64,000 nt of DNA, from NCBI GenBank assembly GCA_963793605.1, contig CAWCAH010000003.1, positions 95,534-159,533 on the forward strand, in the 5' to 3' direction. The position numbers and the translations under genes are program-made. Below are positions 1 through 64,000 of the stretch, one piece after another. Within the stretch, counting starts at the first letter, position 1, and every line of letters starts with the position of its first letter. The notes under the pieces were generated by a model. The model ran no database searches. It was not told the DNA's origin and was given only the letters and a program-made list of their open reading frames with translations. This stretch comes from an uncultured Thermoleophilia bacterium. GTDB taxonomy: Bacteria > Actinomycetota > Thermoleophilia > UBA2241.

Positions 1-1951
1 GCGCGACGACCAGGGCGACACCCAGCGGGCGCAGAGCGTCCTCATCGTCGTCGCCCGGCGCAGCGAGCTCGCCCGCCGCCTCCATGCGCAGGATCTCGCG
101 GCCGTAGTACTCGAGAAAGTCGATCGCCTCGCCGACGTCGGCGTCGGCCTCGCGCCAGGTCTTGCCGGCCTCCAGGACCTCGAGGGCGGCGAGCTCGAAG
201 AGCTCAACGCGCATCAGCTCGGCGGCGCGGAAGAGCACGGCGGCGCGCTCGCTGGGGGACGCCGCGCCCCAGGCCGCGAACGCCGCGCGCGCGGCGGCCA
301 CCGCGAGCTCGGCCTCCTCCGGCCCGGCGTAGCAGGCGGTGCCCACCACCTGCGCCGGACGCGCCGGATCCACCGAGCTGATGGAGTCGGCGGTCTCCAC
401 CGCCTGGCCGCCGATCCACAGCGGCCAGTGCTTGCCGAGACCGGCCGCCGCCTCACCCGAGCGCACACGCTCGAGCGCGGCCGCGAAGGCTTCGCGGTTC
501 TCCGGCCGCGCGAAGTCGGCATGCGGCTGGTTGACGAACGGGCCCGGAGAGGCGACATCCGTCGGCGCCGTGCGCGGCAGCCGCTGCGGCGCCGCGTCGA
601 CGTCGGGTGAGGGCCGCGGCGCGCGGATGAGCCGGTCCCTGTCCTCGCCCTCGGCGAACGTCAGCCGCAGGAACGACTCGTTGGCCGTGTTCTCGAGGAG
701 CCGCCGGACGAAGTACGCCATGCCGGGGATCAGCTCGCCGACGGGCGCGTACTCGCGCAGCCGCAGACCCATCTTCCTGATCGCCGCCTTGATCGGCTCG
801 CCCATGCCGTGCAGGAGCTGCAGTTCGTAGGCGTCCTTGGGCAGGCCGAGCGCCTCCGCCGTGGCGATGGCGTTGGCGAGCGAGCGCACGTTGTGGCTGG
901 CGAAGGCCGGGCGGATCTGCCCCGGGTGCTCCAGCATGATGCGCGTGATGCGCTCGTACATCACGTCCGAGTCGGGCTTGTGCGTGAACACCGGCGGCGG
1001 CCAGCCCTCCTGCGCCGCCTGCACGGTCTCGTAGTCCCAGTAGGCGCCCTTGACGAGGCGCACGGTGACCACGCGCTCGCGCTCGCGTGCCCAGTCGATC
1101 AGGCCGCGGATGTCGTCCTCGGCGTCGCGCAGATACGCCTGCACCACCACGCCGGCCTCGTCGTAGCCGGCGAACTCGTCCTCCTCCAGGAGCTCCTTGA
1201 ACACGGCGAAGGTGAGTTCGCGGTAGCGGAACTGCTCGAGGTCCAGATTGACGAAGGCGCCGGTGTCGCGAGCCTTGCGGAACACAGGCCGCAGACGGTC
1301 CTTGACGGCGGCTACCGAGCCGCGGAAGTCGAGCGGGTCGATCTGCGAGTGCAGTGAGGTGATCTTGATGGAGATGTTGACGCGCGGTACCGGACCCCAG
1401 GCGGCGCGGTCGAGGACCGGGTCGGGTGCCCAGCCGGCCGCCTCGCGCCGCAGCCCGTCGAGCAGCTCGAGGTACCGCTGCAGGTAGGCCTCCGCCTCGG
1501 CTTCGCCCACGGAGGCCTCGCCGAGCACGTCCAGCGTGAAGCCAAGCCCGCGCGCGCGCAGCGCCTTGAGCTTGGGCAGAGCCGCCGCCGCGTCGCGGCC
1601 GAAGATGAAGCGGCCGGCGAAGGACAGCATCGCGCGCCGCACCACCTCGGCGGCGAGCGGCGCGGCCAGCCGGCGCCGGGACGCCGCGAGACCGAGCTGC
1701 ATGAGGCGCGGCGTCGTCAGGCCTGGCTGCTCGAAGTACTCGCGCAGGTGGCGGTCGATCTCGCCCGCCGTGCGCAGCGTGGGGAACACGTCGACGAAGC
1801 GGAAGAGCTCGACCTTGAGGCGCTCGTCGGCCATCGCCCAGTCCATGAGCTCGCCCTGCCAGCGCTCGCTCGAGAGGGGCGACGACTTCTGCTCCGCGAT
1901 CAGCGCGAAGAGCTCCCGGGCCTTCGCTTGCACGGCCTGCTCGGTCTCCAT
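1..1951 (-). CDS. putA: Bifunctional proline dehydrogenase / pyrroline-5-carboxylate dehydrogenase (PutA-type), N-terminal ~650 aa; the 3' end lies beyond the window start
   Basis: Absent from the ORF track because it runs off the edge. My minus-strand translation starts at the ATG complementary to 1949-1951, with AGGAGG 8 nt upstream, and reads METEQAVQAKARELF... PRODH motifs present: VRLVKGAYWDYE, ASHNVRS, LQLLHGMGE, YAPVGELIPGMAYFVRRLLENTANESF. These are followed by the start of an aldehyde dehydrogenase domain (WPLWIGG..., VLEAGKTWREADADVGEAIDFLEYY). Confidence 0.85.
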   Translation of the reverse strand, partial: METEQAVQAKARELFALIAEQKSSPLSSERWQGELMDWAMADERLKVELFRFVDVFPTLRTAGEIDRHLREYFEQPGLTTPRLMQLGLAASRRRLAAPLAAEVVRRAMLSFAGRFIFGRDAAAALPKLKALRARGLGFTLDVLGEASVGEAEAEAYLQRYLELLDGLRREAAGWAPDPVLDRAAWGPVPRVNISIKITSLHSQIDPLDFRGSVAAVKDRLRPVFRKARDTGAFVNLDLEQFRYRELTFAVFKELLEEDEFAGYDEAGVVVQAYLRDAEDDIRGLIDWARERERVVTVRLVKGAYWDYETVQAAQEGWPPPVFTHKPDSDVMYERITRIMLEHPGQIRPAFASHNVRSLANAIATAEALGLPKDAYELQLLHGMGEPIKAAIRKMGLRLREYAPVGELIPGMAYFVRRLLENTANESFLRLTFAEGEDRDRLIRAPRPSPDVDAAPQRLPRTAPTDVASPGPFVNQPHADFARPENREAFAAALERVRSGEAAAGLGKHWPLWIGGQAVETADSISSVDPARPAQVVGTACYAGPEEAELAVAAARAAFAAWGAASPSERAAVLFRAAELMRVELFELAALEVLEAGKTWREADADVGEAIDFLEYYGREILRMEAAGELAAPGDDDEDALRPLGVALVVA

Positions 1952-2026
1952 CACGGCTGCCTCCTGAAGGTCATCCGGCGACGCGTCGCCGAGGACCCGG
2001 TCACGACGGCTTCCTTTCCCCAGCCC

Positions 2027-3337
2027 TCACACGGCGCCACACCAGCGCAGCACGGTGAGCGCGATCGCGGCGCTGAAGTCGACGAGCCCGGCGACGGGGA
2101 CGCGCTCATCGACGGCGTGCGCCGTCTCGATGCCGGGCGGGCCGAAGCTGAAGGTCGGCGTGCCGGCGCGCGTGAACGTCGCCGCATCGTGCCAGCTGTC
2201 CAGACCGGCCGGCTTGCCCAGGTGGCCGAGCGCGCCGGCGCAGTCCAGCGCGCACTTCACCAGCGGGTGGTCGGCCGGCATCTCCGCCGGCACCACGTCG
2301 TCCGACCACGTGAACTCGAGCGGGTGCTCGGCGAACCAGGGGTCGTCCGCGACCGCCGCCGTGAGACGCGAGATGATCTCGGCCTCGACGGCCCGGCCCG
2401 AGCCGTCGCCGTCCACGTGTTGCGGCAGGTAGGTGACGTCGGCGGTGACGGCGCAGGAGGCCGGGATGGTGACCATCCAGGTCCCGCCCTTGACGATGGT
2501 CGGGACGATGTCGCCCGGCGCGAGCAGCGGGTGCCGGTGGTCGGGGCGCGCCCTCCACTCCTCCCGAAGCGCGCCCATGCCGTTCAGCACGGCGACCATC
2601 TTCTCGATGGCGTTGACCGCGCCGCCGTCGCGCCAGTCAGGCTGCGGCATCTCTGCGTGGCCGGCGCGGCCGGCGACGGTGATGGTGGGCGTCACCGTGC
2701 CCCGGCAGCTCACCCAGGCGTCGAACGCCGTGGCCTCGGCGGCGATGCCGGCGTCGGCCTTGACGCCGTGCTGTACGCAGCGGTAGCCGCCGGCGCCCGA
2801 CGACTCCTCGTCGGTGTTGGTGCAGAAGACGACGTCGCCGGCCAGGCGGACGCCCTGGCGGTGCAACGCCTCCAGGGCGATCACCAGGCCGGCGATCCCG
2901 CCCTTCATGTCGTTCGAGCCGCGTCCGAACAGGTAGCCGTCACGCTCGGCGAGCACGAACGGGTCGCTCGTCCACTTCTCGCGCGGCTCGACGTCCACGG
3001 CGTCGATGTGGCCGTTGAGCAGGATGCTGCGGCCCCCGCCGGAGCCGCGAAGGACGGCGGCGAGCTGGGGCCGGCCGACGAAGTCCAGGCCGGCCGGCAG
3101 GAACCTGCTGCCCTCGCCGGTCGCCTCCGGCTCCCAGAGGTCGGCCTCCGCGCCCAGCGCCTCGAGGCGCGCGGCGAGCAGGCGCTGCAGCTTCTCCTCG
3201 TCGCGCGCGGGGTCGCCGGGGAGTCGCGCCGTGGTGTCGCAGGCGACGAGCTCGGCCGTGAGGCCCACGAGATCGTCCTTCGCGTCGCGCACGGACTGGA
3301 CGATGCGCTCCTCGAGCGCGGACTGCAGTTGCACCAC
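2027..3337 (-). CDS. M20 family metallopeptidase (ArgE/DapE/ACY1-like deacylase)
   Basis: 436-aa track ORF. Motifs LLNGHIDAVD, GRGSNDMKGG and TNTDEESSGAGG are typical of M20 enzymes. TGA stop. Confidence 0.85.
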   Translation of the reverse strand: MVQLQSALEERIVQSVRDAKDDLVGLTAELVACDTTARLPGDPARDEEKLQRLLAARLEALGAEADLWEPEATGEGSRFLPAGLDFVGRPQLAAVLRGSGGGRSILLNGHIDAVDVEPREKWTSDPFVLAERDGYLFGRGSNDMKGGIAGLVIALEALHRQGVRLAGDVVFCTNTDEESSGAGGYRCVQHGVKADAGIAAEATAFDAWVSCRGTVTPTITVAGRAGHAEMPQPDWRDGGAVNAIEKMVAVLNGMGALREEWRARPDHRHPLLAPGDIVPTIVKGGTWMVTIPASCAVTADVTYLPQHVDGDGSGRAVEAEIISRLTAAVADDPWFAEHPLEFTWSDDVVPAEMPADHPLVKCALDCAGALGHLGKPAGLDSWHDAATFTRAGTPTFSFGPPGIETAHAVDERVPVAGLVDFSAAIALTVLRWCGAV

Positions 3338-3472
3338 CGGCCTCCTTCGTTGACGGTCTGCCGCGGCGCCGAGGTATACGATGACGGCGCCGGAGCGACG
3401 CCGCGATTCTACGCCGTCACCGTGGCCGCACGGCCACCCGCGTCACGGCGCCGCAAACGATCAGGAGGGGGC

Positions 3473-3871
3473 ATGGGCGACCTGAGCGACAGCAAGATCC
3501 GCGTGATCAAGGCCGACGAGATGATCTGGGAAGAGGCGATGACCAACCCGGAGGAGACCGACCCTCCCGGCCAGGAGTGCAACGCCGCCGTCTCGGTGGA
3601 CGACAGGTTCAGCTTCGGGCTCTGGAGGCGCGACGTGCAGCGGCGCCACTTCGAGCGGCCGTACCACGAGATCGCGTTCATCGTGGAGGGCGAGGTCGAA
3701 GTCACCGACGATGACGGCGACGTGCACGTGGCGGGTCCGGGGGACATCCTCATCACCCCCAAGGGCAGCAAGGGCTACTGGAAGAACCTCTCGCCGGTCA
3801 AGAAGGTGTGGGGCATCTACGAGGAGCCCGGCTCGGGCCTCAACGCGTACATCGGCCCCGGGGGGTTCTGA
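3473..3871 (+). CDS. Cupin domain protein (DUF861/EutQ-like)
   Basis: Corresponds to the last 132 aa of track ORF 1748..3871. ATG 3473 is preceded by AGGAGGGGG. The cupin barrel signature is HEIAFIVEGEVEVTDDDGDVHVAGPGDILITPKGSKGYW. Confidence 0.7.
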   Translation: MGDLSDSKIRVIKADEMIWEEAMTNPEETDPPGQECNAAVSVDDRFSFGLWRRDVQRRHFERPYHEIAFIVEGEVEVTDDDGDVHVAGPGDILITPKGSKGYWKNLSPVKKVWGIYEEPGSGLNAYIGPGGF

Positions 3872-3910
3872 ACCGGGGCGGCTGCGCGCAGCGTCCGTTA
3901 GCGCCCCCGA

Positions 3911-5477
3911 TCAGCGGACGGTGACGACGAAGCGGTCGAGACCGCGGCCGCCGTCGCCGTCCGTCACGCACAGCGTGACGGTGCAGCGGCGGCCGCGCGG
4001 CCCCGCGAAGCGGTGGGACAGCCGGAAGGTCTTGTCGGCGCGGAGCCGCAGCGCCCGCCGCGCCGTCCCGTCGCCGTAGCTCACCCAGCCCTTCCACACG
4101 TCGGCGCCGGGGTCGCGGAACGAGCAGGTCCGCGAGAACCTCGTTCCCGCGCGGACGCGGGCGTCCGCGCCGCCGGCGATCCTGGGCGCCACGTTGCGCA
4201 CGGTCACCCTGACACCGGCGGACGCAGCCCTGGCGACCTCGTTGGTCACCGTGACCCGCACGTCGCGCCGCCCGTCGTCGGGCCACGTGTGAGACAGCGC
4301 GAAGGCCCCGCTCTCACCCTCGCCGCCACCGGTCAGAGCCACCGGCTCGTCCCCTCCCTCTGCGTCGTAGTCCACGGTCGCCGTCCAGCTCGCGCCGGAG
4401 CCGTCGAAGAAGCTGCCGGAGCGCGTCCACGCCACTCCCTCACGAGCCGACGCCGTCGCCGGCAGGCTCACGTAGAACGCGCCGGGCAGCAAGGCGCGAG
4501 AGTCGACGACCTCGAAGTCGCCGCCGGTCACTCCCTCGAGCGAGTGCAGCGCCTCATCGTCCCAGCGCGCGTCCGGCGCGCCGCTCACGTACCAGTCGGC
4601 GCCGTTGTCGGCGACCATCATCCCGTACTTCTTGAGCCCCCGGAGGATGGTCTGCACCACCGGCGGGTACCCGCCGACGCCGAAGTCGGCGCGCAGCCGC
4701 ACGCGCAGCCCCATCGGCGGCAGATCGGCGTCGGTGGCGTCGCTCGCGAAGTGCGTGGCCGGATAGACGCAGGCGCGCTGCGACTCCCGAGACGGTGAAG
4801 CGCAGCGCGTGATCGAGCACACCCTCGCCCACGATCTCGTCGTACCGTGCGAGTCCCGGCAGGATCGGCAGACCGGCGGCGTCGGCCGACGTCCAACCGT
4901 CCGGCCGCAGTGCATTGGACGTGAGGTCGAACACGGCTCCCGAGTGCGCGTTCCAGGAGCCGTCCGCCTGCTTGTAGGCGTGGTAGAGCTCGTACAGGAC
5001 CCTGTTGTCCGCGTCGAGCACCAGCACGTGGCGATCGCCGTCCTCGTAGGACCCGCCGACGCCCTCCACCGGCGCGTCAGGCGGAACCGGGTAGGGCCCG
5101 GGGTCGCTCTCACCCCCGTAGGCGGTGAAGTGGATGGGGACCTTGGGCTGCGTGCCGGGGACCACCACGTACGGGATGCCGATACGCGCCCCCTCCCAGA
5201 CGGTCCCGAAGTCGGGGTGCAGCCCGGTCTCGGGGCTCATGTGGGCGATGTAGTCGGCGGAGTGCGGATCGAGGGGCAGGGCGTCGACCGGCGTGTTCCA
5301 GGGATTGTCCGCCGGGAGCAGCAGGAACGGGATGGCGGCGCCGTCGCCGTAGCTCGCCGCCCGCGCCGGCGCCGCTCCGGCCAGGAGCAGGACGGCCGCC
5401 GCGAGCACGCAGGCGAGCGCGGCGGCCCGCACCGCATACGGGAGGCCGCGCGGTGGCTGTCGGCGGACGGACTCCAT
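3911..5477 (-). CDS. Secreted protein of unknown function with a C-terminal PKD/Ig-like domain; reading frame broken once near 4788
   Basis: Track ORFs 4554..5645 and 3911..5113 overlap in different frames but carry one continuous protein. It has a signal peptide (MESVRRQPPRGLPYAVRAAALACVLAAAVLLLAGAAPARA). The conserved core reads ...DHALRFTVS, then in the other frame RESQRACVYPATHFASD...GMMVADNGADWYVSGAPD. A PKD-like tail follows. Confidence 0.6.
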
Positions 5478-5782
5478 GACGACAGTATCGGCGGAGGGCC
5501 GGGCCGGGTGAGCGACAGGCGTCGCCCGGCCCGGCCACGCCGCCGCTCCCCTTCCACCCGCCCGGCCCCGCCTGACCGGCTCGCCGCCCTTCGTCTCCCC
5601 GTCAGCGCTGTCGTCATCCTTGCGGAGAGGTATGCCTGCGAGCACGCTGTCTGTGTGGTCGCGCCGGGTGGGCGGAGTGTGGTCGCGATACCCCGCGGCA
5701 TCGAGCGATCAGGCTTCCGGCACGCCCCTCGGTCGCGCCGGAGGCGACTTGCGGTCACATCTCCCCAGAAAGTGAGGTCGCA

Positions 5783-6058
5783 ATGACGAGCATAGGTGTG
5801 CGGGACCTGAAGGCCCATCTGAGCGAGTACCTCCAGGCCGCGAGCCGAGGTGAGACGGTGGTGGTCACCAGGCACGGCGTCGACTTCGTGGTCATCCGAG
5901 CCGCGAACGGCGAGAACGAGGGCCTGCGCGCGCTGCTGGAGAGCCCCAGGGTCAAGTGGTCGGGACGGCGCCCGCCCGTCCCTACGGAGCCCTGGGTGAC
6001 GAAGAGGGGCCGCGCCCTGTCGAGCTCGCTGTCGCGGCTCGGTGAACGACAGCCGTGA
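5783..6058 (+). CDS. Phd/YefM-type antitoxin
   Basis: 91-aa ORF. The N-terminus MTSIGVRDLKAHLSEYLQAASRGETVVVTRHG is typical of Phd/YefM antitoxins. Its stop overlaps the next gene's start (GTGA). Confidence 0.75.
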   Translation: MTSIGVRDLKAHLSEYLQAASRGETVVVTRHGVDFVVIRAANGENEGLRALLESPRVKWSGRRPPVPTEPWVTKRGRALSSSLSRLGERQP

Positions 6059-6483
6059 TCCTCTACCTCGACGCCTCCAGCCTGCTCAAGCGGTACATCC
6101 GGGAAGAGGCATCGCGCGACGTTGACGACTGGATGGCTTGCGCCGACGCCGTTGCCACGGCGAGCGTGACGCTCCCCGAGTCCGCCGCCGTGCTCTCGCG
6201 TCTCCCACCGTGGGGAGGGTTGTCGCAGAGCGACCGTCGGTCTGCCCTGGAGGCCATCGAGCGGGACTGGCTCGACTACGCCGTGGTCGAGCCGGATGAG
6301 CGCGTCGCCACCCACCTGGGATGGCGGCTTCGCCTGCGCACCTGCGCCGCACTGCAACTCGCGGCTGCCCTCACGGTCGCCGGGCTCGCCGCCTCCGAGC
6401 CGCTGGTCTTCTCGTCGTTCGACCGTGATCTGAACAGTGCGGCGCGGGCGGAGGGCCTCAGCGTGATCGAGCCGGTGGCGTGA
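6055..6483 (+). CDS. vapC: PIN-domain ribonuclease toxin (VapC-like)
   Basis: 142 aa. The N-terminal ILYLDASSLLKRY carries the PIN acidic residue. GTG start overlaps the antitoxin stop by 4 nt. Confidence 0.7.
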   Translation: MILYLDASSLLKRYIREEASRDVDDWMACADAVATASVTLPESAAVLSRLPPWGGLSQSDRRSALEAIERDWLDYAVVEPDERVATHLGWRLRLRTCAALQLAAALTVAGLAASEPLVFSSFDRDLNSAARAEGLSVIEPVA

Positions 6484-6620
6484 GGAATGGAGCGGGCTGG
6501 GCGGGTGACGGGCTGGGCGAGCGGCGGCGCAGCCGGATGGGGCGGGAGGGCGCGGCGGCGCGGGCGGCGCGGCCCCGGCAACTCGCCCGTCGCGGCCACG
6601 GCCCGGGTAGTATCCGAGGC

Positions 6621-7898
6621 ATGGCCGCCGAGTACACCTCACCGCCGCCCCAGACCGGTCCAACGCTCCGGCACCCGTTCCGCTGGCTGAGCAGTCTGCG
6701 CACGCTGGACCCCGACGTGCGGAGGCTCGGCCTCGTCAGCATGCTCACCGACCTGAGCTCCGAGATCGCCTACCCCCTCTTCCCGCTCTTCGTGACCACC
6801 GTGCTCGGAGCTCCGGTCGCGCTGCTCGGGCTCATCGAAGGTATCGCGGAGGCGACGGCCAGCATCACCAAGTACCCCTTCGGCCAGGCCACGGACGCCA
6901 CCGGCCGCCGCAAGCCCTTCGTGCTCGGCGGCTACTCCCTCGGAGCCGTCAGCAAGCTGATCATCGCCGTCGCGCCGGGCTGGGGCACGGCGCTCGCGGG
7001 GCGGTTCACCGACCGGCTGGGCAAGGGCATGCGCACGGCGCCGCGCGACGACCTCATCGCGGCGACGACACGCCCCGGTCAGCAGGGACTGGCGTTCGGC
7101 TTGCACCGCGCCATGGACACGCTGGGCGCGGTGCTCGGTCCGCTCGTCGCGCTCGCGCTGGTGCAGGCCGACGTCCCGCTGCGCTGGATCTTCGCCATCG
7201 CCGTGATCCCCGGGCTGCTGAGCGTTGTCGCCATCGTCTTCCTGGTGAGAGAGCACCGCGAGCCGCCCCGCGCCGGCGCCTTCAAGCTCTCGCTGCCCGC
7301 CTCGCCGGCGTTCCGCTGGCTGCTCGCCGGTTCGCTCGTGTTCGCGGTAGGCAACTCGAGCGACGCGTTCATCCTGCTCAAGGCGCAGGACGCGGGCATG
7401 GGCACGGCGGCGGTCATCCTCCTGTACGTGCTCTACAACGTCGTCTACGCCGCCGGCTCCCTGCCGCTTGGAGGGCTGAGTGACCGCGTGGGGCAGTACC
7501 CGCTGGTGATCGGCGGCTACGTGGTGTTCGCGGCGGTGTACGCAGGCTTCGCCGCCGCCGGCTCCGGCTTGGCGCTCGCGGTGCTCTTCGCGGCCTACGG
7601 CCTCTACATCGCCGCGACCGAGGGCACCAGCAAGGCTCTCATCGGGCGTGCGATCCCCACGGGCGAGCGCGCCTCCGCCCTCGGCCTCTACTACACGGCC
7701 ACCGGCCTGGCGACCTTCGCCGCAAGCACCTTCGGCGGCCTCCTCTGGAGCGCGTACGGCGCCTGGGCGACGTTCGTCTTCGGCGCCGCAGCCGCTCTCG
7801 TGGCCGCCGCCCTGATGCTGGCAGGCAGGGGCCGCGTCCGCAGGGCGCTCGCGGCCCACGCATCCGCAGGCGCGGATCCGGCCGCCACCGGCGCCTGA
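6621..7898 (+). CDS. MFS transporter
   Basis: Internal ATG of track ORF 6480..7898. About 12 hydrophobic helices. The loop motif GRFTDRLGKGMRTAPRDD matches the MFS signature. Confidence 0.8.
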   Translation: MAAEYTSPPPQTGPTLRHPFRWLSSLRTLDPDVRRLGLVSMLTDLSSEIAYPLFPLFVTTVLGAPVALLGLIEGIAEATASITKYPFGQATDATGRRKPFVLGGYSLGAVSKLIIAVAPGWGTALAGRFTDRLGKGMRTAPRDDLIAATTRPGQQGLAFGLHRAMDTLGAVLGPLVALALVQADVPLRWIFAIAVIPGLLSVVAIVFLVREHREPPRAGAFKLSLPASPAFRWLLAGSLVFAVGNSSDAFILLKAQDAGMGTAAVILLYVLYNVVYAAGSLPLGGLSDRVGQYPLVIGGYVVFAAVYAGFAAAGSGLALAVLFAAYGLYIAATEGTSKALIGRAIPTGERASALGLYYTATGLATFAASTFGGLLWSAYGAWATFVFGAAAALVAAALMLAGRGRVRRALAAHASAGADPAATGA

Positions 7899-7990
7899 TC
7901 CACGCGGCCGACGGCAAGACCCCTGTCCGGCAGACCGCCGACCCGGTACCATGCCCGTTGACGATCAGGCCGACCATCCCGGAGGGGGGC

Positions 7991-9454
7991 ATGGCGCAGA
8001 CGTGCGCGGCCTGCGGGCGCGCCAACGACGAGGACGCGAGCTTCTGCCAGCGATGTGGCGCGCAGCTGGCCGCTCCGGTGACGCCGCCCGCTCCCATGAC
8101 GCCGCCTCCGGTGACGCCGGCCTCAGCGCCGCCCGCGCCCCAGCCAGGGCCGCCGCCCGGAGCCCCGCCCGGACCTCCTCCCGGCTCGCCGCCCACGGCC
8201 GCGGGCGGGCCGCCGCGCGAAGGCAAGCCTGCACCGCGCTGGCTGGTCGCGATCGTCGCCGTCGCGGTGCTCGCTCTCGTCGCAGTGATGGCGTTCGCCT
8301 TCTTCCCGCGCGGCGATGGCGACGGCGACGAGCCCCCCAGGCCGACGACGGGCGCGACCGTGGCGGCTTCGCCGTCGCCGGCGCTCGACCAGTACCTCGC
8401 CGGCGCCACCGGCCCCAAGGCCGACCGGCTGGCCGCCATCATGAGCGACGGCGCCGTCAAGCCCATCACCCGGTTCAGCGGGCAGCAGATCTGGCAGATC
8501 GCGTACTCGCCGGACGGCACGTGGCTGGCCTGCGTCGCCGGCACCTGGCGGCGCAGCGAGCTGTGGCTCTTCGACGCAGCCACCGGCGACGCGCGGCAGG
8601 CGACGGCGAACACGCCCAACATCGTCGCCGTCGACAGCATCGCCTGGCTCTCGTCACGCGACCTGCTCATGGCCGGCTACACGGAGACGCCCAAGGCCAC
8701 CGGCCAGAACGCCGACTTCCTCGTCTACGACACCGTCTCCGGGGAGTTCACGCCGCTCACCGGCAACGGCGGCGTCGCGCTCCGCGGAGTCTCCGTGAGC
8801 GCCTCGCGAGAGGGCGCCGAGGTCGCGTTCGTCACCTACACCGACCACAAGACCAACAGCTACGGCATGGCCACCGCGATCGAGCGGCTCCAGGTGCTCG
8901 ACAGGGCGTCCGGCCAGGTCGCCGAGCTCGGCCGCAACAGGGCCGACTTCGAGGTCAACGCGCGCGCGTTCGACGAGCCGCTCATCTCCCCGGAGGGGCA
9001 GGCGATCATCTACCGCCGCGCGGGCAGCGACGTCGGCACAAGCTACACGGTGGTCGGCGTCGACGGCACCGTCCTCATGCCGGAGAAGGAGACGACCATG
9101 CCGGCCGGCTACGCGTGGGACCCCGGCGGCACCAAGGTCGTGTTCACGGGCCAGCCCATCACCTCCGCGAGCGGAGACATGCCGGTCACGTTCTGGGAGT
9201 TCGACACCGAGGCGGGCGGAGCGCCGCGAGTGCTCGTGAAGTACGAGGACGCCGCCGTACAGGACCTCTCGTGGTCGCCCGACGGCTCGACGATCGCGTG
9301 GGCGGAGTACGACCGCAAGCTGGAGTGGCGTACGGGGATCGTCTACCTCATGCCGGCGAGCGGCGGCGACTCGACGCTGCTGGTCAAGCAGGCGCTCTCG
9401 CCGGTGTGGGCGCCCGGGGAGGCAGCGCCGCTGCAGACCTCGCCGAGTCCGTAG
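7991..9454 (+). CDS. Zinc-ribbon / proline-rich linker / single-TM / TolB-like beta-propeller protein
   Basis: ATG 7991 follows GGAGGGGGG. Domain order: CAACGRANDEDASFCQRCG zinc ribbon, PPAP-rich linker, TM helix WLVAIVAVAVLALVAVMAFAFF, then repeated YSPDG/WSPDG PD40-like motifs. TAG stop. Confidence 0.7.
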   Translation: MAQTCAACGRANDEDASFCQRCGAQLAAPVTPPAPMTPPPVTPASAPPAPQPGPPPGAPPGPPPGSPPTAAGGPPREGKPAPRWLVAIVAVAVLALVAVMAFAFFPRGDGDGDEPPRPTTGATVAASPSPALDQYLAGATGPKADRLAAIMSDGAVKPITRFSGQQIWQIAYSPDGTWLACVAGTWRRSELWLFDAATGDARQATANTPNIVAVDSIAWLSSRDLLMAGYTETPKATGQNADFLVYDTVSGEFTPLTGNGGVALRGVSVSASREGAEVAFVTYTDHKTNSYGMATAIERLQVLDRASGQVAELGRNRADFEVNARAFDEPLISPEGQAIIYRRAGSDVGTSYTVVGVDGTVLMPEKETTMPAGYAWDPGGTKVVFTGQPITSASGDMPVTFWEFDTEAGGAPRVLVKYEDAAVQDLSWSPDGSTIAWAEYDRKLEWRTGIVYLMPASGGDSTLLVKQALSPVWAPGEAAPLQTSPSP

Positions 9455-9515
9455 ACACAGCCGCGACCATTCCTTGTGCCGCGACACACAACAGGCTGTC
9501 CGTTTCGGCCTGATA

Positions 9516-9531
9516 CAAGTAGTACAACTTG
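9516..9531. promoter_or_regulatory. Imperfect 16-bp palindrome CAAGTAGTACAACTTG in an AT-rich patch upstream of hdrC
   Basis: Seen directly. Arms CAAGT/ACTTG surround a GTAC core, about 130 nt upstream of hdrC, in the lowest-GC patch of this spacer. Confidence 0.3.
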
Positions 9532-9663
9532 CCGCCGCGTCGAGTTGCCGCCCCCCGGGCGGCCCCCTACACTGAAGCTCGGGTCACTGTAGCCCCAAGA
9601 AGGCTGAAGGCAACTGGCGGAAAGGCGCACCCCTCCCGCCCGGTACGAAGGACACCCGCGCCT

Positions 9664-10206
9664 ATGACCACCACCACCACACGCACCCTGGCGGCCGAGA
9701 TCGAAGCGGCCACCGGGGTCAATCCCGCCACGTGTTACCAGTGTGGCAAGTGCTCGGCCGGATGCCCCATGGCCTCCGAGTCCGACCTGCGCCCCCACCA
9801 GGTGATGCGCAACGTGATGTACTCCTCGCGCGCCAAGACGCTGCGGGACGAGTCCATCTGGCTGTGCCTCACCTGCGAGACGTGCACCGCCCGCTGCCCC
9901 AACGCCTGCGATCCCGCACGCGTCATCGACGCCGTCCGCGAGATCGCCAACAACGAGGGCGTGGCCGTCAAGCCGCGCGCCATCGACGCCTTCCACAAGA
10001 CGTTCCTCGAGCAGGTGCGCGCCAACGGGCGCCTGTACGAGATGGGCCTGGTCATGGGCTTCAAGCTCCGCAGCCGCGCCTTCATGAGCGACGTCGAGAA
10101 CGCGCCCGGCATGTTGTCGCGCGGCAAGCTGGCGCTGCTGCCCCACCGCATCCAGGGCGTCGACGAGGTCAAGCGCATCTTCGACAAGTGCGGGGTGACG
10201 CCATGA
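9664..10206 (+). CDS. hdrC: Heterodisulfide reductase subunit C
   Basis: Two CxxCxxCxxxCP motifs (CYQCGKCSAGCP, CLTCETCTARCP). Position directly upstream of hdrB/hdrA. Confidence 0.85.
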   Translation: MTTTTTRTLAAEIEAATGVNPATCYQCGKCSAGCPMASESDLRPHQVMRNVMYSSRAKTLRDESIWLCLTCETCTARCPNACDPARVIDAVREIANNEGVAVKPRAIDAFHKTFLEQVRANGRLYEMGLVMGFKLRSRAFMSDVENAPGMLSRGKLALLPHRIQGVDEVKRIFDKCGVTP

Positions 10207-11306
10207 CCGCCGTCGCCGAGGCGCCCGCCGCCACGCAGAGCGCGCGCCAGACGTCCGCCATCGCCTACTACCCGGGTTGCTCCCTGCACGGCACCTCCCC
10301 GGAGTACGACGAGAGCCTGCGCGCCATCGCCCCCGCCATCGGCATCGCCCTGGCCGAGATCGCCGACTGGAGCTGCTGCGGAGCGAGCAGCGGCCACATC
10401 GTCAATCACGACCTGGCAGTGGCCCTGCCGGCGCGCAACCTCGCGCTCGCCGAGGCGCAGGGCTTCGACAAGGTCCTGGCGCCCTGCGCCGCCTGCTACA
10501 ACCGGCTGCTGGTCGCACACCAGACGCTGCAGGAGGACGCCGAGCTGGCCGGGCGCATGCCCGACATCCTCGGCCGCGACTTCGCCAACTCCGTCGACGT
10601 GCTCAGCGCGACGCAGTTGCTGCACGACGCGCGAGACGAGATCGCCGCGCGCGTCGCCGAGGGGCCCGTCGAGCGCAACCTGATGGGCGAGGTCAAGCTC
10701 GCCTCCTACTACGGCTGCCTGCTCGTGCGCCCGGCGTCGGTGGCCGGCGGCGACGACGTCGAGCAGCCGATGTTCATGGACGACGTGGTCGCCGCGTGCG
10801 GCGCCGATCCCGTCGACTGGAACATGAAGGTCGAGTGCTGCGGAGGCGCCTACGGCGTGAGCCGCACCTCCTCCGTCGTGCGGCTCGGCCGCGCGATCGT
10901 CGAGGACGCGCGCAGCAACGGCGCCGAGGCCATCGTCGTCGCCTGCCCGCTGTGCCAGACCAACCTGGACCTGCGGCAGAAGGCGATGGAGTCTCGCGGC
11001 GCCGCGCCGCTGCCCGTGCTCTTCATCACCGAGATCATCGGGCTGGCGCTGGGCGTCTCGCCCGACGAGCTCGGCATCAAGCGGCACTGGGTGGACGCGC
11101 AGCCGTGGCTGCGCGAGCTGCAGACGCGCGCGGACGAGCGTGCCGCCGCCGCGCGCAAGGCCGCCGAGGAGAAGGCCGCCAAGGCCGCCGCGCGGGCGGC
11201 CAAGGAGGCCGAGGCGGCCAAGAAGGCGGCCGCGCAAGGCCGAGCCCGAGGCAGCCGCCGCGGACGCAGGCTGCGACGCAAAAGCCGCGCCGGACGCCGG
11301 AGGTGA
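10203..11306 (+). CDS. hdrB: Heterodisulfide reductase subunit B (two CCG domains) with an Ala/Lys/Glu-rich C-terminal tail
   Basis: YYPGCSLHG...WSCCGAS and YYGCLLVRP...VECCGGA...ACPLCQTNLD are the duplicated CCG cysteine motifs. ATGA overlap with hdrC. The 3' end is uncertain (see finding at 11100-11313). Confidence 0.85.
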   Translation: MTAVAEAPAATQSARQTSAIAYYPGCSLHGTSPEYDESLRAIAPAIGIALAEIADWSCCGASSGHIVNHDLAVALPARNLALAEAQGFDKVLAPCAACYNRLLVAHQTLQEDAELAGRMPDILGRDFANSVDVLSATQLLHDARDEIAARVAEGPVERNLMGEVKLASYYGCLLVRPASVAGGDDVEQPMFMDDVVAACGADPVDWNMKVECCGGAYGVSRTSSVVRLGRAIVEDARSNGAEAIVVACPLCQTNLDLRQKAMESRGAAPLPVLFITEIIGLALGVSPDELGIKRHWVDAQPWLRELQTRADERAAAARKAAEEKAAKAAARAAKEAEAAKKAAAQGRARGSRRGRRLRRKSRAGRRR

Positions 11307-11309
11307 CGC

Positions 11310-13337
11310 ATGAGCCGCATCGGCGTCTTCGTCTGCCACTGCGGCGAGAACATCGCCCGCACCGTCGACTGCGCGGCCGTCGCCGAGGCCCTCAAGGACC
11401 ACCCCGGCGTCGCGCACTCCGAGGACTACAAGTACATGTGCTCGGACCCGGGTCAGGCCCTGGTCAAGAAGGCGATCGAGGAGAACAACCTCACCGGCGT
11501 CGTCATCGCCGCCTGCTCGCCGCACATGCACGAGAAGACCTTCCGCCGCGCGGTCGACCAGGCCGGCATGAACAAGTTCATGTGCGAGATGGCCAACATC
11601 CGCGAGCACTGCTCCTGGATCCACGAGGACAAGGAAGAGGCCACGGCCAAGGCCATCGACATCGGCCGCACGATCATCGAGAAGGTCAAGCACAACAAGC
11701 CGCTCGAGGTCATCAAGATCCCAGTGACCAAGCGCGCCATGGTCATCGGCGGCGGCATCGCCGGCATCCAGGCGGCGCTCGACATCGCCGACGGCGGTCA
11801 CGAGGTCGTGCTCATCGAGAAAGAGGCGTCCATCGGCGGCCACATGAGCCAGTTGAGCGAGACGTTCCCCACCCTCGACTGCTCGCAGTGCATCCTCACG
11901 CCGCGCATGGTCGAGGCGTACCAGCACCCCAACATCAAGCTCCACACCTGGAGCGAGGTCGAGAAGGTCGACGGCTACATCGGCAACTTCGAGGTCACCG
12001 TGCGCAAGAAGGCGCGCTCGGTGAACCAGGACCTCTGCAACGGCTGCGGCGACTGCATGGCCGTCTGCCCGTCCAAGAAGATCCCCAGCGAGTTCGACGC
12101 GGGGCTCAGCAACCGCACGGCGATCTACGTGCCGTTCCCGCAGGCGGTGCCCAACCAGCCGGTGCTCGACCGGCCCAACTGCAGCCTCTTCAAGGGCCGC
12201 GCCAAGGGCATCAAGAAGGACGCCTGCGGCAAGTGCAAAGAGGCCTGCCTCAAGGGCGCCATCGACTACGACACCGAGGACGAGTTCGTGAAGGAAGAGG
12301 TCGGGGCGATCGTCGTCGCCACCGGCTACAAGCTGTACGACATCGGCAAGGACCAGCCGGCCGGCCTCAAGGGCTACGGAGAGTACGGCTACGGCGAAGA
12401 CCCGGACATCATCGACGGCATGCAGTTCGAGCGCCTGGCATCGGCCAGCGGGCCGACGGCAGGCGCCATCCAGAGGCCGTCGGACGGCAAGGAGCCCAAG
12501 ACGGTGGTCTTCGTCCACTGCGTCGGCTCCCGCGACCCCGAGAAGGGCATGGCGTACTGCAGCAAGATCTGCTGCATGTACAACGCCAAGCACTCGATGC
12601 TGTACAAGCACAAGGTGCACGACGGGCGCGCGGTGGCCTTCTACATGGACATCCGCGCCAACGGCAAGGGCTACGACGAGTTCAGCCGCCGGGCGATCGA
12701 GGAGGACCGCGCCGAGTACATCCGCGGCCGCGTGAGCCGCATCTTCCGGGACGGCGACGTGCTCAAGGTGTGGGGCTTCGACACGCTGAGCGGCGAGCAG
12801 GTCGTCATCGACGCCGACATGGTGGTGCTGGCCACGGCCATCCGCCCCAACGACGGCGTCAAGGAGCTGGCACAGAAGCTCAGCTGCAGCGTCGACACCG
12901 ACGGGTTCATCAACGAGGCGCACCCCAAGCTGCGCCCCGTCGAGACCAACACCGCCGGCGTGTTCCTCGCCGGCGCCTGCCAGGCGCCGCGTGACATCCC
13001 GGACGCGGTGGCCATGGCCAGCGCCACCGGCGCCAAGGTCATGGCCCTGTTCAGCGCGGACGAGCTCGAGCGCGAGCCCGCCGTGGCCGTCGTCAACGAG
13101 CAGACCTGCATCGGTTGCATGCGCTGCGAGCTGGTGTGCCCCTACGGGGCCATCGAGCAGCGCGAGGTCTGCACCGTCGACGGCCAGGTCTGCGGCCACC
13201 TCGCCTACGTCAACCCGGGCGTGTGTCAGGGCTGCGGCACCTGCCAGGCCGTGTGTCTCAGCAAGAGCGTGGAGCTGCAGACGTTCACGGACGAGCAGAT
13301 CTTCAGTGAAATCCAAGCCCTCTGCGCGTGGGAGTGA
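11310..13337 (+). CDS. hdrA: Heterodisulfide reductase subunit A (FAD, Fe-S)
   Basis: 675 aa. N-terminal VFVCHCGENI cysteines, GGGIAGIQAALDIADGGHEVVLIEK dinucleotide fold, ferredoxin motifs CNGCGDCMAVCP and CIGCMRCELVCP, plus CQGCGTCQAVC. Confidence 0.93.
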   Translation: MSRIGVFVCHCGENIARTVDCAAVAEALKDHPGVAHSEDYKYMCSDPGQALVKKAIEENNLTGVVIAACSPHMHEKTFRRAVDQAGMNKFMCEMANIREHCSWIHEDKEEATAKAIDIGRTIIEKVKHNKPLEVIKIPVTKRAMVIGGGIAGIQAALDIADGGHEVVLIEKEASIGGHMSQLSETFPTLDCSQCILTPRMVEAYQHPNIKLHTWSEVEKVDGYIGNFEVTVRKKARSVNQDLCNGCGDCMAVCPSKKIPSEFDAGLSNRTAIYVPFPQAVPNQPVLDRPNCSLFKGRAKGIKKDACGKCKEACLKGAIDYDTEDEFVKEEVGAIVVATGYKLYDIGKDQPAGLKGYGEYGYGEDPDIIDGMQFERLASASGPTAGAIQRPSDGKEPKTVVFVHCVGSRDPEKGMAYCSKICCMYNAKHSMLYKHKVHDGRAVAFYMDIRANGKGYDEFSRRAIEEDRAEYIRGRVSRIFRDGDVLKVWGFDTLSGEQVVIDADMVVLATAIRPNDGVKELAQKLSCSVDTDGFINEAHPKLRPVETNTAGVFLAGACQAPRDIPDAVAMASATGAKVMALFSADELEREPAVAVVNEQTCIGCMRCELVCPYGAIEQREVCTVDGQVCGHLAYVNPGVCQGCGTCQAVCLSKSVELQTFTDEQIFSEIQALCAWE

Positions 13338-13339
13338 CG

Positions 13340-13846
13340 ATGACCGACTTCGAACCGCGCATCACCGCCTTCGTCTGCAACTGGTGCACCTACACCGGCG
13401 CCGACCTCGCCGGCACCAGCCGCCTGCACATGGCGAGCAACGTGCGCATCATCCGGCTGCCCTGCACGGGCCGCATCGACCCGCTGTTCATCGTCAAGGC
13501 GTTCGAGCGCGGCGCCGACGGCGTCATCGTCAGCGGCTGCCACCCGGCCGACTGCCACTACACGTCGGGCAACTACCACGCCCGGCGGCGGTTCGCCGTG
13601 TTCCACGACATCATGGAGTTCCTCGGCGTCGACCCGCGGCGCATGACCTTCAGCTGGGTCTCCGCCAGCGAGGGCGCCAAGTGGAAGGACGTCGTCAACG
13701 AGGCCGTGGCCAACGTCCGCGAGCTCGGGCCGTTCGAGGCGTACCGGGCGCTGGCGCCCGACGCCGTGGAGCCGTGGCCGGCCGCCACCGACGGCCTGGC
13801 GGCAGCCGGCGTCCCGGCTCCCGCCACCGAGGAGGTGGCGTCATGA
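13340..13846 (+). CDS. mvhD: MvhD/FlxD-like methyl-viologen-reducing hydrogenase delta subunit homolog
   Basis: ITAFVCNWCTY...IRLPCTGRIDPLFIVKAFERGADGVIVSGCHPADCHY is the MvhD signature. Lies immediately after hdrA. Confidence 0.88.
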   Translation: MTDFEPRITAFVCNWCTYTGADLAGTSRLHMASNVRIIRLPCTGRIDPLFIVKAFERGADGVIVSGCHPADCHYTSGNYHARRRFAVFHDIMEFLGVDPRRMTFSWVSASEGAKWKDVVNEAVANVRELGPFEAYRALAPDAVEPWPAATDGLAAAGVPAPATEEVAS

Positions 13847-14760
13847 CGGAAGTCGCCATCGCCCCGGCCTACGCCGGCGTCGAAGACCTCCGGCGCGTCG
13901 CCGCCGAGCTGCTCGAGAAGGGCGAGGTCCGCGTCATCGTCGGCTGGGAGGACGCCCGCAGGGGCGCCCGGCCGGTCTTCGTGACCGACCCGGCCCAGAC
14001 CGACAAGCTCATCTTCGACACGCGCTGTGTGCACAACCTCGTGACGTACCTGAACCCGCGCCGCGACCACGTCTCCGAGTTGGGCAAGATCGGGCTGGTC
14101 GTCAAGGGCTGTGACGTCAAGGCCGTCGCGGGGCTGCTGCGCGAGGCGCAGCTCGGCCGCGACCACGTGGTGCTCATCGGCGTGCGCTGCGGCGGCGTGC
14201 TCGAGGAGAACGAGCTCCCCGAGCCGCTGGCGCTCACGCCCGAGAACGTCGCGCCGCGCTGCTACGGCTGCGACAACCGCGAGCCGGCCCTGACGGACCA
14301 CCTCGTCGGCGAGTCGCAGCCGGAGCCCCCGCGGCCGGTCATGACCATCGACGAACGGGTCGCCGCCCTCGACGGTCAGTCGCTGGAGGAGCGCTGGGCG
14401 TTCTGGACCGACCAGTTCAGCAAGTGCGTGCGCTGCTACGCCTGCCGCCAGGTCTGCCCGCTGTGTATCTGCGAGCGCTGCATCGTCGAGAAGACGCAGC
14501 CGCAGTGGATCGACGCGTCCGCCCACCCGCGCGGCAACTTCAGCTGGAACCTCACGCGGGCCATCCACCTCGCCGGGCGCTGTGTGGACTGCGGCGAGTG
14601 CGAGCGCTTCTGCCCCGTCGGCATCCCGCTGAGCCTCCTCAACAAGAAGCTCCAGCACATCGTCAAGGAGCGCTACGACTACACCGTCTCCGATGACCCC
14701 GAGGTCCCGGCGCCGATCGGCGACTACCGCCTCGACGACCAGCAGGAGTTCATCAAGTGA
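13843..14760 (+). CDS. 4Fe-4S cluster protein, FlxC-like
   Basis: ATGA overlap with mvhD. Cysteine motifs CVRCYACRQVCPLCIC and CVDCGECERFCPVG. Confidence 0.7.
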   Translation: MTEVAIAPAYAGVEDLRRVAAELLEKGEVRVIVGWEDARRGARPVFVTDPAQTDKLIFDTRCVHNLVTYLNPRRDHVSELGKIGLVVKGCDVKAVAGLLREAQLGRDHVVLIGVRCGGVLEENELPEPLALTPENVAPRCYGCDNREPALTDHLVGESQPEPPRPVMTIDERVAALDGQSLEERWAFWTDQFSKCVRCYACRQVCPLCICERCIVEKTQPQWIDASAHPRGNFSWNLTRAIHLAGRCVDCGECERFCPVGIPLSLLNKKLQHIVKERYDYTVSDDPEVPAPIGDYRLDDQQEFIK

Positions 14761-15901
14761 GTACCTCCGCTCCTTCATCTCAGAGAGCGACCTGCGCGGG
14801 CTCGCCGCCGACCTGCTCGGCGCGGGCACCGGCGTCGTCGCGCCCGTCGCCACCGACATCTGCCAGTCGCCGGCGGCCGTCGCCGCCACGGCCTGCAGCC
14901 TCGACCACTCGCTGGTCACCATCGACTACAGCGCCATCACCTCGGCCGACGAGATGGACCTCTCGCGCGCTCTGCCGCAGCTCTCGCTCAAGCAGTTCTT
15001 CCTGCCCGAGCACGAGGCGCTGTGCCGCTGGAAGCAGAGGGGCACCACGTTCGAGGTCGAGGAAGTGCCGACCGAGTTCGCCCCGCGCGTCGTCCTGGGC
15101 GCCAAGCCCTGCGACGCGGCCGCGCTCGCGGTCGTCGACAAGGTCATGAACTGGGACTACGAGGACGAGCTGTGGAACGGCCGCCGCGCCGCCACGACGG
15201 TCATCAACCTCACCTGCCCCATGATCGACGACAGCTGCTTCTGCACGGCCGTCGGGGCGGCGCCGGACGACGTCAAGGGCGCCGACGGCCTGCTCACGCC
15301 GGTCGACGGCGGCTACGTGTACGAGCCGGCGACCGACAAGGGCAAGGCCCTGGTCGAAGGCCACAAGGCGCGCTTCACCGCCGACGTGCCGGCCGACACC
15401 CTCGGCCGCCAGGCCGACGACGAGCGGGCGGCGGCGCGCGAGCGCGTCGCCGGCAACCTGGAGATCGACGCGGCCAGCGTGCGCGACTGGATCGACACGC
15501 ACTTCGAGGACCCGCTCCTGACGCAGCTCGCCATGCGCTGCAACGGCTGCGGCGCCTGCACGGGCGTCTGCCCCACCTGCCACTGCTTCGACATCGTGGA
15601 CGAGGAGGAGGGCGTCGGCCGCGGCACCCGCCGGCGCTGCTGGGACACCTGCCAGTCGCCGGTGTTCACGCTGCACGCCAGCGGTCACAACCCGCGCGAC
15701 AACCAGCACGTGCGCTACCGCCAGCGCATCAACCACAAGTTCGCCGTGTACCCGCTCAAGTTCGGCGAAGTGCTCTGCACCGGCTGCGGCCGCTGCACCC
15801 GGGTGTGTCACGCGGGTCAGGACCTCGTCGAGATCCTGCAGGCCATCGACATCGCCGCCCGCCGACCCCGAGACGCCGAGCCCGCGGAGGCCGCCTCGTG
15901 A
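14693..15901 (+). CDS. AsrA/FlxB-like 4Fe-4S protein; start uncertain
   Basis: CNGCGACTGVCPTCHCFD and CTGCGRCTRVCHAG motifs. The conserved N-terminus seems to begin near 14762 (YLRSFISESDLRGL). The only in-frame ATG is 14693, which gives a 68-nt overlap. GTG 14757 would fit if one base were missing. Confidence 0.65.
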   Translation: MTPRSRRRSATTASTTSRSSSSEYLRSFISESDLRGLAADLLGAGTGVVAPVATDICQSPAAVAATACSLDHSLVTIDYSAITSADEMDLSRALPQLSLKQFFLPEHEALCRWKQRGTTFEVEEVPTEFAPRVVLGAKPCDAAALAVVDKVMNWDYEDELWNGRRAATTVINLTCPMIDDSCFCTAVGAAPDDVKGADGLLTPVDGGYVYEPATDKGKALVEGHKARFTADVPADTLGRQADDERAAARERVAGNLEIDAASVRDWIDTHFEDPLLTQLAMRCNGCGACTGVCPTCHCFDIVDEEEGVGRGTRRRCWDTCQSPVFTLHASGHNPRDNQHVRYRQRINHKFAVYPLKFGEVLCTGCGRCTRVCHAGQDLVEILQAIDIAARRPRDAEPAEAAS

Positions 15902-16729
15902 ACATCTACCAGCCACTGCTCACCACCGTCGCCGAGATGGTGGACGAGACCTCCGACACGCGCACGCTGAAGCTCGAGTTCCAGGACGACGCCGTGCGCG
16001 AGAGCTTCAACTTCAAGGCCGGCCAGTTCGGCGAGTACGGCGTGTTCGGCGCCGGCGAGAGCACGTTCTGCATCGCCAGCTCGCCGACGCGCGAGGGCTA
16101 CATCGAGTGCAGCTTCAAGAGCATCGGCAAGGTGACGAGCGCCCTGCGCGAGGTCAACGTCGGCGACACCGTCGGCTTCCGCGGCCCCTACGGCAACTGG
16201 TTCCCCGTGGACGACTGGAAGGGCAAGGACGTCGTGTTCGTCGCCGGCGGCATCGGCCTGGCGCCGGTCCGCTGCGTGATCTGGAACGTCCTGGACCGGC
16301 GCGACGAGTTCGGCGACGTCACTATCGTCTACGGCGCCCGCTCCGTCGACGACCTGGTGTACAAGCGCGAGCTGGAGGAGTGGGGCTCGCGCCCGGACGT
16401 CAAGATGGTCAGCACGGTCGACCCCGGCGGCGAGACCAAGGACTGGAAGGGCGAGGTCGGCTACGTCACGCCCATCGTGGAGAAGACGGCGCCGAAGGCC
16501 GACAACGCCGTCGCCGTGCTCTGCGGGCCGCCGATCGTCGATCAAGCTCACGATGCCGGTGCTGGAGAAGCTCGGGTTCGCCGACGACGCGATCTTCACC
16601 ACCCTCGAGAACCGCATGAAGTGCGGGCTCGGCAAGTGCGGCCGCTGCAACATCGGCCCCGTGTACGTCTGCAAGGACGGGCCCGTCTTCACCGCCGCCC
16701 AGATGAAGGAACTGCCGCCGGAGTTCTGA
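15898..16729 (+). CDS. FAD/NAD(P)-binding 2Fe-2S oxidoreductase (AsrB/FlxA/PyrK-like); one frame break near 16540
   Basis: GTGA overlap with the previous gene. FNFKAGQFGEY...GPYGNWF...VFVAGGIGLAPV is a ferredoxin-reductase fold. After ...AVLCGPPIV the frame changes. The protein continues IKLTMPVLEKLGF...RMKCGLGKCGRCNIGPVYVCKDGPVF (2Fe-2S motif) to the TGA at 16727-16729. Confidence 0.75.
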
Positions 16730-16767
16730 GCCGGACGCTCCGGCGCCTCGGCGCTGACCTCAAAACG

Positions 16768-16806
16768 GCGATGCGGCCGGCAGCCTCTCGGCGCCGGCCG
16801 CATCGC
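16768..16806 (+). terminator. GC-rich hairpin after the hdr/flx cluster
   Basis: GCGATGCGGCCGGC-(11 nt)-GCCGGCCGCATCGC forms a 14-bp perfect stem, 39 nt after the flxA-like stop. There is no clear T-tract. Confidence 0.5.
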
Positions 16807-16859
16807 GTTAGGTGAAGGCTATCGCCCGGCGCCTTCTCTGACGACCGCAAGGGCGTCCG

Positions 16860-17030
16860 TCACTGCAGCTCCTCCGGAGTCGCGTCAGGGAAGCGCCGAC
16901 TGATGCCGGCCCGGAGCAGCTCTCGGGGCTGCTCGGTGAGCTCGAACGCCTTGAGCAGTCGCTGCTCGGGGGTCATGCCGTGCAGCGCCGCCAGGTAGCG
17001 CTCGTGGTTCGGATGAGGCTTTGGGTCCAT
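16860..17030 (-). CDS. Small hypothetical protein (56 aa)
   Basis: Internal ATG of track ORF 16860..17138 (MDPKPHPNHERYLAALHGMTPEQRLLKAFELTEQPREL...). No recognisable family. Confidence 0.3.
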   Translation of the reverse strand: MDPKPHPNHERYLAALHGMTPEQRLLKAFELTEQPRELLRAGISRRFPDATPEELQ

Positions 17031-17140
17031 GCAGGCAGGATAGCACCCAGGTCGGACACCCGGGACGAGAGGCCGGCTTCTTCGCGCGCAGCATCGAGAA
17101 GCCGGCCTCCTCCTCGCCAGGGTGCCGGGAACCGCCACCG

Positions 17141-17551
17141 TCAGTGCGACTTGTGCACCCCGATGCGGTTGCCCTCCGTATCCTTGAAGAACCCGATCCA
17201 GCCGACCATCTCGCCCATGTCCTGCAACGGGCTGAGGACCTCGCCGCCGGCGTCGGCCGCCCGCTGGAGCATGCCCTCCGGGTCTTGGTCGGCGTTCAGG
17301 TAGATCTGGCAGCCGTCCATGCTCGGCCTCATGCTCTCGGTCTTCACGAGGTCGAACGCGACCGGCATGGGGCCATCGGGCGCCCCGCCCTCGGGCGCGC
17401 CCTCACCCGGCGGCTCGTCGGGGCCCGGCAGGGCGACTCCATCCATGCCGGGGATCGTGATGAACTCACGCTGCAGCACCGCGCCGTAGAACTTCATCGC
17501 GCGGTCGAGATCGGTCACCGGGATGTCGGCCCAGACGATCAGGTTGTCCAT
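17141..17551 (-). CDS. VOC/glyoxalase family protein
   Basis: MDNLIVWADIPVTDLDRAMKFYGAVL...GWIGFFKDTEGNRIGVH is a typical glyoxalase/bleomycin-resistance fold. Confidence 0.75.
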   Translation of the reverse strand: MDNLIVWADIPVTDLDRAMKFYGAVLQREFITIPGMDGVALPGPDEPPGEGAPEGGAPDGPMPVAFDLVKTESMRPSMDGCQIYLNADQDPEGMLQRAADAGGEVLSPLQDMGEMVGWIGFFKDTEGNRIGVHKSH

Positions 17552-17698
17552 CGTCGTCTCCTCACGTCGTCGGCGCCGCTGTGGGCGCGGCGCATGTGAG
17601 GGAGGTACCCGGAGAGGCCCGCTCCACACCCGTGAGGCGCCGACCGGGAGTTGACGCCCGTCAATGGTGTCTCGGCGTGGCGCTCCCATACTGTGCAG

Positions 17699-18112
17699 GT
17701 GACCCGCATCAAGCCGAGACTCCTCCTGGCCTGCGGCTGGGCCTCGCTCGGGCTCGGAGCCGCGGGCCTCGTGCTGCCGGTGCTGCCGACGGTGCCGTTC
17801 GTGCTGCTGGCGGCGGCGTGCTTCCTGCGTGGCTCGGAGAGGCACTACCGCTGGCTGGTCTCTCACCCCGTCTTCGGACCGCACATCAGCGACTACCTTG
17901 CCGGCAAGGGGCTCCGCCCGCGGGCGAAGGTCACCGCGCTCGTCACGCTCTGGGCGAGCGTGCTGCTGAGCGTCATCGTCTTCATCCCGCTCCTGGCGGC
18001 GGACGTAGTGGTGCTCGCCGTCGCGGCGGCGGTCAGCATCTACATCCTCCGGCTCCCGACCAACCGAAGCGGGCGCGGGGAGGCGACGGAAGACGACCGG
18101 CGCCGAGGCTGA
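17699..18112 (+). CDS. DUF454 (YbaN-like) inner membrane protein
   Basis: LGLGAAGLVLPVLPTVPFVLLAAACFLRGSERHYRWLVSHPVFGPHISDY matches the YbaN family. GTG 17699 chosen; ATG 17651 is an in-frame alternative. Confidence 0.7.
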   Translation: MTRIKPRLLLACGWASLGLGAAGLVLPVLPTVPFVLLAAACFLRGSERHYRWLVSHPVFGPHISDYLAGKGLRPRAKVTALVTLWASVLLSVIVFIPLLAADVVVLAVAAAVSIYILRLPTNRSGRGEATEDDRRRG

Positions 18113-18189
18113 CCGGACGGCGATCCGGCACGGACGCGAAGGCGCGGCCGCGCGAGCGCCGCACGTGGCGCTGCGATAGAGTCCGGCTC

Positions 18190-18651
18190 ATGAGAGGCTC
18201 GCCTCCCGATCGGACACGGACGCTCGTCCGCCTCGTCCTCGCGTCGCTCACGGCGGTGCTGGTGGCTGCCGCGATGCTCGGCATCGCGGCCTGCGGCTCG
18301 TCGGACGGCGACGCCGGGCAAGCCTCGCCGGCGCCGGTCAAGAGCGAGATCACCAGGTGGATGCCCAAGGACGCCTCGGCCGAGCCGCCCTGGAACGGCC
18401 GCTTCGTCCAGGTCAACGTGCGCGTTGCCAAGCCCGGCGCGATGGACCCCGCCGACTGGCGCGTGTTCGTCAACGGCAAGGAGCCGGAGCTGGAGAAGCC
18501 GCCGAGCATCCTGCCGTTCTCGCCCAGCGAGGCGACCGTCGCGTTCGTGTTCAGCGCTCCCTACGGCGACCTCGGCACCTACGAGTTCCGCGTGGTGTAC
18601 GCGCCCAAGGGCGGGCCGAAGGTCCAGCGGTCCTGGGAGTACAAGTGGTGA
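18190..18651 (+). CDS. Lipoprotein of unknown function
   Basis: Signal peptide with lipobox (LVAAAMLGIAACGSS). Confidence 0.6.
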   Translation: MRGSPPDRTRTLVRLVLASLTAVLVAAAMLGIAACGSSDGDAGQASPAPVKSEITRWMPKDASAEPPWNGRFVQVNVRVAKPGAMDPADWRVFVNGKEPELEKPPSILPFSPSEATVAFVFSAPYGDLGTYEFRVVYAPKGGPKVQRSWEYKW

Positions 18652-18688
18652 AGGCCGGCGCGCGGTCGTACCGCCGGCCCCAGCGGCT

Positions 18689-19561
18689 CTAGCTGCTCCG
18701 GCGGAGCGCCCGCCCGATGAACCTCGCCTCGGCGGGCGCCACCGTGTGGAAGAAGTCGTAGTCGTGGCCGCCGCCGCCGTAGTGGACGGACGCCGGCTCG
18801 GGCAGGGCGGCCTTCAGATAGGTCACGTAGCCGTAGAACGGGTCCTGCTTGCCGCAGTCGATGCGCACGGCACGCCGGCCAGTCGGTCGGCGTGCGCGAT
18901 GACGTCGTGCTCGGCGAAGTCGGCCGCGTCGTCGAAGGCGTCGCGCGGCCCCAGCATCATCGCGTCGTAGCTGGTCCACACCGCGGGCCCGCGGCGACCA
19001 CGGCGTCGAACAGCTTCGGCTGCGTCTCCGCCGCCAGCAGTGCGCCGTACCCGCCCATGGACCAGCCGATGATCGCGCGCCCGCGCCCGCCGCCGCCGAG
19101 CTTGTAAGCGGCGGGCGCACAGCGGGACCAGCTCCTCCAGCAGCATGCTGAGCCGGTCCTCGCCGGTCTTGCGCCGGTGCCAGTACGAGATGCCGCCGTC
19201 CACGCCGACCACGGCGTACGGCGGCGACTCGCCCTTCGCACCGCCGCCGCCACGAAGTCGGCGAAGCCCATCGGCGGGTCGCCGCCTCGGCCGGGCAGCG
19301 CGAAGCAGACGGGGAGCGGGTCGCCCGGCGCCGATCCCGGCGGCCAGGCGATGCTGTAGTCCACCGGCTCGTCGACGTACCGGGAGTCCAGCCGGAAGTC
19401 ACGCCGGGTGACGCGCGTCGCGCCGGGGACGTCCACGCCGACCGCGTCCCCGGCGGCGCCGAGCCAGTCCCTCCACGGCGCCGCCCGCCACGCGATGCCG
19501 CCGACCGACCAGCACCGCGGCGCGCGAGGCCGCCGCCGACAAGGAAGCCGCGGCGCGTCAT
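18689..19561 (-). pseudogene. Tat-signal alpha/beta-hydrolase (esterase D / mycolyltransferase-like), about 5 frame changes
   Basis: Conserved pieces are scattered over three minus frames: MTRRGFLVGGG; RDFRLDSRYVDEPVDYSIAWPPG...LPVCFALPGRGGD; VGVDGGISYWH...MLLEELVPL; AIIGWSMGGYGALLAAETQPKLF; WTSYDAMM...AEHDVIAHADRL; RIDCGKQDPFYGY...GGGHDYDFF. TAG stop. Confidence 0.6.
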
Positions 19562-19770
19562 GCCGGCTTGGCCGGCTCCGGCCGGCCAGCAGCCGGCCCG
19601 CCGGCCACACCTCGAGGTCGTGCCGCATGAGCTCGCGCGTGCCGTCCACGGGCCCCATCGTAGTCGCCGCCGCCGCGCGGCGGCGACCGTCGCGCGCCGG
19701 CTCGGGGCAGACTCCGGCGCCCGGCTGTCGTACCATCAGGCCACCGGCGCGCGAGCGAGAGGAGCCGAGA

Positions 19771-20749
19771 GTGAGCCGAGGCGGACGACGAACGCACGAA
19801 GGACCGGCCGCCGAGGTGACCCCGGCTCTGCGTGACCTCGGCGCGGCCATCGGCGCGCCCGACTTCATCCTCCCCTGGCTCGACAGGCTCTATGACGAGG
19901 ACGACGTCGACCTGGTCCTCGCCGCCGCGGCCGGCGGCGCTCTCCGGCCGAGGCGGCCGGGCCGCCGGCGAACGCGCGCGCCTGGACCGCGCCTACCGCC
20001 GCGCCATCCTCGACCGGGACGAGGCCGGCGAGTACACGCCGGCCGACCTGCACACGCGGCTCGAGTACTGGGCCATGTTCGAGGGCTGGAAGGACGTGCC
20101 GCTGGCCGTCCACCGGCGGCTCGCCGACTGGGACGTCGACCACTACGCCGGCACGATCCGCGCCGACGTCGAGAGCGCTGCGCGACGGGCGCCCGAACGA
20201 CTCCTACGCGGCCACCTACACCTACGTGCTGCTCCACGAGGCCGAGGCGATCCTCGGCGCCCAGGCCGCACATCTACCTGTGGCCGTGCAACTGCCGCGC
20301 CATCGTCGGCAAGTGCCGCAAGCCCAGGGACGTGTGCCTGCGCTTCGAGAACGACCGCGGCGTTGGCTGGGAGATCTCCGCGGAGCGAGCGTTAAGGTCC
20401 TCCGCACGACCGACAAGGCGGGCCTGATGCACACGGCCGACTACGCCGGACGATCCCGCGGCCGCGACCTCCATCTGCAACTGCTGCACCGACTGCTGCT
20501 ACCCCCACCTCGCCGGTGAGCGACTGGGGGTGAGCGACGTGTGGCCGGTGCGCCGGTACGTCGCCCGCATCGACATGGACCTCTGCAAGAGCTGCGGACG
20601 CTGCGGCCTGCGCTGCCCGTTCGAGGCCATCGTCGCCGCGCCGACGGACGGCCGGCGCTCGACGCCCGCGCCTGTGCCGCGGCTGCGGGCTGTGCCAGAC
20701 CGGCTGCAGCACCGACGCCATCGAGCTTCTCTCCATCGGTGAGGACTGA
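19771..20749 (+). pseudogene. Cys-rich protein with a C-terminal 2x[4Fe-4S] ferredoxin domain, about 6 frame changes
   Basis: GTG 19771 follows GAGAGGAG. Conserved segments alternate among three frames: APDFILPWLDRLYDEDDVDLVL; RLDRAYRRAILDRDEAGEYTPADLHTRLEYWAMFEGWKDVP; YTYVLLHEAEAILG; HIYLWPCNCRAIVGKCRKPRDVCLRFEND; KVLRTTDKAGLMHTADYA; ICNCCTDCCYPH...IDMDLCKSCGRCGLRCPFEAI; CRGCGLCQTGCSTDAIELL. Confidence 0.55.
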
Positions 20750-20755
20750 GCACCC

Positions 20756-22246
20756 ATGGATCACGATCCGCTGCACGACTTCCAGCTGCTCATCCGCTCG
20801 CGGTACGGGGCGCTGCTCGTCGAGACCGCCGAGGACGACCGCGCCGAGGATCTCGCCACGCGGGCGGCCTGGCAGCTCCAGCTGCCGCTGTTCGTGTGGA
20901 GGCGCGCCACCGGGCTGTCCAGGGTGGGCGCGCCCAACAGCGTCTACGGCACGGCGGACCCGCGCAGCGCGCTGAGCCACGTCATCAACTCGGAGAGCCC
21001 GGCCCTGTACGTGTTCCACGGCCTGGGGCCGGACCTCGAGAAGCCTGACGTGGCCGACCTGCTGCGCGAGGCGGCGCGCCGACTCGCCGGCCGCTCGGGC
21101 GCCCTCGTCCTCACCGGCGAGAGCGTCAAGCTGCCGGAGTCGCTGCGCGCGGAGGTCGGGCCGCTCCGTCTGCCGCTGCCGGCGACGGAGGAGTACCGCG
21201 CGCTGCTCCGCCGCGTCGTCAAGGAGCTCTCCGGGCGGGCGGGCGTGCGGGTGTCGCTGACGCCGTCCGACGAGGACCGCCTGCTGGCCAACCTGCAGGG
21301 GCTCACTCTGGCCGAGGCGGAGAAGCTCCTCACCCGTGTGATGGTCGAGGACGGCAGACTCGACGCCGGAGACATCGGCCACGTCATCGAGGCGAAGCGG
21401 GAGCTCGTCGAGCGCGACGGCCTGCTGGAGTACCAGCCTGCGACCCAGTCCCTGGACGAGATCGCCGACCTCGTGCGCCTCAAGGAGTGGCTCGACAAGC
21501 GCAAGCTCTTCATGGAGGACCCGCAGCGCGCAGTGGACTTCGGGCTCGAGTTCCCCCGAGGCATCCTCCTGGTGGGAGTCCCAGGCTGCGGCAAGAGCCT
21601 CTGCGCCAAGGCGGTCGCGGCGGCGTGGGGACTCCCCCTCGTCAGGCTCGACCCCGGGGCGCTCTACGACAAGTACATCGGCGAGACGGAGCAGAACTTC
21701 CGCAAGGCGGTGGCCGCCGCGGACCGCCTCGCACCGCTGGTGCTCTGGATCGACGAGCTCGAGAAGGCGTTCGCCGCCGGCGGCGGGGACGAGGACGGCG
21801 GGACGTCCCTGCGTGTCCTGGGCGCGTTCCTCTCCTGGCTGCAGGAGCGGAAGGGGGACGTCTTCGTGGTCGCCACCGCCAACGACGTCCAGCGGCTGCC
21901 GGCCGAGCTGCTGCGCAAGGGCCGGTTCGACGAGACGTTCTTCGTCGACCTGCCGGACGAGGCGGCGCGGGCGTCCATCCTGAGCATCCACCTGCGCCGC
22001 CGCAAGCAGGCGCCGGAGCAGTTCGACCTGCTCGCTCTCGCGCGCGAGAGCGAGGGGTACAGCGGGGCCGAGCTGGAGCAGGTGGTGATCTCGGCCCTCT
22101 ACACGGCGTTCTCCGCCAAGACTCCGCTCACCACTGCCTTGTTGCGCGACGAGCTCAAAGCCACGCCACCCATCGTCTCCACGGCGCGCGAGAGGATCGC
22201 CTTCGTGCGCCAGTGGGCCGACGGCCGGACGGTGCCCGCGAACTGA
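20756..22246 (+). CDS. AAA+ ATPase (single C-terminal AAA module, Ycf46/CDC48-like)
   Basis: 496 aa. Walker A GILLVGVPGCGKS, Walker B LVLWIDELEK, second region of homology ATANDVQRLPAELLRKGRFDETFFVDLP. Confidence 0.85.
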   Translation: MDHDPLHDFQLLIRSRYGALLVETAEDDRAEDLATRAAWQLQLPLFVWRRATGLSRVGAPNSVYGTADPRSALSHVINSESPALYVFHGLGPDLEKPDVADLLREAARRLAGRSGALVLTGESVKLPESLRAEVGPLRLPLPATEEYRALLRRVVKELSGRAGVRVSLTPSDEDRLLANLQGLTLAEAEKLLTRVMVEDGRLDAGDIGHVIEAKRELVERDGLLEYQPATQSLDEIADLVRLKEWLDKRKLFMEDPQRAVDFGLEFPRGILLVGVPGCGKSLCAKAVAAAWGLPLVRLDPGALYDKYIGETEQNFRKAVAAADRLAPLVLWIDELEKAFAAGGGDEDGGTSLRVLGAFLSWLQERKGDVFVVATANDVQRLPAELLRKGRFDETFFVDLPDEAARASILSIHLRRRKQAPEQFDLLALARESEGYSGAELEQVVISALYTAFSAKTPLTTALLRDELKATPPIVSTARERIAFVRQWADGRTVPAN

Positions 22247-22252
22247 CCGGCG

Positions 22253-23689
22253 TCAGGGCGCCGGCACCACCGCGTCGAGCTGCTCGACGATGCCCTCGGG
22301 CAGCGACGCGACCTCGTGCGTCGCCAGGAGCTCGAGCGCCCGCCGGCGCGCCTTCTCGGTCGCGTCCAGCGCGCCGCCCTCGGCCCAGCGGTCGTAGCTG
22401 GCGCGGTTCAGGATCTTGCCGCGCCACTGCTCCTCGCGCAGGTGCTTGCGCGTGTGCCGCTGGCCGAGATAGTCGCCGCCGGGGCCGACGGCCTTGAGCA
22501 CGTCGACGGCCAGCGTCTCGTCGTCGACCTCTATCGGCCTGAGCAGGTGCCGGTTGCGGCTGATGAACTCGGCCACCAGGACGACCTCGGCGAGGGAGCC
22601 GGAGAGGCCGAAGTCCATGTAGCCCACGTCATGGTTGAGGTTGGCGCCCAGCTGCATGGAGAGCTTGGTGATCTCGTCGGCCTCCATGCCCGCCTGGGCG
22701 TCCACCACCTGCGCGTCGGTGTGGCCGCTGAACCCCCAGTTGGGGATGTCCAGCCACTTGGCCATCTCGCACTCCAGCGCGTACGCGCGGATGAACTCCG
22801 GCGAGTTGTACGACGACTGCGACGTCGCCATGTCGAGCGTGTTGGGGCCCTGGCCGATGACGAACGGGGCCCCCGGCGCACGCAGCTGGTGCATCACCAG
22901 GCCGAACAGCGCCTCGGCGATACCGAGGGTGATCTGGCCGGGCGTTGTGATCGGCGCGGTGCCGCCGGCGACCGGCGACGGGCAGTACGTGGACGGCACG
23001 CCCTTGTCGGCGCAGAAGAGCAGCTTGTCGACCGTCTCGTAGGGGTGCTTGAGCGGCGTGACCGGCTGGTTGTACATGATGAAGTACGGCTTGTCGCGAA
23101 GCGCCTGCTCGCCGCCGCGGACGGCGCAGGCCATGCGCCACATGGGCTCTACGGTCTCGACGCCGCCGGCGGTCATCACGAGCGGCTTGGTGGTGGCCGG
23201 GATCATCGCGCGGAACTGCTTGGGGTAGGCCTCCTGCGCGTCCATGCCGTCCGGGTACGCGCCCGACATGACGAAGTCGAGCTCGGGCAGCGAGTCGCAG
23301 AGGCGGGCCGCCTCGGCCACGTCCGCCATCTTGCCGAGGCGGCGCTCCCCGGTCTCGAGGTCGTGCAGGTGCATGACGTCCGAGCCGTTGCCGAAGTAGC
23401 TGCGGCGACCACCGAGGTCCATGGCGGGCTCGCCGGCGCGGTCGTAGACCACGAAGCTCGCCGGCACGGACTCACGCGCCTGCTCGACGAGCGCGGCCGG
23501 CACGTGCACGAGGCCGTCCGCGTCCCTGGTACAGCCGCCGTCCAGCATCACCTGCTCGCCCTCTTCGTGGAGGACGATCATGCCCATCTCCGAGAGGATG
23601 CCGAGGGCCGCGTCGTAGATGCGCCGCTTCTGGTCCTCGTTGAGGAAGCTGACGCGCCCGGCGCCGATCTCCTTGCTGCTGTCTGCCAT
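22253..23689 (-). CDS. MttB-superfamily methyltransferase, non-pyrrolysine paralog (quaternary amine:corrinoid methyltransferase-like)
   Basis: ATG 23689 follows GGGAG. Collinear with the other MttB-family genes here. His occupies the position of the Pyl codon (NWGFSG-H-TDAQVVDAQAG). No internal stop. Confidence 0.85.
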   Translation of the reverse strand: MADSSKEIGAGRVSFLNEDQKRRIYDAALGILSEMGMIVLHEEGEQVMLDGGCTRDADGLVHVPAALVEQARESVPASFVVYDRAGEPAMDLGGRRSYFGNGSDVMHLHDLETGERRLGKMADVAEAARLCDSLPELDFVMSGAYPDGMDAQEAYPKQFRAMIPATTKPLVMTAGGVETVEPMWRMACAVRGGEQALRDKPYFIMYNQPVTPLKHPYETVDKLLFCADKGVPSTYCPSPVAGGTAPITTPGQITLGIAEALFGLVMHQLRAPGAPFVIGQGPNTLDMATSQSSYNSPEFIRAYALECEMAKWLDIPNWGFSGHTDAQVVDAQAGMEADEITKLSMQLGANLNHDVGYMDFGLSGSLAEVVLVAEFISRNRHLLRPIEVDDETLAVDVLKAVGPGGDYLGQRHTRKHLREEQWRGKILNRASYDRWAEGGALDATEKARRRALELLATHEVASLPEGIVEQLDAVVPAP

Positions 23690-23777
23690 GGTCACTCCCG
23701 GAGCGAGATTGCCGACGAGGCGGCCCCGGACTGCTGCGCCGGGGGCCGCCTCGCCGAACACTACACTGTTTGCGGAG

Positions 23778-25247
23778 CTACTTCACTCCGAGTTCGTTCT
23801 CCGCGGCAGCGATAATCGACTTAAGTTCTGCCGAGACGCCCTCCGGCAGCGGCTCCGGCTGGTGCGTCTCCAGGATCCGCCGGGCCTCGGCGAGCGAACG
23901 GTCGTACAGCGTGGTCGACCCGGCGGCGGTCCACTCCTCGCGGACCCGCCGGTCGATGAGCTTCGAGCTCGACTGCCCGCGCATACCGGCGTACGTGTCG
24001 TCGTGCGAGAGGAAGTCCTTGAAGGGACCGATCTCGGCGATGACGTCGACCGACAGCGTCGCGTCCGTGACCGGGATGCCCGGCACGGTGAACTTGACCA
24101 TGCGCGCGAACTCCGCGTCCATGACCAGCTGCGCGTAATCGATGGTGACGCCCGACTCCAGCATCCCCAGCCCGTAGATCAGGTTGGCCCCTGCCAACGC
24201 CGGCAGCAGGCTGGTGATCGTCTTCTCGTGACCGGATTGGGCGTCCGCCACTTTGGAGTCGCCCTACGCACCGGCCACCCAGCTGGGCAGCAGGTAGAAG
24301 CGCGCGAGGCAGGCGACCCCGGCCCCGATCATGCCGCACTCGGGGCTGCCGACCGAGGCGCTGGCGAAGCGCAGGTCCAGCGCGGTCGTCGATGAGCCGT
24401 AGATGACCGGCGCGCCCCTCTTCGTGAGCTGCGCCAGCGTGATGCCGCTGAGCACCTCGGCGTTGTGCGTGACGAGCGTGCCGGCGAGCGAGACGGGAGA
24501 GGAGCCGCCGGCCATCGCCATGCTGAGCACGTTGACGGGGATGCCGGCGCGAGCGCCCTCGATGATGATCTCGCAGGCGTCCTTGACCAGCTTGAGCGGG
24601 CTCACCGGGCAGGTGAGGAAGCTGAGGATCGGGCGGCGGCGCAGCTGCTCCCGCCCCCCGACGATGGCCGCGGCCATGTCGATCATCTTGCGCGCGCAGA
24701 AGCCGCTGAGCGGGCCGATGGTCGCGTGCTTGGTGGTGTTGCTGAAGATCGCCTCGGCGTTGTGCAGCGCGGCCGTCTCCGGCGGCGCGTCGTGGGCGCC
24801 GAGCGGCCGCTCGACCACGTCGATCTCCGGCAGTGCGTCGATGATCTTCGTACAGTCGGCGACGTCCTGCTTGCGGCTCTCGTGCAGCTCGCCGGTGTAC
24901 GGGTCGACGACCTGGATGCCCTCGCCGAAGTTGGTGAAGCCGACCCGGCCGTCCTCGAGCACGACGTCCCTGGCCGGGTCGCGACCGCACAGGACGACGG
25001 TGGAGGGCGCCGAGCGGAGGGCGTCCTCGACGAGGTGCGCCGGCAGGCGCACCACGTTCTGCTCGCCGTCGACCTCGGCGCCGGCCGCCGCGAAGATCTC
25101 ACGGGCCTCGTCGTCCTCGACGAAGACGCCCGTGCGCGACAGCACTTCGAGCGTCGCGCCGTGGATCTCCCGCAGCTCGTCCTCCGTGAACACCTCGAGC
25201 CTGAAACCGCCGCTCTTGCGCGCTCCCGCGCGCGGGTTCCTTCTCAT
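23778..25247 (-). CDS. mttB: Trimethylamine:corrinoid methyltransferase with an in-frame TAG (putative pyrrolysine) at codon 328
   Basis: Track ORFs 24264..25247 and 23778..24251 are in the same frame. They are separated by TAG (plus-strand cta, 24264-24266) plus 4 sense codons. Joined product is 489 aa: ...ARFYLLPSWVAGA-TAG-GDSKVADAQSGHEK.... GAGGAGG RBS before ATG 25247. Confidence 0.85.
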
Positions 25248-25469
25248 CTCGACCTCCTCACCAGTTTGCCGCCGGGCCGTCGGCCCGGCGGCCCATCCGA
25301 CCGCGGTGAGCGGTCAATGCCACCATCATGGGGCAGAAAGCCGCCGGCCGGCTCAGCAAAGGGCGCAGTCTCGCCGGCCGGCGGCCTCCTCATGGCGAGT
25401 GCGGCAGCGCCGCTCGCCGCCCGCCCGCGCTGGCCGGCGCGGACGGGATCTTCTGACGACTTCGGCCGC

Positions 25470-26096
25470 CTACCCCACCAGCTCCTTCGCCCGCTCCACC
25501 GCCATGCCGGCGTTGGCGCCGTAGCCGTCGGCGCCGATCTCCTCGGCCCAGGCGGCCGTGACCGGGGCGCCGCCGACCATCACCTTGACGCTCTCGCGCA
25601 GGCCGGACTCCTTGAGACGCGCGATCGTCTCGGCCATGTGCGGCAGGGTGGTCGTGAGCAGGGCGCTCATGCCGACGATCTGCGGCTGGTGCTCCCGCAC
25701 GGCGGCGACGAAGGCCTCGGCCGTGACCCCGGTGCCGAGGTTGACGACCGTGAAGCCGGCGCCCGAGAGCAGCATGCCGACGAGGTTCTTGCCGATGTCG
25801 TGCAGGTCGCCCTCGACGGTGCCGATGACGACGGTTCCGAAGCCCGAGCCCTCGCCCTCGGCCATCAGCGGGCGCAGCAGGTCGAGGCAGGCCTGCATCA
25901 CCCGCGCGCTGAGCAGCACCTCGGGGATGAAGCACTCGCCCTCGCGCATGCGCGCTCCGACGACGTCCATGCCCGGCAGGAGCGCCTCGTCGAGGATCTC
26001 GCGCGGCGCCGCGCCGCTCGCGACGAGCGCCTGCGTCATCGCCAGGGCGACGGCCTCGTTGCCGTCGATGATGGACTGCTTGAGCTGGTCTTTCAT
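25470..26096 (-). CDS. Corrinoid (B12-binding) protein of the methylamine methyltransferase system (MtbC/MttC-like)
   Basis: 208 aa. B12-binding-2 helical cap followed by the DxHxxG motif (GDLHDIGKN) and SALLTTT...VMVGGAPV. Sits between mtbB and mttB. TAG stop. Confidence 0.9.
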   Translation of the reverse strand: MKDQLKQSIIDGNEAVALAMTQALVASGAAPREILDEALLPGMDVVGARMREGECFIPEVLLSARVMQACLDLLRPLMAEGEGSGFGTVVIGTVEGDLHDIGKNLVGMLLSGAGFTVVNLGTGVTAEAFVAAVREHQPQIVGMSALLTTTLPHMAETIARLKESGLRESVKVMVGGAPVTAAWAEEIGADGYGANAGMAVERAKELVG

Positions 26097-26101
26097 GCCG
26101 A

Positions 26102-27496
26102 TCAGCCTCCCGCCGTGCGTTCCTTGAACTTCTCGACACTGTTGATCGGCACGTCCAGCACACGGGCGATGTTGAACTTCGCCTCGATCTGGTTGGCCTG
26201 CCACGGCTGGCTGATCGCGTAGCTGTGCACGCGACCGAACCCGTGCTCGTTGCGCACGTCGGTCATCACGACCGGGTCGGAGAGATCGAACGGTGTCACG
26301 CCGAGCTTGTCGGCGACGTACTGCTTGGCTTCCTTGAGGCGCATGCCCCGAGTCATCTGCATACGGGCAACCAGGTCTCCGGCTGCGCGAATACCGCCGA
26401 TGCTCGCGGCTTGTGCGTGGGCGTTGTGCATCCCGTGGGGATCGCCCGAGCCCACCTACAACCCGTCGACGTGCAGCAGTTCGACGAAGGACTTCGCCGC
26501 GCGGCAGACAGCGTCGGAAGGCAGATGGACGAACATCGGCACGCCGCCGACGCCCATACCGGCGTTGGGGTGCACGGGGATCGTCGCCACCTCCATGCAC
26601 GGCTTGATGAGAGCGATCGTGCGCGCCATGTTCCAGGCGAGCGACTTGCCCGTGTTGATGTTGACCACAGGGCCGAACATGGTGGCGCCGGCCTCCTGGG
26701 CCAGCAGCAGCTGGTCCTTGGGCCACAGGCCGGCGAGGCGCTTGCCGCCCCACTCGAGCTCACCGTGCATGCCGAGCACGAACTCGCCGGCCATGCCCAG
26801 CTCGACGCCCATGTCCGGGTACTTCTCGCGGATGATCTTGGTGGCGCGCAGGGCGGCGAGGAACTCCGGGTCGCCCGAGGCGCCGGTGGTGTCCCAGTCG
26901 AGCGCGTCGGCTCCGGCTTCCCACTGCGAGTCGGCGAGCTTGACCATGTCGACCACGGCCATCTCGATCGCTTCTTCCTCAGCCTCCCGGGCCTCGGCGA
27001 TCTTGCCGAGCGGGAGCAGCTCGTTCCAGTTGTCGCAGGGGCCGTCGGGCTTGGAGTAGAGGCCGAGGTTGGTCATGACGCCGTACTGCAGCGGCGCGAT
27101 GGTCGCGAGCTGGGCGTCGTGCATGTACTGCGCCTCATAGGCGAGGATCGTGCGTACGACCTTGAGTGAGTAGTCGCCGACGCAGAGCTCGAGCAGGTCG
27201 GCGCCCATCCACTGCTCGTAGCTCTGCAGGTCCTGGATGCGGGTCGCGTGCGTCTTCATGCCGGTGCCGTCGCAGCTGAGGACGATCTCCTCGCCGACGT
27301 CGACGCCGATGAAGCGCAGCGGCGACGCGTAGATCTCGAGCAGGTGGTCGATCTCGTCGTCGGTCAGCAGCGGCACCTTGGCGCGCTTGGCCGCCACCTC
27401 CGAGCCGGCGACGAGATCCGCCCGGATCTCACTGCGCGTCAGCTGCGTGAAGGTACCGTCGCCCATGCGGGTCGGTATCCTGGGCTCGTTCGTCAT
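26102..27496 (-). CDS. mtbB: Dimethylamine:corrinoid methyltransferase with an in-frame TAG (putative pyrrolysine) at codon 347
   Basis: Track ORFs 26456..27553 and 26102..26455 abut in the same frame, separated only by TAG (plus-strand cta, 26456-26458). Joined product is 464 aa: MTNEPRIPTRMGDG...NAGMGVGGVPMF...ELLHVDGL-TAG-VGSGDPHGMH...AAGDLVARMQMTRGMRLKEAKQYVADKLG. It is collinear with MtbB as I remember it. Confidence 0.88.
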
Positions 27497-27545
27497 GCGC
27501 TCCCTCCCAAAGCGTGCGCCGGCGCGCCGCAGGGCGCGCCGGTCA

Positions 27546-27565
27546 CTAATCAACCGGTCAATTAG
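27546..27565. promoter_or_regulatory. 20-bp palindromic operator CTAATCAACCGGTCAATTAG upstream of mtbB (candidate TetR site)
   Basis: 8/10 palindromic. 17/20 identical to the site at 44137-44156 next to the TetR gene. Lies 50 nt upstream of the mtbB ATG. Confidence 0.55.
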
Positions 27566-27605
27566 CTGCCACTACACCGCAGCGACGTGGCGAAGTCAAG
27601 CGCGG

Positions 27606-28562
27606 TCAGCAACTGCTCGTCTCGCCCGTCGCGCGCGGCATGGACTCGAGGTACTCCTCGAGAGTCTCGGGGAATCCCGGGGCTCGCAGGTCGGTGCCGC
27701 AAGCCTCCTCGAGGAGCTTCGCGACCATGGCGTACTCGGCCGCGCCGCCGTAGCGGGCGCGGCCGCGGATGAACAGCTGCTCGGCGGTGCCGGCGATGTC
27801 CAGCGGCACGTCGAGGTCGCGGCCGAGCATCATGGCCACGCCGAGGTCCTTGAGGCACAGGTCGAACGAGAAGCCGACATCGTAGCTGCCGCCGAGGATG
27901 GTCGTGCTCTCCGTCTCGAGGATGAAGCTGTCGCCGGAGCTCGCGCGCAGGATCTCCCACGCCAGTCGCAGGTCGATGCCGCTCCGCTTGCACAGCATGA
28001 GCGCCTCCGCCGACGCCGCGATGTGGATGAAGGCCAGCATGTTGGACACGACCTTGATGCTCGACGCCTTGCCCAGTGCGCCCACGTAGAAGACGCTGCC
28101 GCCGACGGCGCGGAACACGCCCTCGTAGGTCCGGAAGACGGCCTCGTCGCCGCCGACGAGCACGGTGATCGTCCCGGAGGCGGCATTGTGCACACCGCCC
28201 GTGACCGGCGCCTCGAGCGTGTGGACGCCGCGCTCGTCCAGCAAGCCGCTGAGACGCTGCAGCTCACGCGGGTCGTTGGTGCTCATCTCGATCCACGCGG
28301 CGCCCGGCGCGAACCCCTCGAGCAGGCCGTTCGCGCCGGTGACGACGTCGGCGACCGCGGCGACGGACGGCAGACAGGTGATGACGGCGTCCGAGGCGCG
28401 GGCGGTCGCGGCCGGCGACGAGGCCCACTCCGCGCCCGACTCCAGGAGCCCCCCGGCCGCCTCACGGTCGAGGTCGTGGACGGTGACGTCGAACCCGGCG
28501 GACAGCAGATTCGCGGCAAGGTGGTGCCCGATGTGCCCAAGGCCGATGCAGCCGATCCTCAT
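27606..28562 (-). CDS. NAD(P)-dependent 3-hydroxyacid dehydrogenase (HIBADH/6PGDH-like family)
   Basis: MRIGCIGLGHIGHHLAANL Rossmann N-terminus. ...LEAPVTGGVHNAASGTITVLVGG...GKASSIKVVSNML is typical of the family. Confidence 0.85.
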   Translation of the reverse strand: MRIGCIGLGHIGHHLAANLLSAGFDVTVHDLDREAAGGLLESGAEWASSPAATARASDAVITCLPSVAAVADVVTGANGLLEGFAPGAAWIEMSTNDPRELQRLSGLLDERGVHTLEAPVTGGVHNAASGTITVLVGGDEAVFRTYEGVFRAVGGSVFYVGALGKASSIKVVSNMLAFIHIAASAEALMLCKRSGIDLRLAWEILRASSGDSFILETESTTILGGSYDVGFSFDLCLKDLGVAMMLGRDLDVPLDIAGTAEQLFIRGRARYGGAAEYAMVAKLLEEACGTDLRAPGFPETLEEYLESMPRATGETSSC

Positions 28563-29077
28563 GGCGTCACGTCCTGAAGCGGCTCCACACCGACGTCCTC
28601 GCCCGCCCACTCGAAGTTGGTCGTGTCCGTGCGCAGGATGTGCCAGGTGTCTGTGTACGCGATGCCCTCGATCTGGTCGAGGTCCTCGTTGAGGAACCTG
28701 TAGAGAGCCTCGTTGTCGGGCAGGTGCACCTCGATGAGGATGTCGAAGGAGCCCGTGGTGTAGCCGATGTAGGCTATGTTCTTCATGGCCGCAAGGCGCT
28801 CGCCCACGCCCCTGCCGTACCCGCGGTTCACGCGGATGCCGACCATCGCGTCCACGGGCAGACCGATCGCCGCCGGGTTCACGCCGGTCCAGGGCAGCAC
28901 GGCTCCCCGCTTGATGAGACGGTCCACACGATTGCGGACCGTCGGCTCCGTGACGCCGATGGAGCGCGCGATGCTGGCGTAGGACCGGCGCGCATTGGGC
29001 CGCAGCAGCTTGAGGATGCGGCGGTCCAGGTCGTCCAGCCGGCTCGTTCCGAAGGGCGCCTGCCCCCATCTGATCAT
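28559..29077 (-). CDS. Lrp/AsnC family transcriptional regulator
   Basis: LDDLDRRILKLLRPNARRSYASIARSIGVTEPTVRNRVDRL HTH followed by an RAM-type domain. ATGA overlap with the downstream dehydrogenase. Confidence 0.85.
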   Translation of the reverse strand: MIRWGQAPFGTSRLDDLDRRILKLLRPNARRSYASIARSIGVTEPTVRNRVDRLIKRGAVLPWTGVNPAAIGLPVDAMVGIRVNRGYGRGVGERLAAMKNIAYIGYTTGSFDILIEVHLPDNEALYRFLNEDLDQIEGIAYTDTWHILRTDTTNFEWAGEDVGVEPLQDVTP

Positions 29078-29154
29078 CGGCCCTCCTGGTCTCGCGACGA
29101 TCGTCGTTGCGGTGATCGCGACGCGGTGAAGCGCCGTGCGACACTGTAGCATTT

Positions 29155-29180
29155 CAACGCATTATCCGGATTCTGCGTTG
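29155..29180. promoter_or_regulatory. 26-bp near-perfect palindrome CAACGCATTATCCGGATTCTGCGTTG in the lrp / MttB divergent spacer
   Basis: 11 of 13 positions pair. Located between the divergently transcribed Lrp gene (29077) and MttB paralog (29320). Confidence 0.45.
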
Positions 29181-29319
29181 AGAAGCAACGGTGTCTTGGC
29201 GATTCCGCCTTGCGAAACACTGCTTCACAGTCTACAGTGCCCCGGAAACGTGCGGCCGGGCGTCGGACTCCCCGCACGATACGCGCCCCACGAGGGCCCA
29301 CACGAACGGCGAGGGATCC

Positions 29320-30768
29320 ATGAGAGCGAAGACGGTGTGGCTGAGCGAGTCGGAGAAGAGTGCGATCGTCGACGAGGCTCTGGAGTTGCTCGCCGGCGTC
29401 GGCATCCGGCTCGCGGGGTCGTCGGTGCTGCCGCTGCTGTCGGAGCGCGGCGCCACGGTCGACACGGAGACCGGTATCGCGCGCCTGCCGCGCGAGCTCG
29501 TCGAGTGGGCGCTCTCACAATGCCCGCGCGCGGTCCGGCTGGCCGGCGCGACGCCCGACGACGACGTGCTGCTGGCGGAGGGCGAGCCCTTCCACTTCGC
29601 GAACAGCGGCTGCGTCGCCAAGACGCTCGACTTCCGCACCGGCGTCAGACGCGCCAGCACCCTGCAGGACCTGCGCGAGGGCACAGGCCTCCTCGACGAG
29701 CTGTCCGAGCTCGACGTGGTGTGGACCATCGTGAGCGCGTCCGACGTGCCCGTCGAGCAGCGCGAGCTCGTCGAGTACTTCGCGCTGCTCACCGAGACGA
29801 CCAAGCACGTCACCTTCGTGGACCCGCCGGACGACCCGGTCGCGGTCGGCCGCATCTGCGAGGTGCTCGGCGGCGACCTCGTCCGGTTCCGGGAGCGGCC
29901 GAGGATCTCGACCGTGCTCACGGCGGCGTCTCCCCTGCAGATCGACGGCCCCGCACTGGACATCCACATCGCCCTGGCCCGTCACGGTGTGCCCGTCCAC
30001 GCGTACTCCATGTCCATCGCCGGCGCCACCTCGCCGGTGACCCTGGCAGGGTCGGTCGTGCAGGGCGTGGCCGAGTTCCTGGGAGCCGCGACGGCGCTGC
30101 AGGTCGCGGCGCCCGGCGCCCGCCTCATCTTCTGTTTCGGCTCGGGTGTGCTGGACATGCTGCGCACGACGTTCTCCATGGGCAACATCGAGAGCGCGCA
30201 GATGGGCGCCATGGCCACCGAGGTCGGTCACTACCTCGGCGTGCCGACGCTCAACCCGGGGATGTCGACGGACGCAAAGCACGCCGGCCTGCAGGCGGGC
30301 TACGAGAAGGCCCTGAAGCTCGGCGCGGTCTGCACGGCGAGTCCGGACATCGTCACCGGGTGGGGGCTGATGGACTCGCACAACACCATGTTCCTGCCGC
30401 AGTCGGTGGTGGACAACGAGATGGCGGCCATGGTCCGGCGGCTCAACGCCGAGGTCGAGGTGTCTCACACCACGCTGGCGGCCGACTCTATCGGCAGGGT
30501 GGGTCCGGGCGGAGGGTTCCTCGGCGAGCGCGAGACCGCCAAGCGGATCCGGGCCGGGGAGCACTACCTGCCGACGGTGTCGAACCGCCTGTCCTTCGAG
30601 AAGTGGGCGGAGGAGGGCGCGACCGAGAACGACACCGCAGAGGCCCAGGTCGAGAGCCTTCTCGCCCGGCACCTGGAGCAGCCCTGTCTGGCTGCGGACC
30701 AGATCGACGACCTCGCCGCGGTCTGCGGCGTCGACGAGGCCAGCGTGCGCCGCGCCCGGCGCGACTGA
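29320..30768 (+). CDS. MttB-superfamily methyltransferase, non-pyrrolysine paralog
   Basis: 482 aa, collinear with the MttB family. Ser occupies the Pyl-equivalent position (NPGM-S-TDAKHAGLQAG). Confidence 0.85.
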   Translation: MRAKTVWLSESEKSAIVDEALELLAGVGIRLAGSSVLPLLSERGATVDTETGIARLPRELVEWALSQCPRAVRLAGATPDDDVLLAEGEPFHFANSGCVAKTLDFRTGVRRASTLQDLREGTGLLDELSELDVVWTIVSASDVPVEQRELVEYFALLTETTKHVTFVDPPDDPVAVGRICEVLGGDLVRFRERPRISTVLTAASPLQIDGPALDIHIALARHGVPVHAYSMSIAGATSPVTLAGSVVQGVAEFLGAATALQVAAPGARLIFCFGSGVLDMLRTTFSMGNIESAQMGAMATEVGHYLGVPTLNPGMSTDAKHAGLQAGYEKALKLGAVCTASPDIVTGWGLMDSHNTMFLPQSVVDNEMAAMVRRLNAEVEVSHTTLAADSIGRVGPGGGFLGERETAKRIRAGEHYLPTVSNRLSFEKWAEEGATENDTAEAQVESLLARHLEQPCLAADQIDDLAAVCGVDEASVRRARRD

Positions 30769-30822
30769 CGCGGCGCTCCGGCACACGCATCACAGCAGCA
30801 CATCCCTGGGAACGGAGGACAC

Positions 30823-31743
30823 ATGACGCTCAAGATCGGCTACATCGGGCTCGGCGCCCTCGGCAGGCACCTCGCGGGAAGCCTGCTCAAGGCCGGCTTC
30901 CCTGTGACCGTCTACGACATCGACAGGACATGCGCCATCGACCTGGAGAAGAACGGCGCCGTGTGCGCCGACTCCATCCTGGACGTGGCCCGGGCATCCG
31001 ACACCGTCATCACGTGCCTGCCGTCGCCCGAGGCGGTCGACGCCGTCGTGGGCGGCGCCGGCGGCGTGCTGGACGGCCTGGCCGCAGGCAGCACCTGGAT
31101 CGAGATGAGCACCAACGACGCGAGCAACATCCAGCGACTCGCGGCGCAGGGCGCCGAGAAGGGCATCGACACGCTCGAGTCGCCGGTCACGGGCGGCGTG
31201 CATCGCGCTGCCGCCGGCATGATCACCGTCCTCGTCGGCGGCAAGCCGGAGGTGTTCGAGAAGCACAAGCCGGCCTTCGACGCCATGGGCGGCAAGGTCT
31301 TCTACGTCGGCGAGCTTGGCAAGGCCTCGGTGATCAAGGTCATCACCAACATGCTCGCCTTCATCCACCTGGTGGCCGACGGCGAGGCGCTCATGCTGGC
31401 CAAGAAGGGCGGCGTCGACCTCGGGCTGGCCTGGGAGATCATCAAGGCCAGCTCCGGCAACAGCTTCGTGCACGAGACCGAGGGTCAGCTGATCCTCAAC
31501 GGCAGCTACAACATCAACTTCACCATGGACCTGGCCCGCAAGGACCTGCACTTCGCGCACATGATGGGTCGCGAGTGGGGCGTTCCTCTGGACCTCGCCG
31601 GCCTCACCGAGCAGACCTTCGTGCGCGGCCGTGCCACCTACGGCGGCGACGCGCAGTCGACGATGATCGTCAAGCTCCTCGAGGACGCCGTCGGTACCGA
31701 CCTCCGCGCCCCCGGGTTCCCCGACGAGCTCGAGCCCGAGTGA
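30823..31743 (+). CDS. NAD(P)-dependent 3-hydroxyacid dehydrogenase (HIBADH-like), paralog of 27606-28562
   Basis: 306 aa. About half of its residues are identical to the 27606-28562 product by eye (IGYIGLGALGRHLA..., ESPVTGGVHRAAAGMITVLVGG, GKASVIKVITNMLAFIH). Confidence 0.85.
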   Translation: MTLKIGYIGLGALGRHLAGSLLKAGFPVTVYDIDRTCAIDLEKNGAVCADSILDVARASDTVITCLPSPEAVDAVVGGAGGVLDGLAAGSTWIEMSTNDASNIQRLAAQGAEKGIDTLESPVTGGVHRAAAGMITVLVGGKPEVFEKHKPAFDAMGGKVFYVGELGKASVIKVITNMLAFIHLVADGEALMLAKKGGVDLGLAWEIIKASSGNSFVHETEGQLILNGSYNINFTMDLARKDLHFAHMMGREWGVPLDLAGLTEQTFVRGRATYGGDAQSTMIVKLLEDAVGTDLRAPGFPDELEPE

Positions 31744-31886
31744 GATAGCGTCGGCGCCCAGCGCGCCAGAAATACAGCGAGCGAGCCGCCCGGCGGTACA
31801 ATGTTCGCCGGGCGGCTTGACTTGACGAACAACCGGCCGAATACTGCGGGCCCGAAGGCCCGCGGACAGCACCAAAGGAGACACCC

Positions 31887-32667
31887 GTGACCGAGATCGG
31901 CGACTTCGCGCTGGACTACTTCTCCCTCAAGGGGACGCACTGCCATCGTCACCGGCGGCAACACGGGTCTCGGCCAGGCGTTCGCGGTGGCGCTCGCGGC
32001 CGCCGGGGCCAACCTCTTCGTGCCCAGCATCATGGACGACGACGGCACCACCGGCCCCCTGGTAGAGGAGCGCGGCGGCCGCTACGAGTTCGTCAAGGCC
32101 GACGTGACCGCGCCGGGCGCCCCGGCCGAGATCGTCGCCGCGTGCGTCGAGCGGCTCGGCTCGCTCGACATCCTCGTCAACAGCGCCGGCATCTGCCCGC
32201 TGGCGAGCGTGCTCGAGTTCGGCCGCGCGCAGTGGGACGCCACCGTGGCCGTGAACCTCACGGCCGCCTTCGAGATGGCCTACGAGTCCGCCAAGGTCAT
32301 GGTCCCGCAGGGCTCCGGCAAGATCATCAACATCTGCTCGCTGTTCTCGTTCCTGGGCGGCCGCTGGTCGTCCGCGTACGCGGCCACCAAGCATGGTCTG
32401 GCCGGCTTCACCAAGGCCTACGCCGACGAGCTGGCCGAGTCCGGCATCCAGGTCAACGGCATCGCGCCCGGCTACTACGCCACGGAGATCACGACGGCCA
32501 CACGCAGCGACCCGGTGACCAACCAGCGCGTGCTGGACCACATCCCGGCCGCGCGCTGGGGCGACCCCGCCGACCTCATGGGCGCCACCGTGTTCCTGGC
32601 GAGCAAGGCCTCCGACTACGTCAACGGCCACGTCCTGACCGTCGACGGCGGCTACCTCGTCCGCTAG
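31887..32667 (+). CDS. Short-chain dehydrogenase/reductase (KduD/FabG-like); one frame break near 31935
   Basis: GTG 31887 follows AAAGGAG. VTEIGDFALDYFSLKG is followed, after one extra base, by RTAIVTGGNTGLGQAFAVALAAAGA (TGxxxGxG), then NSAG, YAATKHGL (YxxxK) and PGYYATE. TAG stop. Confidence 0.8.
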
Positions 32668-32685
32668 GGCGGGGAGGATACGGAC

Positions 32686-34116
32686 ATGGCCGGCAAGTAC
32701 CTCATCGGCATCGACAACGGCACGCAGAGCACCAAGGTGGTCATCTACGACCTCGACGGCAACGTGGTCTGCGAGGCACGGCGCACGCTGCTCCCCATGG
32801 AGCACCCCCAGCCGGGGTACGCGGTCCACCCCGACGACGACCTCTGGGAGTCCATCGTCGCGGCCAGCCGCGAGGCGATGACGCAGTTCCCCGGCGACCC
32901 CGAGGACATCCTCGGCGTCGGACTGTGCACCATCCGCTGCTGCAAGACGTTCCTCAAGGCCGACGGCAGCCTGCTCGAGCCCGTCATGAGCTGGATGGAC
33001 ACGCGCGCCTACCAGCCCTGGCTCCCGGACGACCCCGAGCTCGCCTGGGCCACCACCTCGTCCGGCTACATCACCCACCGGTTCACCGGGGAGTTCCGCG
33101 ACAGCGCCGCCAACAACATCATCCTGCAGTGGCCCATCGACACCGACACGTGGCAGTGGGACCCGGCGCTGTTCCCGGAGTTCAACATGCGCCCGGAGCT
33201 GCTCGTGGAACTGCAGATGCCGGGCGACGTCGCCGGGTACGTCACGGCGGAGGCGGCGGCCGCGACCGGCATCCCGGAGGGCCTGCCGGTCGTCACCACC
33301 GCCAACGACAAGGCCGTCGAGGCGCTCGGCTCCGGCTCGCTCGACGAGCGCACGGCGCTCATCTCCCTGGGCACCTACATCGCCTCCATGGTGCACGGCC
33401 ACAAGAACCGTCAGGACGCGGTCGACTTCTGGACCAACTTCGCCTGCGTCCCGAGCCGCTACCTCTACGAGAGCGGCGGCGTGCGCCGCGGCATGTGGAC
33501 GCTCAGCTGGTTCCTCGACCTGCTCGGGCCGGAGCTCGCCGCGGCCGCGGCGAGCCAGGAGACCTCGCGCGAGGTGTACCTGGAGCGCGAGGCCGAGCTG
33601 GTCCCCGCAGGGAGTTGCGGCCTCATGACGGTGCTGGACTGGCTCGCCCCGACGGACAAGCCCTTCCGCAAGGGCGAGATCATCGGCTTCGACGCGCGCC
33701 ACACCCGGGGCCATGTCTACCGGTCCATCCTCGAGGCGATCGCCCTGACGATGAAGCAGAACGTGGACGCCATGTGCGCCGAGCTGGGCATCGACCTGCG
33801 CGAGATCGTCGTCTCCGGCGGCGGCGCCAACAGCCCGCTCTTCATGCACATCTTCGCCGACGTGTTCGGCGTGCCGGCCTCGCGCAACATCGGCAGCAGC
33901 GGCGCCAGCCTGGGCGCCGCCATCTGCGCCGCCGTCGCCACCGGCGTGTACCCGGACTTCGAGACCGCCTCGGCCGCCATGCGCAGCAGCCGCGAGTCGT
34001 TCGCCCCGGGGCTCGAGAACCACGACGTGTACCGGCGCATGAACGAGAGCGTGTACCGCGCCATCCACGACGCCACCGACCCCATTCTCGAGCAGTCCTT
34101 CACCATCTTCCACTGA
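32686..34116 (+). CDS. FGGY-family carbohydrate kinase (xylulokinase/glycerol kinase-like)
   Basis: 476 aa. YLIGIDNGTQSTKVVIYD N-terminal phosphate-1 motif and the C-terminal VSGGGANSPLFMHIFADVFG motif. Confidence 0.85.
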   Translation: MAGKYLIGIDNGTQSTKVVIYDLDGNVVCEARRTLLPMEHPQPGYAVHPDDDLWESIVAASREAMTQFPGDPEDILGVGLCTIRCCKTFLKADGSLLEPVMSWMDTRAYQPWLPDDPELAWATTSSGYITHRFTGEFRDSAANNIILQWPIDTDTWQWDPALFPEFNMRPELLVELQMPGDVAGYVTAEAAAATGIPEGLPVVTTANDKAVEALGSGSLDERTALISLGTYIASMVHGHKNRQDAVDFWTNFACVPSRYLYESGGVRRGMWTLSWFLDLLGPELAAAAASQETSREVYLEREAELVPAGSCGLMTVLDWLAPTDKPFRKGEIIGFDARHTRGHVYRSILEAIALTMKQNVDAMCAELGIDLREIVVSGGGANSPLFMHIFADVFGVPASRNIGSSGASLGAAICAAVATGVYPDFETASAAMRSSRESFAPGLENHDVYRRMNESVYRAIHDATDPILEQSFTIFH

Positions 34117-34153
34117 CTTCCAGACCCCCACGGACACGCAAAGGAAGCCCGCC

Positions 34154-35597
34154 ATGTCATTGAGCAGAGAAGCCATCGTCGAGGGCCTTGAGCGGCATCG
34201 TGGGTCCGGACGCAGTGGTCACCGACGAGCGCGTGCTCGTCGAGAGCAGCGTGGACAACTTCCGCAAGCTGCAGAACATCTTCGACGTGCACACCCTGCC
34301 GGTACCTGCGGCGGTGGCGATGCCCGAGAACGCCGAGCAGGTCGCCGCGGTCCTCACCTGGGCGAGCGGGAACGGCGTCAACGTCATCCCGAGGACGGGA
34401 GGCACGGCGACCGAGGGCGGGCTCGAGAGCGCCGTGCCCGACAGCGTCATCATCGACGGGTCGGCGATGAACAAGATCGTCAGCGTCGACGCGTACAACA
34501 TGCAGGCGACCGCCCAGTGCGGCGTGCCGCTGCAGGCGCTCGAGGACGCGGCTCGCGAGCACGGGCTCACGACCGGCCACTCGCCGCAGTCCAAGCCGGT
34601 CGCCCATATGGGCGGCCTCGTGGCCACGCGCAGCATCGGCCAGTTCTCGACGCTGTACGGCGGCATCGAGGACATGGTCGTCGGCCTCGAGGCCGTCTTC
34701 CCCAACGGCGAGATCTGCCGCATCAAGAACGTGCCGCGGCGCGCCGCCGGCCCCGACATCCGCCACATCGCCATCGGCAACGAGGGCGCGCTCTGCTTCA
34801 TCACCGAGGTGACGGTCAAGCTCTTCCCGTACTTCCCCGAGAGCAACAGGTTCCTGGGCTGGACCTTGAAGGACATGGGTCTCGGCTTCGAGGTGCTCCG
34901 CGAGGTCATGGTGGGCGGCTACAAGCCGTCGGTGGCGCGGGTCTACGACCCGGGCGACGCCGGCCTCCACTTCTCGCACTTCGCCGCGCCGGACGACTGC
35001 GTGCTGCTGTTCATGGCCGAGGGCGCCGAAGGCATCGCCAAGGCCACGGCCGAGGGCATCCAGGCGATCGTCGACAAGCACCCCGAGTGCACGCAGGTGC
35101 CGAGCGAGTACATCGAGACCTGGTTCAACGACCTCTGCTGGGACGCGAGCAAGATCATCGCCGAGGACGAGCGCATCCGCCAGACGCACAACGTCAACCG
35201 CACTACGGAGATCAGCGCCGACTGGAGCTCCATCAACGACATCTACCAGACGGCGAAGCAGCGCATCATCGACGAGATCCCCGACATCACGATGATGGGC
35301 GGCCACTCCTCCCACAGCTACATCAACGGCACCAACATGTACTTCAACTACTTCTTCAACGTGGTCGGCGTGGGGCCCGAGGAGGAGACCGAGAAGTACT
35401 ACCTGCCGATCATCAGCATCATCTGCGAGGAGACGCTCCGGCGCGGCGGCAGCATCGTCCACCACCATGGCATGGGCAAGGCGCGGGCGCCGTGGGTCAA
35501 GGACGAGTACGGCTCGAGCTACTACATGCTCGAGACGCTGAAGACCGCGTTCGACCCCGAGGGCGTCATGAACGTGGGGACGATCTTCCCGGTCTGA
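34154..35597 (+). CDS. FAD-linked oxidase (GlcD / alkyl-DHAP-synthase-like); one frame break near 34187
   Basis: MSLSREAIVEG in the ATG 34154 frame continues as LSGIVGPDAVVTDERVL in the track ORF 34188..35597 frame. FAD-binding PCMH motifs VIPRTGGTATEGG and GGLVATRSIGQFSTLYGGIEDMV. Confidence 0.8.
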
Positions 35598-35700
35598 CGC
35601 CGACGTAGGATGGAGCCGGGCCGGCCGACGGCCGGCCCGTGAGCACCGCCGGCGCGCTCATCGTCCACCGGCGGCCCATGCCCGCAAGCGAGGAGCGCGG

Positions 35701-36573
35701 ATGCGGATCGCCGTCGGCTTCAAGGTCACGCCCGACTTCGAGGCGCTGCGCGCCGCGGACTGGGCGCGCGTGGCCGCGGCCGAGGGCCCGGAGGGCCGCG
35801 CCGCGGCCACCCGCTACGTGCGCCGCGTTCTCGGCGTGTTCGACGAGGCCGCGCTGGAGCTCGCGCTGCGCCTGCGCGACGCGCGCGCGGAGCGCGGCGT
35901 GGAGACCAGCCTCGCGGCGTTCACCGTCGGCGGCCGCGAGGCCGACCCGTTCCTGACCACGCTGCAGGCGCTGGGGTTCGAGTGCGCGCGGGTGGATCCC
36001 GGCGAGCCGGAGCCGCTTGCGGGTCAACCTGCCGGCGCACCTGGCGGCAGCCTCGACTTCGCGCCCGCGGCGACGGCCGCGCTGGTCGCCGCCTGCGCGG
36101 CGCGTCTGGGCGCGGACGTCCTGCTTCTGGGCGCCCGCGGGGGCCCCGGCGGCGGCGGGACGGTCCCGTTCAGGGCCGCGGAGGCGCTCGGCCACCCCTG
36201 CGTGGCCGAGGTCACTTCGCTGGAGCCGGCCGGCGACCGGCTGCGCGTGACGTTCACGGACGACGACGGCCCGGTCCGCGCCGTCGCGGTCCCGCCGTGC
36301 GTGCTGGCCGTCGGCAACGCCGTCGTCTCCATGCTCCGCGTGCCGACGCTCAAGGACCGGCTGGCGGCGCGCGGCAGGCCGGTCGCCGAGCTCACTGCCG
36401 GCGACCTCGGCGTGGATCTCGAGGCTCTGCTGCGCGGTGCGTCGTCCGCAATGACGCGCCTCGAGACGGTCGACCGCGGGCGCGCCGGCGTCGTCGTGCC
36501 CGGCGCGACGCCGGCGGACAAGGCGCGCGCGCTGTACGACCAGCACCTGCGCGCGCGTCTGGAGCAGCTGTGA
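35701..36573 (+). CDS. etfB: Electron transfer flavoprotein beta-subunit-like protein (divergent)
   Basis: MRIAVGFKVTPDF...VFDEAALELALRL...LLLGARG and the position before an EtfA-like gene. Confidence 0.6.
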   Translation: MRIAVGFKVTPDFEALRAADWARVAAAEGPEGRAAATRYVRRVLGVFDEAALELALRLRDARAERGVETSLAAFTVGGREADPFLTTLQALGFECARVDPGEPEPLAGQPAGAPGGSLDFAPAATAALVAACAARLGADVLLLGARGGPGGGGTVPFRAAEALGHPCVAEVTSLEPAGDRLRVTFTDDDGPVRAVAVPPCVLAVGNAVVSMLRVPTLKDRLAARGRPVAELTAGDLGVDLEALLRGASSAMTRLETVDRGRAGVVVPGATPADKARALYDQHLRARLEQL

Positions 36574-37552
36574 CGGCCGCCGCCACTCTCCGCGTCGCGG
36601 TCGTCCTCGACGCCACCGGAGCCACCGCCGAGCGGCACGCGCGGGCGCTCGGCGGCTTCCTCCGCGACGGGCTGACGGTCGCCGACGGCGTCACACCCGC
36701 GGCCGTCACCCACCTCTTCTGCATCCACGGCGCGGGCACGGGGCACGTGCCGGCAGCGCCCTCCCGGGACGTGCGGCTCGTCCACGTGCCGCCGCACCGC
36801 CCGGACATCGTCACCGCCGCCCTCTCCGCCTTCCAGATCGGCGGCGGCGCCGACCTCTTCCTCTTCCCGCCGGGTCCGGGCGGCAGAGAGCTCGCCGCGC
36901 GCGTCGCCGCGCGCACCGGCGGGTCGATGCTCACGGACGTCCTCTCGGCCGCCGCCGTGGGTGGTGGCCTGCGCTGCCGCCGGACCGCGTATGCCGGGCA
37001 CCTCGCCGGCGAGTGGGAGCTGGGCCCGCGCCCCTGGTGCATCACGCTCGACGCGGGCTGGGCCGACAGTCGCCCGGAGCCGCCGGAAGAGCACGCCGTG
37101 CAGACGGAGGCGGAGCTCCTCGAGGACGACGTCTCCGTGCCGCCGCCGCTGCTCGAGGTCGAACGGCTGGAGCCGCCGCCGACCGGCGACCTGGAGGCGG
37201 CGGAGTTCCTCGTCGTCGCCGGCCGCGGCGCAGGCAGCCGCGACGGCGTGGGGCGCATCGCCGTCGCCGCCGCGCGCATGGGCGCCGCCTTCGGCGTCAC
37301 CCGGCCGGTGGTGATGAACGGCTGGGCCGGCGCCGACCGCCAGATCGGCGTCTCCGGCACGCGCGCCGCCCCGGCCGTCTGCATCGTCGCCGGGGCCTCC
37401 GGTGCGCCCGCGTTCGTGTGGGGCGTCGAGCGCGCCGGCTTCATCGCCGCCGTCGACACCGACGACCACGCGCCCGTCGCCGGCGAGTCCGACGCCTTCT
37501 CGTCGGCGACGCCGTCGCCGTCATCGAGGCGCTCGCCGACCTCCTGGACTAG
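36570..37552 (+). CDS. etfA: Electron transfer flavoprotein alpha-subunit-like protein (divergent); one frame break near 37499
   Basis: GTGA overlap with etfB. C-terminal FAD domain: FLVVAGRGAGSRDG...RPVVMNGWAGADRQIGVSGTRAAPAVCIVAGASGAPAFVWGV...AVDTDDHAPV. The last 18 aa (VGDAVAVIEALADLLD) are in another frame. TAG stop. Confidence 0.6.
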
Positions 37553-37733
37553 GTCTCCGATCAAGCCTATCTCCGTACGGACGGGCTCCCGTGCGCACAA
37601 TCCGAATCGTTTCGTGCCACTATGCGGCAGATTGTTCACTTCTGCGCTTGACTGAGCGAACATCAGACTGAATACTCCGGAGTCGATCGCCGCGACCAGC
37701 CGGCGGCGCACCACGGCTCCCGGAGGGGGAAGC

Positions 37734-38198
37734 GTGGACCAGCTCGACCGAGAAGTCCTCCTTGCGCTGCAGGAGGACGGACGCATGTCCAACCTCGCGC
37801 TCGCGCGCAAGCTCGGGCTCTCCCCGTCCGCCATGCTCGGCCGCGTCCGCCGCCTCGAGAAGAGCGGCGCCATCCGCGGCTACCGCGCCGTCATCGACCC
37901 GGCCGCCCTGGACATCACCGTGCGCGCGCTGGTCGTCGCCCGTCTGCGCGAGCACAGCGAGGAGTCCATCCAGAGGTTCGAGAAGGGCATCAAGGATGTG
38001 CCCGGCGTGCGCGCCTGCTACCACGTCACCGGGCAGTTCGACATGGTCGTGGAGCTCGCCCTGCGCGACCTCGACCACCTCGGGCAGCTCATCCGCGTGG
38101 ACATCGCCCGCATCCCGGGCGTCATGAATCTCGAGACCATGCTCATCATGGCCGAGTCCGTCGAAGACGACGGCTGGCCCGTCGTCACCAAAGAGTAG
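37734..38198 (+). CDS. Lrp/AsnC family transcriptional regulator
   Basis: 154 aa. LDREVLLALQEDGRMSNLALARKLGLSPSAMLGRVRRLEKSGAI HTH. TAG stop. Confidence 0.85.
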   Translation: MDQLDREVLLALQEDGRMSNLALARKLGLSPSAMLGRVRRLEKSGAIRGYRAVIDPAALDITVRALVVARLREHSEESIQRFEKGIKDVPGVRACYHVTGQFDMVVELALRDLDHLGQLIRVDIARIPGVMNLETMLIMAESVEDDGWPVVTKE

Positions 38199-38247
38199 CC
38201 CGCGGCGCAGTCGCCGCGACGTGATCCGTCCCCACAGGAGGTCCCCC

Positions 38248-39095
38248 ATGCCGAAGAAAGGTCTCTTCGACCTGCACGAGATGAAGCGCGCCGGTGAGCA
38301 GATCGCCTGGCTCACCGCCTACGACTACCCCACCGCCAGCTTCGAGGAGGCGGCCGGGATCGACATGATCCTCGTCGGCGACTCGCTCGGCATGTGCGTC
38401 TACGGCTACCCCGGCACCGTGCCGGTGACCATGGACCAGTGCATCGTCCACTCGCGAGGCCGTGCGCCGCGGCGCCCCCAACACGTTCATCGTCGGCGAC
38501 ATGCCGCTGGGCAGCTACCAGGCCTCCGACGAGGACGCCGTGACCAACGCCATCCGCTTCCTCAAGCAGGCCAACGTCGACGCCATCAAGCTCGAGGGCG
38601 GCGTGCGCACCGTGAGCCGCGTGCGCGCGATCCTCGACGCCGGCGTCGCCGTCTGCGGCCACATCGGCCTCACGCCGCAGAGCTCCGGCCAGCTCGGCGG
38701 CCACAAGGCCCAGGGCCGCACGCTCGAGAGCGCCAAGCTCGTGGTGGAGGACGCCCGCGCCCTCTACGAGGCGGGCGTCCAGCTCCTGCTCGTCGAGGCC
38801 GTGCCGCCGGAGGTCGCCGGCTTCATCCGCCGCGAGCTGCCGATCCCGGTGCTCGGCATCGGCGCCGGCGCCGACGTCGACGGCCAGCTGCTCATCGTGT
38901 CACGACGTGCTGGGCACCTTCGCCGCCTTCACGCCCAAGTTCGTGAAGAAGTACGCCGACCTCGCCGCGGTCTCGACCGCCGCGCTCACCGAGTACGTCG
39001 GTGACGTGCGCGGCGGCGCGTTCCCCGAGGAGGAGCACTGCTACCGCATGCTCGAGGGCGAGCAGGAGAGGTTCGCCGACTGGGCCAAGAGCTGA
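38248..39095 (+). CDS. panB: 3-methyl-2-oxobutanoate hydroxymethyltransferase (ketopantoate hydroxymethyltransferase); two frame breaks near 38458 and 38900
   Basis: AGGAGG precedes ATG 38248. Three consecutive frames carry WLTAYDYPTASF...ILVGDSLGM, then VRRGAPNTFIVGDMPLGSYQ...IKLEGG...VCGHIGLTPQS...LLLVEAVP...IPVLGIGAG, then HDVLG...TPKFVKKYADL. Confidence 0.8.
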
Positions 39096-39166
39096 GGGCT
39101 CGGCGCCGGAAGGACGTGTGATGCACTCGCTCTGCTGAAGACCTCACGCCGCCGCAGGGCGGCTTC

Positions 39167-40376
39167 GTGCCCGCCGACCGTGTCGCGCGGCTCGGCACCG
39201 AGACCGTGTTCGCGGTCTCGGCCGAGGCGGCCGCGCTCGCCGCGCAGGGACGGACGATCTACCCGTTCCACCTCGGCGACCTCAACATCCCGACGGCGGA
39301 GCCCATCGTCGAGGCGATGAACAGGGCCATCCGCGACGGCAAGACCACCTACTGCGCCAACGCCGGCGTCGCCCCGCTGCGCGAGGCGCTCGCCGCCGAC
39401 GTCGGCGCCGCCCGCGGCGTCACGTACACCGCCGACAACGTCTCGGTGCAGCCGGGCGGCAAGCCGGTGATCGGCAAGTGGCTCATGGCCGCCATGAACA
39501 TGGGCGACGAGGTCCTCTACCCCAACCCCGGCTTCCCCATCTACAGCTCGTTCATCGAGTTCGTGGGCGGCGTCGCCGTGCCCTACGGGTTCGTGGACGA
39601 GGGCGACCGCTACACGATCGACATCGACGCGATCGAGCGCAGCATCACGCCGCGCACGCGCCTGCTCATCCTCAACGACCTGCACAACCCCACGGCCGCG
39701 GAGTGCACCTCCGAGGAGCTCGACCGCATCGCCGAGATCGCTGTCCGGCACGACCTGCAGGTGCTCAGCGACGAGGCGTACTTCGACGTGCGCTTCCAGG
39801 GCGCGAGCGAGTCGATCGTCTCGCGCCCGGGCATGGCCGAGCGCACCGTCATCCTGTACACGTTCAGCAAGAAGTACGCGATGACGGGCTGGCGCCTCGG
39901 CGCCGCGGTCGGACCCAAGCCGATCATCGACATCATCACGCAGGATGAACGTCAACGTGGAGTCGTGCCCCAACCACTTCGCCCAGTACGGCGCCCTCGA
40001 GGCGCTCACCGGCGACCAGGCCGGGCCCCGCGAGATGATGGCCCGGCTCAAGGGCCGCCGCGACGCGGCGCTCCGCATCCTGAACGAGACGCCGGGCGTC
40101 CGCTGCCACACGCCGGAGAGCACGTTCTACCTGTACCCGGACGTCACGGACGCCGTCCGCCTGACCGGCTGCGCCGGCCACGAGGACTTCCGGCGCCTCC
40201 TCCTCGACAACACCGGCGTGTCGTTCTGCACCCGCCAGCACTTCGGGAAGGCGCTGCCGGACGAGACGCGGTACCATCTCCGCCTGGCCTATTCAGGCGT
40301 CACCACAGCACAGATCGAGGAGGGCCTCGGCGCGTTCAAGGCATTCCTCGAGACAACCGAGCCCGCAGGTTCCTGA
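39167..40376 (+). CDS. Class I/II pyridoxal-phosphate aminotransferase (aspartate/aromatic type); one frame break near 39944
   Basis: NPGFPIYSS, LILNDLHNPT, SDEAYFD and YTFSKKYAMTGWRLG (PLP lysine) are followed, in another frame, by NVNVESCPNHFAQYGALEAL... Confidence 0.8.
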
Positions 40377-40400
40377 GTCCCCCCTGAAGGAGTCGTCACC

Positions 40401-41855
40401 ATGAAAGACCTGCCCGTCGTCGGCATCGAGAGCCGCCTGCGCATGCTCTCAGACGAGAAGTGCCAGAAGATCTACGACGCCGCCCTCACGATCATCGCCG
40501 AGATCGGCATGACCGTCCCGCACGCCGAGGCGCGCGAGATGCTGGTCAGCGGCGCCGGCGCCACTGTCGAGGCCAACGACGTCGTCAAGATCCCGCGCGA
40601 CGCCGTCGCCGCCGCGCGCGACACGATCCCCGAGATGATCCACGTGTACGACCGCAACGGCGAGCTCGCCATGCAGCTCGGCGGCACCAACTCGTTCTTC
40701 GGCACCGGCTCGGACCTGATGAGCATCTACGACTTCGAGACCGGCGTGCGCCGTCCCAGCGTGCTCGCCGACACGGCTCGCATGGCGCACCTCTGCGACG
40801 GCCTCCCGAACATCGACTTCATCATGTCGGCCGCCCACCCGCACGACATCGAGGCCTACGCCTCGTACCTCGAGTGCTTCCGCGTGATGGTCAGCAACAC
40901 GACCAAGCCGATGGTGATGACCGCGGCCGGCGTCGAGGACCTCGAGGTCATGCAGAAGATCGCCGCCGCCTTCCGCGGCGGCGAGGACGAGCTTCGCGCG
41001 AAGCCGTACTTCATCCAGTACGGCGAGCCCGTGAGCCCGCTGCAGCACGCGCCCGAGGTGCTCGACAAGATGCTGCTCTGCGCCGACAAGGGCATCCCGC
41101 TCATCTACTCGCCGGCGCCGATCGCCGGCGCCACGGCGCCGATCACCATCGCCGGGCACATCGTGCAGGCGGTGGCCGAGTCGCTCTTCGGCGCCGTGAT
41201 CCACCAGCTGCGCGTCCCCGGCGCCCCGCTGCTCACCGGCATGGGCCCGGTCAAGCTCGACATGAACACGGTCCAGGCGCTCTACAACTCGGCCGAGTAC
41301 TACCCCACCATCATGGGCATCACCGAGATGGCCAAGTGGATGGACATCCCCAACTGGGGCTACGCGGGCACCAGCGACTCCCAGTGCGTGGACATCAACG
41401 CCGGCATCGACATCACCGAGCTCACCCTCATCTCCATGCAGGCCGGCTCCAACCTCAACCACGACATCGGCTACCTCGACTTCGGCCTCACCGGCGCCGG
41501 CGAGCTGGTCGTCATCGAGGATGAGGTCATCTCCATGAACCGGCGCGTGCTCGAGGGCATCGAGGTCACCGACGAGACGCTCGGCCTCGACGTCATCGAG
41601 GAGGCCGGCCACGGCGGCGACTTCCTGCGCGCCCGCCACACCAAGAAGTTCGTCCGCGGCCTGCAGTGGAAGCCCACCCTGCTCAACCGCGACACGCAGA
41701 AGAACTGGGAGGCCGCCGGCTCCAAGACGGCCACCGAGAAGGCGCACGAGAAGCTGCTCGACATCATGGCCAACCACACGCCCGAGCCGCTCACGGCCGA
41801 GCAGAAGCAGGTCATGGACGAGCTGGTCGACGCGTACGTCGCGGCCGGCAAGTAA
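40401..41855 (+). CDS. MttB-superfamily methyltransferase, non-pyrrolysine paralog
   Basis: 484 aa, closely parallel to the 22253-23689 product. Thr occupies the Pyl-equivalent position (NWGYAG-T-SDSQCVDINAG). TAA stop. Confidence 0.85.
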   Translation: MKDLPVVGIESRLRMLSDEKCQKIYDAALTIIAEIGMTVPHAEAREMLVSGAGATVEANDVVKIPRDAVAAARDTIPEMIHVYDRNGELAMQLGGTNSFFGTGSDLMSIYDFETGVRRPSVLADTARMAHLCDGLPNIDFIMSAAHPHDIEAYASYLECFRVMVSNTTKPMVMTAAGVEDLEVMQKIAAAFRGGEDELRAKPYFIQYGEPVSPLQHAPEVLDKMLLCADKGIPLIYSPAPIAGATAPITIAGHIVQAVAESLFGAVIHQLRVPGAPLLTGMGPVKLDMNTVQALYNSAEYYPTIMGITEMAKWMDIPNWGYAGTSDSQCVDINAGIDITELTLISMQAGSNLNHDIGYLDFGLTGAGELVVIEDEVISMNRRVLEGIEVTDETLGLDVIEEAGHGGDFLRARHTKKFVRGLQWKPTLLNRDTQKNWEAAGSKTATEKAHEKLLDIMANHTPEPLTAEQKQVMDELVDAYVAAGK

Positions 41856-41883
41856 GGACGCGCGGCAAGAGGGGATCACGACA

Positions 41884-41917
41884 GGGACGGCGGCCGGCAG
41901 GCCGCCGTCCCTTTCTC
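41884..41917 (+). terminator. Rho-independent-type terminator/attenuator hairpin
   Basis: GGGACGGCGGCC-GGCA-GGCCGCCGTCCC followed by TTTCTCC, 29 nt after the stop at 41855. The next MttB gene starts only 23 nt later. Confidence 0.6.
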
Positions 41918-41939
41918 CACAGCACTCCAAGGAGACGAC

Positions 41940-43346
41940 TTGACCGGACCAGCCCGCAGCGTGCTCGACGACCGCAGTTGTCGCAAGATCCACGAGGCGG
42001 CCCTCCAGCTCCTCGAGCGGGTCGGCTGCGCCGTGCTCGACCCCGAGGCGCTCGCGCTGTTCAAGCAGCACGGCGCGAGCGTGGACGACGACCGCGTCCG
42101 CTTCGGCGATGCCCTCGTCGAGCAGGCGCGGGCCACCGCGCCGGCTCGCTACGTGGTCGCCGGCCGGCGCCCGGAGCTCGACCTGCACGTCGGGCTCGGC
42201 GAGCCGGCCGTGCTGGCCAGCGCCTCCGGCCCGCCCTTCGTCCTCGCGGACGGCGCGCAGCGGCCGGGCACCCTGGCCGACCTCACCACCGCGGTGCGCC
42301 TCGCGCACCTCTCCCCCAACATCGACGTGCTGGGCTACAGCGTGGAGCCGAACGACGTGCCCGAGGACGGTCGCGCCCCAAGGTCGTCGCCCACCTCCAC
42401 GCGACCTCGAGCGACAAGAACGCGCGCTTCACCGTCACCTCGCTCGAAGAGCTCAAGGTGGCCACGGACGTGCTCGAGATCCTGTACGGCGCCGACTGGC
42501 ACACGCGGCGCGCGCCTCTGGTCGGTGATCAACACCACCTCGCCGCTGCAGTTCTCGGCGGAGGGAGCGCAGGTCGCGCTGCGCCTCGCGCGCCTGGGCC
42601 AGCCCGTCCTGGTCGCGGTCTGCGCCATGGGCGGGACCACCGCGCCCATCACGCTGGCCGGCCTCCTCGCCGTGCAGCACGCCGAGCTGCTGGTCGGCCT
42701 GGTGCTCACGCAGCTCGCCAATCCAGGGACGCCGTTCCTGTACGGCGGCACCTCGTCGCTCTCGTCCATGCAGAGCGGCGCGCTCATGATCGGCGCGCCC
42801 GCGTACTGGGCGCTCATGGAGGCCACCGTGCTGCTCGGCCACTGGCTGGGCGTCCCGGTGCGCGCCGGCGGCTCCGTGACCGACGCGCACGTGCCCGACG
42901 CCCAGGCCGGCATCGAGTCGGCGCTCGCCGTGGACACCGTCCTGCGCACCGGCGCCCAGTACGTGCTGCACTCCGCCGGCATCCTCTCGTCGTTCAACTG
43001 CTACTCGCCGGAGAAGTTCGTGATCGACGACGAGGTGCTGAGCGGCATCCGCGTCGCCCGACGGCCCATCGAGGTCGACGACGAGACGCTCGCGCTCGAC
43101 GTCGTCGAGGCGGCGGGACCGGGCGGCACGGTGCTCGGTCACGCGCATACGCGCAAGCACGCGCGGGACGGCGTGCGGCGGACGATCATGAACCGCGCGC
43201 CCTACGAGACCTGGCGGGCCCAGGGCGGCAGAGACCTGGCTGCCGCGGCGGCGGCGCGCGTGACGGAACTTCTGGGTTCGTACGAGCCGCCGGACGACCT
43301 GGACCCGGTGGTCCGGCGGCAGCTCGACGCCTACTGCCTCGGCTGA
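41940..43346 (+). CDS. MttB-superfamily methyltransferase, non-pyrrolysine paralog; two compensating frame breaks (about 42379 and 42524)
   Basis: TTG start follows AAGGAG. Between the breaks the sensible sequence KVVAHLHATSSDKNARFTVTSLEELKVATDVLEILYGADWHTRRAPLV is in another frame. Val occupies the Pyl-equivalent position (AGGS-V-TDAHVPDAQAG). Confidence 0.75.
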   Translation: MTGPARSVLDDRSCRKIHEAALQLLERVGCAVLDPEALALFKQHGASVDDDRVRFGDALVEQARATAPARYVVAGRRPELDLHVGLGEPAVLASASGPPFVLADGAQRPGTLADLTTAVRLAHLSPNIDVLGYSVEPNDVPEDGRAPRSSPTSTRPRATRTRASPSPRSKSSRWPRTCSRSCTAPTGTRGARLWSVINTTSPLQFSAEGAQVALRLARLGQPVLVAVCAMGGTTAPITLAGLLAVQHAELLVGLVLTQLANPGTPFLYGGTSSLSSMQSGALMIGAPAYWALMEATVLLGHWLGVPVRAGGSVTDAHVPDAQAGIESALAVDTVLRTGAQYVLHSAGILSSFNCYSPEKFVIDDEVLSGIRVARRPIEVDDETLALDVVEAAGPGGTVLGHAHTRKHARDGVRRTIMNRAPYETWRAQGGRDLAAAAAARVTELLGSYEPPDDLDPVVRRQLDAYCLG

Positions 43347-43380
43347 CGCCCGAGGCGGCGCGCCGACGCACGCCCGGGGG

Positions 43381-44061
43381 TCAGGTGTTCGCGCCTGCCC
43401 GGGTGACCTCGAAGCACTCCAGCATCTGCGCCAGCACGCGGTACGGGTTGGCCAGGTCGGTCTCCGGGTCGATGGCCGTCTGGATGGCGAGCCCGTCGAT
43501 CACGGCGCTGAGCAGTTGGGCCAGCCCGAGCAGGTCGGGGTCGGCAAGCCCCGCGGCGCCGTCCGGCACGCCCAGCCACTCGAGCTTCATCTTCCAGTAC
43601 CAGCGGTAGAGCATGGCCATCCGGCGACGAAGGGCCTCGTCCCGCAGCACGTGGGGCAGGAGCTCATAGAAGACCTGGAAGTCGTCGGCCCAGGCAGCCA
43701 TGCGCTGCATCTCCTCGACCAGGCGTGGAATGCGCTCTCCGGGAGCCACATCCTTCATCCGGTCGAGTGAGTCGAGATACTCGTCGTGGATGACGGAGTC
43801 GAGCGCGGCGGCGATGAGGCCAGCCTTGTTGTCGAAGTAGTAGGAGACCATGGCCTTGTTCTCGCCGGCGCGCTCGCTCACGAGCTTGAGCGTCAGCGCC
43901 TCGAACCCCTCGTCGGCGACGATCTCCTTGGCGGCGATGAGGAGATTGCGCGCGGTCTCGGGAAGCGAGGACAGAGGGTCTTCGAACGCAAAGGAGAGAT
44001 GATCGGTGAGGCGTACGTGACCATCGACGTCGACACTCCAGCCCCCCGGCGGTGGCGCCAT
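43381..44061 (-). CDS. TetR/AcrR family transcriptional regulator
   Basis: 226 aa. LIAAKEIVADEGFEALTLKLVSERAGENKAMVSYYFDNKAGL is the TetR HTH. Confidence 0.85.
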   Translation of the reverse strand: MAPPPGGWSVDVDGHVRLTDHLSFAFEDPLSSLPETARNLLIAAKEIVADEGFEALTLKLVSERAGENKAMVSYYFDNKAGLIAAALDSVIHDEYLDSLDRMKDVAPGERIPRLVEEMQRMAAWADDFQVFYELLPHVLRDEALRRRMAMLYRWYWKMKLEWLGVPDGAAGLADPDLLGLAQLLSAVIDGLAIQTAIDPETDLANPYRVLAQMLECFEVTRAGANT

Positions 44062-44136
44062 GTCCCCTCACCTCCCCTGATGCCGGCGCAGCGCATGCGA
44101 CCGGCTTGACATGCCGCTCCGGTCGCGATGCAATCA

Positions 44137-44156
44137 CTGATTGACCGGTCGATTAG
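44137..44156. promoter_or_regulatory. 20-bp palindromic operator CTGATTGACCGGTCGATTAG in the TetR / AOR divergent spacer
   Basis: 8/10 palindromic around ACCGGT. Lies between the TetR start (44061) and the AOR start (44226). 17/20 identical to 27546-27565. Confidence 0.6.
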
Positions 44157-44225
44157 CGACGCGACAGTCTAGCATGAGGCCCGGGCGAGCACCACGGTCC
44201 GGGCTCTGTCGTCTGAAGGAGGACC

Positions 44226-46002
44226 GTGGACTTCTACACAGGACGCGTGCTGCGACTCGACCTGACCGCCCTGGCGGCGACGGTCGAGCCGCTGCCCGAC
44301 GACTGGGCCCGCCTGTACGTCGGCGGCAAGGGCCTCCTGCTCCGCTATCTCTTCGAGGAGCTCGCGCCGGGCGCCGATGCGCTCGCGCCGGGCAATCCGC
44401 TCATCCTCGCCACCGGCCCGTTCGCCGGGACCGCGGTGGCGACGTGCTCGCGCCTCGCCGTCGGTTGCAAGAGCCCGGCCACCGGGACGCTGCTCGACTC
44501 CTACGTCGGCGGGTCGTTCGCCCCGGAGCTCAAGTTCGCCGGGTACGACCTGGTGATCGTCACCGGCAAGGCTCCGCACCCGGTGCTCGTGCTCGTCGAG
44601 GACGACCGGGTGGAGTTCCTGCCGGCGGAGGGCCGCTTCTGGGGTCTGGAGACGGCGGCCCTCGAGCAGAAGATCCGCGAGGAGATGGGCCCGTGGCACA
44701 AGGTCCTCTCCACGGGCCCCGCCGGCGAGCAGCTCATCCCCTTCGCCTGCCTCTCTACCGACCAGTACCACAAGGCCGGGCGCGGCGGCGCCGGAGCGGT
44801 GATGGGCAGCAAGAACCTCAAGGCGGTCGTCGTGCGCGGCACGGGCGCCGTCAGCGTCGGCGACCACAAGGCCTTCTCGCGCGACGTCCTGACCCTGCAG
44901 AACGAGCGCGTCCTCACCCCGGACAACGCCTGGACGTGGGAGGAGGGCACGCCGTACCTCGTCGAGCTCGTCAACACGGCCGGCGCCCTGCCCACGCACA
45001 ACTGGCGCTCAGGGCAGTTCGACCAGGCCCCTGGGCTCCAGTCCGCGGAACTGCAGCGTGTGCGTACCAAGATCCGCGCCTGCACGCAATGTCCGCTCGC
45101 CTGCCGGCAGGTGCATCAGTTCGGCGACCGCGTCTGCGAGGGCCCCGAGTTCGAGACCCTCGGTCTCTGCGGCGCCAACTGCGGCATCGGCGACCTCGCG
45201 ACCGTCGCCTCCTTCAACGAGGCGTGCGACGAGCTGGGGCTGGACACGATCTCCACCGGCGCCGTGGTCGGCCTCGCGATGGACCTGTGCGAGCGGGGCA
45301 TGGCCGACTACGGCCTCGCCTTCGGCGACGCCGAGGGCTACCTCGCCGCGCCGGGGATGATCGCGCGGCGAGAGGGCTGGGGCGCCGAGTTGGCGCTCGG
45401 CACCCGCGACCTCGCCGCGCTCAAGGGCCGGCCGGACCTCGCCCCCCACATCAAGGGGCTCGAACTGCCGGCCTACGACCCCCGCGGCACCTACGGCATG
45501 GGGCTCGGCTACGCCACCTCAGACCGCGGCGCCTGCCACATGCGCGCCTTCACCGCCGGCGACGACATCCTCGGCGGCGAGGCGCCGGCCGACTCTCTGG
45601 AGGGCAAGCCGGCGCTCACCGTCGAGCAGCAGGACTTCAGCGCGCTCGCGTGGACCGGCGTGATGTGCGCGAACATGTGCGATCGACACCGACTTCCTGA
45701 GCGTGCTGTTCGGGCACCTCTGGGGGCGGCAGACGGACCATGACGAGCTCATGACCGTGGGCGCCAGGATCTGGAACCTGGGCCGCCTCCTCAACCTCCG
45801 CGAGGGCCTCTCGCGCGCGGACGACCGGCTGCCGGACATCCTGGACGTCCCACATCCGGACGGCGCGGCGGCCGGCAAGGCGATCACGCGCGAGGAGTTC
45901 CGCGCCGCGCTCGACGAGTACTACCGTCTGCGCGGCTGGGACGCGGCCGGCGTCCCCGAGGAGAGCACGCTCGCGCGCCTCTCGGTCGACGTGCGGATCT
46001 AG
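44226..46002 (+). CDS. aor: Aldehyde:ferredoxin oxidoreductase (tungstopterin AOR family); one frame break near 45681
   Basis: GRVLRLDLT...YVGGKGL, GPFAGT, KSPATG, HKAGRGGAGAVMGSKNLKAVVV, CTQCPLACRQV and DRGACHMRAF are followed, in another frame, by IDTDFLSVLFG...GARIWNLGRLLNLREG...LRGWD. TAG stop. Confidence 0.85.
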
Positions 46003-46052
46003 GCCCGGCGCGCCCGGCTCTGCGCGGCGCACCGGACGGAGGAGGGGGAGCC

Positions 46053-47204
46053 ATGACGTCCGCCGACGAGGTCGTCCGGAGGCAGCCAGGGCGGGGCGCC
46101 GAGCGCTTCGAGATCGCGCCCGGTGCGGCGACGATGCTCGCCGTCGTGACCACCGGCAACGGCGGGCTGGACCGGCTCGACTGGCGAGAGGTCCCGCGGC
46201 CCCGGCCGGACGAGGGCGAGGCCCTCGTCCGGGTGCTGGCCGCGGGCGTCAACACCACCGAGATCAACACCCGCCTTGGCTGGTACTCGGCCGCCGTGGA
46301 GAACGGCACCGCACAGACTGCTGAGCTGCAGGAGGCCCGCGCGACCGAACGGCCGGACGGCGGCTGGGATGCCCCGACGCCGTTCCCGTTCATCCAGGGC
46401 ACCGACTGCTGCGGCCTGGTCGCCGAGGTCGGCGCCGGCTGCGACCCCGGCCTCGTGGGGCGCCGCGTCCTCGTCCGCCCCTGCATGCGGCCCCTGGGCT
46501 TCGCGTCGCCGGACACTGTGTGGATGGGCTCCGACTTCGACGGCGCCTTCGCCCAATTCGTGCGCGTCCCCGCATCCGAGGTCTTTCCGGTGATCAGCTC
46601 CCTGACCGACGCCGAGCTGGGCGCCGTCCCCTGCGCCTACGGGACCGCCGAGAACATGGTGGCCCGGGCCGGCGTCCGGCCCGGGCAGCACGTGGTGGTC
46701 ACCGGCGCCTCCGGCGGCGTCGGGTCCGCCGCCGTGCAGCTCGCGCGGCTGCGCGGCGCGGAGGTCACGGCGGTGGCGGGCGCGGGCAAGGCCGAGCGTG
46801 TGCTGGCGCTCGGCGCGACCCGGGTCGTCGACCGGGACGAGCGTCTGTCCGACGCCCTCGGGGAGGGAACGGTCGACGCGGTCGTCGACAACGTCTCCGG
46901 GCCCGGCCTCGACGACCTCCTCTCGACCCTGCGCCGGGGCGGCTGCTACGTCTCGTCCGGCGCGATCGCCGGCCCTGTGGTCAGCTTCGACAAGCGGGTG
47001 TTCTACCTCCACGACCTCAAGCTCATCGGCTGCACGGCGTGGGACGAGCCGGTGTTCCCCGCCCTGATAGCCCGCATCGAGGCGGGCGAGCTGCGCCCCG
47101 TGGTCGCGGCGACGTTCCCGCTGGAGCGGATCGCGGAGGCGCAGACGGAGTTCCTCGAGAAGCGGCACGTGGGCAAGTACGTGCTCGTCCCGCCCGCCGG
47201 CTGA
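46053..47204 (+). CDS. Medium-chain (zinc-type) alcohol dehydrogenase / quinone oxidoreductase family protein
   Basis: 383 aa. VLVRVLAAGVNTTE, VVVTGASGGVGSAAVQLARLRGAEV. ATG 46053 follows GGAGGGGGAG. ATG 46134 (MLAVVTTG) is an alternative start. Confidence 0.8.
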   Translation: MTSADEVVRRQPGRGAERFEIAPGAATMLAVVTTGNGGLDRLDWREVPRPRPDEGEALVRVLAAGVNTTEINTRLGWYSAAVENGTAQTAELQEARATERPDGGWDAPTPFPFIQGTDCCGLVAEVGAGCDPGLVGRRVLVRPCMRPLGFASPDTVWMGSDFDGAFAQFVRVPASEVFPVISSLTDAELGAVPCAYGTAENMVARAGVRPGQHVVVTGASGGVGSAAVQLARLRGAEVTAVAGAGKAERVLALGATRVVDRDERLSDALGEGTVDAVVDNVSGPGLDDLLSTLRRGGCYVSSGAIAGPVVSFDKRVFYLHDLKLIGCTAWDEPVFPALIARIEAGELRPVVAATFPLERIAEAQTEFLEKRHVGKYVLVPPAG

Positions 47205-47243
47205 GCCCGACCGCGAGCCGGGCGGCGGCCACCCGGCCGTGAG

Positions 47244-48998
47244 CTACCGGCCGCCGGCGCCGGGCAGGCGCTCGTGCTCGAGGCGCACGTCACGCACCGG
47301 GGCGCGCGCCGCGTCGGCCGCGGCGTCGTCCGCCGTCGCCTGCGCCGCAGACTCCGCGTCGAGCCGCGAGAGGTAATGCTCGACCTCGTGCGTCACCGTG
47401 GCCTCGTCCCAGTCGAGCGGCGCCGCCATGATCCGCGCCACATCCTCCACGGCGCGGCGCCCGCGGTCCGGGGCCTCGAAGGCGATGTGCGTGCGGCGCG
47501 TGAGGACGTCGTCCACGTGGAGCGCCGCCTCGTTCAGCACGGCGAAACGGACCTCGGCGCCGAGATACGTCTCCGACCCGGCCAGCGGCGCGCCGAGGGC
47601 CGGATCCTCGGCCACGAGGTCGAGCACGCGCAGGGCCAGTGTGCCGTACCGCCGCGCGAGGTGTTCCACCTGGCGCGGCGCCAGACCGGCCGCGCCCGGA
47701 TGCAGCTGCGCGCGCTGCGCCGCCTGAGCCGAGCCGACCGCTCCGAGCAGCGGGAGGTCCTCAGTACGGCTCGGAGGCACGGGGAACGGCAGGTCGCGCG
47801 CGGCGACATCCACGGCGTCGCGCGCCATGATGCGATAGGTCGTGTACTTGCCGCCGGCGATGCTGACGAGCCCCGGCTTGCCGCGATGCACGACGTGCTC
47901 GCGTGAGACGGCGGCGGTGTCCCTGGACTCCTCCGCCACCAGTGGCCGCAGCCCGACGAACACGGCGGTGATGTCGTCCTCCCCGAGCGGTTCGCGCAGC
48001 ACCGCATTGGCGTGCCCCAGCAGGTAGTCGATATCGGTGCGACTGGCGGCCGGGTGGTCCAACCCGAACTCCCACGGCGTGTCCGTGGTCCCGATGATCC
48101 AGTGGGAGCCCCACGGAAGCACGAACAGCACGCTCTTCTCGGTGGGCAGGATCAGCGCCAGGCGCGAGTCGATGCGGTCGCGCGGGACGACGATGTGAAC
48201 GCCTTTGGAGGGACGAACGGGCAGGGGCGTCTCCACGCCGGCGAGCCGCTCCATCTCGGTGGTCCACACCCCGGTGGCGTTGACGGTGACGCGCGCCCTG
48301 ATGTCGAAGTCCAGCTCGCCCTCGAGGTCGCGCGCGCTGACTCCGGTGATCGAGGAGCCGTCCTGAAGGAAGTCCGTGACCTCGACGGCCGGCACGCAGC
48401 AGGCCCCTTGAGCCGAGGCCGTCCCCGCCAGGGTGACCGCGAAGCGCGCGTCGTCGACCTGCGCGTCGTAGTAGCTGATGCCCCCGGTGACGACCTCCGG
48501 CCTCAGTGAAGGCACGTCGCGCATGCAGGCCGCGTGTGAGAGGTGCTTGTGCCGCGGCACGTGGGGGTGCAGGCCGGCCAGGGCGTCGTACAGCGTGAGG
48601 CCGGCGCCGAAGTACGCGTGGTCCCTGAGCCCGTGCTGCAGGGGCAGCAGGAAGGGGGTGGGGTGGACGAGGTGGGGCGCCAGTCGCTGCGCCAGCAGAG
48701 CGCGCTCGTGCAGCGCTTCGCGGACGAGACCGAGGTCGAAGCGCTCCAGGTAGCGCAGGCCGCCGTGGATCAGCTTGCTGGAGCGGCTGGAGGTGCCGGC
48801 GGCGAAGTCGCGCTTCTCGATGAGCGCCACGGAGAGGCCGCGACTGGCGGCGTCGAGCGCGATGCCGCAGCCTGTGACGCCGCCGCCGACCACGAGTACG
48901 TCGAACACCTCGGCGGCGAGCCGCTCGATCTGGCGGCCGCGGGCGTCCCACGGCGACCTGCAGGTCGTCCCGGTCCGCTCGGACCTCGTCGTCGTCAT
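47244..48998 (-). CDS. glpD: FAD-dependent glycerol-3-phosphate dehydrogenase
   Basis: C-terminal 584 aa of the 1037-aa track ORF. DVLVVGGGVTGCGIALDAASRGLSVALIEKRDFAAGTSSRSSKLIHGGLRYLE... plus the C-terminal alpha-helical GlpD domain. TAG stop. Confidence 0.88.
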   Translation of the reverse strand: MTTTRSERTGTTCRSPWDARGRQIERLAAEVFDVLVVGGGVTGCGIALDAASRGLSVALIEKRDFAAGTSSRSSKLIHGGLRYLERFDLGLVREALHERALLAQRLAPHLVHPTPFLLPLQHGLRDHAYFGAGLTLYDALAGLHPHVPRHKHLSHAACMRDVPSLRPEVVTGGISYYDAQVDDARFAVTLAGTASAQGACCVPAVEVTDFLQDGSSITGVSARDLEGELDFDIRARVTVNATGVWTTEMERLAGVETPLPVRPSKGVHIVVPRDRIDSRLALILPTEKSVLFVLPWGSHWIIGTTDTPWEFGLDHPAASRTDIDYLLGHANAVLREPLGEDDITAVFVGLRPLVAEESRDTAAVSREHVVHRGKPGLVSIAGGKYTTYRIMARDAVDVAARDLPFPVPPSRTEDLPLLGAVGSAQAAQRAQLHPGAAGLAPRQVEHLARRYGTLALRVLDLVAEDPALGAPLAGSETYLGAEVRFAVLNEAALHVDDVLTRRTHIAFEAPDRGRRAVEDVARIMAAPLDWDEATVTHEVEHYLSRLDAESAAQATADDAAADAARAPVRDVRLEHERLPGAGGR

Positions 48999-49021
48999 AC
49001 GCCCGCGCTCCTCGTCCAAAG

Positions 49022-49051
49022 TGGTATGTACCAGTCGTCTGGTATGTACCA
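49022..49051. promoter_or_regulatory. Tandem pair of the 12-bp palindrome TGGTATGTACCA (49022-49033 and 49040-49051) in the glpD / FAD-oxidoreductase divergent spacer
   Basis: Exact direct duplication separated by 6 nt. The reverse complement TGGTACATACCA recurs at 51405-51416, upstream of the HutC-type GntR gene. Confidence 0.6.
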
Positions 49052-49151
49052 TGAACCCTGTGCCATACTCTGTCAAGGCAGCGTCGGGCGCGCGCCGCAG
49101 CGCGCCCGTCAGGAACACGGCACGGCGCCCCGCGCGCCACAGGAGAGCTTG

Positions 49152-50510
49152 ATGAGGCACATCGCGGAGCCGGCCAGGACGACTCCGGTCTTCCACGAGA
49201 CCGAGGTGCTGGTCGTGGGCGGCGGGCCGGGTGGCCTCGCCGCCGCCGTCGCCGCCGCCCGCGCGGGCGCGAGGACCACTCTCGTCGACAGGTACGGCTG
49301 CTACGGAGGCGTCATCACCCAGGTGGGCGTGGACACCATCGCCTGGTACCGGCACGCGGAGACGGTGGACCTGGAGGGCATCGGTCGCGAGTTCGAGCGG
49401 CGCGCCGGCGAGTTCGGCGCCGCCACACCAGACGTGCAGTCGGACAGCCTGGCGCTCGACTCCGAGCTGTTCAAGGTCGTTGCCGACCGGCTCGTCCTCG
49501 AGGCCGGCGTGGAGCCCCTCCTGCACTGCCTCGTCACGGAGCCCATCGTCGCGGACGGCCTGGTCAAGGGCGTCGTCACCGAGAGCAAGTCGGGGCGGCA
49601 GGCGATCGTCGCACAGCGCGTGATCGACGCGACCGGCGACGCCGACGTCGCGTTCCGCGCCGGGGCCCCCTGCCACATCCGCCCCCGAGGCTCGGCCATG
49701 GGCGTCACCGTGATGTTCTCCTGCTCCGGGGTCGACAAGGAGCGCTTCCTCGACCATGTCGCGGAGAGCGCGCCCACCTTCGGCGACTGGGGCAAGTGCT
49801 GGCACGTCAAGACGGACGGCAAGGAGGACGACCTCTTCAGCCCGTACCTGCAGGAGCCGTTCGACCGTGCCCGCGCCGACGGCCTGATCCCCGAGGGGAT
49901 CCGCAGCATCGGCGGCACCTGGGGCCGCCTCACCGACGCCGGTGAGGCGACGGCGCTGAACCTGGTCGTCATGGCCGGCTACGACTGCACGGACGTGCGC
50001 CAGCTCACGGCCGCCGAGATCGAGGGTCGCCGTCAGGCCCTGATGGCGATCGAGGCGCTCCGCCGGTACACGCCCGGGTTCGAGCGGGCGATGCTCCGCG
50101 ACTTCGGCTCCACGCTCGGCACCCGCGACTCGCGGAAGATCGTGGGCCGGTACGACCTCACCGGCGACGACGTGCGCGGCGAGGCCCGGTTCCCCGACTC
50201 GGTCGGCATCTTCCCCGAGTTCATCGACGGCTTCGGGGTCCTGGTGCTGCCCACGACCGGCCGGTACTTCCAGGTGCCCTACGGGATCCTCGTCCCGCAG
50301 GACGTCGACAACCTGCTGGTCGCCGGCCGCTGCGTCGCGGGAGACAAGATCTCGCACGCCGCGACGCGCAACCAGATGTGCTGCGCGGTGACGGGGCAGG
50401 CGGCCGGCGCTGCGGCGGCCGTTTCACTGCGAGACGGCCGCACCACGGGCGCGCTCGACGTCGCAAGCCTGCAGGATGAGTTGCGCCGCCAGGGGGTCCG
50501 GCTGGACTGA
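49152..50510 (+). CDS. FAD-dependent oxidoreductase (FAD_oxidored/GIDA-like fold), function unknown
   Basis: ATG 49152 follows AGGAGAG. VLVVGGGPGGLAAAVAAARAGARTTLVDR dinucleotide motif. C-terminal LLVAGRCVAGDKISHAATRNQMCCAVTGQAAG. Confidence 0.75.
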   Translation: MRHIAEPARTTPVFHETEVLVVGGGPGGLAAAVAAARAGARTTLVDRYGCYGGVITQVGVDTIAWYRHAETVDLEGIGREFERRAGEFGAATPDVQSDSLALDSELFKVVADRLVLEAGVEPLLHCLVTEPIVADGLVKGVVTESKSGRQAIVAQRVIDATGDADVAFRAGAPCHIRPRGSAMGVTVMFSCSGVDKERFLDHVAESAPTFGDWGKCWHVKTDGKEDDLFSPYLQEPFDRARADGLIPEGIRSIGGTWGRLTDAGEATALNLVVMAGYDCTDVRQLTAAEIEGRRQALMAIEALRRYTPGFERAMLRDFGSTLGTRDSRKIVGRYDLTGDDVRGEARFPDSVGIFPEFIDGFGVLVLPTTGRYFQVPYGILVPQDVDNLLVAGRCVAGDKISHAATRNQMCCAVTGQAAGAAAAVSLRDGRTTGALDVASLQDELRRQGVRLD

Positions 50511-50574
50511 CGAGACGGAGCGCGAGCGACGGATTCCCTCCCGCGAGGGCGCCGGCTGCGCTCCGCCGGCCGGC

Positions 50575-51315
50575 TCAGGCCTCCTTGCCCTCCACCGGCG
50601 CGGTGACCTCGAACTCGGTGCGGTCGCCGCGGTACACGTCACGCGCGAGCTCCACCACGCCGCCGGCGCCGTCATACACGGTCCGTGTGAGCACGAGCGC
50701 GGGGCTCCCGGTCTTGACGCCCAGCGCCTCCGCCTCGAACCGGTCCAGCGTCACGGCCACCACGCGCGCGTCGGCCTTGGCGGGGCGAACGCCGTAGCGC
50801 TCCCGCAGCAGCACCCAGAGCGAGCCGGCGAGGTCGTGCTCGAGCAGGTCCGGGAACCGCTCCGCGGAGAGCTGGATGTGCTCGATCGCCACCGGCTCGC
50901 CCATCGCCGAGCGCAGACGCTGCAGCACATGCACGCGCCCGCCGGCCGGCACGCCGAGCTGCTCGGCGACCACGGGATCCGCGTCCACGGTCGCCGCCGA
51001 GAGGATCTCGGCGCCCGGCGCCCGGGCGGCGTCGGTCATGTTGCGCGTGAAGCTCCCGACGCTGAAGCGCAGCCGCGGCTCTGCGACGTAGGTGCCGCGG
51101 CGCGGATGACGATAGAGGTAACCTTCGAGCGTCAACGTCTCGAGCGCGTGACGAGCGGTCATGCGGCTGACGTCGTACCGCTCGCCCAGAACGCGCTCCG
51201 ACGGCACGGGGTTGTGGGCGCCGAGCTGCCCGGCCTCGATCTGCTCGCGGAGGAGCTGAGCCAGCCACAGATACAGCGGGCTCGTCCGCTCCGGCGTGCG
51301 CCGCGTGCTGCCCAC
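50575..51315 (-). CDS. GntR family regulator, HutC subfamily (UTRA effector domain)
   Basis: SPLYLWLAQLLREQIEAGQLG...VPSERVLGERYDVSRMTARHALETLTLEGYLY winged HTH followed by a UTRA-like C-terminus. GTG 51315 chosen as start. Confidence 0.8.
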   Translation of the reverse strand: MGSTRRTPERTSPLYLWLAQLLREQIEAGQLGAHNPVPSERVLGERYDVSRMTARHALETLTLEGYLYRHPRRGTYVAEPRLRFSVGSFTRNMTDAARAPGAEILSAATVDADPVVAEQLGVPAGGRVHVLQRLRSAMGEPVAIEHIQLSAERFPDLLEHDLAGSLWVLLRERYGVRPAKADARVVAVTLDRFEAEALGVKTGSPALVLTRTVYDGAGGVVELARDVYRGDRTEFEVTAPVEGKEA

Positions 51316-51404
51316 CTCACCCCCCGAGACGATCGAACGGGACCAGACCGAGCGGCCCACTGGCGTTGCCGCGCGGCCCGGGGAGAGCGTACCACAGGCT
51401 CTCT

Positions 51405-51416
51405 TGGTACATACCA
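51405..51416. promoter_or_regulatory. TGGTACATACCA palindrome upstream of the HutC-type GntR gene
   Basis: Exact reverse complement of the 49022/49040 repeat, 90 nt upstream of GTG 51315. Confidence 0.55.
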
Positions 51417-51583
51417 CGGACTCCGGCGAACCTGCATATCGCATTGCTACTGTGGGGGACGGAACGCACATCTAGTGTTCTCTCGCGGCAGAGCGACGCA
51501 GAAAATGCCGTCCTTGCGCGTCTTGAGAGAATATATGCGAACCCAAACGGGTGCCCGCAACTAACTGAGCGGTCAATTCGCTC

Positions 51584-51612
51584 TTGCCAACCGCTGCCGC
51601 CGTGTGTATTGT
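51584..51612 (+). promoter_or_regulatory. Candidate sigma-70-type promoter TTGCCA-N17-TATTGT for the ABC transporter operon
   Basis: Hexamers at 51584-51589 and 51607-51612 with a 17-nt spacer, about 90 nt upstream of ATG 51702 in a low-GC spacer. Pattern match only. Confidence 0.35.
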
Positions 51613-51701
51613 GACGCGGAGTATCGCGGGCAGTCCCGGCAGCGGGGGCACCGCCTGCATCCGCGGTTTCCACTCAAGTCTCAGCTAGGGGGAAGATCGA
51701 T

Positions 51702-53405
51702 ATGGCATCTGCGAAGTTCGAGCGAGAGTACGGCCAGAACCTGGTAGAGCAGGTCCTCAAGGGCAAGATGACCAGGCGCCAGATGCTGGTGCGCGCGTCG
51801 GTGTTCGGCTTCTCGCTGACCGCCGCCGGCCAGCTGCTCGCAGCCTGCGGCAGCGACGAGACCGACACCTCTGCCTCTCCGAGCGCGTCCGGCGCGCCCG
51901 AGCCCGTCATCGGCGGCAACCTCAAGTGGATCGGCCCCGCGCCGATCACCGATCCCGACCCGGTCACCATCTACGACCAGGGCGGCATCGTCCTCGTCTA
52001 CCAGTTCCTCGAGTACCTCATCGACCTCAACAACGACAACTCGCTGCGGCCCAAGCTCGCGGAGAGCTGGACTCCGAACGACAGCGTCGACGTCTGGACC
52101 TTCAAGCTCCGCTCCGGCGTCACGTTCAACGACGGCAGCCCCTTCGGCGCCGAGGACGTCGTGACGAGCATGGAGCGCGTCCTGGATCCGGACAACGGCT
52201 CCGGCGCCCTCTCGCAGCTCAGCGGTGTGCTGTCCCCCGGCGGCGCCAAGGCCGTCGACGACCTCACCGTCGAGTTCAACCTCGACAAGCCGTACGCCGA
52301 CTTCCCGTACATGGTGTCCTCCGGCAACTACAACACCGCCATCCTGCCGCGCACCTACAAGGGCGACATCATCAAGAACCCGGTCGGCACCGGTCCGTTC
52401 ATGCTCGACCAGTACACGACCAAGCAGAAGGCCACCTTCAAGAAGAACCCCACCTACTGGGGCAAGGACGAGCAGGGTCGCCAGCTGCCGTACCTGGATA
52501 CCACCGAGTACACGATGGTCGAGGACAATGCGGCCCAGAACCTGCAGCTGCAGTCCGGCGCGCAGGACCTCCAGCCGCAGACCGTGTTCCAGGGCGCCCA
52601 GGCGCTGTTCCAGGATCCGAACCTGCGCGTGGACATCTACCCCGGCACGGGCATCCGCGAAGTCGCCTTCAACACCAAGGTCGAGCCGTGGAACGGCGCC
52701 AACGGCAAGCAGCTCCGCCAGGCCGTCGCCTACTGCCTCGACCGCGTCGCCATCAACCAGGCTCTGTACGACGGCCGCAGCAACCTCGGCTTCGACACCT
52801 TCTGGGATCCGACGGTGTTCGCCGGCAGCCCGTCGCTGCCCGAGGAGCGTGCTCAGGACTACGAGAAGGCCAAGGCGCTGCTCACCGAGGCCGGCATGGC
52901 CGACGGCATGAAGATCAAGCTCACCTTCGCCAAGTACCTCGAGAACCCCCAGCTCGCTCAGCTCATCCAGGAGCAGTGCAAGCCGGCCGGCATCACCGTC
53001 GAGCTCGACCAGCTCAGCTACGACGCGTACTACGCCGGCGACGACGCCGACTATTACGGCACCACGCCGTGGCTCAACGCCGCCATGACGATCACCGAGT
53101 GGGGCAGCCGTCCCGCGCCGGGCATCTACGCCGCCGCCATGCTGCTGCCGGACGCCGTCTGGAGCTCCTCGCACTGGAACAACCCGGAGTTCGTCTCCGC
53201 CTTCGACGAGTATCAGGCCACCGTCGATGAGGCGACGCGCATGCCGCTCGCGGAGAAGCTGTCGCAGGTCCAGCAGGACGACACGCCGATCATGGTGCCG
53301 TTCTTCATCACCCAGCTGCGCACGCAGAAGAAGAACGTGTACGGCGTCCAGGGCCCCGGCTCGTTCTACTGCGACCTGAGCGCGGCCTTCATGGCCACGG
53401 CATAA
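51702..53405 (+). CDS. ABC transporter substrate-binding lipoprotein, family 5 (peptide/opine/nickel type), Tat signal
   Basis: 567 aa. MTRRQMLVRASVFGFSLTAAGQLLAACGS (Tat motif plus lipobox) is preceded by a 22-aa N-terminal extension. SBP_bac_5-like core. TAA stop. Confidence 0.85.
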   Translation: MASAKFEREYGQNLVEQVLKGKMTRRQMLVRASVFGFSLTAAGQLLAACGSDETDTSASPSASGAPEPVIGGNLKWIGPAPITDPDPVTIYDQGGIVLVYQFLEYLIDLNNDNSLRPKLAESWTPNDSVDVWTFKLRSGVTFNDGSPFGAEDVVTSMERVLDPDNGSGALSQLSGVLSPGGAKAVDDLTVEFNLDKPYADFPYMVSSGNYNTAILPRTYKGDIIKNPVGTGPFMLDQYTTKQKATFKKNPTYWGKDEQGRQLPYLDTTEYTMVEDNAAQNLQLQSGAQDLQPQTVFQGAQALFQDPNLRVDIYPGTGIREVAFNTKVEPWNGANGKQLRQAVAYCLDRVAINQALYDGRSNLGFDTFWDPTVFAGSPSLPEERAQDYEKAKALLTEAGMADGMKIKLTFAKYLENPQLAQLIQEQCKPAGITVELDQLSYDAYYAGDDADYYGTTPWLNAAMTITEWGSRPAPGIYAAAMLLPDAVWSSSHWNNPEFVSAFDEYQATVDEATRMPLAEKLSQVQQDDTPIMVPFFITQLRTQKKNVYGVQGPGSFYCDLSAAFMATA

Positions 53406-53452
53406 GGTAGGAACGGTACCGAGATAGACAGGCTGACGTAGGGACTCCCGGG

Positions 53453-54403
53453 ATGCTCCGCCTCATAGGACGCCGGCTTCTGCTGATGATCCCGACACTG
53501 ATCCTGGTGTCGATCCTCATCTTCGCGCTCGCGGAAGTGTTTGTGCCGGGCAGTGTGGGACGGTCCATCCTGGGGCCCTACGCCACCGAAGAACAGGTCC
53601 AACTGCTCAACGAGCGGCTGGGAGCGGACCGACCGATCGTCGTCCGCTACACCTCCTGGGCGGGCGGCTTCGTCACGGGGGACTGGGGCGAGTCCGCCCT
53701 GCTGAAGGTCCCGGTCCGCCCGCTGGTCATGGACGCCTTCTGGCACTCACTGCTCCTCGCCGGCTTCGCCCTCGTGCTCATCGTGCCCATCTCCATCGCG
53801 CTCGGGGTCTTTGCGGGGTTACGAAGAGACAGCGTCCTGGACCGCACCATCACCGTCTCGTCGTTGTCGATGACGGTGATCCCCGAGTTCGTCAGCGGCG
53901 TGGTGCTGCTCTATGTGTTCGCCGTGTGGCTCAAGTGGCTGCCCGTCTCGGCGCTGCCGCCGGACGGCGCACCCTTCTACGAGCGTCTCTACTACCTCAT
54001 CCTGCCGGCCATCCCGCTGATGTTCCTTGAGCTCGGCTACATCGCCAGAATGGCTCGCGTGGGCACCGTGCAGGTGCTCAGCATGCCCTACGTCCGCACC
54101 GCGGTCCTCAAGGGCGTGCCGCGCAGCAGGATCGTCTTCGGTCACGTGCTGCGCAACGCCCTGGTCCCCACGGTGACCGTCATCGGCAGCCAGGTCGGTT
54201 GGCTGCTCGGCGGCCTCGTCGTGGTCGAGAAGCTGTTCAACTACCCAGGCATCGGCCGGCTCATGGTCGAGGCGGCCCTGGCGCACGACATCCCGCTGCT
54301 CGAGGCGTCGGTCCTCCTGGTGGCCGTCGTCTACATGCTGGCCAACCTCATCGCAGACATCGTCGTAGCGCTGCTCAACCCGCGTATCCGTATGGGCGGC
54401 TGA
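53453..54403 (+). CDS. ABC transporter permease (DppB/OppB-like)
   Basis: 316 aa. MLRLIGRRLLLMIPTLILVS N-terminus. Contains the EAA-type loop YVRTAVLKGVPRSRIVFGHVLRNALVP. Confidence 0.88.
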   Translation: MLRLIGRRLLLMIPTLILVSILIFALAEVFVPGSVGRSILGPYATEEQVQLLNERLGADRPIVVRYTSWAGGFVTGDWGESALLKVPVRPLVMDAFWHSLLLAGFALVLIVPISIALGVFAGLRRDSVLDRTITVSSLSMTVIPEFVSGVVLLYVFAVWLKWLPVSALPPDGAPFYERLYYLILPAIPLMFLELGYIARMARVGTVQVLSMPYVRTAVLKGVPRSRIVFGHVLRNALVPTVTVIGSQVGWLLGGLVVVEKLFNYPGIGRLMVEAALAHDIPLLEASVLLVAVVYMLANLIADIVVALLNPRIRMGG

Positions 54404-54404
54404 C

Positions 54405-55424
54405 ATGGACGAGAGGCGCGACACCCCGTTCGGCCCCGAGCCCGACCTCCGCGAGGAGGCCATGGAGCTGGGCGCCGACCCCGAGATGATCGAGCTCCGC
54501 GCCGACGCTGCCGCGAAGGCGCGCGAGGCGGAGCTCCCCAAAGATTCCGGCAGCCGGACTGACGAGCTGCAGGCGGACGCGGCGGCTGCGGCCGAGCAGA
54601 AGCGCCAGCGCCGCTACCTCGTCAAGGCGCTGCTGCGCAGCCCGACGTTCATGGTCGGCCTCGTCATCCTGCTGTTCTGGGTGTTCATGGCCGCCTTCTC
54701 CACGTCCATCACCCAGAGCTTCACGGCGCAGGACGCCATGAACTCGCTCAAGCCGCCGACCGCGGCTCACTGGTTCGGCACGGACGACCTCGGGCGCGAC
54801 GTGTTCGCCCGCACCATGGCCGGCGCCCGGACGGTGCTCATCATCGCGCCCCTCGCCACCGTGCTGGCGCTGCTGTGGGGCAGCATCATCGGCCTCATCG
54901 CGGGCTTCTGGCGCGGCCTCACGGACGACATCATCATGCGCGGCATCGACGTCCTGCTGGCACTGCCGATCATCATCACCGCGATCCTCATCCTTTCGCT
55001 GTTCGGCAAGGGCACGGCGATCATCATCCTCACCATCGCCGTGCTGTTCACGCCGGTGGTGAGCCGCACCGTGCGCGCGGCCGTCATCGGTGAGCGCGAG
55101 CGGGAGTACGTTCTCGCGGCGCGCCTGCGCGGTGAGCGCTCCGCCTTCGTCATGGCGCGCGAGATCCTCCCCAACATCACACAGCCGATCATCGTCGAGG
55201 GCACCGTGCGCCTCGGGTACGCGGTGTTCACCGCCGCGACCCTCGCCTTCCTCGGATTCGGCCTGGCTCCGCCATCGCCCGACTGGGGTCTGACCATCTC
55301 CACACAGCGCGTGTTCCTGCAGATCGCCCCGTGGACGGTGATGTTCCCAGCGGCCGCCCTGGCGTCGCTCGTCGTGGCCATCAACCTCATCACCGACGGA
55401 CTGGGGAGGACGTTCTCCAAATGA
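54405..55424 (+). CDS. ABC transporter permease (DppC/OppC-like) with a ~70-aa charged N-terminal extension
   Basis: 339 aa. HWFGTDDLGRDVFAR motif and EAA loop YVLAARLRGERSAFVMAREILPN. Confidence 0.88.
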   Translation: MDERRDTPFGPEPDLREEAMELGADPEMIELRADAAAKAREAELPKDSGSRTDELQADAAAAAEQKRQRRYLVKALLRSPTFMVGLVILLFWVFMAAFSTSITQSFTAQDAMNSLKPPTAAHWFGTDDLGRDVFARTMAGARTVLIIAPLATVLALLWGSIIGLIAGFWRGLTDDIIMRGIDVLLALPIIITAILILSLFGKGTAIIILTIAVLFTPVVSRTVRAAVIGEREREYVLAARLRGERSAFVMAREILPNITQPIIVEGTVRLGYAVFTAATLAFLGFGLAPPSPDWGLTISTQRVFLQIAPWTVMFPAAALASLVVAINLITDGLGRTFSK

Positions 55425-57594
55425 GCACCGCGGAGAAGACACCGATGTCCGGGGATTCCGCCGCCCTCGACGTACAGATCTCGAGGTCACCTTCCACCGC
55501 CGCGGCCGCCGGCTCCCGGTGCTCAAGGGAGTCACGCTCGCCATCGAGCCGGGTCAGGCGTACGGACTCGTAGGCGAGTCCGGTTGTGGCAAGACCACGC
55601 TCGCGATGGCGGCGATGCGCTACCTCGCCTCCAACGGCACGCTCGACAACGGCCGCGTGCTCGTGGACGGTCAGGACGTGAGCGAGCTGAGCGAAGAGGC
55701 GCTCCGCAAGTGGCGCGGCGGCAAAGTGGCCATGGTCTACCAGGACCCGACCCAGGCGCTCAGTCCCGCGATGCGCATCGGCGCCCAGCTCGCCGAGGTC
55801 TACCACTACCACGAGGGGCTGGACAAGAAGGCAGCCCTGGAGAAGGCGCGCGAGGCCCTGCGCCGCGTCGCCATCCCGGACCCGGATGCGACGCTCAAGC
55901 GCTACCCGTTCGAGCTCTCCGGCGGCCAGCAGCAGCGTGTGGTCATCGCCATGGCGCTGGCCGTGAATCCGCAGCTGCTCATCCTCGACGAGCCCACCAC
56001 CGGCCTCGACGCGACGGTCGAGGCCGAGATCCTCGACCTCATCGAGGAGCTGCGCGGGCGCATCAACGCCTCCATCCTGCTCATCACACACAATCTCGGC
56101 CTGGTCGTGCGCCTCTGCGAGAAGGTCGGCGTGCTGTACGCGGGCCGGCTCGTCGAGGAGGGGCCGGCCAAGCAGGTCTTCACCGATCCTCGGCATCCGT
56201 ACACCATGGGCCTGTTGCGCTGCGTCCCGCGCTTCGGCATGAACAAGACGGATGCCGCCCTGCAGACCATCCCGGGCACGCTGCCGGCGCTGGGCGAACC
56301 GCTCGAAGGCTGCGTGTACTCGGCCCGATGCCCGATGGCGCAGCCGATCTGCAAGATGCGCGAGCCGGACTTCTACGCCTGGCCGGGCGACGCCCCCGAG
56401 CTGGGGCGCGCCGAGGCTGAGGCGTTGCCGCCCGACCCGGCGGCGTACTCGCCCCACCACGCCCAGCCCGTGGGAGTCAGCGACAGACACGTGCGCTGCT
56501 ACTTCTGCGCCGACACGCCGGCGATGCCCGACATGACCCCCGTGCTGGCGACCAGCCTGGAGGACCGCGGCGCCGACGACGGTGACGTCCTCGGCATCGA
56601 TCACGTGGTCCGCACGTTCAAGGACGGACGCAAGAAGCTCACGGCGGTCGCAGACGTGTCTCTCAGCCTGCGCAAGGGCGAGACGTTCGGGCTGGTCGGC
56701 GAGTCGGGCAGCGGCAAGACCACGCTCGCCAAGTGCATCACCGGGCTCATCCCGGCGGACTCGGGCACCATCACCTTCGAGGGTGGCGTGCTCAAGCCCA
56801 CGGCCGGCAGGCGCTCTCAGGACGCGCTACGGGCGATCCAGATGGTCTTCCAGAACCCGGACTCCACGCTCAACCCGGCCTGGAGCACGCGGGCGATCCT
56901 CACGCGCGCGGTCCGCAAGCTGGGCGGCGCCAAGACCGGCTCCGTCCGCGCGAAGGTCGACAAGCTCTCGGCAGACGTGCGCGTGGAGCCGCGCTTCCTC
57001 TTCCAGAGGCCCACTGAGCTCTCTGGCGGGCAGAAGCAGCGTGTCGCCATCGCGCGCGCCTTCGCCGGCGACCCGACGCTGGTCATCTGCGACGAGCCGG
57101 CATCGGCGCTCGACGTCTCCGTGCAGGCCAGCATCCTCAACCTGCTCGTCGAACTGCAGACCAAGGAGCAGGCGTCGTACGTCTTCATCAGCCACGACCT
57201 CGCGGTGGTGCGCTACATCTCCGACCGCATCGGGGTCATGTACCTCGCGGAGCTCATCGAAGTCGGTGCGGCTGCCGACGTGTTCAGCCCGCCGCACCAC
57301 CCCTACACGGAGGCGCTGTTCAGCTCCATCCCGCGCCTGGACTTCGAGGAGCAGAAGGACCGGATCCCGCTGCGCGGCAACATGCCCAGCCTCAGCGACC
57401 CGCCGTCAGGCTGTCGCTTCCACACACGCTGTCACCGGGTCCTGGGCGAGATCTGCGCCAACGAGATACCGCCGGATCAGGACGCCGGCGACGGGCACAC
57501 CTACAAGTGCCACATCCCGCCGGACGAGCTGCGCGCACTGCAGGCCAAGGGTCATGCGGCGGCCGAAGCTGCGCCGGCGGCCTCGTCCGACTGA
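55421..57594 (+). CDS. Fused double ATP-binding protein of the ABC transporter (DppD-DppF-like); one frame break near 55477
   Basis: ATGA overlap with the permease. MSTAEKTPMSGDSAALDVQ is followed, after one missing base, by DLEVTFHRRGRRLPVLKGVTL. Two Walker A motifs (GESGCGKTT, GESGSGKTT), two LSGGQ motifs and two oligopeptide C-terminal domains. Confidence 0.85.
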
Positions 57595-57730
57595 CACGCG
57601 GTCGGTCGGAGCGCGCCGCGGCTGTAGCGCTGGCGCTGGCGACCGGCACCGGTTATCGCCTTCTTCCATCGCGACAAGACCCATTGACCGCGATTCGACA
57701 GGCGTGATATCCCTTAACGGGCTTATCCGG

Positions 57731-57745
57731 GGTCCATTTATGACC
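57731..57745. promoter_or_regulatory. GGTCCATTTATGACC inverted repeat upstream of the enolase-superfamily gene (candidate FadR-type GntR site)
   Basis: GGTC-N7-GACC. The 13-mer GGTCCATTTATGA recurs at 61016-61028. Confidence 0.5.
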
Positions 57746-57851
57746 TAGGGGTGGCGACTCGTCTGGTGCCGGCGCCGCAAGAGGTCCCGATGCGGACGGC
57801 CACGAGCACCAGAAGAGCCCGACTTAGACCCGGCGTTGAGGAGGACGACTC

Positions 57852-58970
57852 TTGAACATCACCGACATCGCCATGACTCCTCTCTGGCTGCCGTTCAAGG
57901 AGCCGTACCACTGGGCTGGGCGGGTCGACCTCGGCGCGGCGGTCGTGCTCGTCGAGGTCTTCACCGACGAGGGCCTGGTCGGAGTCGGGGAGTCGACTGC
58001 GGGGATCCCCGCGGACAGCACGGTAGCCGCGCTGAAGAGCGTGGCCCCCCTGCTGATCGGCGAACCCGTGTTCGACATCGAGAGACTGGTGACCAAGGCG
58101 CGCTTCCTGGGGAGCTTCAACCACGCGCCTCGAGCGGCCAACCTTGCTCTTGCCGGGTTCGAGATGGCGCTCTGGGACGTGCTCGGTAAGGCCGCCGGCT
58201 GGCCCGTGTTCCGGCTGCTGGGGGGCGCGGTGCGCGATGACGTCGACTACTTCGGGTTCGTCCAGGGCGACACCACGGAGGAACTCGTGGAAGATGCCCG
58301 TGACTTGGCGGAGGCGGGGTACTCCGTGATCTACCTCAAGGTCGGCCGCGGCTCGGAGGCCGACCTGCGCAACACGGCGGCGGTGCGCGAGGCCATCGGC
58401 GATCGCCGCCTCCGCCTGGATGCCAACGGGGCATGGGGGGTGACCGAGGCGATCCACATGATCGGGCGCCTCGCGCCCTTCGGGCCCGAGTGGATCGAGC
58501 AGCCGACGCCGCCCACGAGCATCGCCGCGATGCGCCAGGTGAAGGACGGTGTGGCCGTCCCCATCGCCGCCGACCAGGCGGCGTTCACTCCCTCCGACGT
58601 CTACGAGATCTGCCGCCAGCGCGCCGCCGACGCCATCGTGCTCTCGACGCACGAGGCGGGCGGCCTGCACGCCTTCGCAAAAGCCGCGGCTATCGCTGAG
58701 GCCGCCGGCGTGCCGATCTGCCTGCACGGCCAGAACGTCTCGAGCATCACTGACGCGGCCCAGCACCACCTCGGCTTGAGCACCGCCAACCTCAGCGACG
58801 GGAACCAGATCATGCACCAACTCATCGCCGAGGACCTCGTGGTCTCTCCTGATCTGAGTCCCGCCGGTGGAAAAATAGGAATGCTTGAGTCTCCCGGCCT
58901 GGGCGTGGAACTGGACCGCGACGCCGTCGCCCGGGCCGCTGAAAGGCATGCGAAGGAGAAGGGACTATGA
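57852..58970 (+). CDS. Mandelate racemase / muconate lactonizing enzyme family protein (enolase superfamily)
   Basis: 372 aa. TTG start follows GAGGAGG. LVGVGES, FEMALWDVLGK, YLKVG, LRLDANGAW, WIEQP, PIAADQ barrel motifs. Confidence 0.85.
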   Translation: MNITDIAMTPLWLPFKEPYHWAGRVDLGAAVVLVEVFTDEGLVGVGESTAGIPADSTVAALKSVAPLLIGEPVFDIERLVTKARFLGSFNHAPRAANLALAGFEMALWDVLGKAAGWPVFRLLGGAVRDDVDYFGFVQGDTTEELVEDARDLAEAGYSVIYLKVGRGSEADLRNTAAVREAIGDRRLRLDANGAWGVTEAIHMIGRLAPFGPEWIEQPTPPTSIAAMRQVKDGVAVPIAADQAAFTPSDVYEICRQRAADAIVLSTHEAGGLHAFAKAAAIAEAAGVPICLHGQNVSSITDAAQHHLGLSTANLSDGNQIMHQLIAEDLVVSPDLSPAGGKIGMLESPGLGVELDRDAVARAAERHAKEKGL

Positions 58971-59974
58971 GCGTGCTCATCGCAGACCAGGACCTCGTCA
59001 CCGAACTCCTGCCCATGGAGGACGCCATCGGCGTGATGAGGCGCGCCTTGACCCTGCTCGCAGAGGGCGATGTGATGATGCCGCTGCGCTCGATGCTCCA
59101 CCTGCCGAAGGGCGGCGCCGTCATGGGCCTCATGCCGTCGTACCTCGGTGGCCTCGAAGCCGTCGGCGTCAAAGTCATAGCCGAGTTCCCGACCAACTTC
59201 GGCAGCGAGTACGACACCCACCAGGGAGTCGTACTGTTCTTCGATACAGAGAGGGGCTTGCTGCGTGCCATGGTGGATGCGACGGCCGTCACCGCCATCC
59301 GCACGGCGGCCGTGAGCGGCCTGGTCACCGATCTGCTCGCGAATCCCGACGCCGGGGATCTGGCGATCATCGGCGCAGGCACTCAGGCGCACACGCATCT
59401 GCAGGCGATGACGGCGGTGCGTCCCGTCCGCAGAGTGCGCGTGTATTCCGTGCCCGGCGAGAGCGCGGCGACGTTCGCGGACCGCGAGTCTCGGCGCACG
59501 GGACTCAAGATCGAAGTCGCCGCCAGCGCCGAGCAGGCAATCGAAGGCGCCGACCTCATCTGCACGGTCACGACCTCCCACGAACCCGTCGTGCATGGCG
59601 CCTGGGTCAGCCCGGGCGCTCACATCAACGCCGTCGGCGCCTACAACCCGGCGACGCGCGAGCTGGATTCGGCACTCGTGGCGAAGTCGCGCCTCTACGC
59701 CGACCGGCGCGAGTCGCTGCTCAACGAAGCCGGTGAGTTCCTCATCCCCAAGGGCGAGGGGCTCTTCGGCGACGAGCACATCGTCGGGGAGATCGGCGAG
59801 GTCCTCACCGGCAAGGCCCGCGCGCGCACGTCACCACAGGAGATCACGTTGTTCAAGTCGCTCGGGATCGCCATCGAGGACCTGGCGGCCGCCCACTACG
59901 TGTACGAGGCGGCCAAGGCCAGGGGCCTCGGCCAGTGGGTCGAGATCGGCGGCAGGCACTTCGGGGCGGGGTGA
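58967..59974 (+). CDS. Ornithine cyclodeaminase / mu-crystallin family protein (ketimine or pyrroline-2-carboxylate reductase-like)
   Basis: 335 aa. ATGA overlap with the upstream gene. ...TAIRTAAVSGLVTDLLA...LAIIGAGTQAHTHLQAM...INAVGAY... family motifs. Confidence 0.85.
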   Translation: MSVLIADQDLVTELLPMEDAIGVMRRALTLLAEGDVMMPLRSMLHLPKGGAVMGLMPSYLGGLEAVGVKVIAEFPTNFGSEYDTHQGVVLFFDTERGLLRAMVDATAVTAIRTAAVSGLVTDLLANPDAGDLAIIGAGTQAHTHLQAMTAVRPVRRVRVYSVPGESAATFADRESRRTGLKIEVAASAEQAIEGADLICTVTTSHEPVVHGAWVSPGAHINAVGAYNPATRELDSALVAKSRLYADRRESLLNEAGEFLIPKGEGLFGDEHIVGEIGEVLTGKARARTSPQEITLFKSLGIAIEDLAAAHYVYEAAKARGLGQWVEIGGRHFGAG

Positions 59975-59990
59975 GCGTCGCTCGGGGGCC

Positions 59991-60857
59991 TCAGACGTCC
60001 CCGTCAGCGACGCGTCGAGTGTCTCGCGCTGCCGGGGCAGCCCGATCCGCAGGGTCTGGTTCCATGATTGGCGAGGCGTTCTCGCGGCTTGCGTTCGCGT
60101 GGGCCACCACGCCGTCGAGCAGGTCCTCGAGGTCCTGCTCCGACCACTCGAGCGCCTCTCTCATGAGCAGGCCGGCCCGCTCTGGATCGCTGTCTGCGAT
60201 CGCCTCGGCGATGGGCCGGTGGAAGTAGGCGAAATCCCGGTCCTGGATCGGCAGGGAGTCCCACGGCAGGCGAGAGTAGATCGCGTCGTACCAGGCGAAG
60301 AAGGCCGTCCGGGTGCGCTGGACGGCGTCGAGCATGAGCCAGTTGCCCGACGCCGCGGCAACGGCGGCATGGAACCGCGAATCGATGCTGCGCCAGGAGC
60401 GGAAGCTCCAAGCCTGCTCGTCCGCGATGGCGGTGATCATCGCGACGTCCTCGGCGGTCGCCCGCCGGGCAGCCAAGGACGCCGCGGCGGGCTCGATGGC
60501 GAGACGGAACTCATAGCTTGCCCTGATCTCGCGATGGCTTGCCAGGATCTCCTCCGACATGCGCTTCGGCTGGACCGGCCTGTCCGAGACGACGGTTCCG
60601 CCGCTGCGTCCGAGTCGCGTCTCCACGAGCCCCTCATCGTTCAGGGTCCGCATCGCCTGACGGATCGAGTCGCGACCGACGCGCAGCGTCTCGGCCAGCT
60701 CCCTCTCCGAGGGAAGACGCTCCCCCGGCGAGAGGGCCCCCAGTGCGATAAGCCTGCGCAGCGAGTCCGCCACGAGCATCGACGACGAGCGAGGCCGCAG
60801 CGGTCCAAGGTCGAGTGCCGGATTCACGCCGGCGACGCTCTCCCCTTCACCTCTCAT
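59991..60857 (-). CDS. GntR family regulator, FadR subfamily (FCD domain)
   Basis: LPSERELAETLRVGRDSIRQAMRTLNDEGLVE HTH followed by an all-helical FCD-like domain. An alternative start is the internal ATG at 60779. Confidence 0.8.
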   Translation of the reverse strand: MRGEGESVAGVNPALDLGPLRPRSSSMLVADSLRRLIALGALSPGERLPSERELAETLRVGRDSIRQAMRTLNDEGLVETRLGRSGGTVVSDRPVQPKRMSEEILASHREIRASYEFRLAIEPAAASLAARRATAEDVAMITAIADEQAWSFRSWRSIDSRFHAAVAAASGNWLMLDAVQRTRTAFFAWYDAIYSRLPWDSLPIQDRDFAYFHRPIAEAIADSDPERAGLLMREALEWSEQDLEDLLDGVVAHANASRENASPIMEPDPADRAAPAARDTRRVADGDV

Positions 60858-61015
60858 CCACGCTCCTGACCTTCAAGCTGCCGGTGCATCCACCGGTGCA
60901 GCTTCGCACGTCTTCCTTCGCCAAGTAAACACCCGTGCCTCCGCGACAACGACCGCCGTGCAGCTTCTTGACGGTCCGCGTCGCCTGTGTGAGACTCCAG
61001 ATAGGACCCGGTAGA

Positions 61016-61028
61016 GGTCCATTTATGA
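61016..61028. promoter_or_regulatory. Second copy of GGTCCATTTATGA in the FadR-type GntR / MttB divergent spacer
   Basis: Exact 13-mer match to 57731-57743. Preceded by GGACC (61004-61008), which forms GGACC-N7-GGTCC. Lies 63 nt upstream of GTG 61091. Confidence 0.5.
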
Positions 61029-61090
61029 TGAGGGTGCGCGACGGTGACCCGTGAGCAGTCCTCGATGATCATGACAGGTGGAGGTAGACG

Positions 61091-62485
61091 GTGGGCAAGC
61101 CGGCCATCCGGGTGTGGGACACGGAGGAGTGCGAGCTCGTACACGAAGCGACCTTGCGTGTCCTCTCGGAGTGCGGGGTCGAAGTGATGTGGGGACCGGC
61201 GCTCCGACGCTTCGCGGAGGCGGGCGCGAAGATCGACGGCAACCGGGTCAGGCTGAGCGCGGAGCTCGTGAACGAGGCCCTTGCGTCCGCCCCTCGCACG
61301 TGGTCTGTGAGATCGAGGGGCCGTGACGAAGTGCTGGAGCTCAAGGACGGCCCCACGTACTTCGGCTCGGGATCCGACTGCCTGTACATCACCGACCCGG
61401 ACACGGGCCGACGGCGCAGAGCCGTCGTGGACGACATCGAGGCCCTGGCGAGCCTGTGCGAGAAGCTCGAGAACATCGACTTCGTCATGTCGATGGGATT
61501 CCCCGAGAACGTGCCGCCCGAGTCGGAGGTGCTTCACCAGCAGGTCGCCCTGCTCAAAGGCACGCGCAAGCCACTTCTCATCGTGCCCCGGGACGGTCAC
61601 ACCCTGGCTACGATGAAGGCGATGGCCGAGGCCTGCGGCGGCGGTGACAGCCTCATCGTCTACGGCATGCCGTCGCCGCCGCTGATGCACGACGAGTTCG
61701 CCCTCTCCAAGATCGAGACGTGCGCCGAACTGATGATCCCGCTCGTCTACGCGCCCGCGCCGACGGCGGGCTCCACCGCACCCGCCTCCATCGCCGCCGT
61801 CGTGGTCACCGGGAACGCGGAGGTGCTGAGCGGCCTCGTCCTGCATCAACTCGTGAACCCCGGAGCTCCGTTCGTCTACGGAGCCGGGTGCGACACGCTG
61901 GACATGCGGACGATGGTCAATCCCTACGTCTCGCCGGAATGGTCCATGGGCTGCCAGGCGGGCTGTGATCTGGCTCGCTTCTACTCGCTGCCGAGCTTCT
62001 CCTACGGCGGGTATTCCGATGCCAAGATGCTGGACGAACAGTGGTCGGCCGAGACCGCGATGACCGCCGTCATGGGCGCCCTCTCGCGGGGTACGCTCCT
62101 GCACGACGTCGGCTATCTCGAGATGGGGATGCAGACGTCCTTCGAGTCCATCGTGCTCGGCGATGAGCTCGCCGGCTTCGCCAAGGCGTGCCTGCGCGAT
62201 ATCGCCGTGGACGACGAGGCTCTCGCCGTCGACGAGATCATCGCGGTCGGGCCCGGCGGCAACCACCTGCCTCGTCGCTACACCCGCAAGCACTATCGTG
62301 AGTTCTGGACGCCCAGGCTGCTCGACAAGGCCCCGCACGATCGCTGGCAGAGCAACGGCGCGACATCGCTGAAGCAGCGCGTCCAGCAACGCGTCGCCGA
62401 GCTACGGGCGGAGCCGCCTCGCTTCGTCCTCGACGACCACGCCCTCGGGGATATTCAAAGCCTGCTGCGAAGCGCCGCTGTGTGA
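61091..62485 (+). CDS. MttB-superfamily methyltransferase, non-pyrrolysine paralog
   Basis: 464 aa. GTG start follows GGTGGAGG. Collinear with the MttB family. Tyr occupies the Pyl-equivalent position (SYGG-Y-SDAKMLDEQWS). Confidence 0.85.
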   Translation: MGKPAIRVWDTEECELVHEATLRVLSECGVEVMWGPALRRFAEAGAKIDGNRVRLSAELVNEALASAPRTWSVRSRGRDEVLELKDGPTYFGSGSDCLYITDPDTGRRRRAVVDDIEALASLCEKLENIDFVMSMGFPENVPPESEVLHQQVALLKGTRKPLLIVPRDGHTLATMKAMAEACGGGDSLIVYGMPSPPLMHDEFALSKIETCAELMIPLVYAPAPTAGSTAPASIAAVVVTGNAEVLSGLVLHQLVNPGAPFVYGAGCDTLDMRTMVNPYVSPEWSMGCQAGCDLARFYSLPSFSYGGYSDAKMLDEQWSAETAMTAVMGALSRGTLLHDVGYLEMGMQTSFESIVLGDELAGFAKACLRDIAVDDEALAVDEIIAVGPGGNHLPRRYTRKHYREFWTPRLLDKAPHDRWQSNGATSLKQRVQQRVAELRAEPPRFVLDDHALGDIQSLLRSAAV

Positions 62486-62518
62486 TCCGGCGTCCAGCAC
62501 GGGCACAGCCGCCGATTC

Positions 62519-62547
62519 TTGCACAACGTTGGATATGGGCCTATAGT
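62519..62547 (+). promoter_or_regulatory. Candidate promoter TTGCAC-N17-TATAGT upstream of the second SBP gene
   Basis: Hexamers at 62519-62524 and 62542-62547 in a low-GC spacer. Pattern match only. Confidence 0.35.
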
Positions 62548-62623
62548 GCGCCCAAATAGCGCCCACAGGGGAGGCTTGCCTTCGGCAGCCATGAGGCGCT
62601 GACCGTACGGGGGAGGTTGCTCC

Positions 62624-64000
62624 ATGCAAGACGATCGGCATGCCAAAGAGTACGCAGACCACTTGATCCAGCAGGTCCAGGGGGGGCGGATGACGCGTCG
62701 CCAGTTGCTCATCCGGGCGTCGGTGTTCGGCTTCTCGCTGACCGCAGCCGGGAGTCTTCTCGCGGCATGCGGCGGTGACTCCACGACGACCTCCGAAGGG
62801 TCGCCTTCCGCTTCGGCGGCGCCACAGAGGGGCGGGTCCATCAAGGTGACCGCCCTCACTCCGCTCAGCGCGCTCGACCCGGTCACCATGTACCAGACCG
62901 GCGACATCGCGACGGTGGAGCAGATCTGCGAGTACCTGATCTGGATCAACAACGATCTCACCCTGCGTCCGGTCCTTGCCGAGAGCTGGTCACCGGATCC
63001 CACCGGCGCGGTCTGGACGTTCAAGCTGCGCCAAGGCGTCAGCTTCAACGATGGGTCACCCCTGGCCGCCGAGGATGTGGTGGCCACGTTCGATCGCCTT
63101 GTCGACCCCGACAGCGGATCCGGCGCCCTGTCGGCTCTCAAGGGGATCCTCTCGCCGGGCGGCACGCAGAAGATCGATGACTACACGGTACAGTTCAACC
63201 TCGATGCCGCGTTCGCCGACTTCCCGTACCTGGTCTCGTCGGGCAACTACAACTCGGTCATCCTCCACCGCTCCTTCGCCGGTGACTTCCTCAAGAAGCC
63301 GATCGGCACCGGTCCGTTCATGCTGACCGACTTCAAGGCCAAGCAGAGCGCGACGCTCAAGCGCAACCCGAACTACTGGCAGAAGGGTCTGCCCTACCTC
63401 GATGAGGTCGGCTTCGTCTACATCGACGACGCACAGGCCCAGGCGGTGCAGCTCCAGTCGGGCGCCGTCGATGTTCAGGCCCAGACCGCCTTCCAGGGGT
63501 CCCAGGCGCTGTTCGCCAACCCCAACCTCAACGTGATCACGACGCACTCGACCGCCATCCGTGAAGTGGCTATGCGGGTGGACCAGGAGCCGTACAGCGA
63601 CAAGAACGTCCGCCAAGCTGTGGCGTACTGCCTCGACCGGCAGGCCATCATGGCGAGTCTCTACGATGGTAAGGGCACCCAGGGCAGCGACCAGATCTTC
63701 TCGCCGCTCTACCCGGCATCGCCGTCGTTCCCGGATCGGGCGCAGGACTACGAGAAGGCCAAGCAGCTCCTCAGCGACGCCGGCTACGCCGACGGCGTCA
63801 AGCTCACTCTCACCACCGCCTCCTCCTATCTCGATCTTGCGCAGTACGCTCAGATCATCGCGGAGCAGTGCAAGCCCGCGGGCATCGACATGAAGCTGAA
63901 CACCATGTCCGCCACCGAGTTCTACGGCGGTGACTCGAGCACCACACCTTGGCTCAACGCGAACATGACCATCGTGGAGTGGTCGCCGCGTCCGGTGGCG
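62624..64000 (+). CDS. ABC transporter substrate-binding lipoprotein, family 5 (paralog of 51702-53405); 3' end beyond the window
   Basis: Not in the ORF track (no stop inside the window). My translation from ATG 62624 (GGGGGAGG upstream) reads MQDDRHAKEYADHLIQQVQGGRMTRRQLLIRASVFGFSLTAAGSLLAACGG.... It stays open to 64000 and is roughly 55% identical by eye to the first SBP. Confidence 0.8.
   Translation, partial: MQDDRHAKEYADHLIQQVQGGRMTRRQLLIRASVFGFSLTAAGSLLAACGGDSTTTSEGSPSASAAPQRGGSIKVTALTPLSALDPVTMYQTGDIATVEQICEYLIWINNDLTLRPVLAESWSPDPTGAVWTFKLRQGVSFNDGSPLAAEDVVATFDRLVDPDSGSGALSALKGILSPGGTQKIDDYTVQFNLDAAFADFPYLVSSGNYNSVILHRSFAGDFLKKPIGTGPFMLTDFKAKQSATLKRNPNYWQKGLPYLDEVGFVYIDDAQAQAVQLQSGAVDVQAQTAFQGSQALFANPNLNVITTHSTAIREVAMRVDQEPYSDKNVRQAVAYCLDRQAIMASLYDGKGTQGSDQIFSPLYPASPSFPDRAQDYEKAKQLLSDAGYADGVKLTLTTASSYLDLAQYAQIIAEQCKPAGIDMKLNTMSATEFYGGDSSTTPWLNANMTIVEWSPRPVA

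Follow-up and report, generated by a model that had tools for sequence, protein, structure and literature searches.

Methylamine, tetR/AOR and ABC transporter genes in the window

The window, a 64,000-nt stretch of one contig from an uncultured Thermoleophilia bacterium, was analysed with GC3-based gene calls and annotated by Pfam and NCBIfam. Its minus strand carries a pyrrolysine (Pyl)-dependent methylamine cluster in which mtbB, a gene for a corrinoid protein, mttB and an MttB-superfamily gene follow one another (Table 1). The coding region of mtbB contains an in-frame TAG codon at 26456-26458, and a TAG is present at the same junction in 27 of 27 relatives; that of mttB is kept in 21 of 21 relatives. 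Both codons are at the canonical pyrrolysine positions, and the Rfam families PYLIS_2 and PYLIS_3 begin at the TAG of mtbB and of mttB, respectively. The corrinoid gene between mtbB and mttB is missing in many relatives. A search for pylT found no tRNA gene in the window, and 47 related loci yielded one tRNA-Gly only; two Actinobacteria are reported to have PylRS (PMC9630628).

About 16 kb away from mtbB, a gene encoding a TetR-family regulator is located divergently to a gene of the aldehyde:ferredoxin oxidoreductase (AOR) family, which is followed by a gene of the MDR superfamily. The order AOR-MDR is conserved in relatives, and both genes probably belong to one operon. In the window the AOR gene is split by a +1 insertion (frameshift) near 45681, corresponding to one extra base in comparison with three relatives, and an intact gene encoding 591 aa is present in L001, L005, L006 and L008. 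The designation "tungsten-type", which the initial annotation had given to this enzyme, is a predicted property based solely on membership in the AOR family. Further downstream, a GntR/UTRA gene and an Opp-type ABC transporter operon are encoded.

Three copies of a 20-bp palindrome, with a consensus composed of the directly joined halves CTAATYRACC and GGTYRATTAG, are located in front of these genes. The initial annotation had described the three 20-mers, and all of them were found where it had placed them. As it had claimed, box 1 is 50 nt away from the mtbB ATG (27496, minus strand), and box 2 lies between the starts of the TetR gene (ATG 44061, minus strand) and of the AOR gene (GTG 44226, plus strand). 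Each of these two strong boxes is self-complementary at 8 of 10 positions around ACCGGT, and both are preceded by TCA, also in agreement with the earlier description. The identity between them, given earlier as 17 of 20 positions, had to be corrected to 16 of 20 when they are read in the same direction and to 18 of 20 when one of them is reverse-complemented.

Table 1 Genes, proposed promoters and palindromic boxes of the window discussed in this work.
Feature	Position	Strand	Details
MttB-superfamily gene without pyrrolysine	22253..23761	minus	last in the same-strand cluster; same gene order in relatives
mttB, trimethylamine:corrinoid methyltransferase	23778..25247	minus	in-frame TAG at 24264-24266
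Corrinoid protein (MtbC/MtgC-like)	25470..26096	minus	208 aa
mtbB, dimethylamine:corrinoid methyltransferase	26102..27496	minus	Pfam Dimeth_Pyl on both halves, flanking profile position 354
Operator box 1 (O-mtbB), predicted	27546..27565		CTAATCAACCGGTCAATTAG; in mtbB direction CTAATTGACCGGTTGATTAG
Proposed mtbB promoter	27571..27599	minus	-35 TTGACT (27599-27594), 17-nt spacer, -10-like TGTAGT (27576-27571)
TetR-family regulator	43381..44061	minus	226 aa, BetI-type C-terminal domain; proposed box binder
Proposed AOR promoter	44106..44134	plus	-35 TTGACA (44106-44111), 17-nt spacer, -10 TGCAAT (44129-44134)
Operator box 2 (O-tetR/AOR), predicted	44137..44156		CTGATTGACCGGTCGATTAG; toward the TetR gene CTAATCGACCGGTCAATCAG
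Proposed tetR extended -10	44166..44174	minus	TGcTAGACT on the minus strand, 9 nt from the operator; putative
AOR-family gene	44226..46002	plus	AFOR_N and AFOR_C on two ORFs
MDR-superfamily gene (zinc-ADH / enoyl-reductase-like)	46053..47204	plus	downstream of AOR
Operator box 3, degenerate, predicted	51561..51580		CTAACTGAGCGGTCAATTCG; 3 nt upstream of the -35 of the ABC promoter
ABC operon promoter-like site	51584..51612	plus	TTGCCA, 17-nt spacer, TATTGT; called by sigma-70 scan, conserved in alignment
Opp/Dpp-type ABC operon	51702..57594	plus	SBP_bac_5 binding protein, two permeases, fused double ATPase

The boxes are AT-rich although the window and the genome have a GC content of 70%. When the degenerate pattern of the initial annotation was searched with up to three mismatches, it was found at only three places in the window, namely boxes 1, 2 and 3, and in 100 dinucleotide-preserving shuffles of the window the mean number of matches was 0.00. 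Box 3, which has two to three mismatches in the window, is not significant when it is considered alone, as chance alone would give 1.0 matches to the 14-bp core with up to two mismatches in the window.

The strong boxes are located next to conserved promoter-like hexamers

A strict sigma-70 consensus scan called a promoter neither at site 1 nor at site 2, and for this reason the placements of the mtbB, AOR and tetR promoters were inferred from conserved hexamers. An alignment of 31 distinct mtbB upstream regions revealed a common layout. Here cTTGACAt is separated by 17 nt from a TGTAGT-like hexamer, CTAATTGACCGGTtGATTAG follows after about 5 nt, and then come a variable leader of some 45 nt, GGGAGG and the start codon. 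In 30 of the 31 mtbB loci, cTTGACAt, conserved to at least 90%, is accompanied by the -10-like block at a fixed distance. The box itself is conserved to at least 90% in 19 of its 20 columns, and the adjoining columns reach 40-60%. In the window, box 1 begins 5 nt downstream of the -10-like hexamer, and GGGAGGGAG precedes the ATG of mtbB.

A similarly regular arrangement was observed in 18 distinct TetR regions: an extended -10 TGcTAcAAT directed toward tetR is followed by 6-10 nt, the box, 2-6 nt, and CATTGCA. On the opposite strand, CATTGCA corresponds to the -10 hexamer TGCAAT, and GTCAAg, located 17 nt further, corresponds to the -35 hexamer TTGACA. The blocks GTCAAg and CATTGCA are conserved in the 18 aligned TetR loci, as is the block gTGcTAcAATg in the alignment of the TetR region. 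This conserved layout suggests that a single box is located just downstream of the -10 hexamers of two face-to-face promoters. Box 2 of the window begins 2 nt downstream of the proposed -10 of AOR; this proposed promoter escaped the strict scan owing to the G at position 2 of its -10. Boxes that begin 2-9 nt downstream of conserved -10 hexamers have a placement that suits repression.

DNA nearly identical to that of the window was detected in metagenomes from freshwater sediment, wetland, rock and soil, and metatranscriptomes from sediment, ice and soil contain contigs that are 85-99% identical to mtbB, mtbC and mttB. The metatranscriptome coverage of relatives of mtbB-mttB drops upstream of about 27520, and the alignment of one X22 contig, from a library described as METAGENOMIC RNA-Seq and thus of uncertain RNA status, ends at the outer box edge at 27565. 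The contigs are too short and too divergent to map the transcription start, and the drop in depth agrees with, and weakly supports, a promoter near the mtbB box.

Distribution of the box in GTDB species genomes

To learn about the distribution of the palindrome, the exact pattern CTRATYRACCGGTYRATYAG was searched in 185,579 GTDB species genomes (596 Gb), using one genome per species, and the matches were labelled by tblastn with the proteins of the window. The pattern was built from the two strong sites, so that the scan samples near-perfect copies only. This search yielded 68 matches, 40 of which were found in 33 Thermoleophilia-type MAGs with a GC content of about 69%. These MAGs are labelled Thermoleophilia, Actinomycetes or Actinomycetota, with the exception of L017, which is labelled Alphaproteobacteria. 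All 40 matches of the lineage fall into two contexts, 28 being located just upstream of mtbB and 12 in the intergenic region upstream of the TetR gene, and at least 11 MAGs have the box at both mtbB and tetR. An abundance of the motif irrespective of gene context, which had been named as an observation that would speak against the proposed regulon, was not seen. The remaining 28 matches are spread over unrelated phyla, most are of the type CTGATC...GATCAG, and their number is in line with the estimate of about 35 matches expected by chance. In L071 (Solirubrobacterales), where the gene context is unrelated, the pattern forms part of a perfect palindrome of 32 bp.

When about 590 kb of related DNA were scanned with a PWM, GntR/ABC emerged as the only additional context, besides matches in L016, L018 and L065, which are unrelated taxa without homologues of the genes of the window. 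The phylogenetic footprint is sharp, with a box conserved to at least 90% within intergenic DNA that diverges on its flanks. The spacing of 16 kb seen in the window varies between loci, shrinking to about 4 kb in L002 and L007 and to zero in L154 and L157.

A conserved third site upstream of the ABC transporter operon

Box 3 is located between the GntR/UTRA gene and the Opp-type ABC operon, and the earlier description of a weak third copy abutting the -35 of this operon was confirmed with respect to its location. When the GntR-ABC intergenic region of five genomes was compared, the block ACTAACTGAnnGGTCAATTC was found to be kept directly upstream of the conserved -35 hexamer TTGCCA, and more distant relatives (L139, L140, L144, L145, L150 and L153) have the nearly perfect box GAGATTGACCGGTTAATTAG at the same position. 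It is this conservation at one position in other genomes that argues for the reality of box 3, which is thus a predicted, conserved member of the regulon that is degenerate in this genome. Its location upstream of the -35 is not the classic position of a repressor site and is less typical for repression. Taken together, the gene contexts of the box, its linkage to the TetR gene described below and the conserved third site support the proposal of the initial annotation that one TetR regulon joins the mtbB, AOR and ABC operons.

The TetR gene is the constant neighbour of the box

The protein encoded at 43381-44061 contains the domain TetR_N (PF00440), with a score of 36.3 bits (cut-off 24) and an E value of 4.7e-9, and a marginally passing TetR_C_6 domain (PF13977; 28.9 bits, cut-off 27), which is also the precomputed domain in most of the TetR homologues. 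Its nearest solved structures are distant, uncharacterised TetR proteins, the best with an E value of 2e-7. In an alignment with 14 homologues sharing 67-93% identity, 15 of the 19 positions of the HTH segment RAGENKAM(V/I)(S/A)YYF.NKAGL are invariant; this near-invariant recognition region of the TetR protein parallels the invariant core CGACCGGTC of the box.

Of 102 TetR loci, whose proteins are 62-95% identical, 101 have the box upstream of the TetR gene. This number combines 22 of 22 places in the first sets of loci with 79 of 80 metagenome loci (62-87% identity) that were found with a TetR alignment. For the sole locus without a box, merely 106 nt of upstream sequence are available. All eight loci that had been fetched through TetR homologues have the box in front of the TetR gene. 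The divergent neighbour of the TetR gene varies and can be AOR, HIBADH-AOR, an MDR reductase, an FAD oxidoreductase, the ABC binding protein SBP5 (L153), or mtbB. The last case is represented by L154 and L157, with the TetR gene and mtbB directly divergent from each other and a single box common to both. The box is thus a conserved regulatory site and very probably the operator of the TetR repressor.

Other binders and other readings of the palindrome

The box could also be a real operator that is bound by another regulator, such as a GntR/UTRA protein, an AsnC/Lrp protein or a factor encoded elsewhere, with the TetR gene being merely a target. Some gene neighbourhoods are compatible with this idea: L002, L003 and L037 have a GntR gene divergent from mtbB, the GntR gene of the window adjoins box 3, and most loci have an AsnC gene next to mtbB. 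The box does not have the GntR/HutC form TGGT-N4-ACCA; this role is filled by a separate GT..AC palindrome, TGGTACATACCA, of which one copy is located upstream of the GntR gene (51405-51416) and a tandem pair at 49022-49051, between the genes for an FAD oxidoreductase and a DAO-like protein. The same layout is repeated in 13 related loci, and in L002 and L003 TGGTACATACCA and the TetR-type box are located side by side between the GntR gene and mtbB. As GntR has a separate box of its own, it was rejected as binder of the 20-bp box. AsnC was rejected as well, since its gene is absent from the vicinity of mtbB in L036, L041, L043, L051, L054 and L067, all of which have kept the box, and it never occurs at the TetR/AOR sites. 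The TetR gene alone accompanies the box constantly, in 101 of 102 loci, and we consider binding by a different regulator improbable. Even less probable is that the palindrome acts mainly as RNA, in which case the 5' ends of the mtbB and AOR mRNAs would carry a hairpin of 8 bp with a loop of CCGG, serving for stability or as a protein-binding site. The box coincides with or closely follows the predicted transcription starts, and when it is read on the sense strand of mtbB all departures from symmetry are G-U wobbles (56 G-U cells and no mismatches), with 28 G-U cells and 7 mismatches on the sense strand of AOR and 29 mismatches on that of tetR. This asymmetry goes back to only about four independent changes, however, and equally many mismatch and wobble events are seen when AOR is read in its sense direction. 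Folding of the mtbB leader, which also covered a GC-rich hairpin, gave no support: the hairpin of the box is absent from the minimum-energy fold, and the leaders do not fold better than shuffled sequences (z = -1.85, -0.11 and +0.60; mean z of -0.1 over 31 mtbB loci). Box 3, being located upstream of its -35, lies outside the ABC mRNA, and the only Rfam families detected in the window were PYLIS_2 and PYLIS_3, with none at the boxes. A structured leader is not supported, as the hairpin is not favoured and the leaders resemble shuffles.

It has also to be considered that short palindromes centred on CCGG are common in GC-rich DNA and that 28 unrelated genomes match the pattern as well, so that the boxes might resemble each other by chance or might represent a dispersed repeat (REP- or MITE-like) without regulatory meaning. 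Against this stand the absence of matches in shuffled sequences, the confinement of 40 of 40 lineage matches to two promoter contexts, and the PWM result, in which matches outside any known context amount to three in about 590 kb, all of them in unrelated taxa. In addition, the box is an AT-rich sequence in a genome of 70% GC and has been kept while its flanks diverged. For practical purposes this explanation is refuted, and its probability is negligible.

Comparison with BetI, RutR and other regulators

Among the NCBIfam models, BetI gives the best match to the TetR protein, but its score is far below the cut-off (42.5 versus 201.3 bits for TIGR03384), and the same applies to NF001978 (37.8 versus 118 bits); RutR is a weak match. 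Identity to E. coli BetI is 25-27%. No betA, betB or betT genes were found next to the TetR gene, whose neighbours encode AOR, MDR, MttB-family and HIBADH proteins and ABC transporters. BetI of E. coli, the choline-responsive repressor of betT and betIBA, resembles the predicted system in combining a TetR_N HTH with a BetI-type C-terminal domain (TetR_C_6), in regulating its own gene at a divergent intergenic region that contains one palindromic operator, and in controlling uptake and metabolism of methylated ammonium compounds. It differs in its targets, which in our case would be Pyl-dependent TMA/DMA methyltransferases, an AOR/MDR pair and an Opp-type ABC transporter. The intergenic region between betI and betT of E. 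coli holds TTGATTGGACGTTCAATATAA, which serves as BetI operator in engineered BetI-repressed promoters (PMC7058928). The core of this operator (halves ATTGGAC and GTTCAAT) and that of the box (ATTGACC and GGTCAAT) are alike at 11 of 14 positions, which is a resemblance only; the central four bases of the box differ symmetrically from those of the BetI operator.

RutR, a TetR-family regulator of pyrimidine catabolism in E. coli, has the consensus TTGACCAnnTGGTCAA, and its half-sites TTGACC and GGTCAA are the same as in the box (PMC2475637). The two half-sites abut in the box, unlike those of RutR, which are separated by AnnT, and effector and regulon are unrelated. Judged by these analogies, the box is a predicted normal TetR-family operator of the BetI/RutR flavour, and the protein is BetI-like but not BetI.

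The arrangement also corresponds to the generic type-I organisation of TetR/tetA, QacR/qacA and AcrR/acrAB, in which the repressor gene is divergent from its target, regulates itself, and has a palindromic operator overlapping the promoter and transcription-start region. Here, unlike in these systems, the operator would be reused at distal operons 16 kb and 7 kb away, and the targets would be catabolic enzymes and not an efflux pump. Archaeal regulators of methylamine metabolism, such as MreA in Methanosarcina (PMC3419521), control mtb/mtt methyltransferase genes, but MreA is TrmB-like and acts on archaeal promoters, and TetR belongs to an unrelated protein family. In a limited literature search, no described regulator of bacterial Pyl-dependent mtbB/mttB operons was found.

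A proposed TetR regulon for bacterial methylamine use

Considering the arrangement of the sites, the conservation of the box in three promoter contexts in more than 100 loci and the constancy of its linkage to one gene, we regard it as highly likely that the palindrome is the operator of the BetI-like TetR repressor encoded at 43381-44061, which would be bound at three promoter sites and released by a ligand. In the mechanism that we propose, a TetR dimer would occupy the box just downstream of both -10 hexamers at the face-to-face tetR and AOR promoters, the box starting 5 nt after the -10 at the mtbB-mtbC-mttB promoter, and the box abutting the -35 of the ABC promoter, where it may interfere with the -35. 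At the mtbB, AOR and tetR promoters, the bound protein would block RNA polymerase during initiation or early elongation. The most plausible candidates for the small ligand that would release TetR are methylated amines and quaternary-amine precursors, as suggested by the BetI-type domain together with the content of the regulon, which comprises TMA and DMA methyltransferases, a corrinoid protein and an uptake system. Release would then switch on uptake, Pyl-dependent demethylation of TMA and DMA, and the AOR/MDR pair together.

Why AOR and MDR would be co-regulated with the methyltransferases is a separate question, and one possibility is that they could provide a ferredoxin-linked redox outlet for methyl-group oxidation, for example by the reduction of carboxylates. 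This idea draws on the function of AOR and ADH in acetogens. We tentatively suggest, as a possible but rather doubtful extension, that TetR is a sensor of methylamines or quaternary-amine precursors which co-induces uptake, TMA/DMA demethylation and a ferredoxin-linked AOR/MDR system disposing of reducing power, for example through carboxylate reduction, in a host that would belong to a widespread, uncultured, anaerobic lineage of Thermoleophilia.

The regulon was previously unannotated; its predicted mechanism is textbook TetR-type repression, and its interest lies in the targets and in the host lineage. It is newly seen in uncultured Thermoleophilia (Actinomycetota) of sediments and soils, and it provides a concrete predicted regulon for bacterial Pyl-dependent methylamine use, composed of one repressor, one 20-bp operator and three promoters. 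The co-regulation of AOR/MDR with the TMA/DMA methyltransferases would constitute a metabolic link without explanation in current pathway schemes. Such a link might consist in redox chemistry of aldehydes or carboxylates that is coupled to the oxidation of methyl groups. If the TetR protein is indeed a sensor of methylamines or their precursors, it would be the first transcription factor assigned to bacterial Pyl-enzyme operons, and together with its operator it would form a ready-made repressor/operator pair for methylamine biosensing.

Pyrrolysine codons and organization of the mtbB-mttB cluster

The in-frame TAG codons of mtbB and mttB, encoding the dimethylamine and trimethylamine:corrinoid methyltransferases, respectively, are kept in all relatives compared from Thermoleophilia-type MAGs (27 of 27 for mtbB and 21 of 21 for mttB), and each coincides with the beginning of a match to a PYLIS family of Rfam. 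Across the window and 47 related loci, no pylT or other pyl gene was observed. The use of pyrrolysine in Actinomycetota is mentioned only briefly in the literature, for two genomes (PMC9630628).

Coordinates of features in the window
Feature	Position	Strand	Remark
In-frame TAG, mtbB	26456-26458	minus	pyrrolysine position
In-frame TAG, mttB	24264-24266	minus	pyrrolysine position
Rfam PYLIS_2 match	26359-26458	minus	begins at mtbB TAG
Rfam PYLIS_3 match	24167-24266	minus	begins at mttB TAG
TGGTACATACCA, single copy	51405-51416		immediately 5' of GntR gene
TGGTACATACCA, tandem pair, 18 bp apart	49022-49033 and 49040-49051		between FAD-oxidoreductase gene and divergent DAO-like gene
Heterodisulfide-reductase-like cluster	9529-15901		HdrC-, HdrB- and HdrA-like, MvhD/FlpD, Fer4_22 protein

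A corrinoid-protein gene (interval 25248-26101) lies between mtbB and mttB in the window, and is absent from many related loci (L032, L036, L045 and others), in which mtbB is followed directly by mttB. Metatranscriptome contigs represent this shorter form, with a joint from 25241 to 26102. At 27511-27540 (minus strand), the mtbB leader contains a GC-rich hairpin with perfect pairing, CCGGCGCGCC-cugc-GGCGCGCCGG, which has the operator on one side and the ribosome-binding site on the other; many relatives have another GC-rich hairpin at the same place, followed in some by a U-rich run. Across 31 leaders, folding was no better than that of shuffles (mean z = -0.1).

A second palindrome and box copies in other loci

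The window contains a second palindrome, TGGTACATACCA, which is of the GntR/HutC type and distinct from the 20-bp box, and for which 0.33 matches are expected from shuffles. Its arrangement recurs in 13 related loci, and the sites probably constitute a small regulon of the neighboring GntR regulator itself. The copy 5' of the GntR gene implies a start codon of this gene downstream of the ATG at 51471.

Two further loci carry the box or its core. In L039, two identical boxes (3681-3700 and 3836-3855, 155 bp apart) flank a run of N and have identical flanking sequences; a duplication introduced by scaffolding is more likely here than a genuine double operator. In L071, which comes from a Solirubrobacterales MAG, the same core lies within a perfect palindrome of 32 bp, GGCAAGCTGATTGACCGGTCAATCAGCTTGCC (1096-1127). 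No homologues of the genes of the window were found at this intergenic site, and the palindrome may serve as operator for a related regulator in a different lineage.

Aldehyde oxidoreductase and redox genes

The aldehyde:ferredoxin oxidoreductase-family (AOR) gene is present in the window as two ORFs (44226-45743 and 45703-46002), split by one extra base near 45681, as seen on comparing region 45640-45760 with three relatives, which encode an intact AOR of 591 amino acids. The split reflects either an indel in the assembly or recent pseudogene formation. Similar fragmentation was observed in several other genes of related MAG loci.

In one relative (L007, 18985-20675), genes of the aromatic-amino-acid-lyase family (Lyase_aromatic) adjoin the mtbB/mttB cluster. 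This family includes the ergothioneine-degrading lyase, which releases trimethylamine, and these genes are a possible local source of TMA. Together, the heterodisulfide-reductase-like cluster, AOR, and the corrinoid methyltransferases point to an anaerobic, ferredoxin-based lifestyle of this actinobacterial lineage.

What the first reader, a model, noticed from the sequence alone, without database searches (positions are those of the whole stretch)
51702..64000. Possible anaerobic, corrinoid-dependent version of the proline-betaine / hydroxyproline-betaine catabolic module
This stretch combines several elements: two paralogous Tat-lipoprotein SBPs with a full ABC importer, a mandelate-racemase-family enzyme translationally coupled (ATGA) to an ornithine-cyclodeaminase/mu-crystallin-family enzyme, a FadR-type regulator and a non-Pyl MttB methyltransferase. 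In aerobic proteobacteria, the proline-betaine and 4-hydroxyproline-betaine pathways use an enolase-superfamily betaine racemase/epimerase (HpbD). They also use Rieske and flavin demethylases and an OCD-family pyrroline-2-carboxylate reductase. Eubacterium limosum demethylates proline betaine with the MttB-family enzyme MtpB. Here the oxygenase-type demethylases are absent and an MttB paralog takes that place. PutA, which would consume the resulting proline, is at the other end of the window.
Basis: inference. Interest (0 to 1): 0.65.

Follow-up and report, generated by a model that had tools for sequence, protein, structure and literature searches.

The report
Corrinoid-linked methylated-amine uptake and breakdown cluster
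An uncultured sediment actinobacterium carries a co-regulated gene set (a peptide-type importer, a trimethylamine-methyltransferase relative without pyrrolysine, an orphan enolase-family enzyme and a cyclic-imine reductase) that probably breaks down an N-methylated amino-acid-like compound without oxygen; which compound is unknown, and proline betaine is only one candidate.

Summary
The apparent break in the ABC ATPase is an assembly error.

The host is an uncultured Thermoleophilia from anoxic sediment or groundwater. The same window holds pyrrolysine-type MttB and MtbB, a corrinoid protein, Hdr-like genes and an aldehyde:ferredoxin oxidoreductase (AFOR). "Anaerobic, corrinoid-dependent" is therefore reasonable.

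The pathway assignment is only partly supported:
- The enolase-family enzyme is not HpbD-like. It belongs to the orphan 2PGW family and lacks the second catalytic lysine.
- The MttB paralog has Phe where all five characterised non-Pyl members keep an anion-binding Arg.
- The published proline-betaine pathway contains no pyrroline-2-carboxylate (Pyr2C) reductase.

Comparative genomics does support a real module:
- 2PGW-type enolases lie within 300 nt of MttB genes in 21 of 80 loci, in Actinomycetota, Chloroflexota and a Pseudomonadota MAG; in alphaproteobacteria MttB lies 3-5 kb away.
- The enolase is coupled to a cyclic-imine reductase from either of two unrelated families (OCD here, Ldh_2 in rhizobia).
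- This MttB type travels with Dpp-type importers and, in one relative, with an adjacent corrinoid protein.
- One 13-mer precedes both the enolase and the MttB gene.

The substrate remains unknown. I rate it a new variant of a known kind, of moderate interest.

The parts
51702..53405 (+). SBP1: family-5 (Dpp/Opp/Nik-type) substrate-binding Tat-lipoprotein, 567 aa
   Evidence: PF00496 at 1.3e-77. TRRQML twin-arginine motif and LLAAC lipobox with Cys49. Tyr and Ser align with E. coli DppA Arg355 and Asp408, in a gapped, low-identity alignment. An ortholog of 77% identity lies beside the same permeases in L015.
53453..54403 (+). DppB/OppB-type ABC permease
   Evidence: PF00528 and PF19300. Below all NCBIfam equivalog cut-offs.
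54405..55424 (+). DppC/OppC-type ABC permease
   Evidence: PF00528 and OppC_N.
55421..57594 (+). Fused DppD/DppF-type double ABC ATPase. The window sequence lacks one G after 55475, which is an assembly error
   Evidence: Two ABC_tran and two oligo_HPY domains. ATGA overlap with the permease stop. The frame change is visible in the translation. A G is inserted after 55475 in the contigs of three independent runs.
57731..57743 (+). Operator-like 13-mer GGTCCATTTATGA (within GGTC-N7-GACC), upstream of the enolase gene
   Evidence: One of only two exact copies in the 64-kb window, both in promoter regions. The core AGGTCCATTTA is kept at the same two places in relative L008.
57852..58970 (+). 2PGW-family enolase-superfamily enzyme (372 aa), function unknown
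   Evidence: PF13378 and PF02746. 2PGW at 8e-106 with 48-49% identity; all other PDB entries in the lists at most about 30%. Residues invariant across seven aligned family members: Y161-x-K163, D190/E216/D241, E268, H292. Below the cut-offs of all NCBIfam equivalogs.
58967..59974 (+). OCD/mu-crystallin-family NAD(P)H enzyme, most like Pyr2C/ketimine reductases; translationally coupled to the enolase gene
   Evidence: PF02423 at 2.3e-82. Best PDB hit is the Pyr2C reductase 6t3e at 6.5e-68; cyclodeaminases score about 1e-25. ATGA overlap.
59991..60857 (-). GntR/FCD (FadR-subfamily) regulator, divergent from the MttB gene
   Evidence: PF00392 and PF07729. Conserved in L008 and L020.
61016..61028 (+). 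Second copy of the 13-mer GGTCCATTTATGA, in the GntR-MttB intergenic region
61091..62485 (+). MttB_F: MttB-superfamily methyltransferase without pyrrolysine (464 aa), a divergent subtype
   Evidence: PF06253 at 5e-78. MtgB (9yce) at 4.5e-63; 30-35% identical to all other MttBs compared. Tyr at the Pyl position, Phe at Arg312, Ser at Tyr97, Gly at Phe356; His348 is kept. Overlaps OCD in one operon in L020. A corrinoid gene lies directly upstream in L088.
62624..64000 (+). SBP2: paralogous family-5 Tat-lipoprotein SBP (cut by the window end; 551 aa in L001)
   Evidence: PF00496 at 2.9e-87. 54% identical to SBP1. Directly downstream of MttB_F in L008, L020 and L088.
25398..26100 (-). Corrinoid (B12-binding) protein in the same window; a candidate methyl acceptor acting in trans
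   Evidence: The translation carries DLHDIG and SALLTT, the expected His-on B12-binding motifs. It lies between Pyl-MttB and Pyl-MtbB. Assigning it to MttB_F is inference.

Best explanation
This is a co-regulated uptake and catabolism unit of an anaerobic or facultative Thermoleophilia bacterium. Its substrate is most likely a quaternary or N-methylated amino- or imino-acid-like compound whose identity is not resolved.

Proposed steps:
1. A Dpp/Opp-type ABC importer with two paralogous Tat-lipoprotein binding proteins takes the compound up. The SBPs appear to lack DppA's peptide-termini anchors.
2. MttB_F passes one N-methyl group to the Co(I) form of a corrinoid protein encoded elsewhere; one lies at 25.4-26.1 kb. 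The methyl group then goes on to tetrahydrofolate.
3. The 2PGW-type enolase-superfamily enzyme abstracts the proton next to the carboxylate of the carbon skeleton. It has three metal ligands, Lys163 on one face and a likely His292/Glu268 pair on the other. It then either epimerises the compound or eliminates a beta substituent.
4. The coupled OCD-family enzyme reduces the resulting cyclic imine to an L-imino acid such as proline, which general metabolism (PutA) can use.
5. The GntR/FCD regulator probably controls both the enolase-OCD and the MttB-SBP2 transcription units through the shared GGTCCATTTATGA site.

Shown here: gene identities, gene linkage, motif sharing and residue patterns.
Inferred: the substrate class, the order of steps, and every catalytic activity.
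For: Gene identities.

Operon-level coupling:
- ATGA overlaps.
- In relative L020, enolase, OCD and MttB_F overlap by 4 nt each.
- The same gene order occurs in L008 at 91-96% identity.
- A 13-mer occurs in the window only upstream of the enolase and MttB genes. Its core is conserved in L008.

Family-level linkage:
- Of 80 genomic loci with a 2PGW-type enolase, 21 have an MttB gene within 300 nt and 39 within 10 kb. The loci with MttB within 300 nt are from Actinomycetota, Chloroflexota and one Pseudomonadota MAG; in the alphaproteobacterial loci the MttB gene lies 3-5 kb away.
- 26 of the 80 have an OCD or an Ldh_2 gene directly adjacent.
- The rhizobial version is LysR-MttB-...-glycine-betaine SBP-enolase-Ldh_2.
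- OCD/mu-crystallin and DpkA-type Ldh_2 enzymes are unrelated families. Both include Pyr2C/Pip2C reductases, a case the paper calls convergent evolution (PMC3958920).
- The best PDB match of the window's OCD protein is a Pyr2C reductase.
- One alphaproteobacterial enolase locus adjoins a 4-hydroxyproline epimerase gene.

Importer-MttB_F linkage without the enolase: L088, L089 and L146. In L088 a corrinoid gene lies 58 nt upstream of the MttB_F ortholog.

Trans use of a single corrinoid protein by several MttB paralogs is reported for Eubacterium (PMC12478193).

Precedent from my own knowledge: the Opp-like Prb system of S. meliloti imports proline betaine (Alloing et al. 2006). prbA is described as a proline-betaine transporter gene in PMC5388416.
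Against: - MttB_F lacks the Arg312 equivalent that binds the anionic group in every characterised non-Pyl member. It also lacks both aromatic residues of MtgB. Its substrate could be something other than a carboxy-betaine.
- About half of the 2PGW-type enolase loci have no MttB gene within 10 kb. Many sit at the end of genuine hut operons next to an Fe-S serine-dehydratase-like gene. The enolase family is therefore not restricted to methylated amines.
- Loci with only enolase plus MttB and no reductase (L004 and others) fit a racemase better than a dehydratase. The chemistry of step 3 is open.
- No methylcorrinoid:THF methyltransferase or reductive activase was found among the ORFs of the window that were scanned.
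- There are no expression data; only DNA runs were found.
- PutA is 50 kb away.
Confidence: 0.5

Rival explanations
1. The cluster is an anaerobic proline-betaine or 4-hydroxyproline-betaine pathway. The enolase member acts as an HpbD-type betaine racemase/epimerase. MttB_F acts as an MtpB-type proline-betaine methyltransferase. The OCD member acts as a Pyr2C reductase that yields proline for PutA.
For: - Betaine-type context of the same enolase family in rhizobia: a glycine-betaine SBP lies directly upstream and an MttB gene is nearby.
- Loci with only enolase plus MttB fit a racemase that feeds a stereospecific methyltransferase.
- The OCD member resembles Pyr2C reductases.
- PutA is in the window.
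- An Opp-like proline-betaine importer is known (own knowledge).
Against: - No entry titled as HpbD appears among the 60 best PDB sequence matches or the 50 best Foldseek matches, although HpbD structures such as 4J1O exist.
- Ser265 stands where HpbD needs its second Lys, Lys266.
- Arg312, conserved in MtpB, is Phe here.
- The published Pro-B route needs no Pyr2C reductase.
- After one corrinoid-dependent demethylation proline betaine gives N-methylproline. The cluster holds no obvious enzyme to convert that to proline.
Confidence: 0.15
2. The enolase and OCD genes form a self-contained hydroxy-imino-acid route. [quoted passage not shown] The substrate would come in through the Dpp-type importer as a free imino acid or a short peptide. 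MttB_F and SBP2 would form a separate methylated-amine unit that merely lies beside it in a methylamine gene island.
For: [quoted passage not shown]
- A reductase from either of two unrelated families is coupled to the enolase gene.
- A 4-hydroxyproline epimerase gene lies next to one homolog.
- MttB_F orthologs occur with importer genes but no enolase in L089 and L146; in L088 the contig ends just upstream, so an enolase there cannot be excluded.
- The window holds six MttB genes, so a chance neighbour is possible.
Against: - In L020, MttB_F overlaps the OCD stop codon in the same operon.
- The shared 13-mer precedes both units.
- Immediate enolase-MttB adjacency recurs in 21 of 80 loci, in Actinomycetota, Chloroflexota and a Pseudomonadota MAG, with several MttB subtypes.
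- The score against the cis-3-hydroxyproline dehydratase model is 95.7 bits against a cut-off of 500.
- The cluster holds no peptidase.
Confidence: 0.17
3. This is an ordinary peptide, opine or nickel uptake locus with unrelated metabolic neighbours. The grouping reflects gene shuffling within a catabolic island, not one pathway.
For: - The SBP, permeases and ATPase give their best hits to Dpp/Opp/Nik/opine systems.
- The same importer, at 80-90% identity, also lies near hut-type enolase loci.
- Gene order around these genes differs between relatives.
Against: - All transporter hits fall far below the equivalog cut-offs.
- The DppA residues that hold the peptide termini are not conserved.
- Importer-MttB_F and enolase-MttB linkage both survive rearrangement.
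- The operator-like motif is shared.
Confidence: 0.08

Closest known systems
Eubacterium limosum MtpB/MtqC/MtqA proline-betaine system and its paralogs MtcB, MtyB and MthB; Desulfitobacterium MtgB
   Same: A non-pyrrolysine MttB-superfamily protein of full length. Many paralogs occur in one genome. The corrinoid protein is encoded apart from most paralogs. The lifestyle is anaerobic.
   Different: - Only about 32% identical to MtgB.
- The anion-binding Arg312 is Phe, and the aromatic pair Tyr97/Phe356 is Ser/Gly.
- The gene is linked to a Dpp-type importer, an enolase-family enzyme and a ketimine-reductase-like enzyme. None of these belongs to the Eubacterium systems, to my knowledge.
HpbD pathway for proline betaine and trans-4-hydroxyproline betaine (Pelagibaca, Paracoccus, Rhodobacter)
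   Same: An enolase-superfamily enzyme sits in a cluster with a transporter and N-demethylating enzymes. In the alphaproteobacterial relatives of this family a betaine-type SBP lies next to the enolase gene.
   Different: - HpbD uses two Lys residues (164 and 266). This enzyme has Lys163 but Ser265, plus an invariant His292.
- No HpbD entry ranks among its nearest solved structures.
- The demethylases there are Rieske and flavin enzymes.
- That pathway has no Pyr2C reductase.
PDB 2PGW, 'putative muconate cycloisomerase' of Sinorhizobium meliloti 1021 (pSymA), and its gene cluster
   Same: Same protein family: 48-49% identity over the full length, with the same invariant residues. The gene is again coupled by an ATGA overlap to a reductase and lies near an MttB gene.
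   Different: - The reductase is of the Ldh_2 (DpkA) family, not OCD.
- The importer is ProVWX-type with a glycine-betaine SBP.
- The MttB keeps Arg312.
- The host is an aerobe.
- No function is published, as far as my searches show.
[quoted passage not shown]
   Same: The logic of a dehydratase followed by a cyclic-imine reductase. The reductase is of the OCD family and most resembles Pyr2C reductases.
   Different: - The enolase member is only 25-26% identical to the Labrenzia enolase-superfamily structure 4MGG. That 4MGG is the dehydratase rests on my recollection.
- It scores 95.7 bits against a cut-off of 500 for that family.
- No MttB gene is part of the known route.
Ruegeria pomeroyi MtgBCD (aerobic cobalamin-dependent glycine-betaine demethylation)
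   Same: It shows that MttB-family enzymes work with a shared core corrinoid protein outside strict anaerobes. This is relevant to the rhizobial version of the module.
   Different: The substrate there is glycine betaine. No enolase, reductase or Dpp-type importer is involved.
Prb, the Opp-like proline-betaine/choline ABC importer of S. meliloti
   Same: A family-5 (peptide-type) binding-protein importer that carries quaternary amines.
   Different: The resemblance is one of class only.

Membership tests
MttB superfamily, non-pyrrolysine quaternary-amine methyltransferases | Full-length PF06253 (MTTB) TIM-barrel domain | tested here: met
   PF06253 at 5.2e-78, covering residues 4-451. Aligns over the full length with MtgB 9yce/2qne.
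MttB superfamily, non-pyrrolysine quaternary-amine methyltransferases | No in-frame UAG; an ordinary residue at the pyrrolysine position | tested here: met
   The ORF is uninterrupted. Tyr aligns with Pyl: PSFSYGGYSDAK against PSYVAGSXSDAK.
MttB superfamily, non-pyrrolysine quaternary-amine methyltransferases | Arg312 (MtgB numbering) binding the substrate's anionic group; reported as conserved in MtgB, MtcB, MtpB, MthB and MtyB | tested here: not met
   Phe at this position in the window protein and in its orthologs in L008, L020 and L010. His348 is kept. Tyr97 is Ser and Phe356 is Gly.
MttB superfamily, non-pyrrolysine quaternary-amine methyltransferases | A cognate corrinoid protein is available | tested here: met
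   A corrinoid protein lies at about 25398-26100 in the same window. A corrinoid gene lies directly upstream of the 83%-identical ortholog in L088. That the two proteins pair is inferred.
MttB superfamily, non-pyrrolysine quaternary-amine methyltransferases | Substrate:cob(I)alamin methyl-transfer activity | not testable with these tools
   This needs an enzyme assay.
MtpB (proline betaine:corrinoid methyltransferase) | Orthology to E. limosum MtpB | not tested
The only indirect test, Arg312 (reported as conserved in MtpB), is not met.
HpbD (hydroxyproline betaine 2-epimerase / proline betaine racemase) | Enolase-superfamily fold with three carboxylate metal ligands | tested here: met
   PF02746 and PF13378. 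D190, E216 and D241 are invariant. The model matches 2PGW with TM 0.90.
HpbD (hydroxyproline betaine 2-epimerase / proline betaine racemase) | Two catalytic lysines, at the ends of strands 2 and 6 (Lys164 and Lys266) | tested here: not met
   Lys163 is present. Ser265 aligns with the strand-6 Lys of an MLE-subgroup structure, 3fcp. The Lys is also missing in 2PGW. HpbD residues are taken from PMC3950512.
HpbD (hydroxyproline betaine 2-epimerase / proline betaine racemase) | Close sequence or structure relationship to HpbD | tested here: not met
   No entry titled as HpbD appears among the 60 best PDB sequence hits or the 50 best Foldseek hits. After 2PGW, the best hits are at most about 30% identical.
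2PGW family (orphan enolase-superfamily group) | High full-length identity and the shared motifs PYHW, YLKVGRG, IEQP, ADQ, E-x-GG and C-[LI]-H | tested here: met
   8.1e-106 and 48-49% identity. Invariant columns in alignment A1.
Muconate cycloisomerase / dipeptide epimerase (MLE subgroup) | Family score above the curated cut-off, and a Lys-x-Lys motif plus a strand-6 Lys | tested here: not met
   TIGR02534 scores 170.9 bits against a cut-off of 334.95. The motif is Tyr161-x-Lys163, with Ser265 on strand 6.
[quoted passage not shown] | Score above the cut-off of NCBIfam NF043002 | tested here: not met
   95.7 bits against a cut-off of 500. 25-26% identical to the Labrenzia enolase-superfamily structure 4MGG.
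Pyr2C/Pip2C (ketimine) reductases of the OCD/mu-crystallin family | OCD_Mu_crystall domain, and closer to reductases than to cyclodeaminases | tested here: met
   PF02423 at 2.3e-82. 6t3e (Pyr2C reductase) scores 232.6 bits, ketimine reductases 190-195 bits, and cyclodeaminases about 93 bits.
Pyr2C/Pip2C (ketimine) reductases of the OCD/mu-crystallin family | Curated equivalog cut-off (NF004793) | tested here: not met
   254.5 bits, below the cut-off of 322. I did not check whether the cyclisation Asp and Glu residues are absent.
Dpp/Opp-type peptide ABC importers | Family-5 SBP, two BPD_transp_1 permeases, and an ATPase with oligo_HPY domains | tested here: met
Dpp/Opp-type peptide ABC importers | SBP residues that anchor the peptide termini (E. 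coli DppA Arg355 and Asp408; from my own knowledge) | tested here: not met
   Tyr and Ser align at these positions. The alignment is gapped and of low identity, so this is weak evidence. All equivalog scores fall far below their cut-offs.
FadR subfamily of GntR regulators | GntR winged-helix domain plus a C-terminal FCD domain | tested here: met
   PF00392 at 4.1e-17 and PF07729 at 9e-20.

The most novel reading that the evidence does not exclude
2PGW-type enolase-superfamily enzymes, a cyclic-imine reductase (OCD or Ldh_2) and MttB-family methyltransferases together define a corrinoid-dependent, oxygenase-free pathway that has not been recognised. It would be shared by sediment Thermoleophilia, Chloroflexota and rhizobia. 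It would convert plant- or alga-derived imino-acid betaines to proline or pipecolate; candidates are stachydrine, 3-hydroxystachydrine, betonicine and homostachydrine. The MttB_F clade, which has an aromatic residue in place of Arg312, would represent a new substrate class or binding mode within the superfamily.
Probability: 0.25. Interest if true: 0.7.

Novelty: new variant of a known kind. Interest (0 to 1): 0.5.

Why it matters
Quaternary amines and betaines are abundant osmolytes. Their anaerobic demethylation feeds C1 metabolism and, indirectly, methane and trimethylamine budgets. Only five non-pyrrolysine MttB specificities have been characterised, while genomes hold dozens of paralogs.

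This locus offers three testable leads:
- An MttB subtype that lacks the conserved anion-binding arginine.
- A function for an orphan structural-genomics enzyme family (2PGW) that travels with MttB genes in Actinomycetota and Chloroflexota and lies near them in alphaproteobacteria.
- A peptide-type importer that may carry methylated amines.

A homologous cluster sits on pSymA of the genetically tractable, aerobic S. meliloti. The pathway could therefore be solved there and the result carried over to the uncultured anaerobes.

Tried and rejected
- **Hercynine or ergothioneine catabolism in the relatives' HAL/urocanase clusters.** Rejected. The genes pass the equivalog cut-offs for HutH and HutU and fail the thiourocanate models. 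HutI-like and formiminotransferase genes are also present.
- **Riboswitch or other RNA element in the cluster.** An Rfam scan at gathering thresholds found nothing in the finding region. It found only the two PYLIS elements elsewhere. No tRNA is present, including tRNA-Pyl.
- **Pseudogenised ATPase.** Rejected; the frameshift is an assembly error.
- **Published function for 2PGW or for the rhizobial cluster.** Three literature searches found none. The pSymA record in the plasmid collection carries no annotation.
- **Direct alignment with HpbD, MtpB or PrbA.** Not possible, because no sequences could be obtained. I used published residue numbers, PDB rankings and Foldseek instead.
- **Is 4YYC the MttB of the 2PGW cluster?** No. 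It is another S. meliloti paralog.
- **Expression evidence.** The run search with kind 'any' returned only DNA-type runs; a dedicated RNA query was not made.
- **Reciprocal test seeded with MttB_F in metagenomes.** Most hits of 54-60% identity lie in multi-MttB/corrinoid clusters without an enolase gene. The enolase link therefore holds for the close orthologs, not for the wider MttB_F-like clade.

Full report
**1. The observation**

- a family-5 substrate-binding protein (SBP), 51702-53405;
- two Dpp/Opp-type permeases, 53453-54403 and 54405-55424;
- a fused double ATPase with two oligo_HPY domains;
- an MR/MLE enolase-superfamily protein, 57852-58970;
- an OCD/mu-crystallin protein, 58967-59974;
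- a GntR+FCD regulator on the minus strand, 59991-60857;
- an uninterrupted MTTB-domain protein, 61091-62485;
- a second family-5 SBP from 62624 that runs off the window. It is 551 aa in the identical metagenome contigs L001/L002.

The ATGA overlaps at the enolase/OCD and permease/ATPase junctions are in the sequence. The two SBPs are 54% identical. They share a twin-arginine motif, a lipobox and a conserved N-terminal extension.

The ATPase ORF seems truncated because the reading frame changes near 55475. Contigs of three independent public runs all carry an extra G after 55475. The window has an assembly indel there, and the gene (55421-57594) is intact.

**2. The organism and its setting**

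The enolase protein has hundreds of homologs of 74-79% identity in MAGs labelled Thermoleophilia or Actinomycetota. The closest genome locus is L008, from a Thermoleophilia MAG. It is 91-96% identical and has the same gene order. The sequence recurs in freshwater-sediment, groundwater and rock metagenomes.

The rest of the window points to an anaerobic methylotroph:
- Six MttB-superfamily genes. One has an in-frame TAG followed by a PYLIS_3 match.
- An MtbB gene with an in-frame TAG followed by a PYLIS_2 match.
- A corrinoid protein between those two genes.
- HdrA-, MvhD- and HdrD-like genes.
- A tungsten-type aldehyde:ferredoxin oxidoreductase (AFOR).

Actinobacteriota MAGs that express pyrrolysine-type mttB and mtbB have already been reported from Stordalen Mire (PMC10805028).

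**3. The enolase-family enzyme**

Its only close solved relative is 2PGW, a structural-genomics "putative muconate cycloisomerase" from S. meliloti pSymA. The match is 8e-106 at 48-49% identity. An AlphaFold model (pLDDT 83) gives the same picture with Foldseek. 2PGW has TM 0.90. It is followed by dipeptide epimerases, N-succinylamino-acid racemase, muconate-lactonizing enzymes (MLE) and others at 22-30% identity. The Labrenzia enolase-superfamily structure 4MGG is 25-26% identical; that it is the cis-3-hydroxyproline dehydratase is my recollection. No entry titled as HpbD is in either list.

All NCBIfam equivalogs fall far below their cut-offs:
- muconate cycloisomerase, 171 bits against 335;
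- cis-3-hydroxyproline dehydratase, 96 bits against 500.

Across seven family members, including S. meliloti, the invariant residues are:
- the metal ligands D190, E216 and D241;
- Y161-x-K163;
- E268 and H292;
- a PYHW motif near the N-terminus.

In the HMMER alignment with an MLE-subgroup structure, Ser265 stands at the strand-6 catalytic Lys and Tyr161 at the first Lys of KxK. HpbD is defined by Lys164 and Lys266 (PMC3950512). The enzyme is therefore neither HpbD-type nor MLE- or dipeptide-epimerase-type. A mandelate-racemase-like Lys/His pair is the likely acid/base set; this is inference. Such a pair allows either epimerisation or beta-elimination.

**4. The OCD member**

Its best solved relative is the Pyr2C reductase 6t3e (6.5e-68). 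Next come ketimine reductases, mu-crystallin and archaeal alanine dehydrogenase. True ornithine and lysine cyclodeaminases score about 1e-25. It stays below the curated cut-off of the Pyr2C/Pip2C reductase model.

**5. The MttB paralog (MttB_F)**

It is 30-35% identical to every other MttB compared, including the five others in the window. The 2026 MtgB structure paper defines Tyr97, Arg312, His348 and Phe356 as the glycine-betaine site. It states that Arg312 is conserved in MtcB, MtpB, MthB and MtyB (PMC13080624).

In MttB_F these positions are Ser, Phe, His and Gly. Tyr stands at the pyrrolysine position. The same pattern occurs in most MttB genes that neighbour 2PGW-type enolases in Thermoleophilia and Chloroflexota: an aromatic residue at 312, plus "GSD" and "HD" motifs.

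By contrast, window MttB_E (41856-43346) sits beside a BetI-type repressor and keeps Arg, His and Phe. The rhizobial MttB near 2PGW keeps Arg and His. MttB_F is thus a member of the superfamily but fails one feature shared by all characterised non-Pyl members.

**6. Is the grouping functional?**

*Within the lineage.*
- In L020, enolase, OCD and MttB_F overlap by 4 nt each, with SBP2 following.
- L008 keeps the window's gene order.
- A 13-mer, GGTCCATTTATGA (part of GGTC-N7-GACC), occurs exactly twice in the window. One copy is 120 nt upstream of the enolase gene and the other 75 nt upstream of MttB_F.
- Its core, AGGTCCATTTA, is kept at both places in L008. This fits control of both units by the intervening FadR-type regulator.

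*Across genomes.* A scan of one genome per species returned 80 loci with 2PGW-type enolases. Neighbour analysis by tblastn gave these counts:

| Neighbour of the enolase gene | Loci out of 80 |
|---|---|
| MttB within 300 nt | 21 |
| MttB within 10 kb | 39 |
| OCD directly adjacent | 21 |
| Ldh_2 directly adjacent | 5 |
| Corrinoid protein within 10 kb | 9 |

The loci with MttB within 300 nt come from Actinomycetota, Chloroflexota and one Pseudomonadota MAG. In the alphaproteobacterial loci the MttB gene lies 3-5 kb from the enolase gene. The neighbouring MttB genes are of several subtypes.

In S. meliloti and other alphaproteobacteria the order is: LysR, MttB, GlxA, a DddP-like M24 protein, isochorismatase, a ProVWX-type ABC system with a glycine-betaine SBP, the enolase, then Ldh_2. 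The enolase and the reductase again overlap by ATGA.

OCD/mu-crystallin and DpkA-type Ldh_2 proteins are unrelated families. Both include Pyr2C/Pip2C reductases, a case the paper calls convergent evolution (PMC3958920). This non-homologous replacement is the best argument that the enolase product is a cyclic imine. One Geminicoccaceae locus pairs the enolase gene with a bona fide 4-hydroxyproline epimerase gene.

**7. Limits of the linkage**

- About half of the enolase loci have no MttB gene nearby.
- Many sit at the end of complete hut operons (hutU, 2-oxoacid:ferredoxin oxidoreductase, hutH, hutI, formiminotransferase). There they are followed by a fused Fe-S serine-dehydratase-like gene, with or without OCD.
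- Loci with only enolase plus MttB and no reductase fit a racemase better than a dehydratase.
- A reciprocal metagenome scan seeded with MttB_F showed that the tight partner of MttB_F is the family-5 importer. In L088 (83% identity) the order is corrinoid protein, MttB_F, SBP2 ortholog; the contig ends just upstream of the corrinoid gene. In L089 an importer ATPase precedes MttB_F. In L146 a full importer precedes MttB_F.
- Hits of 54-60% identity lie in multi-MttB/corrinoid clusters without an enolase gene.
- The importer itself, at 80-90% identity, also occurs near hut-type enolase loci and, rearranged, in L015.

**8. The importer**

The SBPs give their best hits to uncharacterised, peptide, agropinic-acid and nickel binders, all far below equivalog cut-offs. 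In the alignment with E. coli DppA, Tyr and Ser stand at Arg355 and Asp408. From my own knowledge, these two residues hold the peptide termini. The alignment there is gapped, so this is weak evidence against a peptide ligand.

An Opp-like importer for proline betaine and choline, Prb of S. meliloti, is a precedent (own knowledge). prbA is called a proline-betaine transporter gene in PMC5388416.

**9.

The published proline-betaine route is HpbD, then a Rieske demethylase, then the flavin demethylase HpbA, then PutA. It has no Pyr2C reductase (PMC3950512). The nearer analogy for an enolase plus OCD pair is the cis- or trans-3-hydroxyproline route, a dehydratase followed by a Pyr2C reductase (PMC5144071 and PMC3958920).

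Use of one core corrinoid protein by several MttB paralogs is reported for Eubacterium. Cobalamin-dependent MttB-type demethylation also works in aerobes (PMC12478193). So the lack of an adjacent corrinoid gene here, and the aerobic rhizobial homologs, are both compatible with the model.

**10. Verdict**

The genes form a real, conserved and probably co-regulated unit. It links a Dpp-type importer, a divergent non-Pyl MttB, a 2PGW-type enolase-family enzyme and a ketimine-reductase-like enzyme.

The most likely role is anaerobic uptake and catabolism of an N-methylated or quaternary amino- or imino-acid-like compound. The methyl group would go to a corrinoid protein acting in trans. The carbon skeleton would be processed at C-alpha and reduced to an L-imino acid.

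The specific assignment to proline or hydroxyproline betaine is not required by the data, and several membership tests argue against it. I rate the cluster a new variant of a known kind (MttB-superfamily methylotrophy) and of moderate interest. The tractable S. meliloti homolog is the practical route to a function.

Noticed in passing
window 23778-25313 (-), TAG at 24264-24266; window 26102-27571 (-), TAG at 26456-26458: A trimethylamine methyltransferase (MttB) gene and a dimethylamine methyltransferase (MtbB) gene each carry one in-frame TAG at the pyrrolysine position. Each TAG is followed by an Rfam PYLIS match (PYLIS_3 at 71.9 bits, PYLIS_2 at 67 bits). This is a pyrrolysine-using, high-G+C Thermoleophilia. 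No tRNA gene is in the window. Pyl-mttB and Pyl-mtbB expression by Actinobacteriota MAGs is already reported (PMC10805028).
   Followed up: partly
window ~25398-26100 (-): A corrinoid protein gene with DLHDIG and SALLTT motifs, missed by my G+C-based ORF filter. It lies between the Pyl-MttB and Pyl-MtbB genes.
   Followed up: partly
window 22253-23782 (-), 29182-30768 (+), 40377-41855 (+), 41856-43346 (+): Four further non-Pyl MttB paralogs, which makes six MttB-superfamily genes in 64 kb. MttB_E (41856-43346) keeps MtgB's Arg312, His348 and Phe356 and lies next to a BetI-type TetR repressor (43381-44067), so it is probably a glycine-betaine methyltransferase. MttB_A (22253-23782) is 78% identical to the MttB that directly follows 2PGW-type enolases in many relatives.
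   Followed up: partly
window 9576-13846 (+) and 44217-45743 (+): HdrD-like (CCG domains), HdrA-like and MvhD-like genes in a row, and a tungsten-type aldehyde:ferredoxin oxidoreductase. These are markers of an anaerobic, ferredoxin-based metabolism.
   Followed up: no
window 55475; 39122-40387 / 39885-40376; 38429-39004: The assembly has indel errors. One G is missing after 55475, as shown by three other assemblies. An aminotransferase gene is split over two frames. A ketopantoate hydroxymethyltransferase gene is reduced to a fragment, whereas the homologs in L003 are intact. Apparent pseudogenes in this window should not be trusted.
   Followed up: partly
window 57731-57743 and 61016-61028; L008 3211 and 6522: The 13-mer GGTCCATTTATGA lies upstream of both the enolase and the MttB_F gene. 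It is AT-rich in a 70% G+C genome and is part of GGTC-N7-GACC. Its core is conserved at both places in a relative. It is probably the operator of the FadR-type regulator.
   Followed up: partly
L003, L053 and about 30 other loci (for example L053 1482-13766): In many Thermoleophilia a paralog of the enolase (about 70-79% identical) closes a complete histidine-utilisation operon: hutU, 2-oxoacid:ferredoxin oxidoreductase, hutH, hutI, formiminotransferase. It is followed by OCD (not always), a fused Fe-S serine-dehydratase-like gene, sometimes an octopine-dehydrogenase-domain gene, and a molybdenum hydroxylase. No explanation so far accounts for this link between the enolase family and histidine catabolism.
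   Followed up: partly
L006 (S. meliloti plasmid CP050513.1, 918851-929306): The pSymA cluster around 2PGW holds an MttB paralog, a GlxA regulator, an M24 protein that most resembles the DMSP lyase DddP (315 bits, below the cut-off), an isochorismatase-family hydrolase and a glycine-betaine-type ABC system. It looks like an uncharacterised betaine or sulfonium catabolic locus in a tractable organism.
   Followed up: partly
window 49152-50510 (+) and 50575-51471 (-): A PF12831 FAD-dependent oxidoreductase and a GntR/UTRA regulator lie directly upstream of SBP1. They stay with the SBP1 importer operon in L015 (73-77% identity). They may belong to the same unit, and the oxidoreductase is a candidate further catabolic enzyme.
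   Followed up: no
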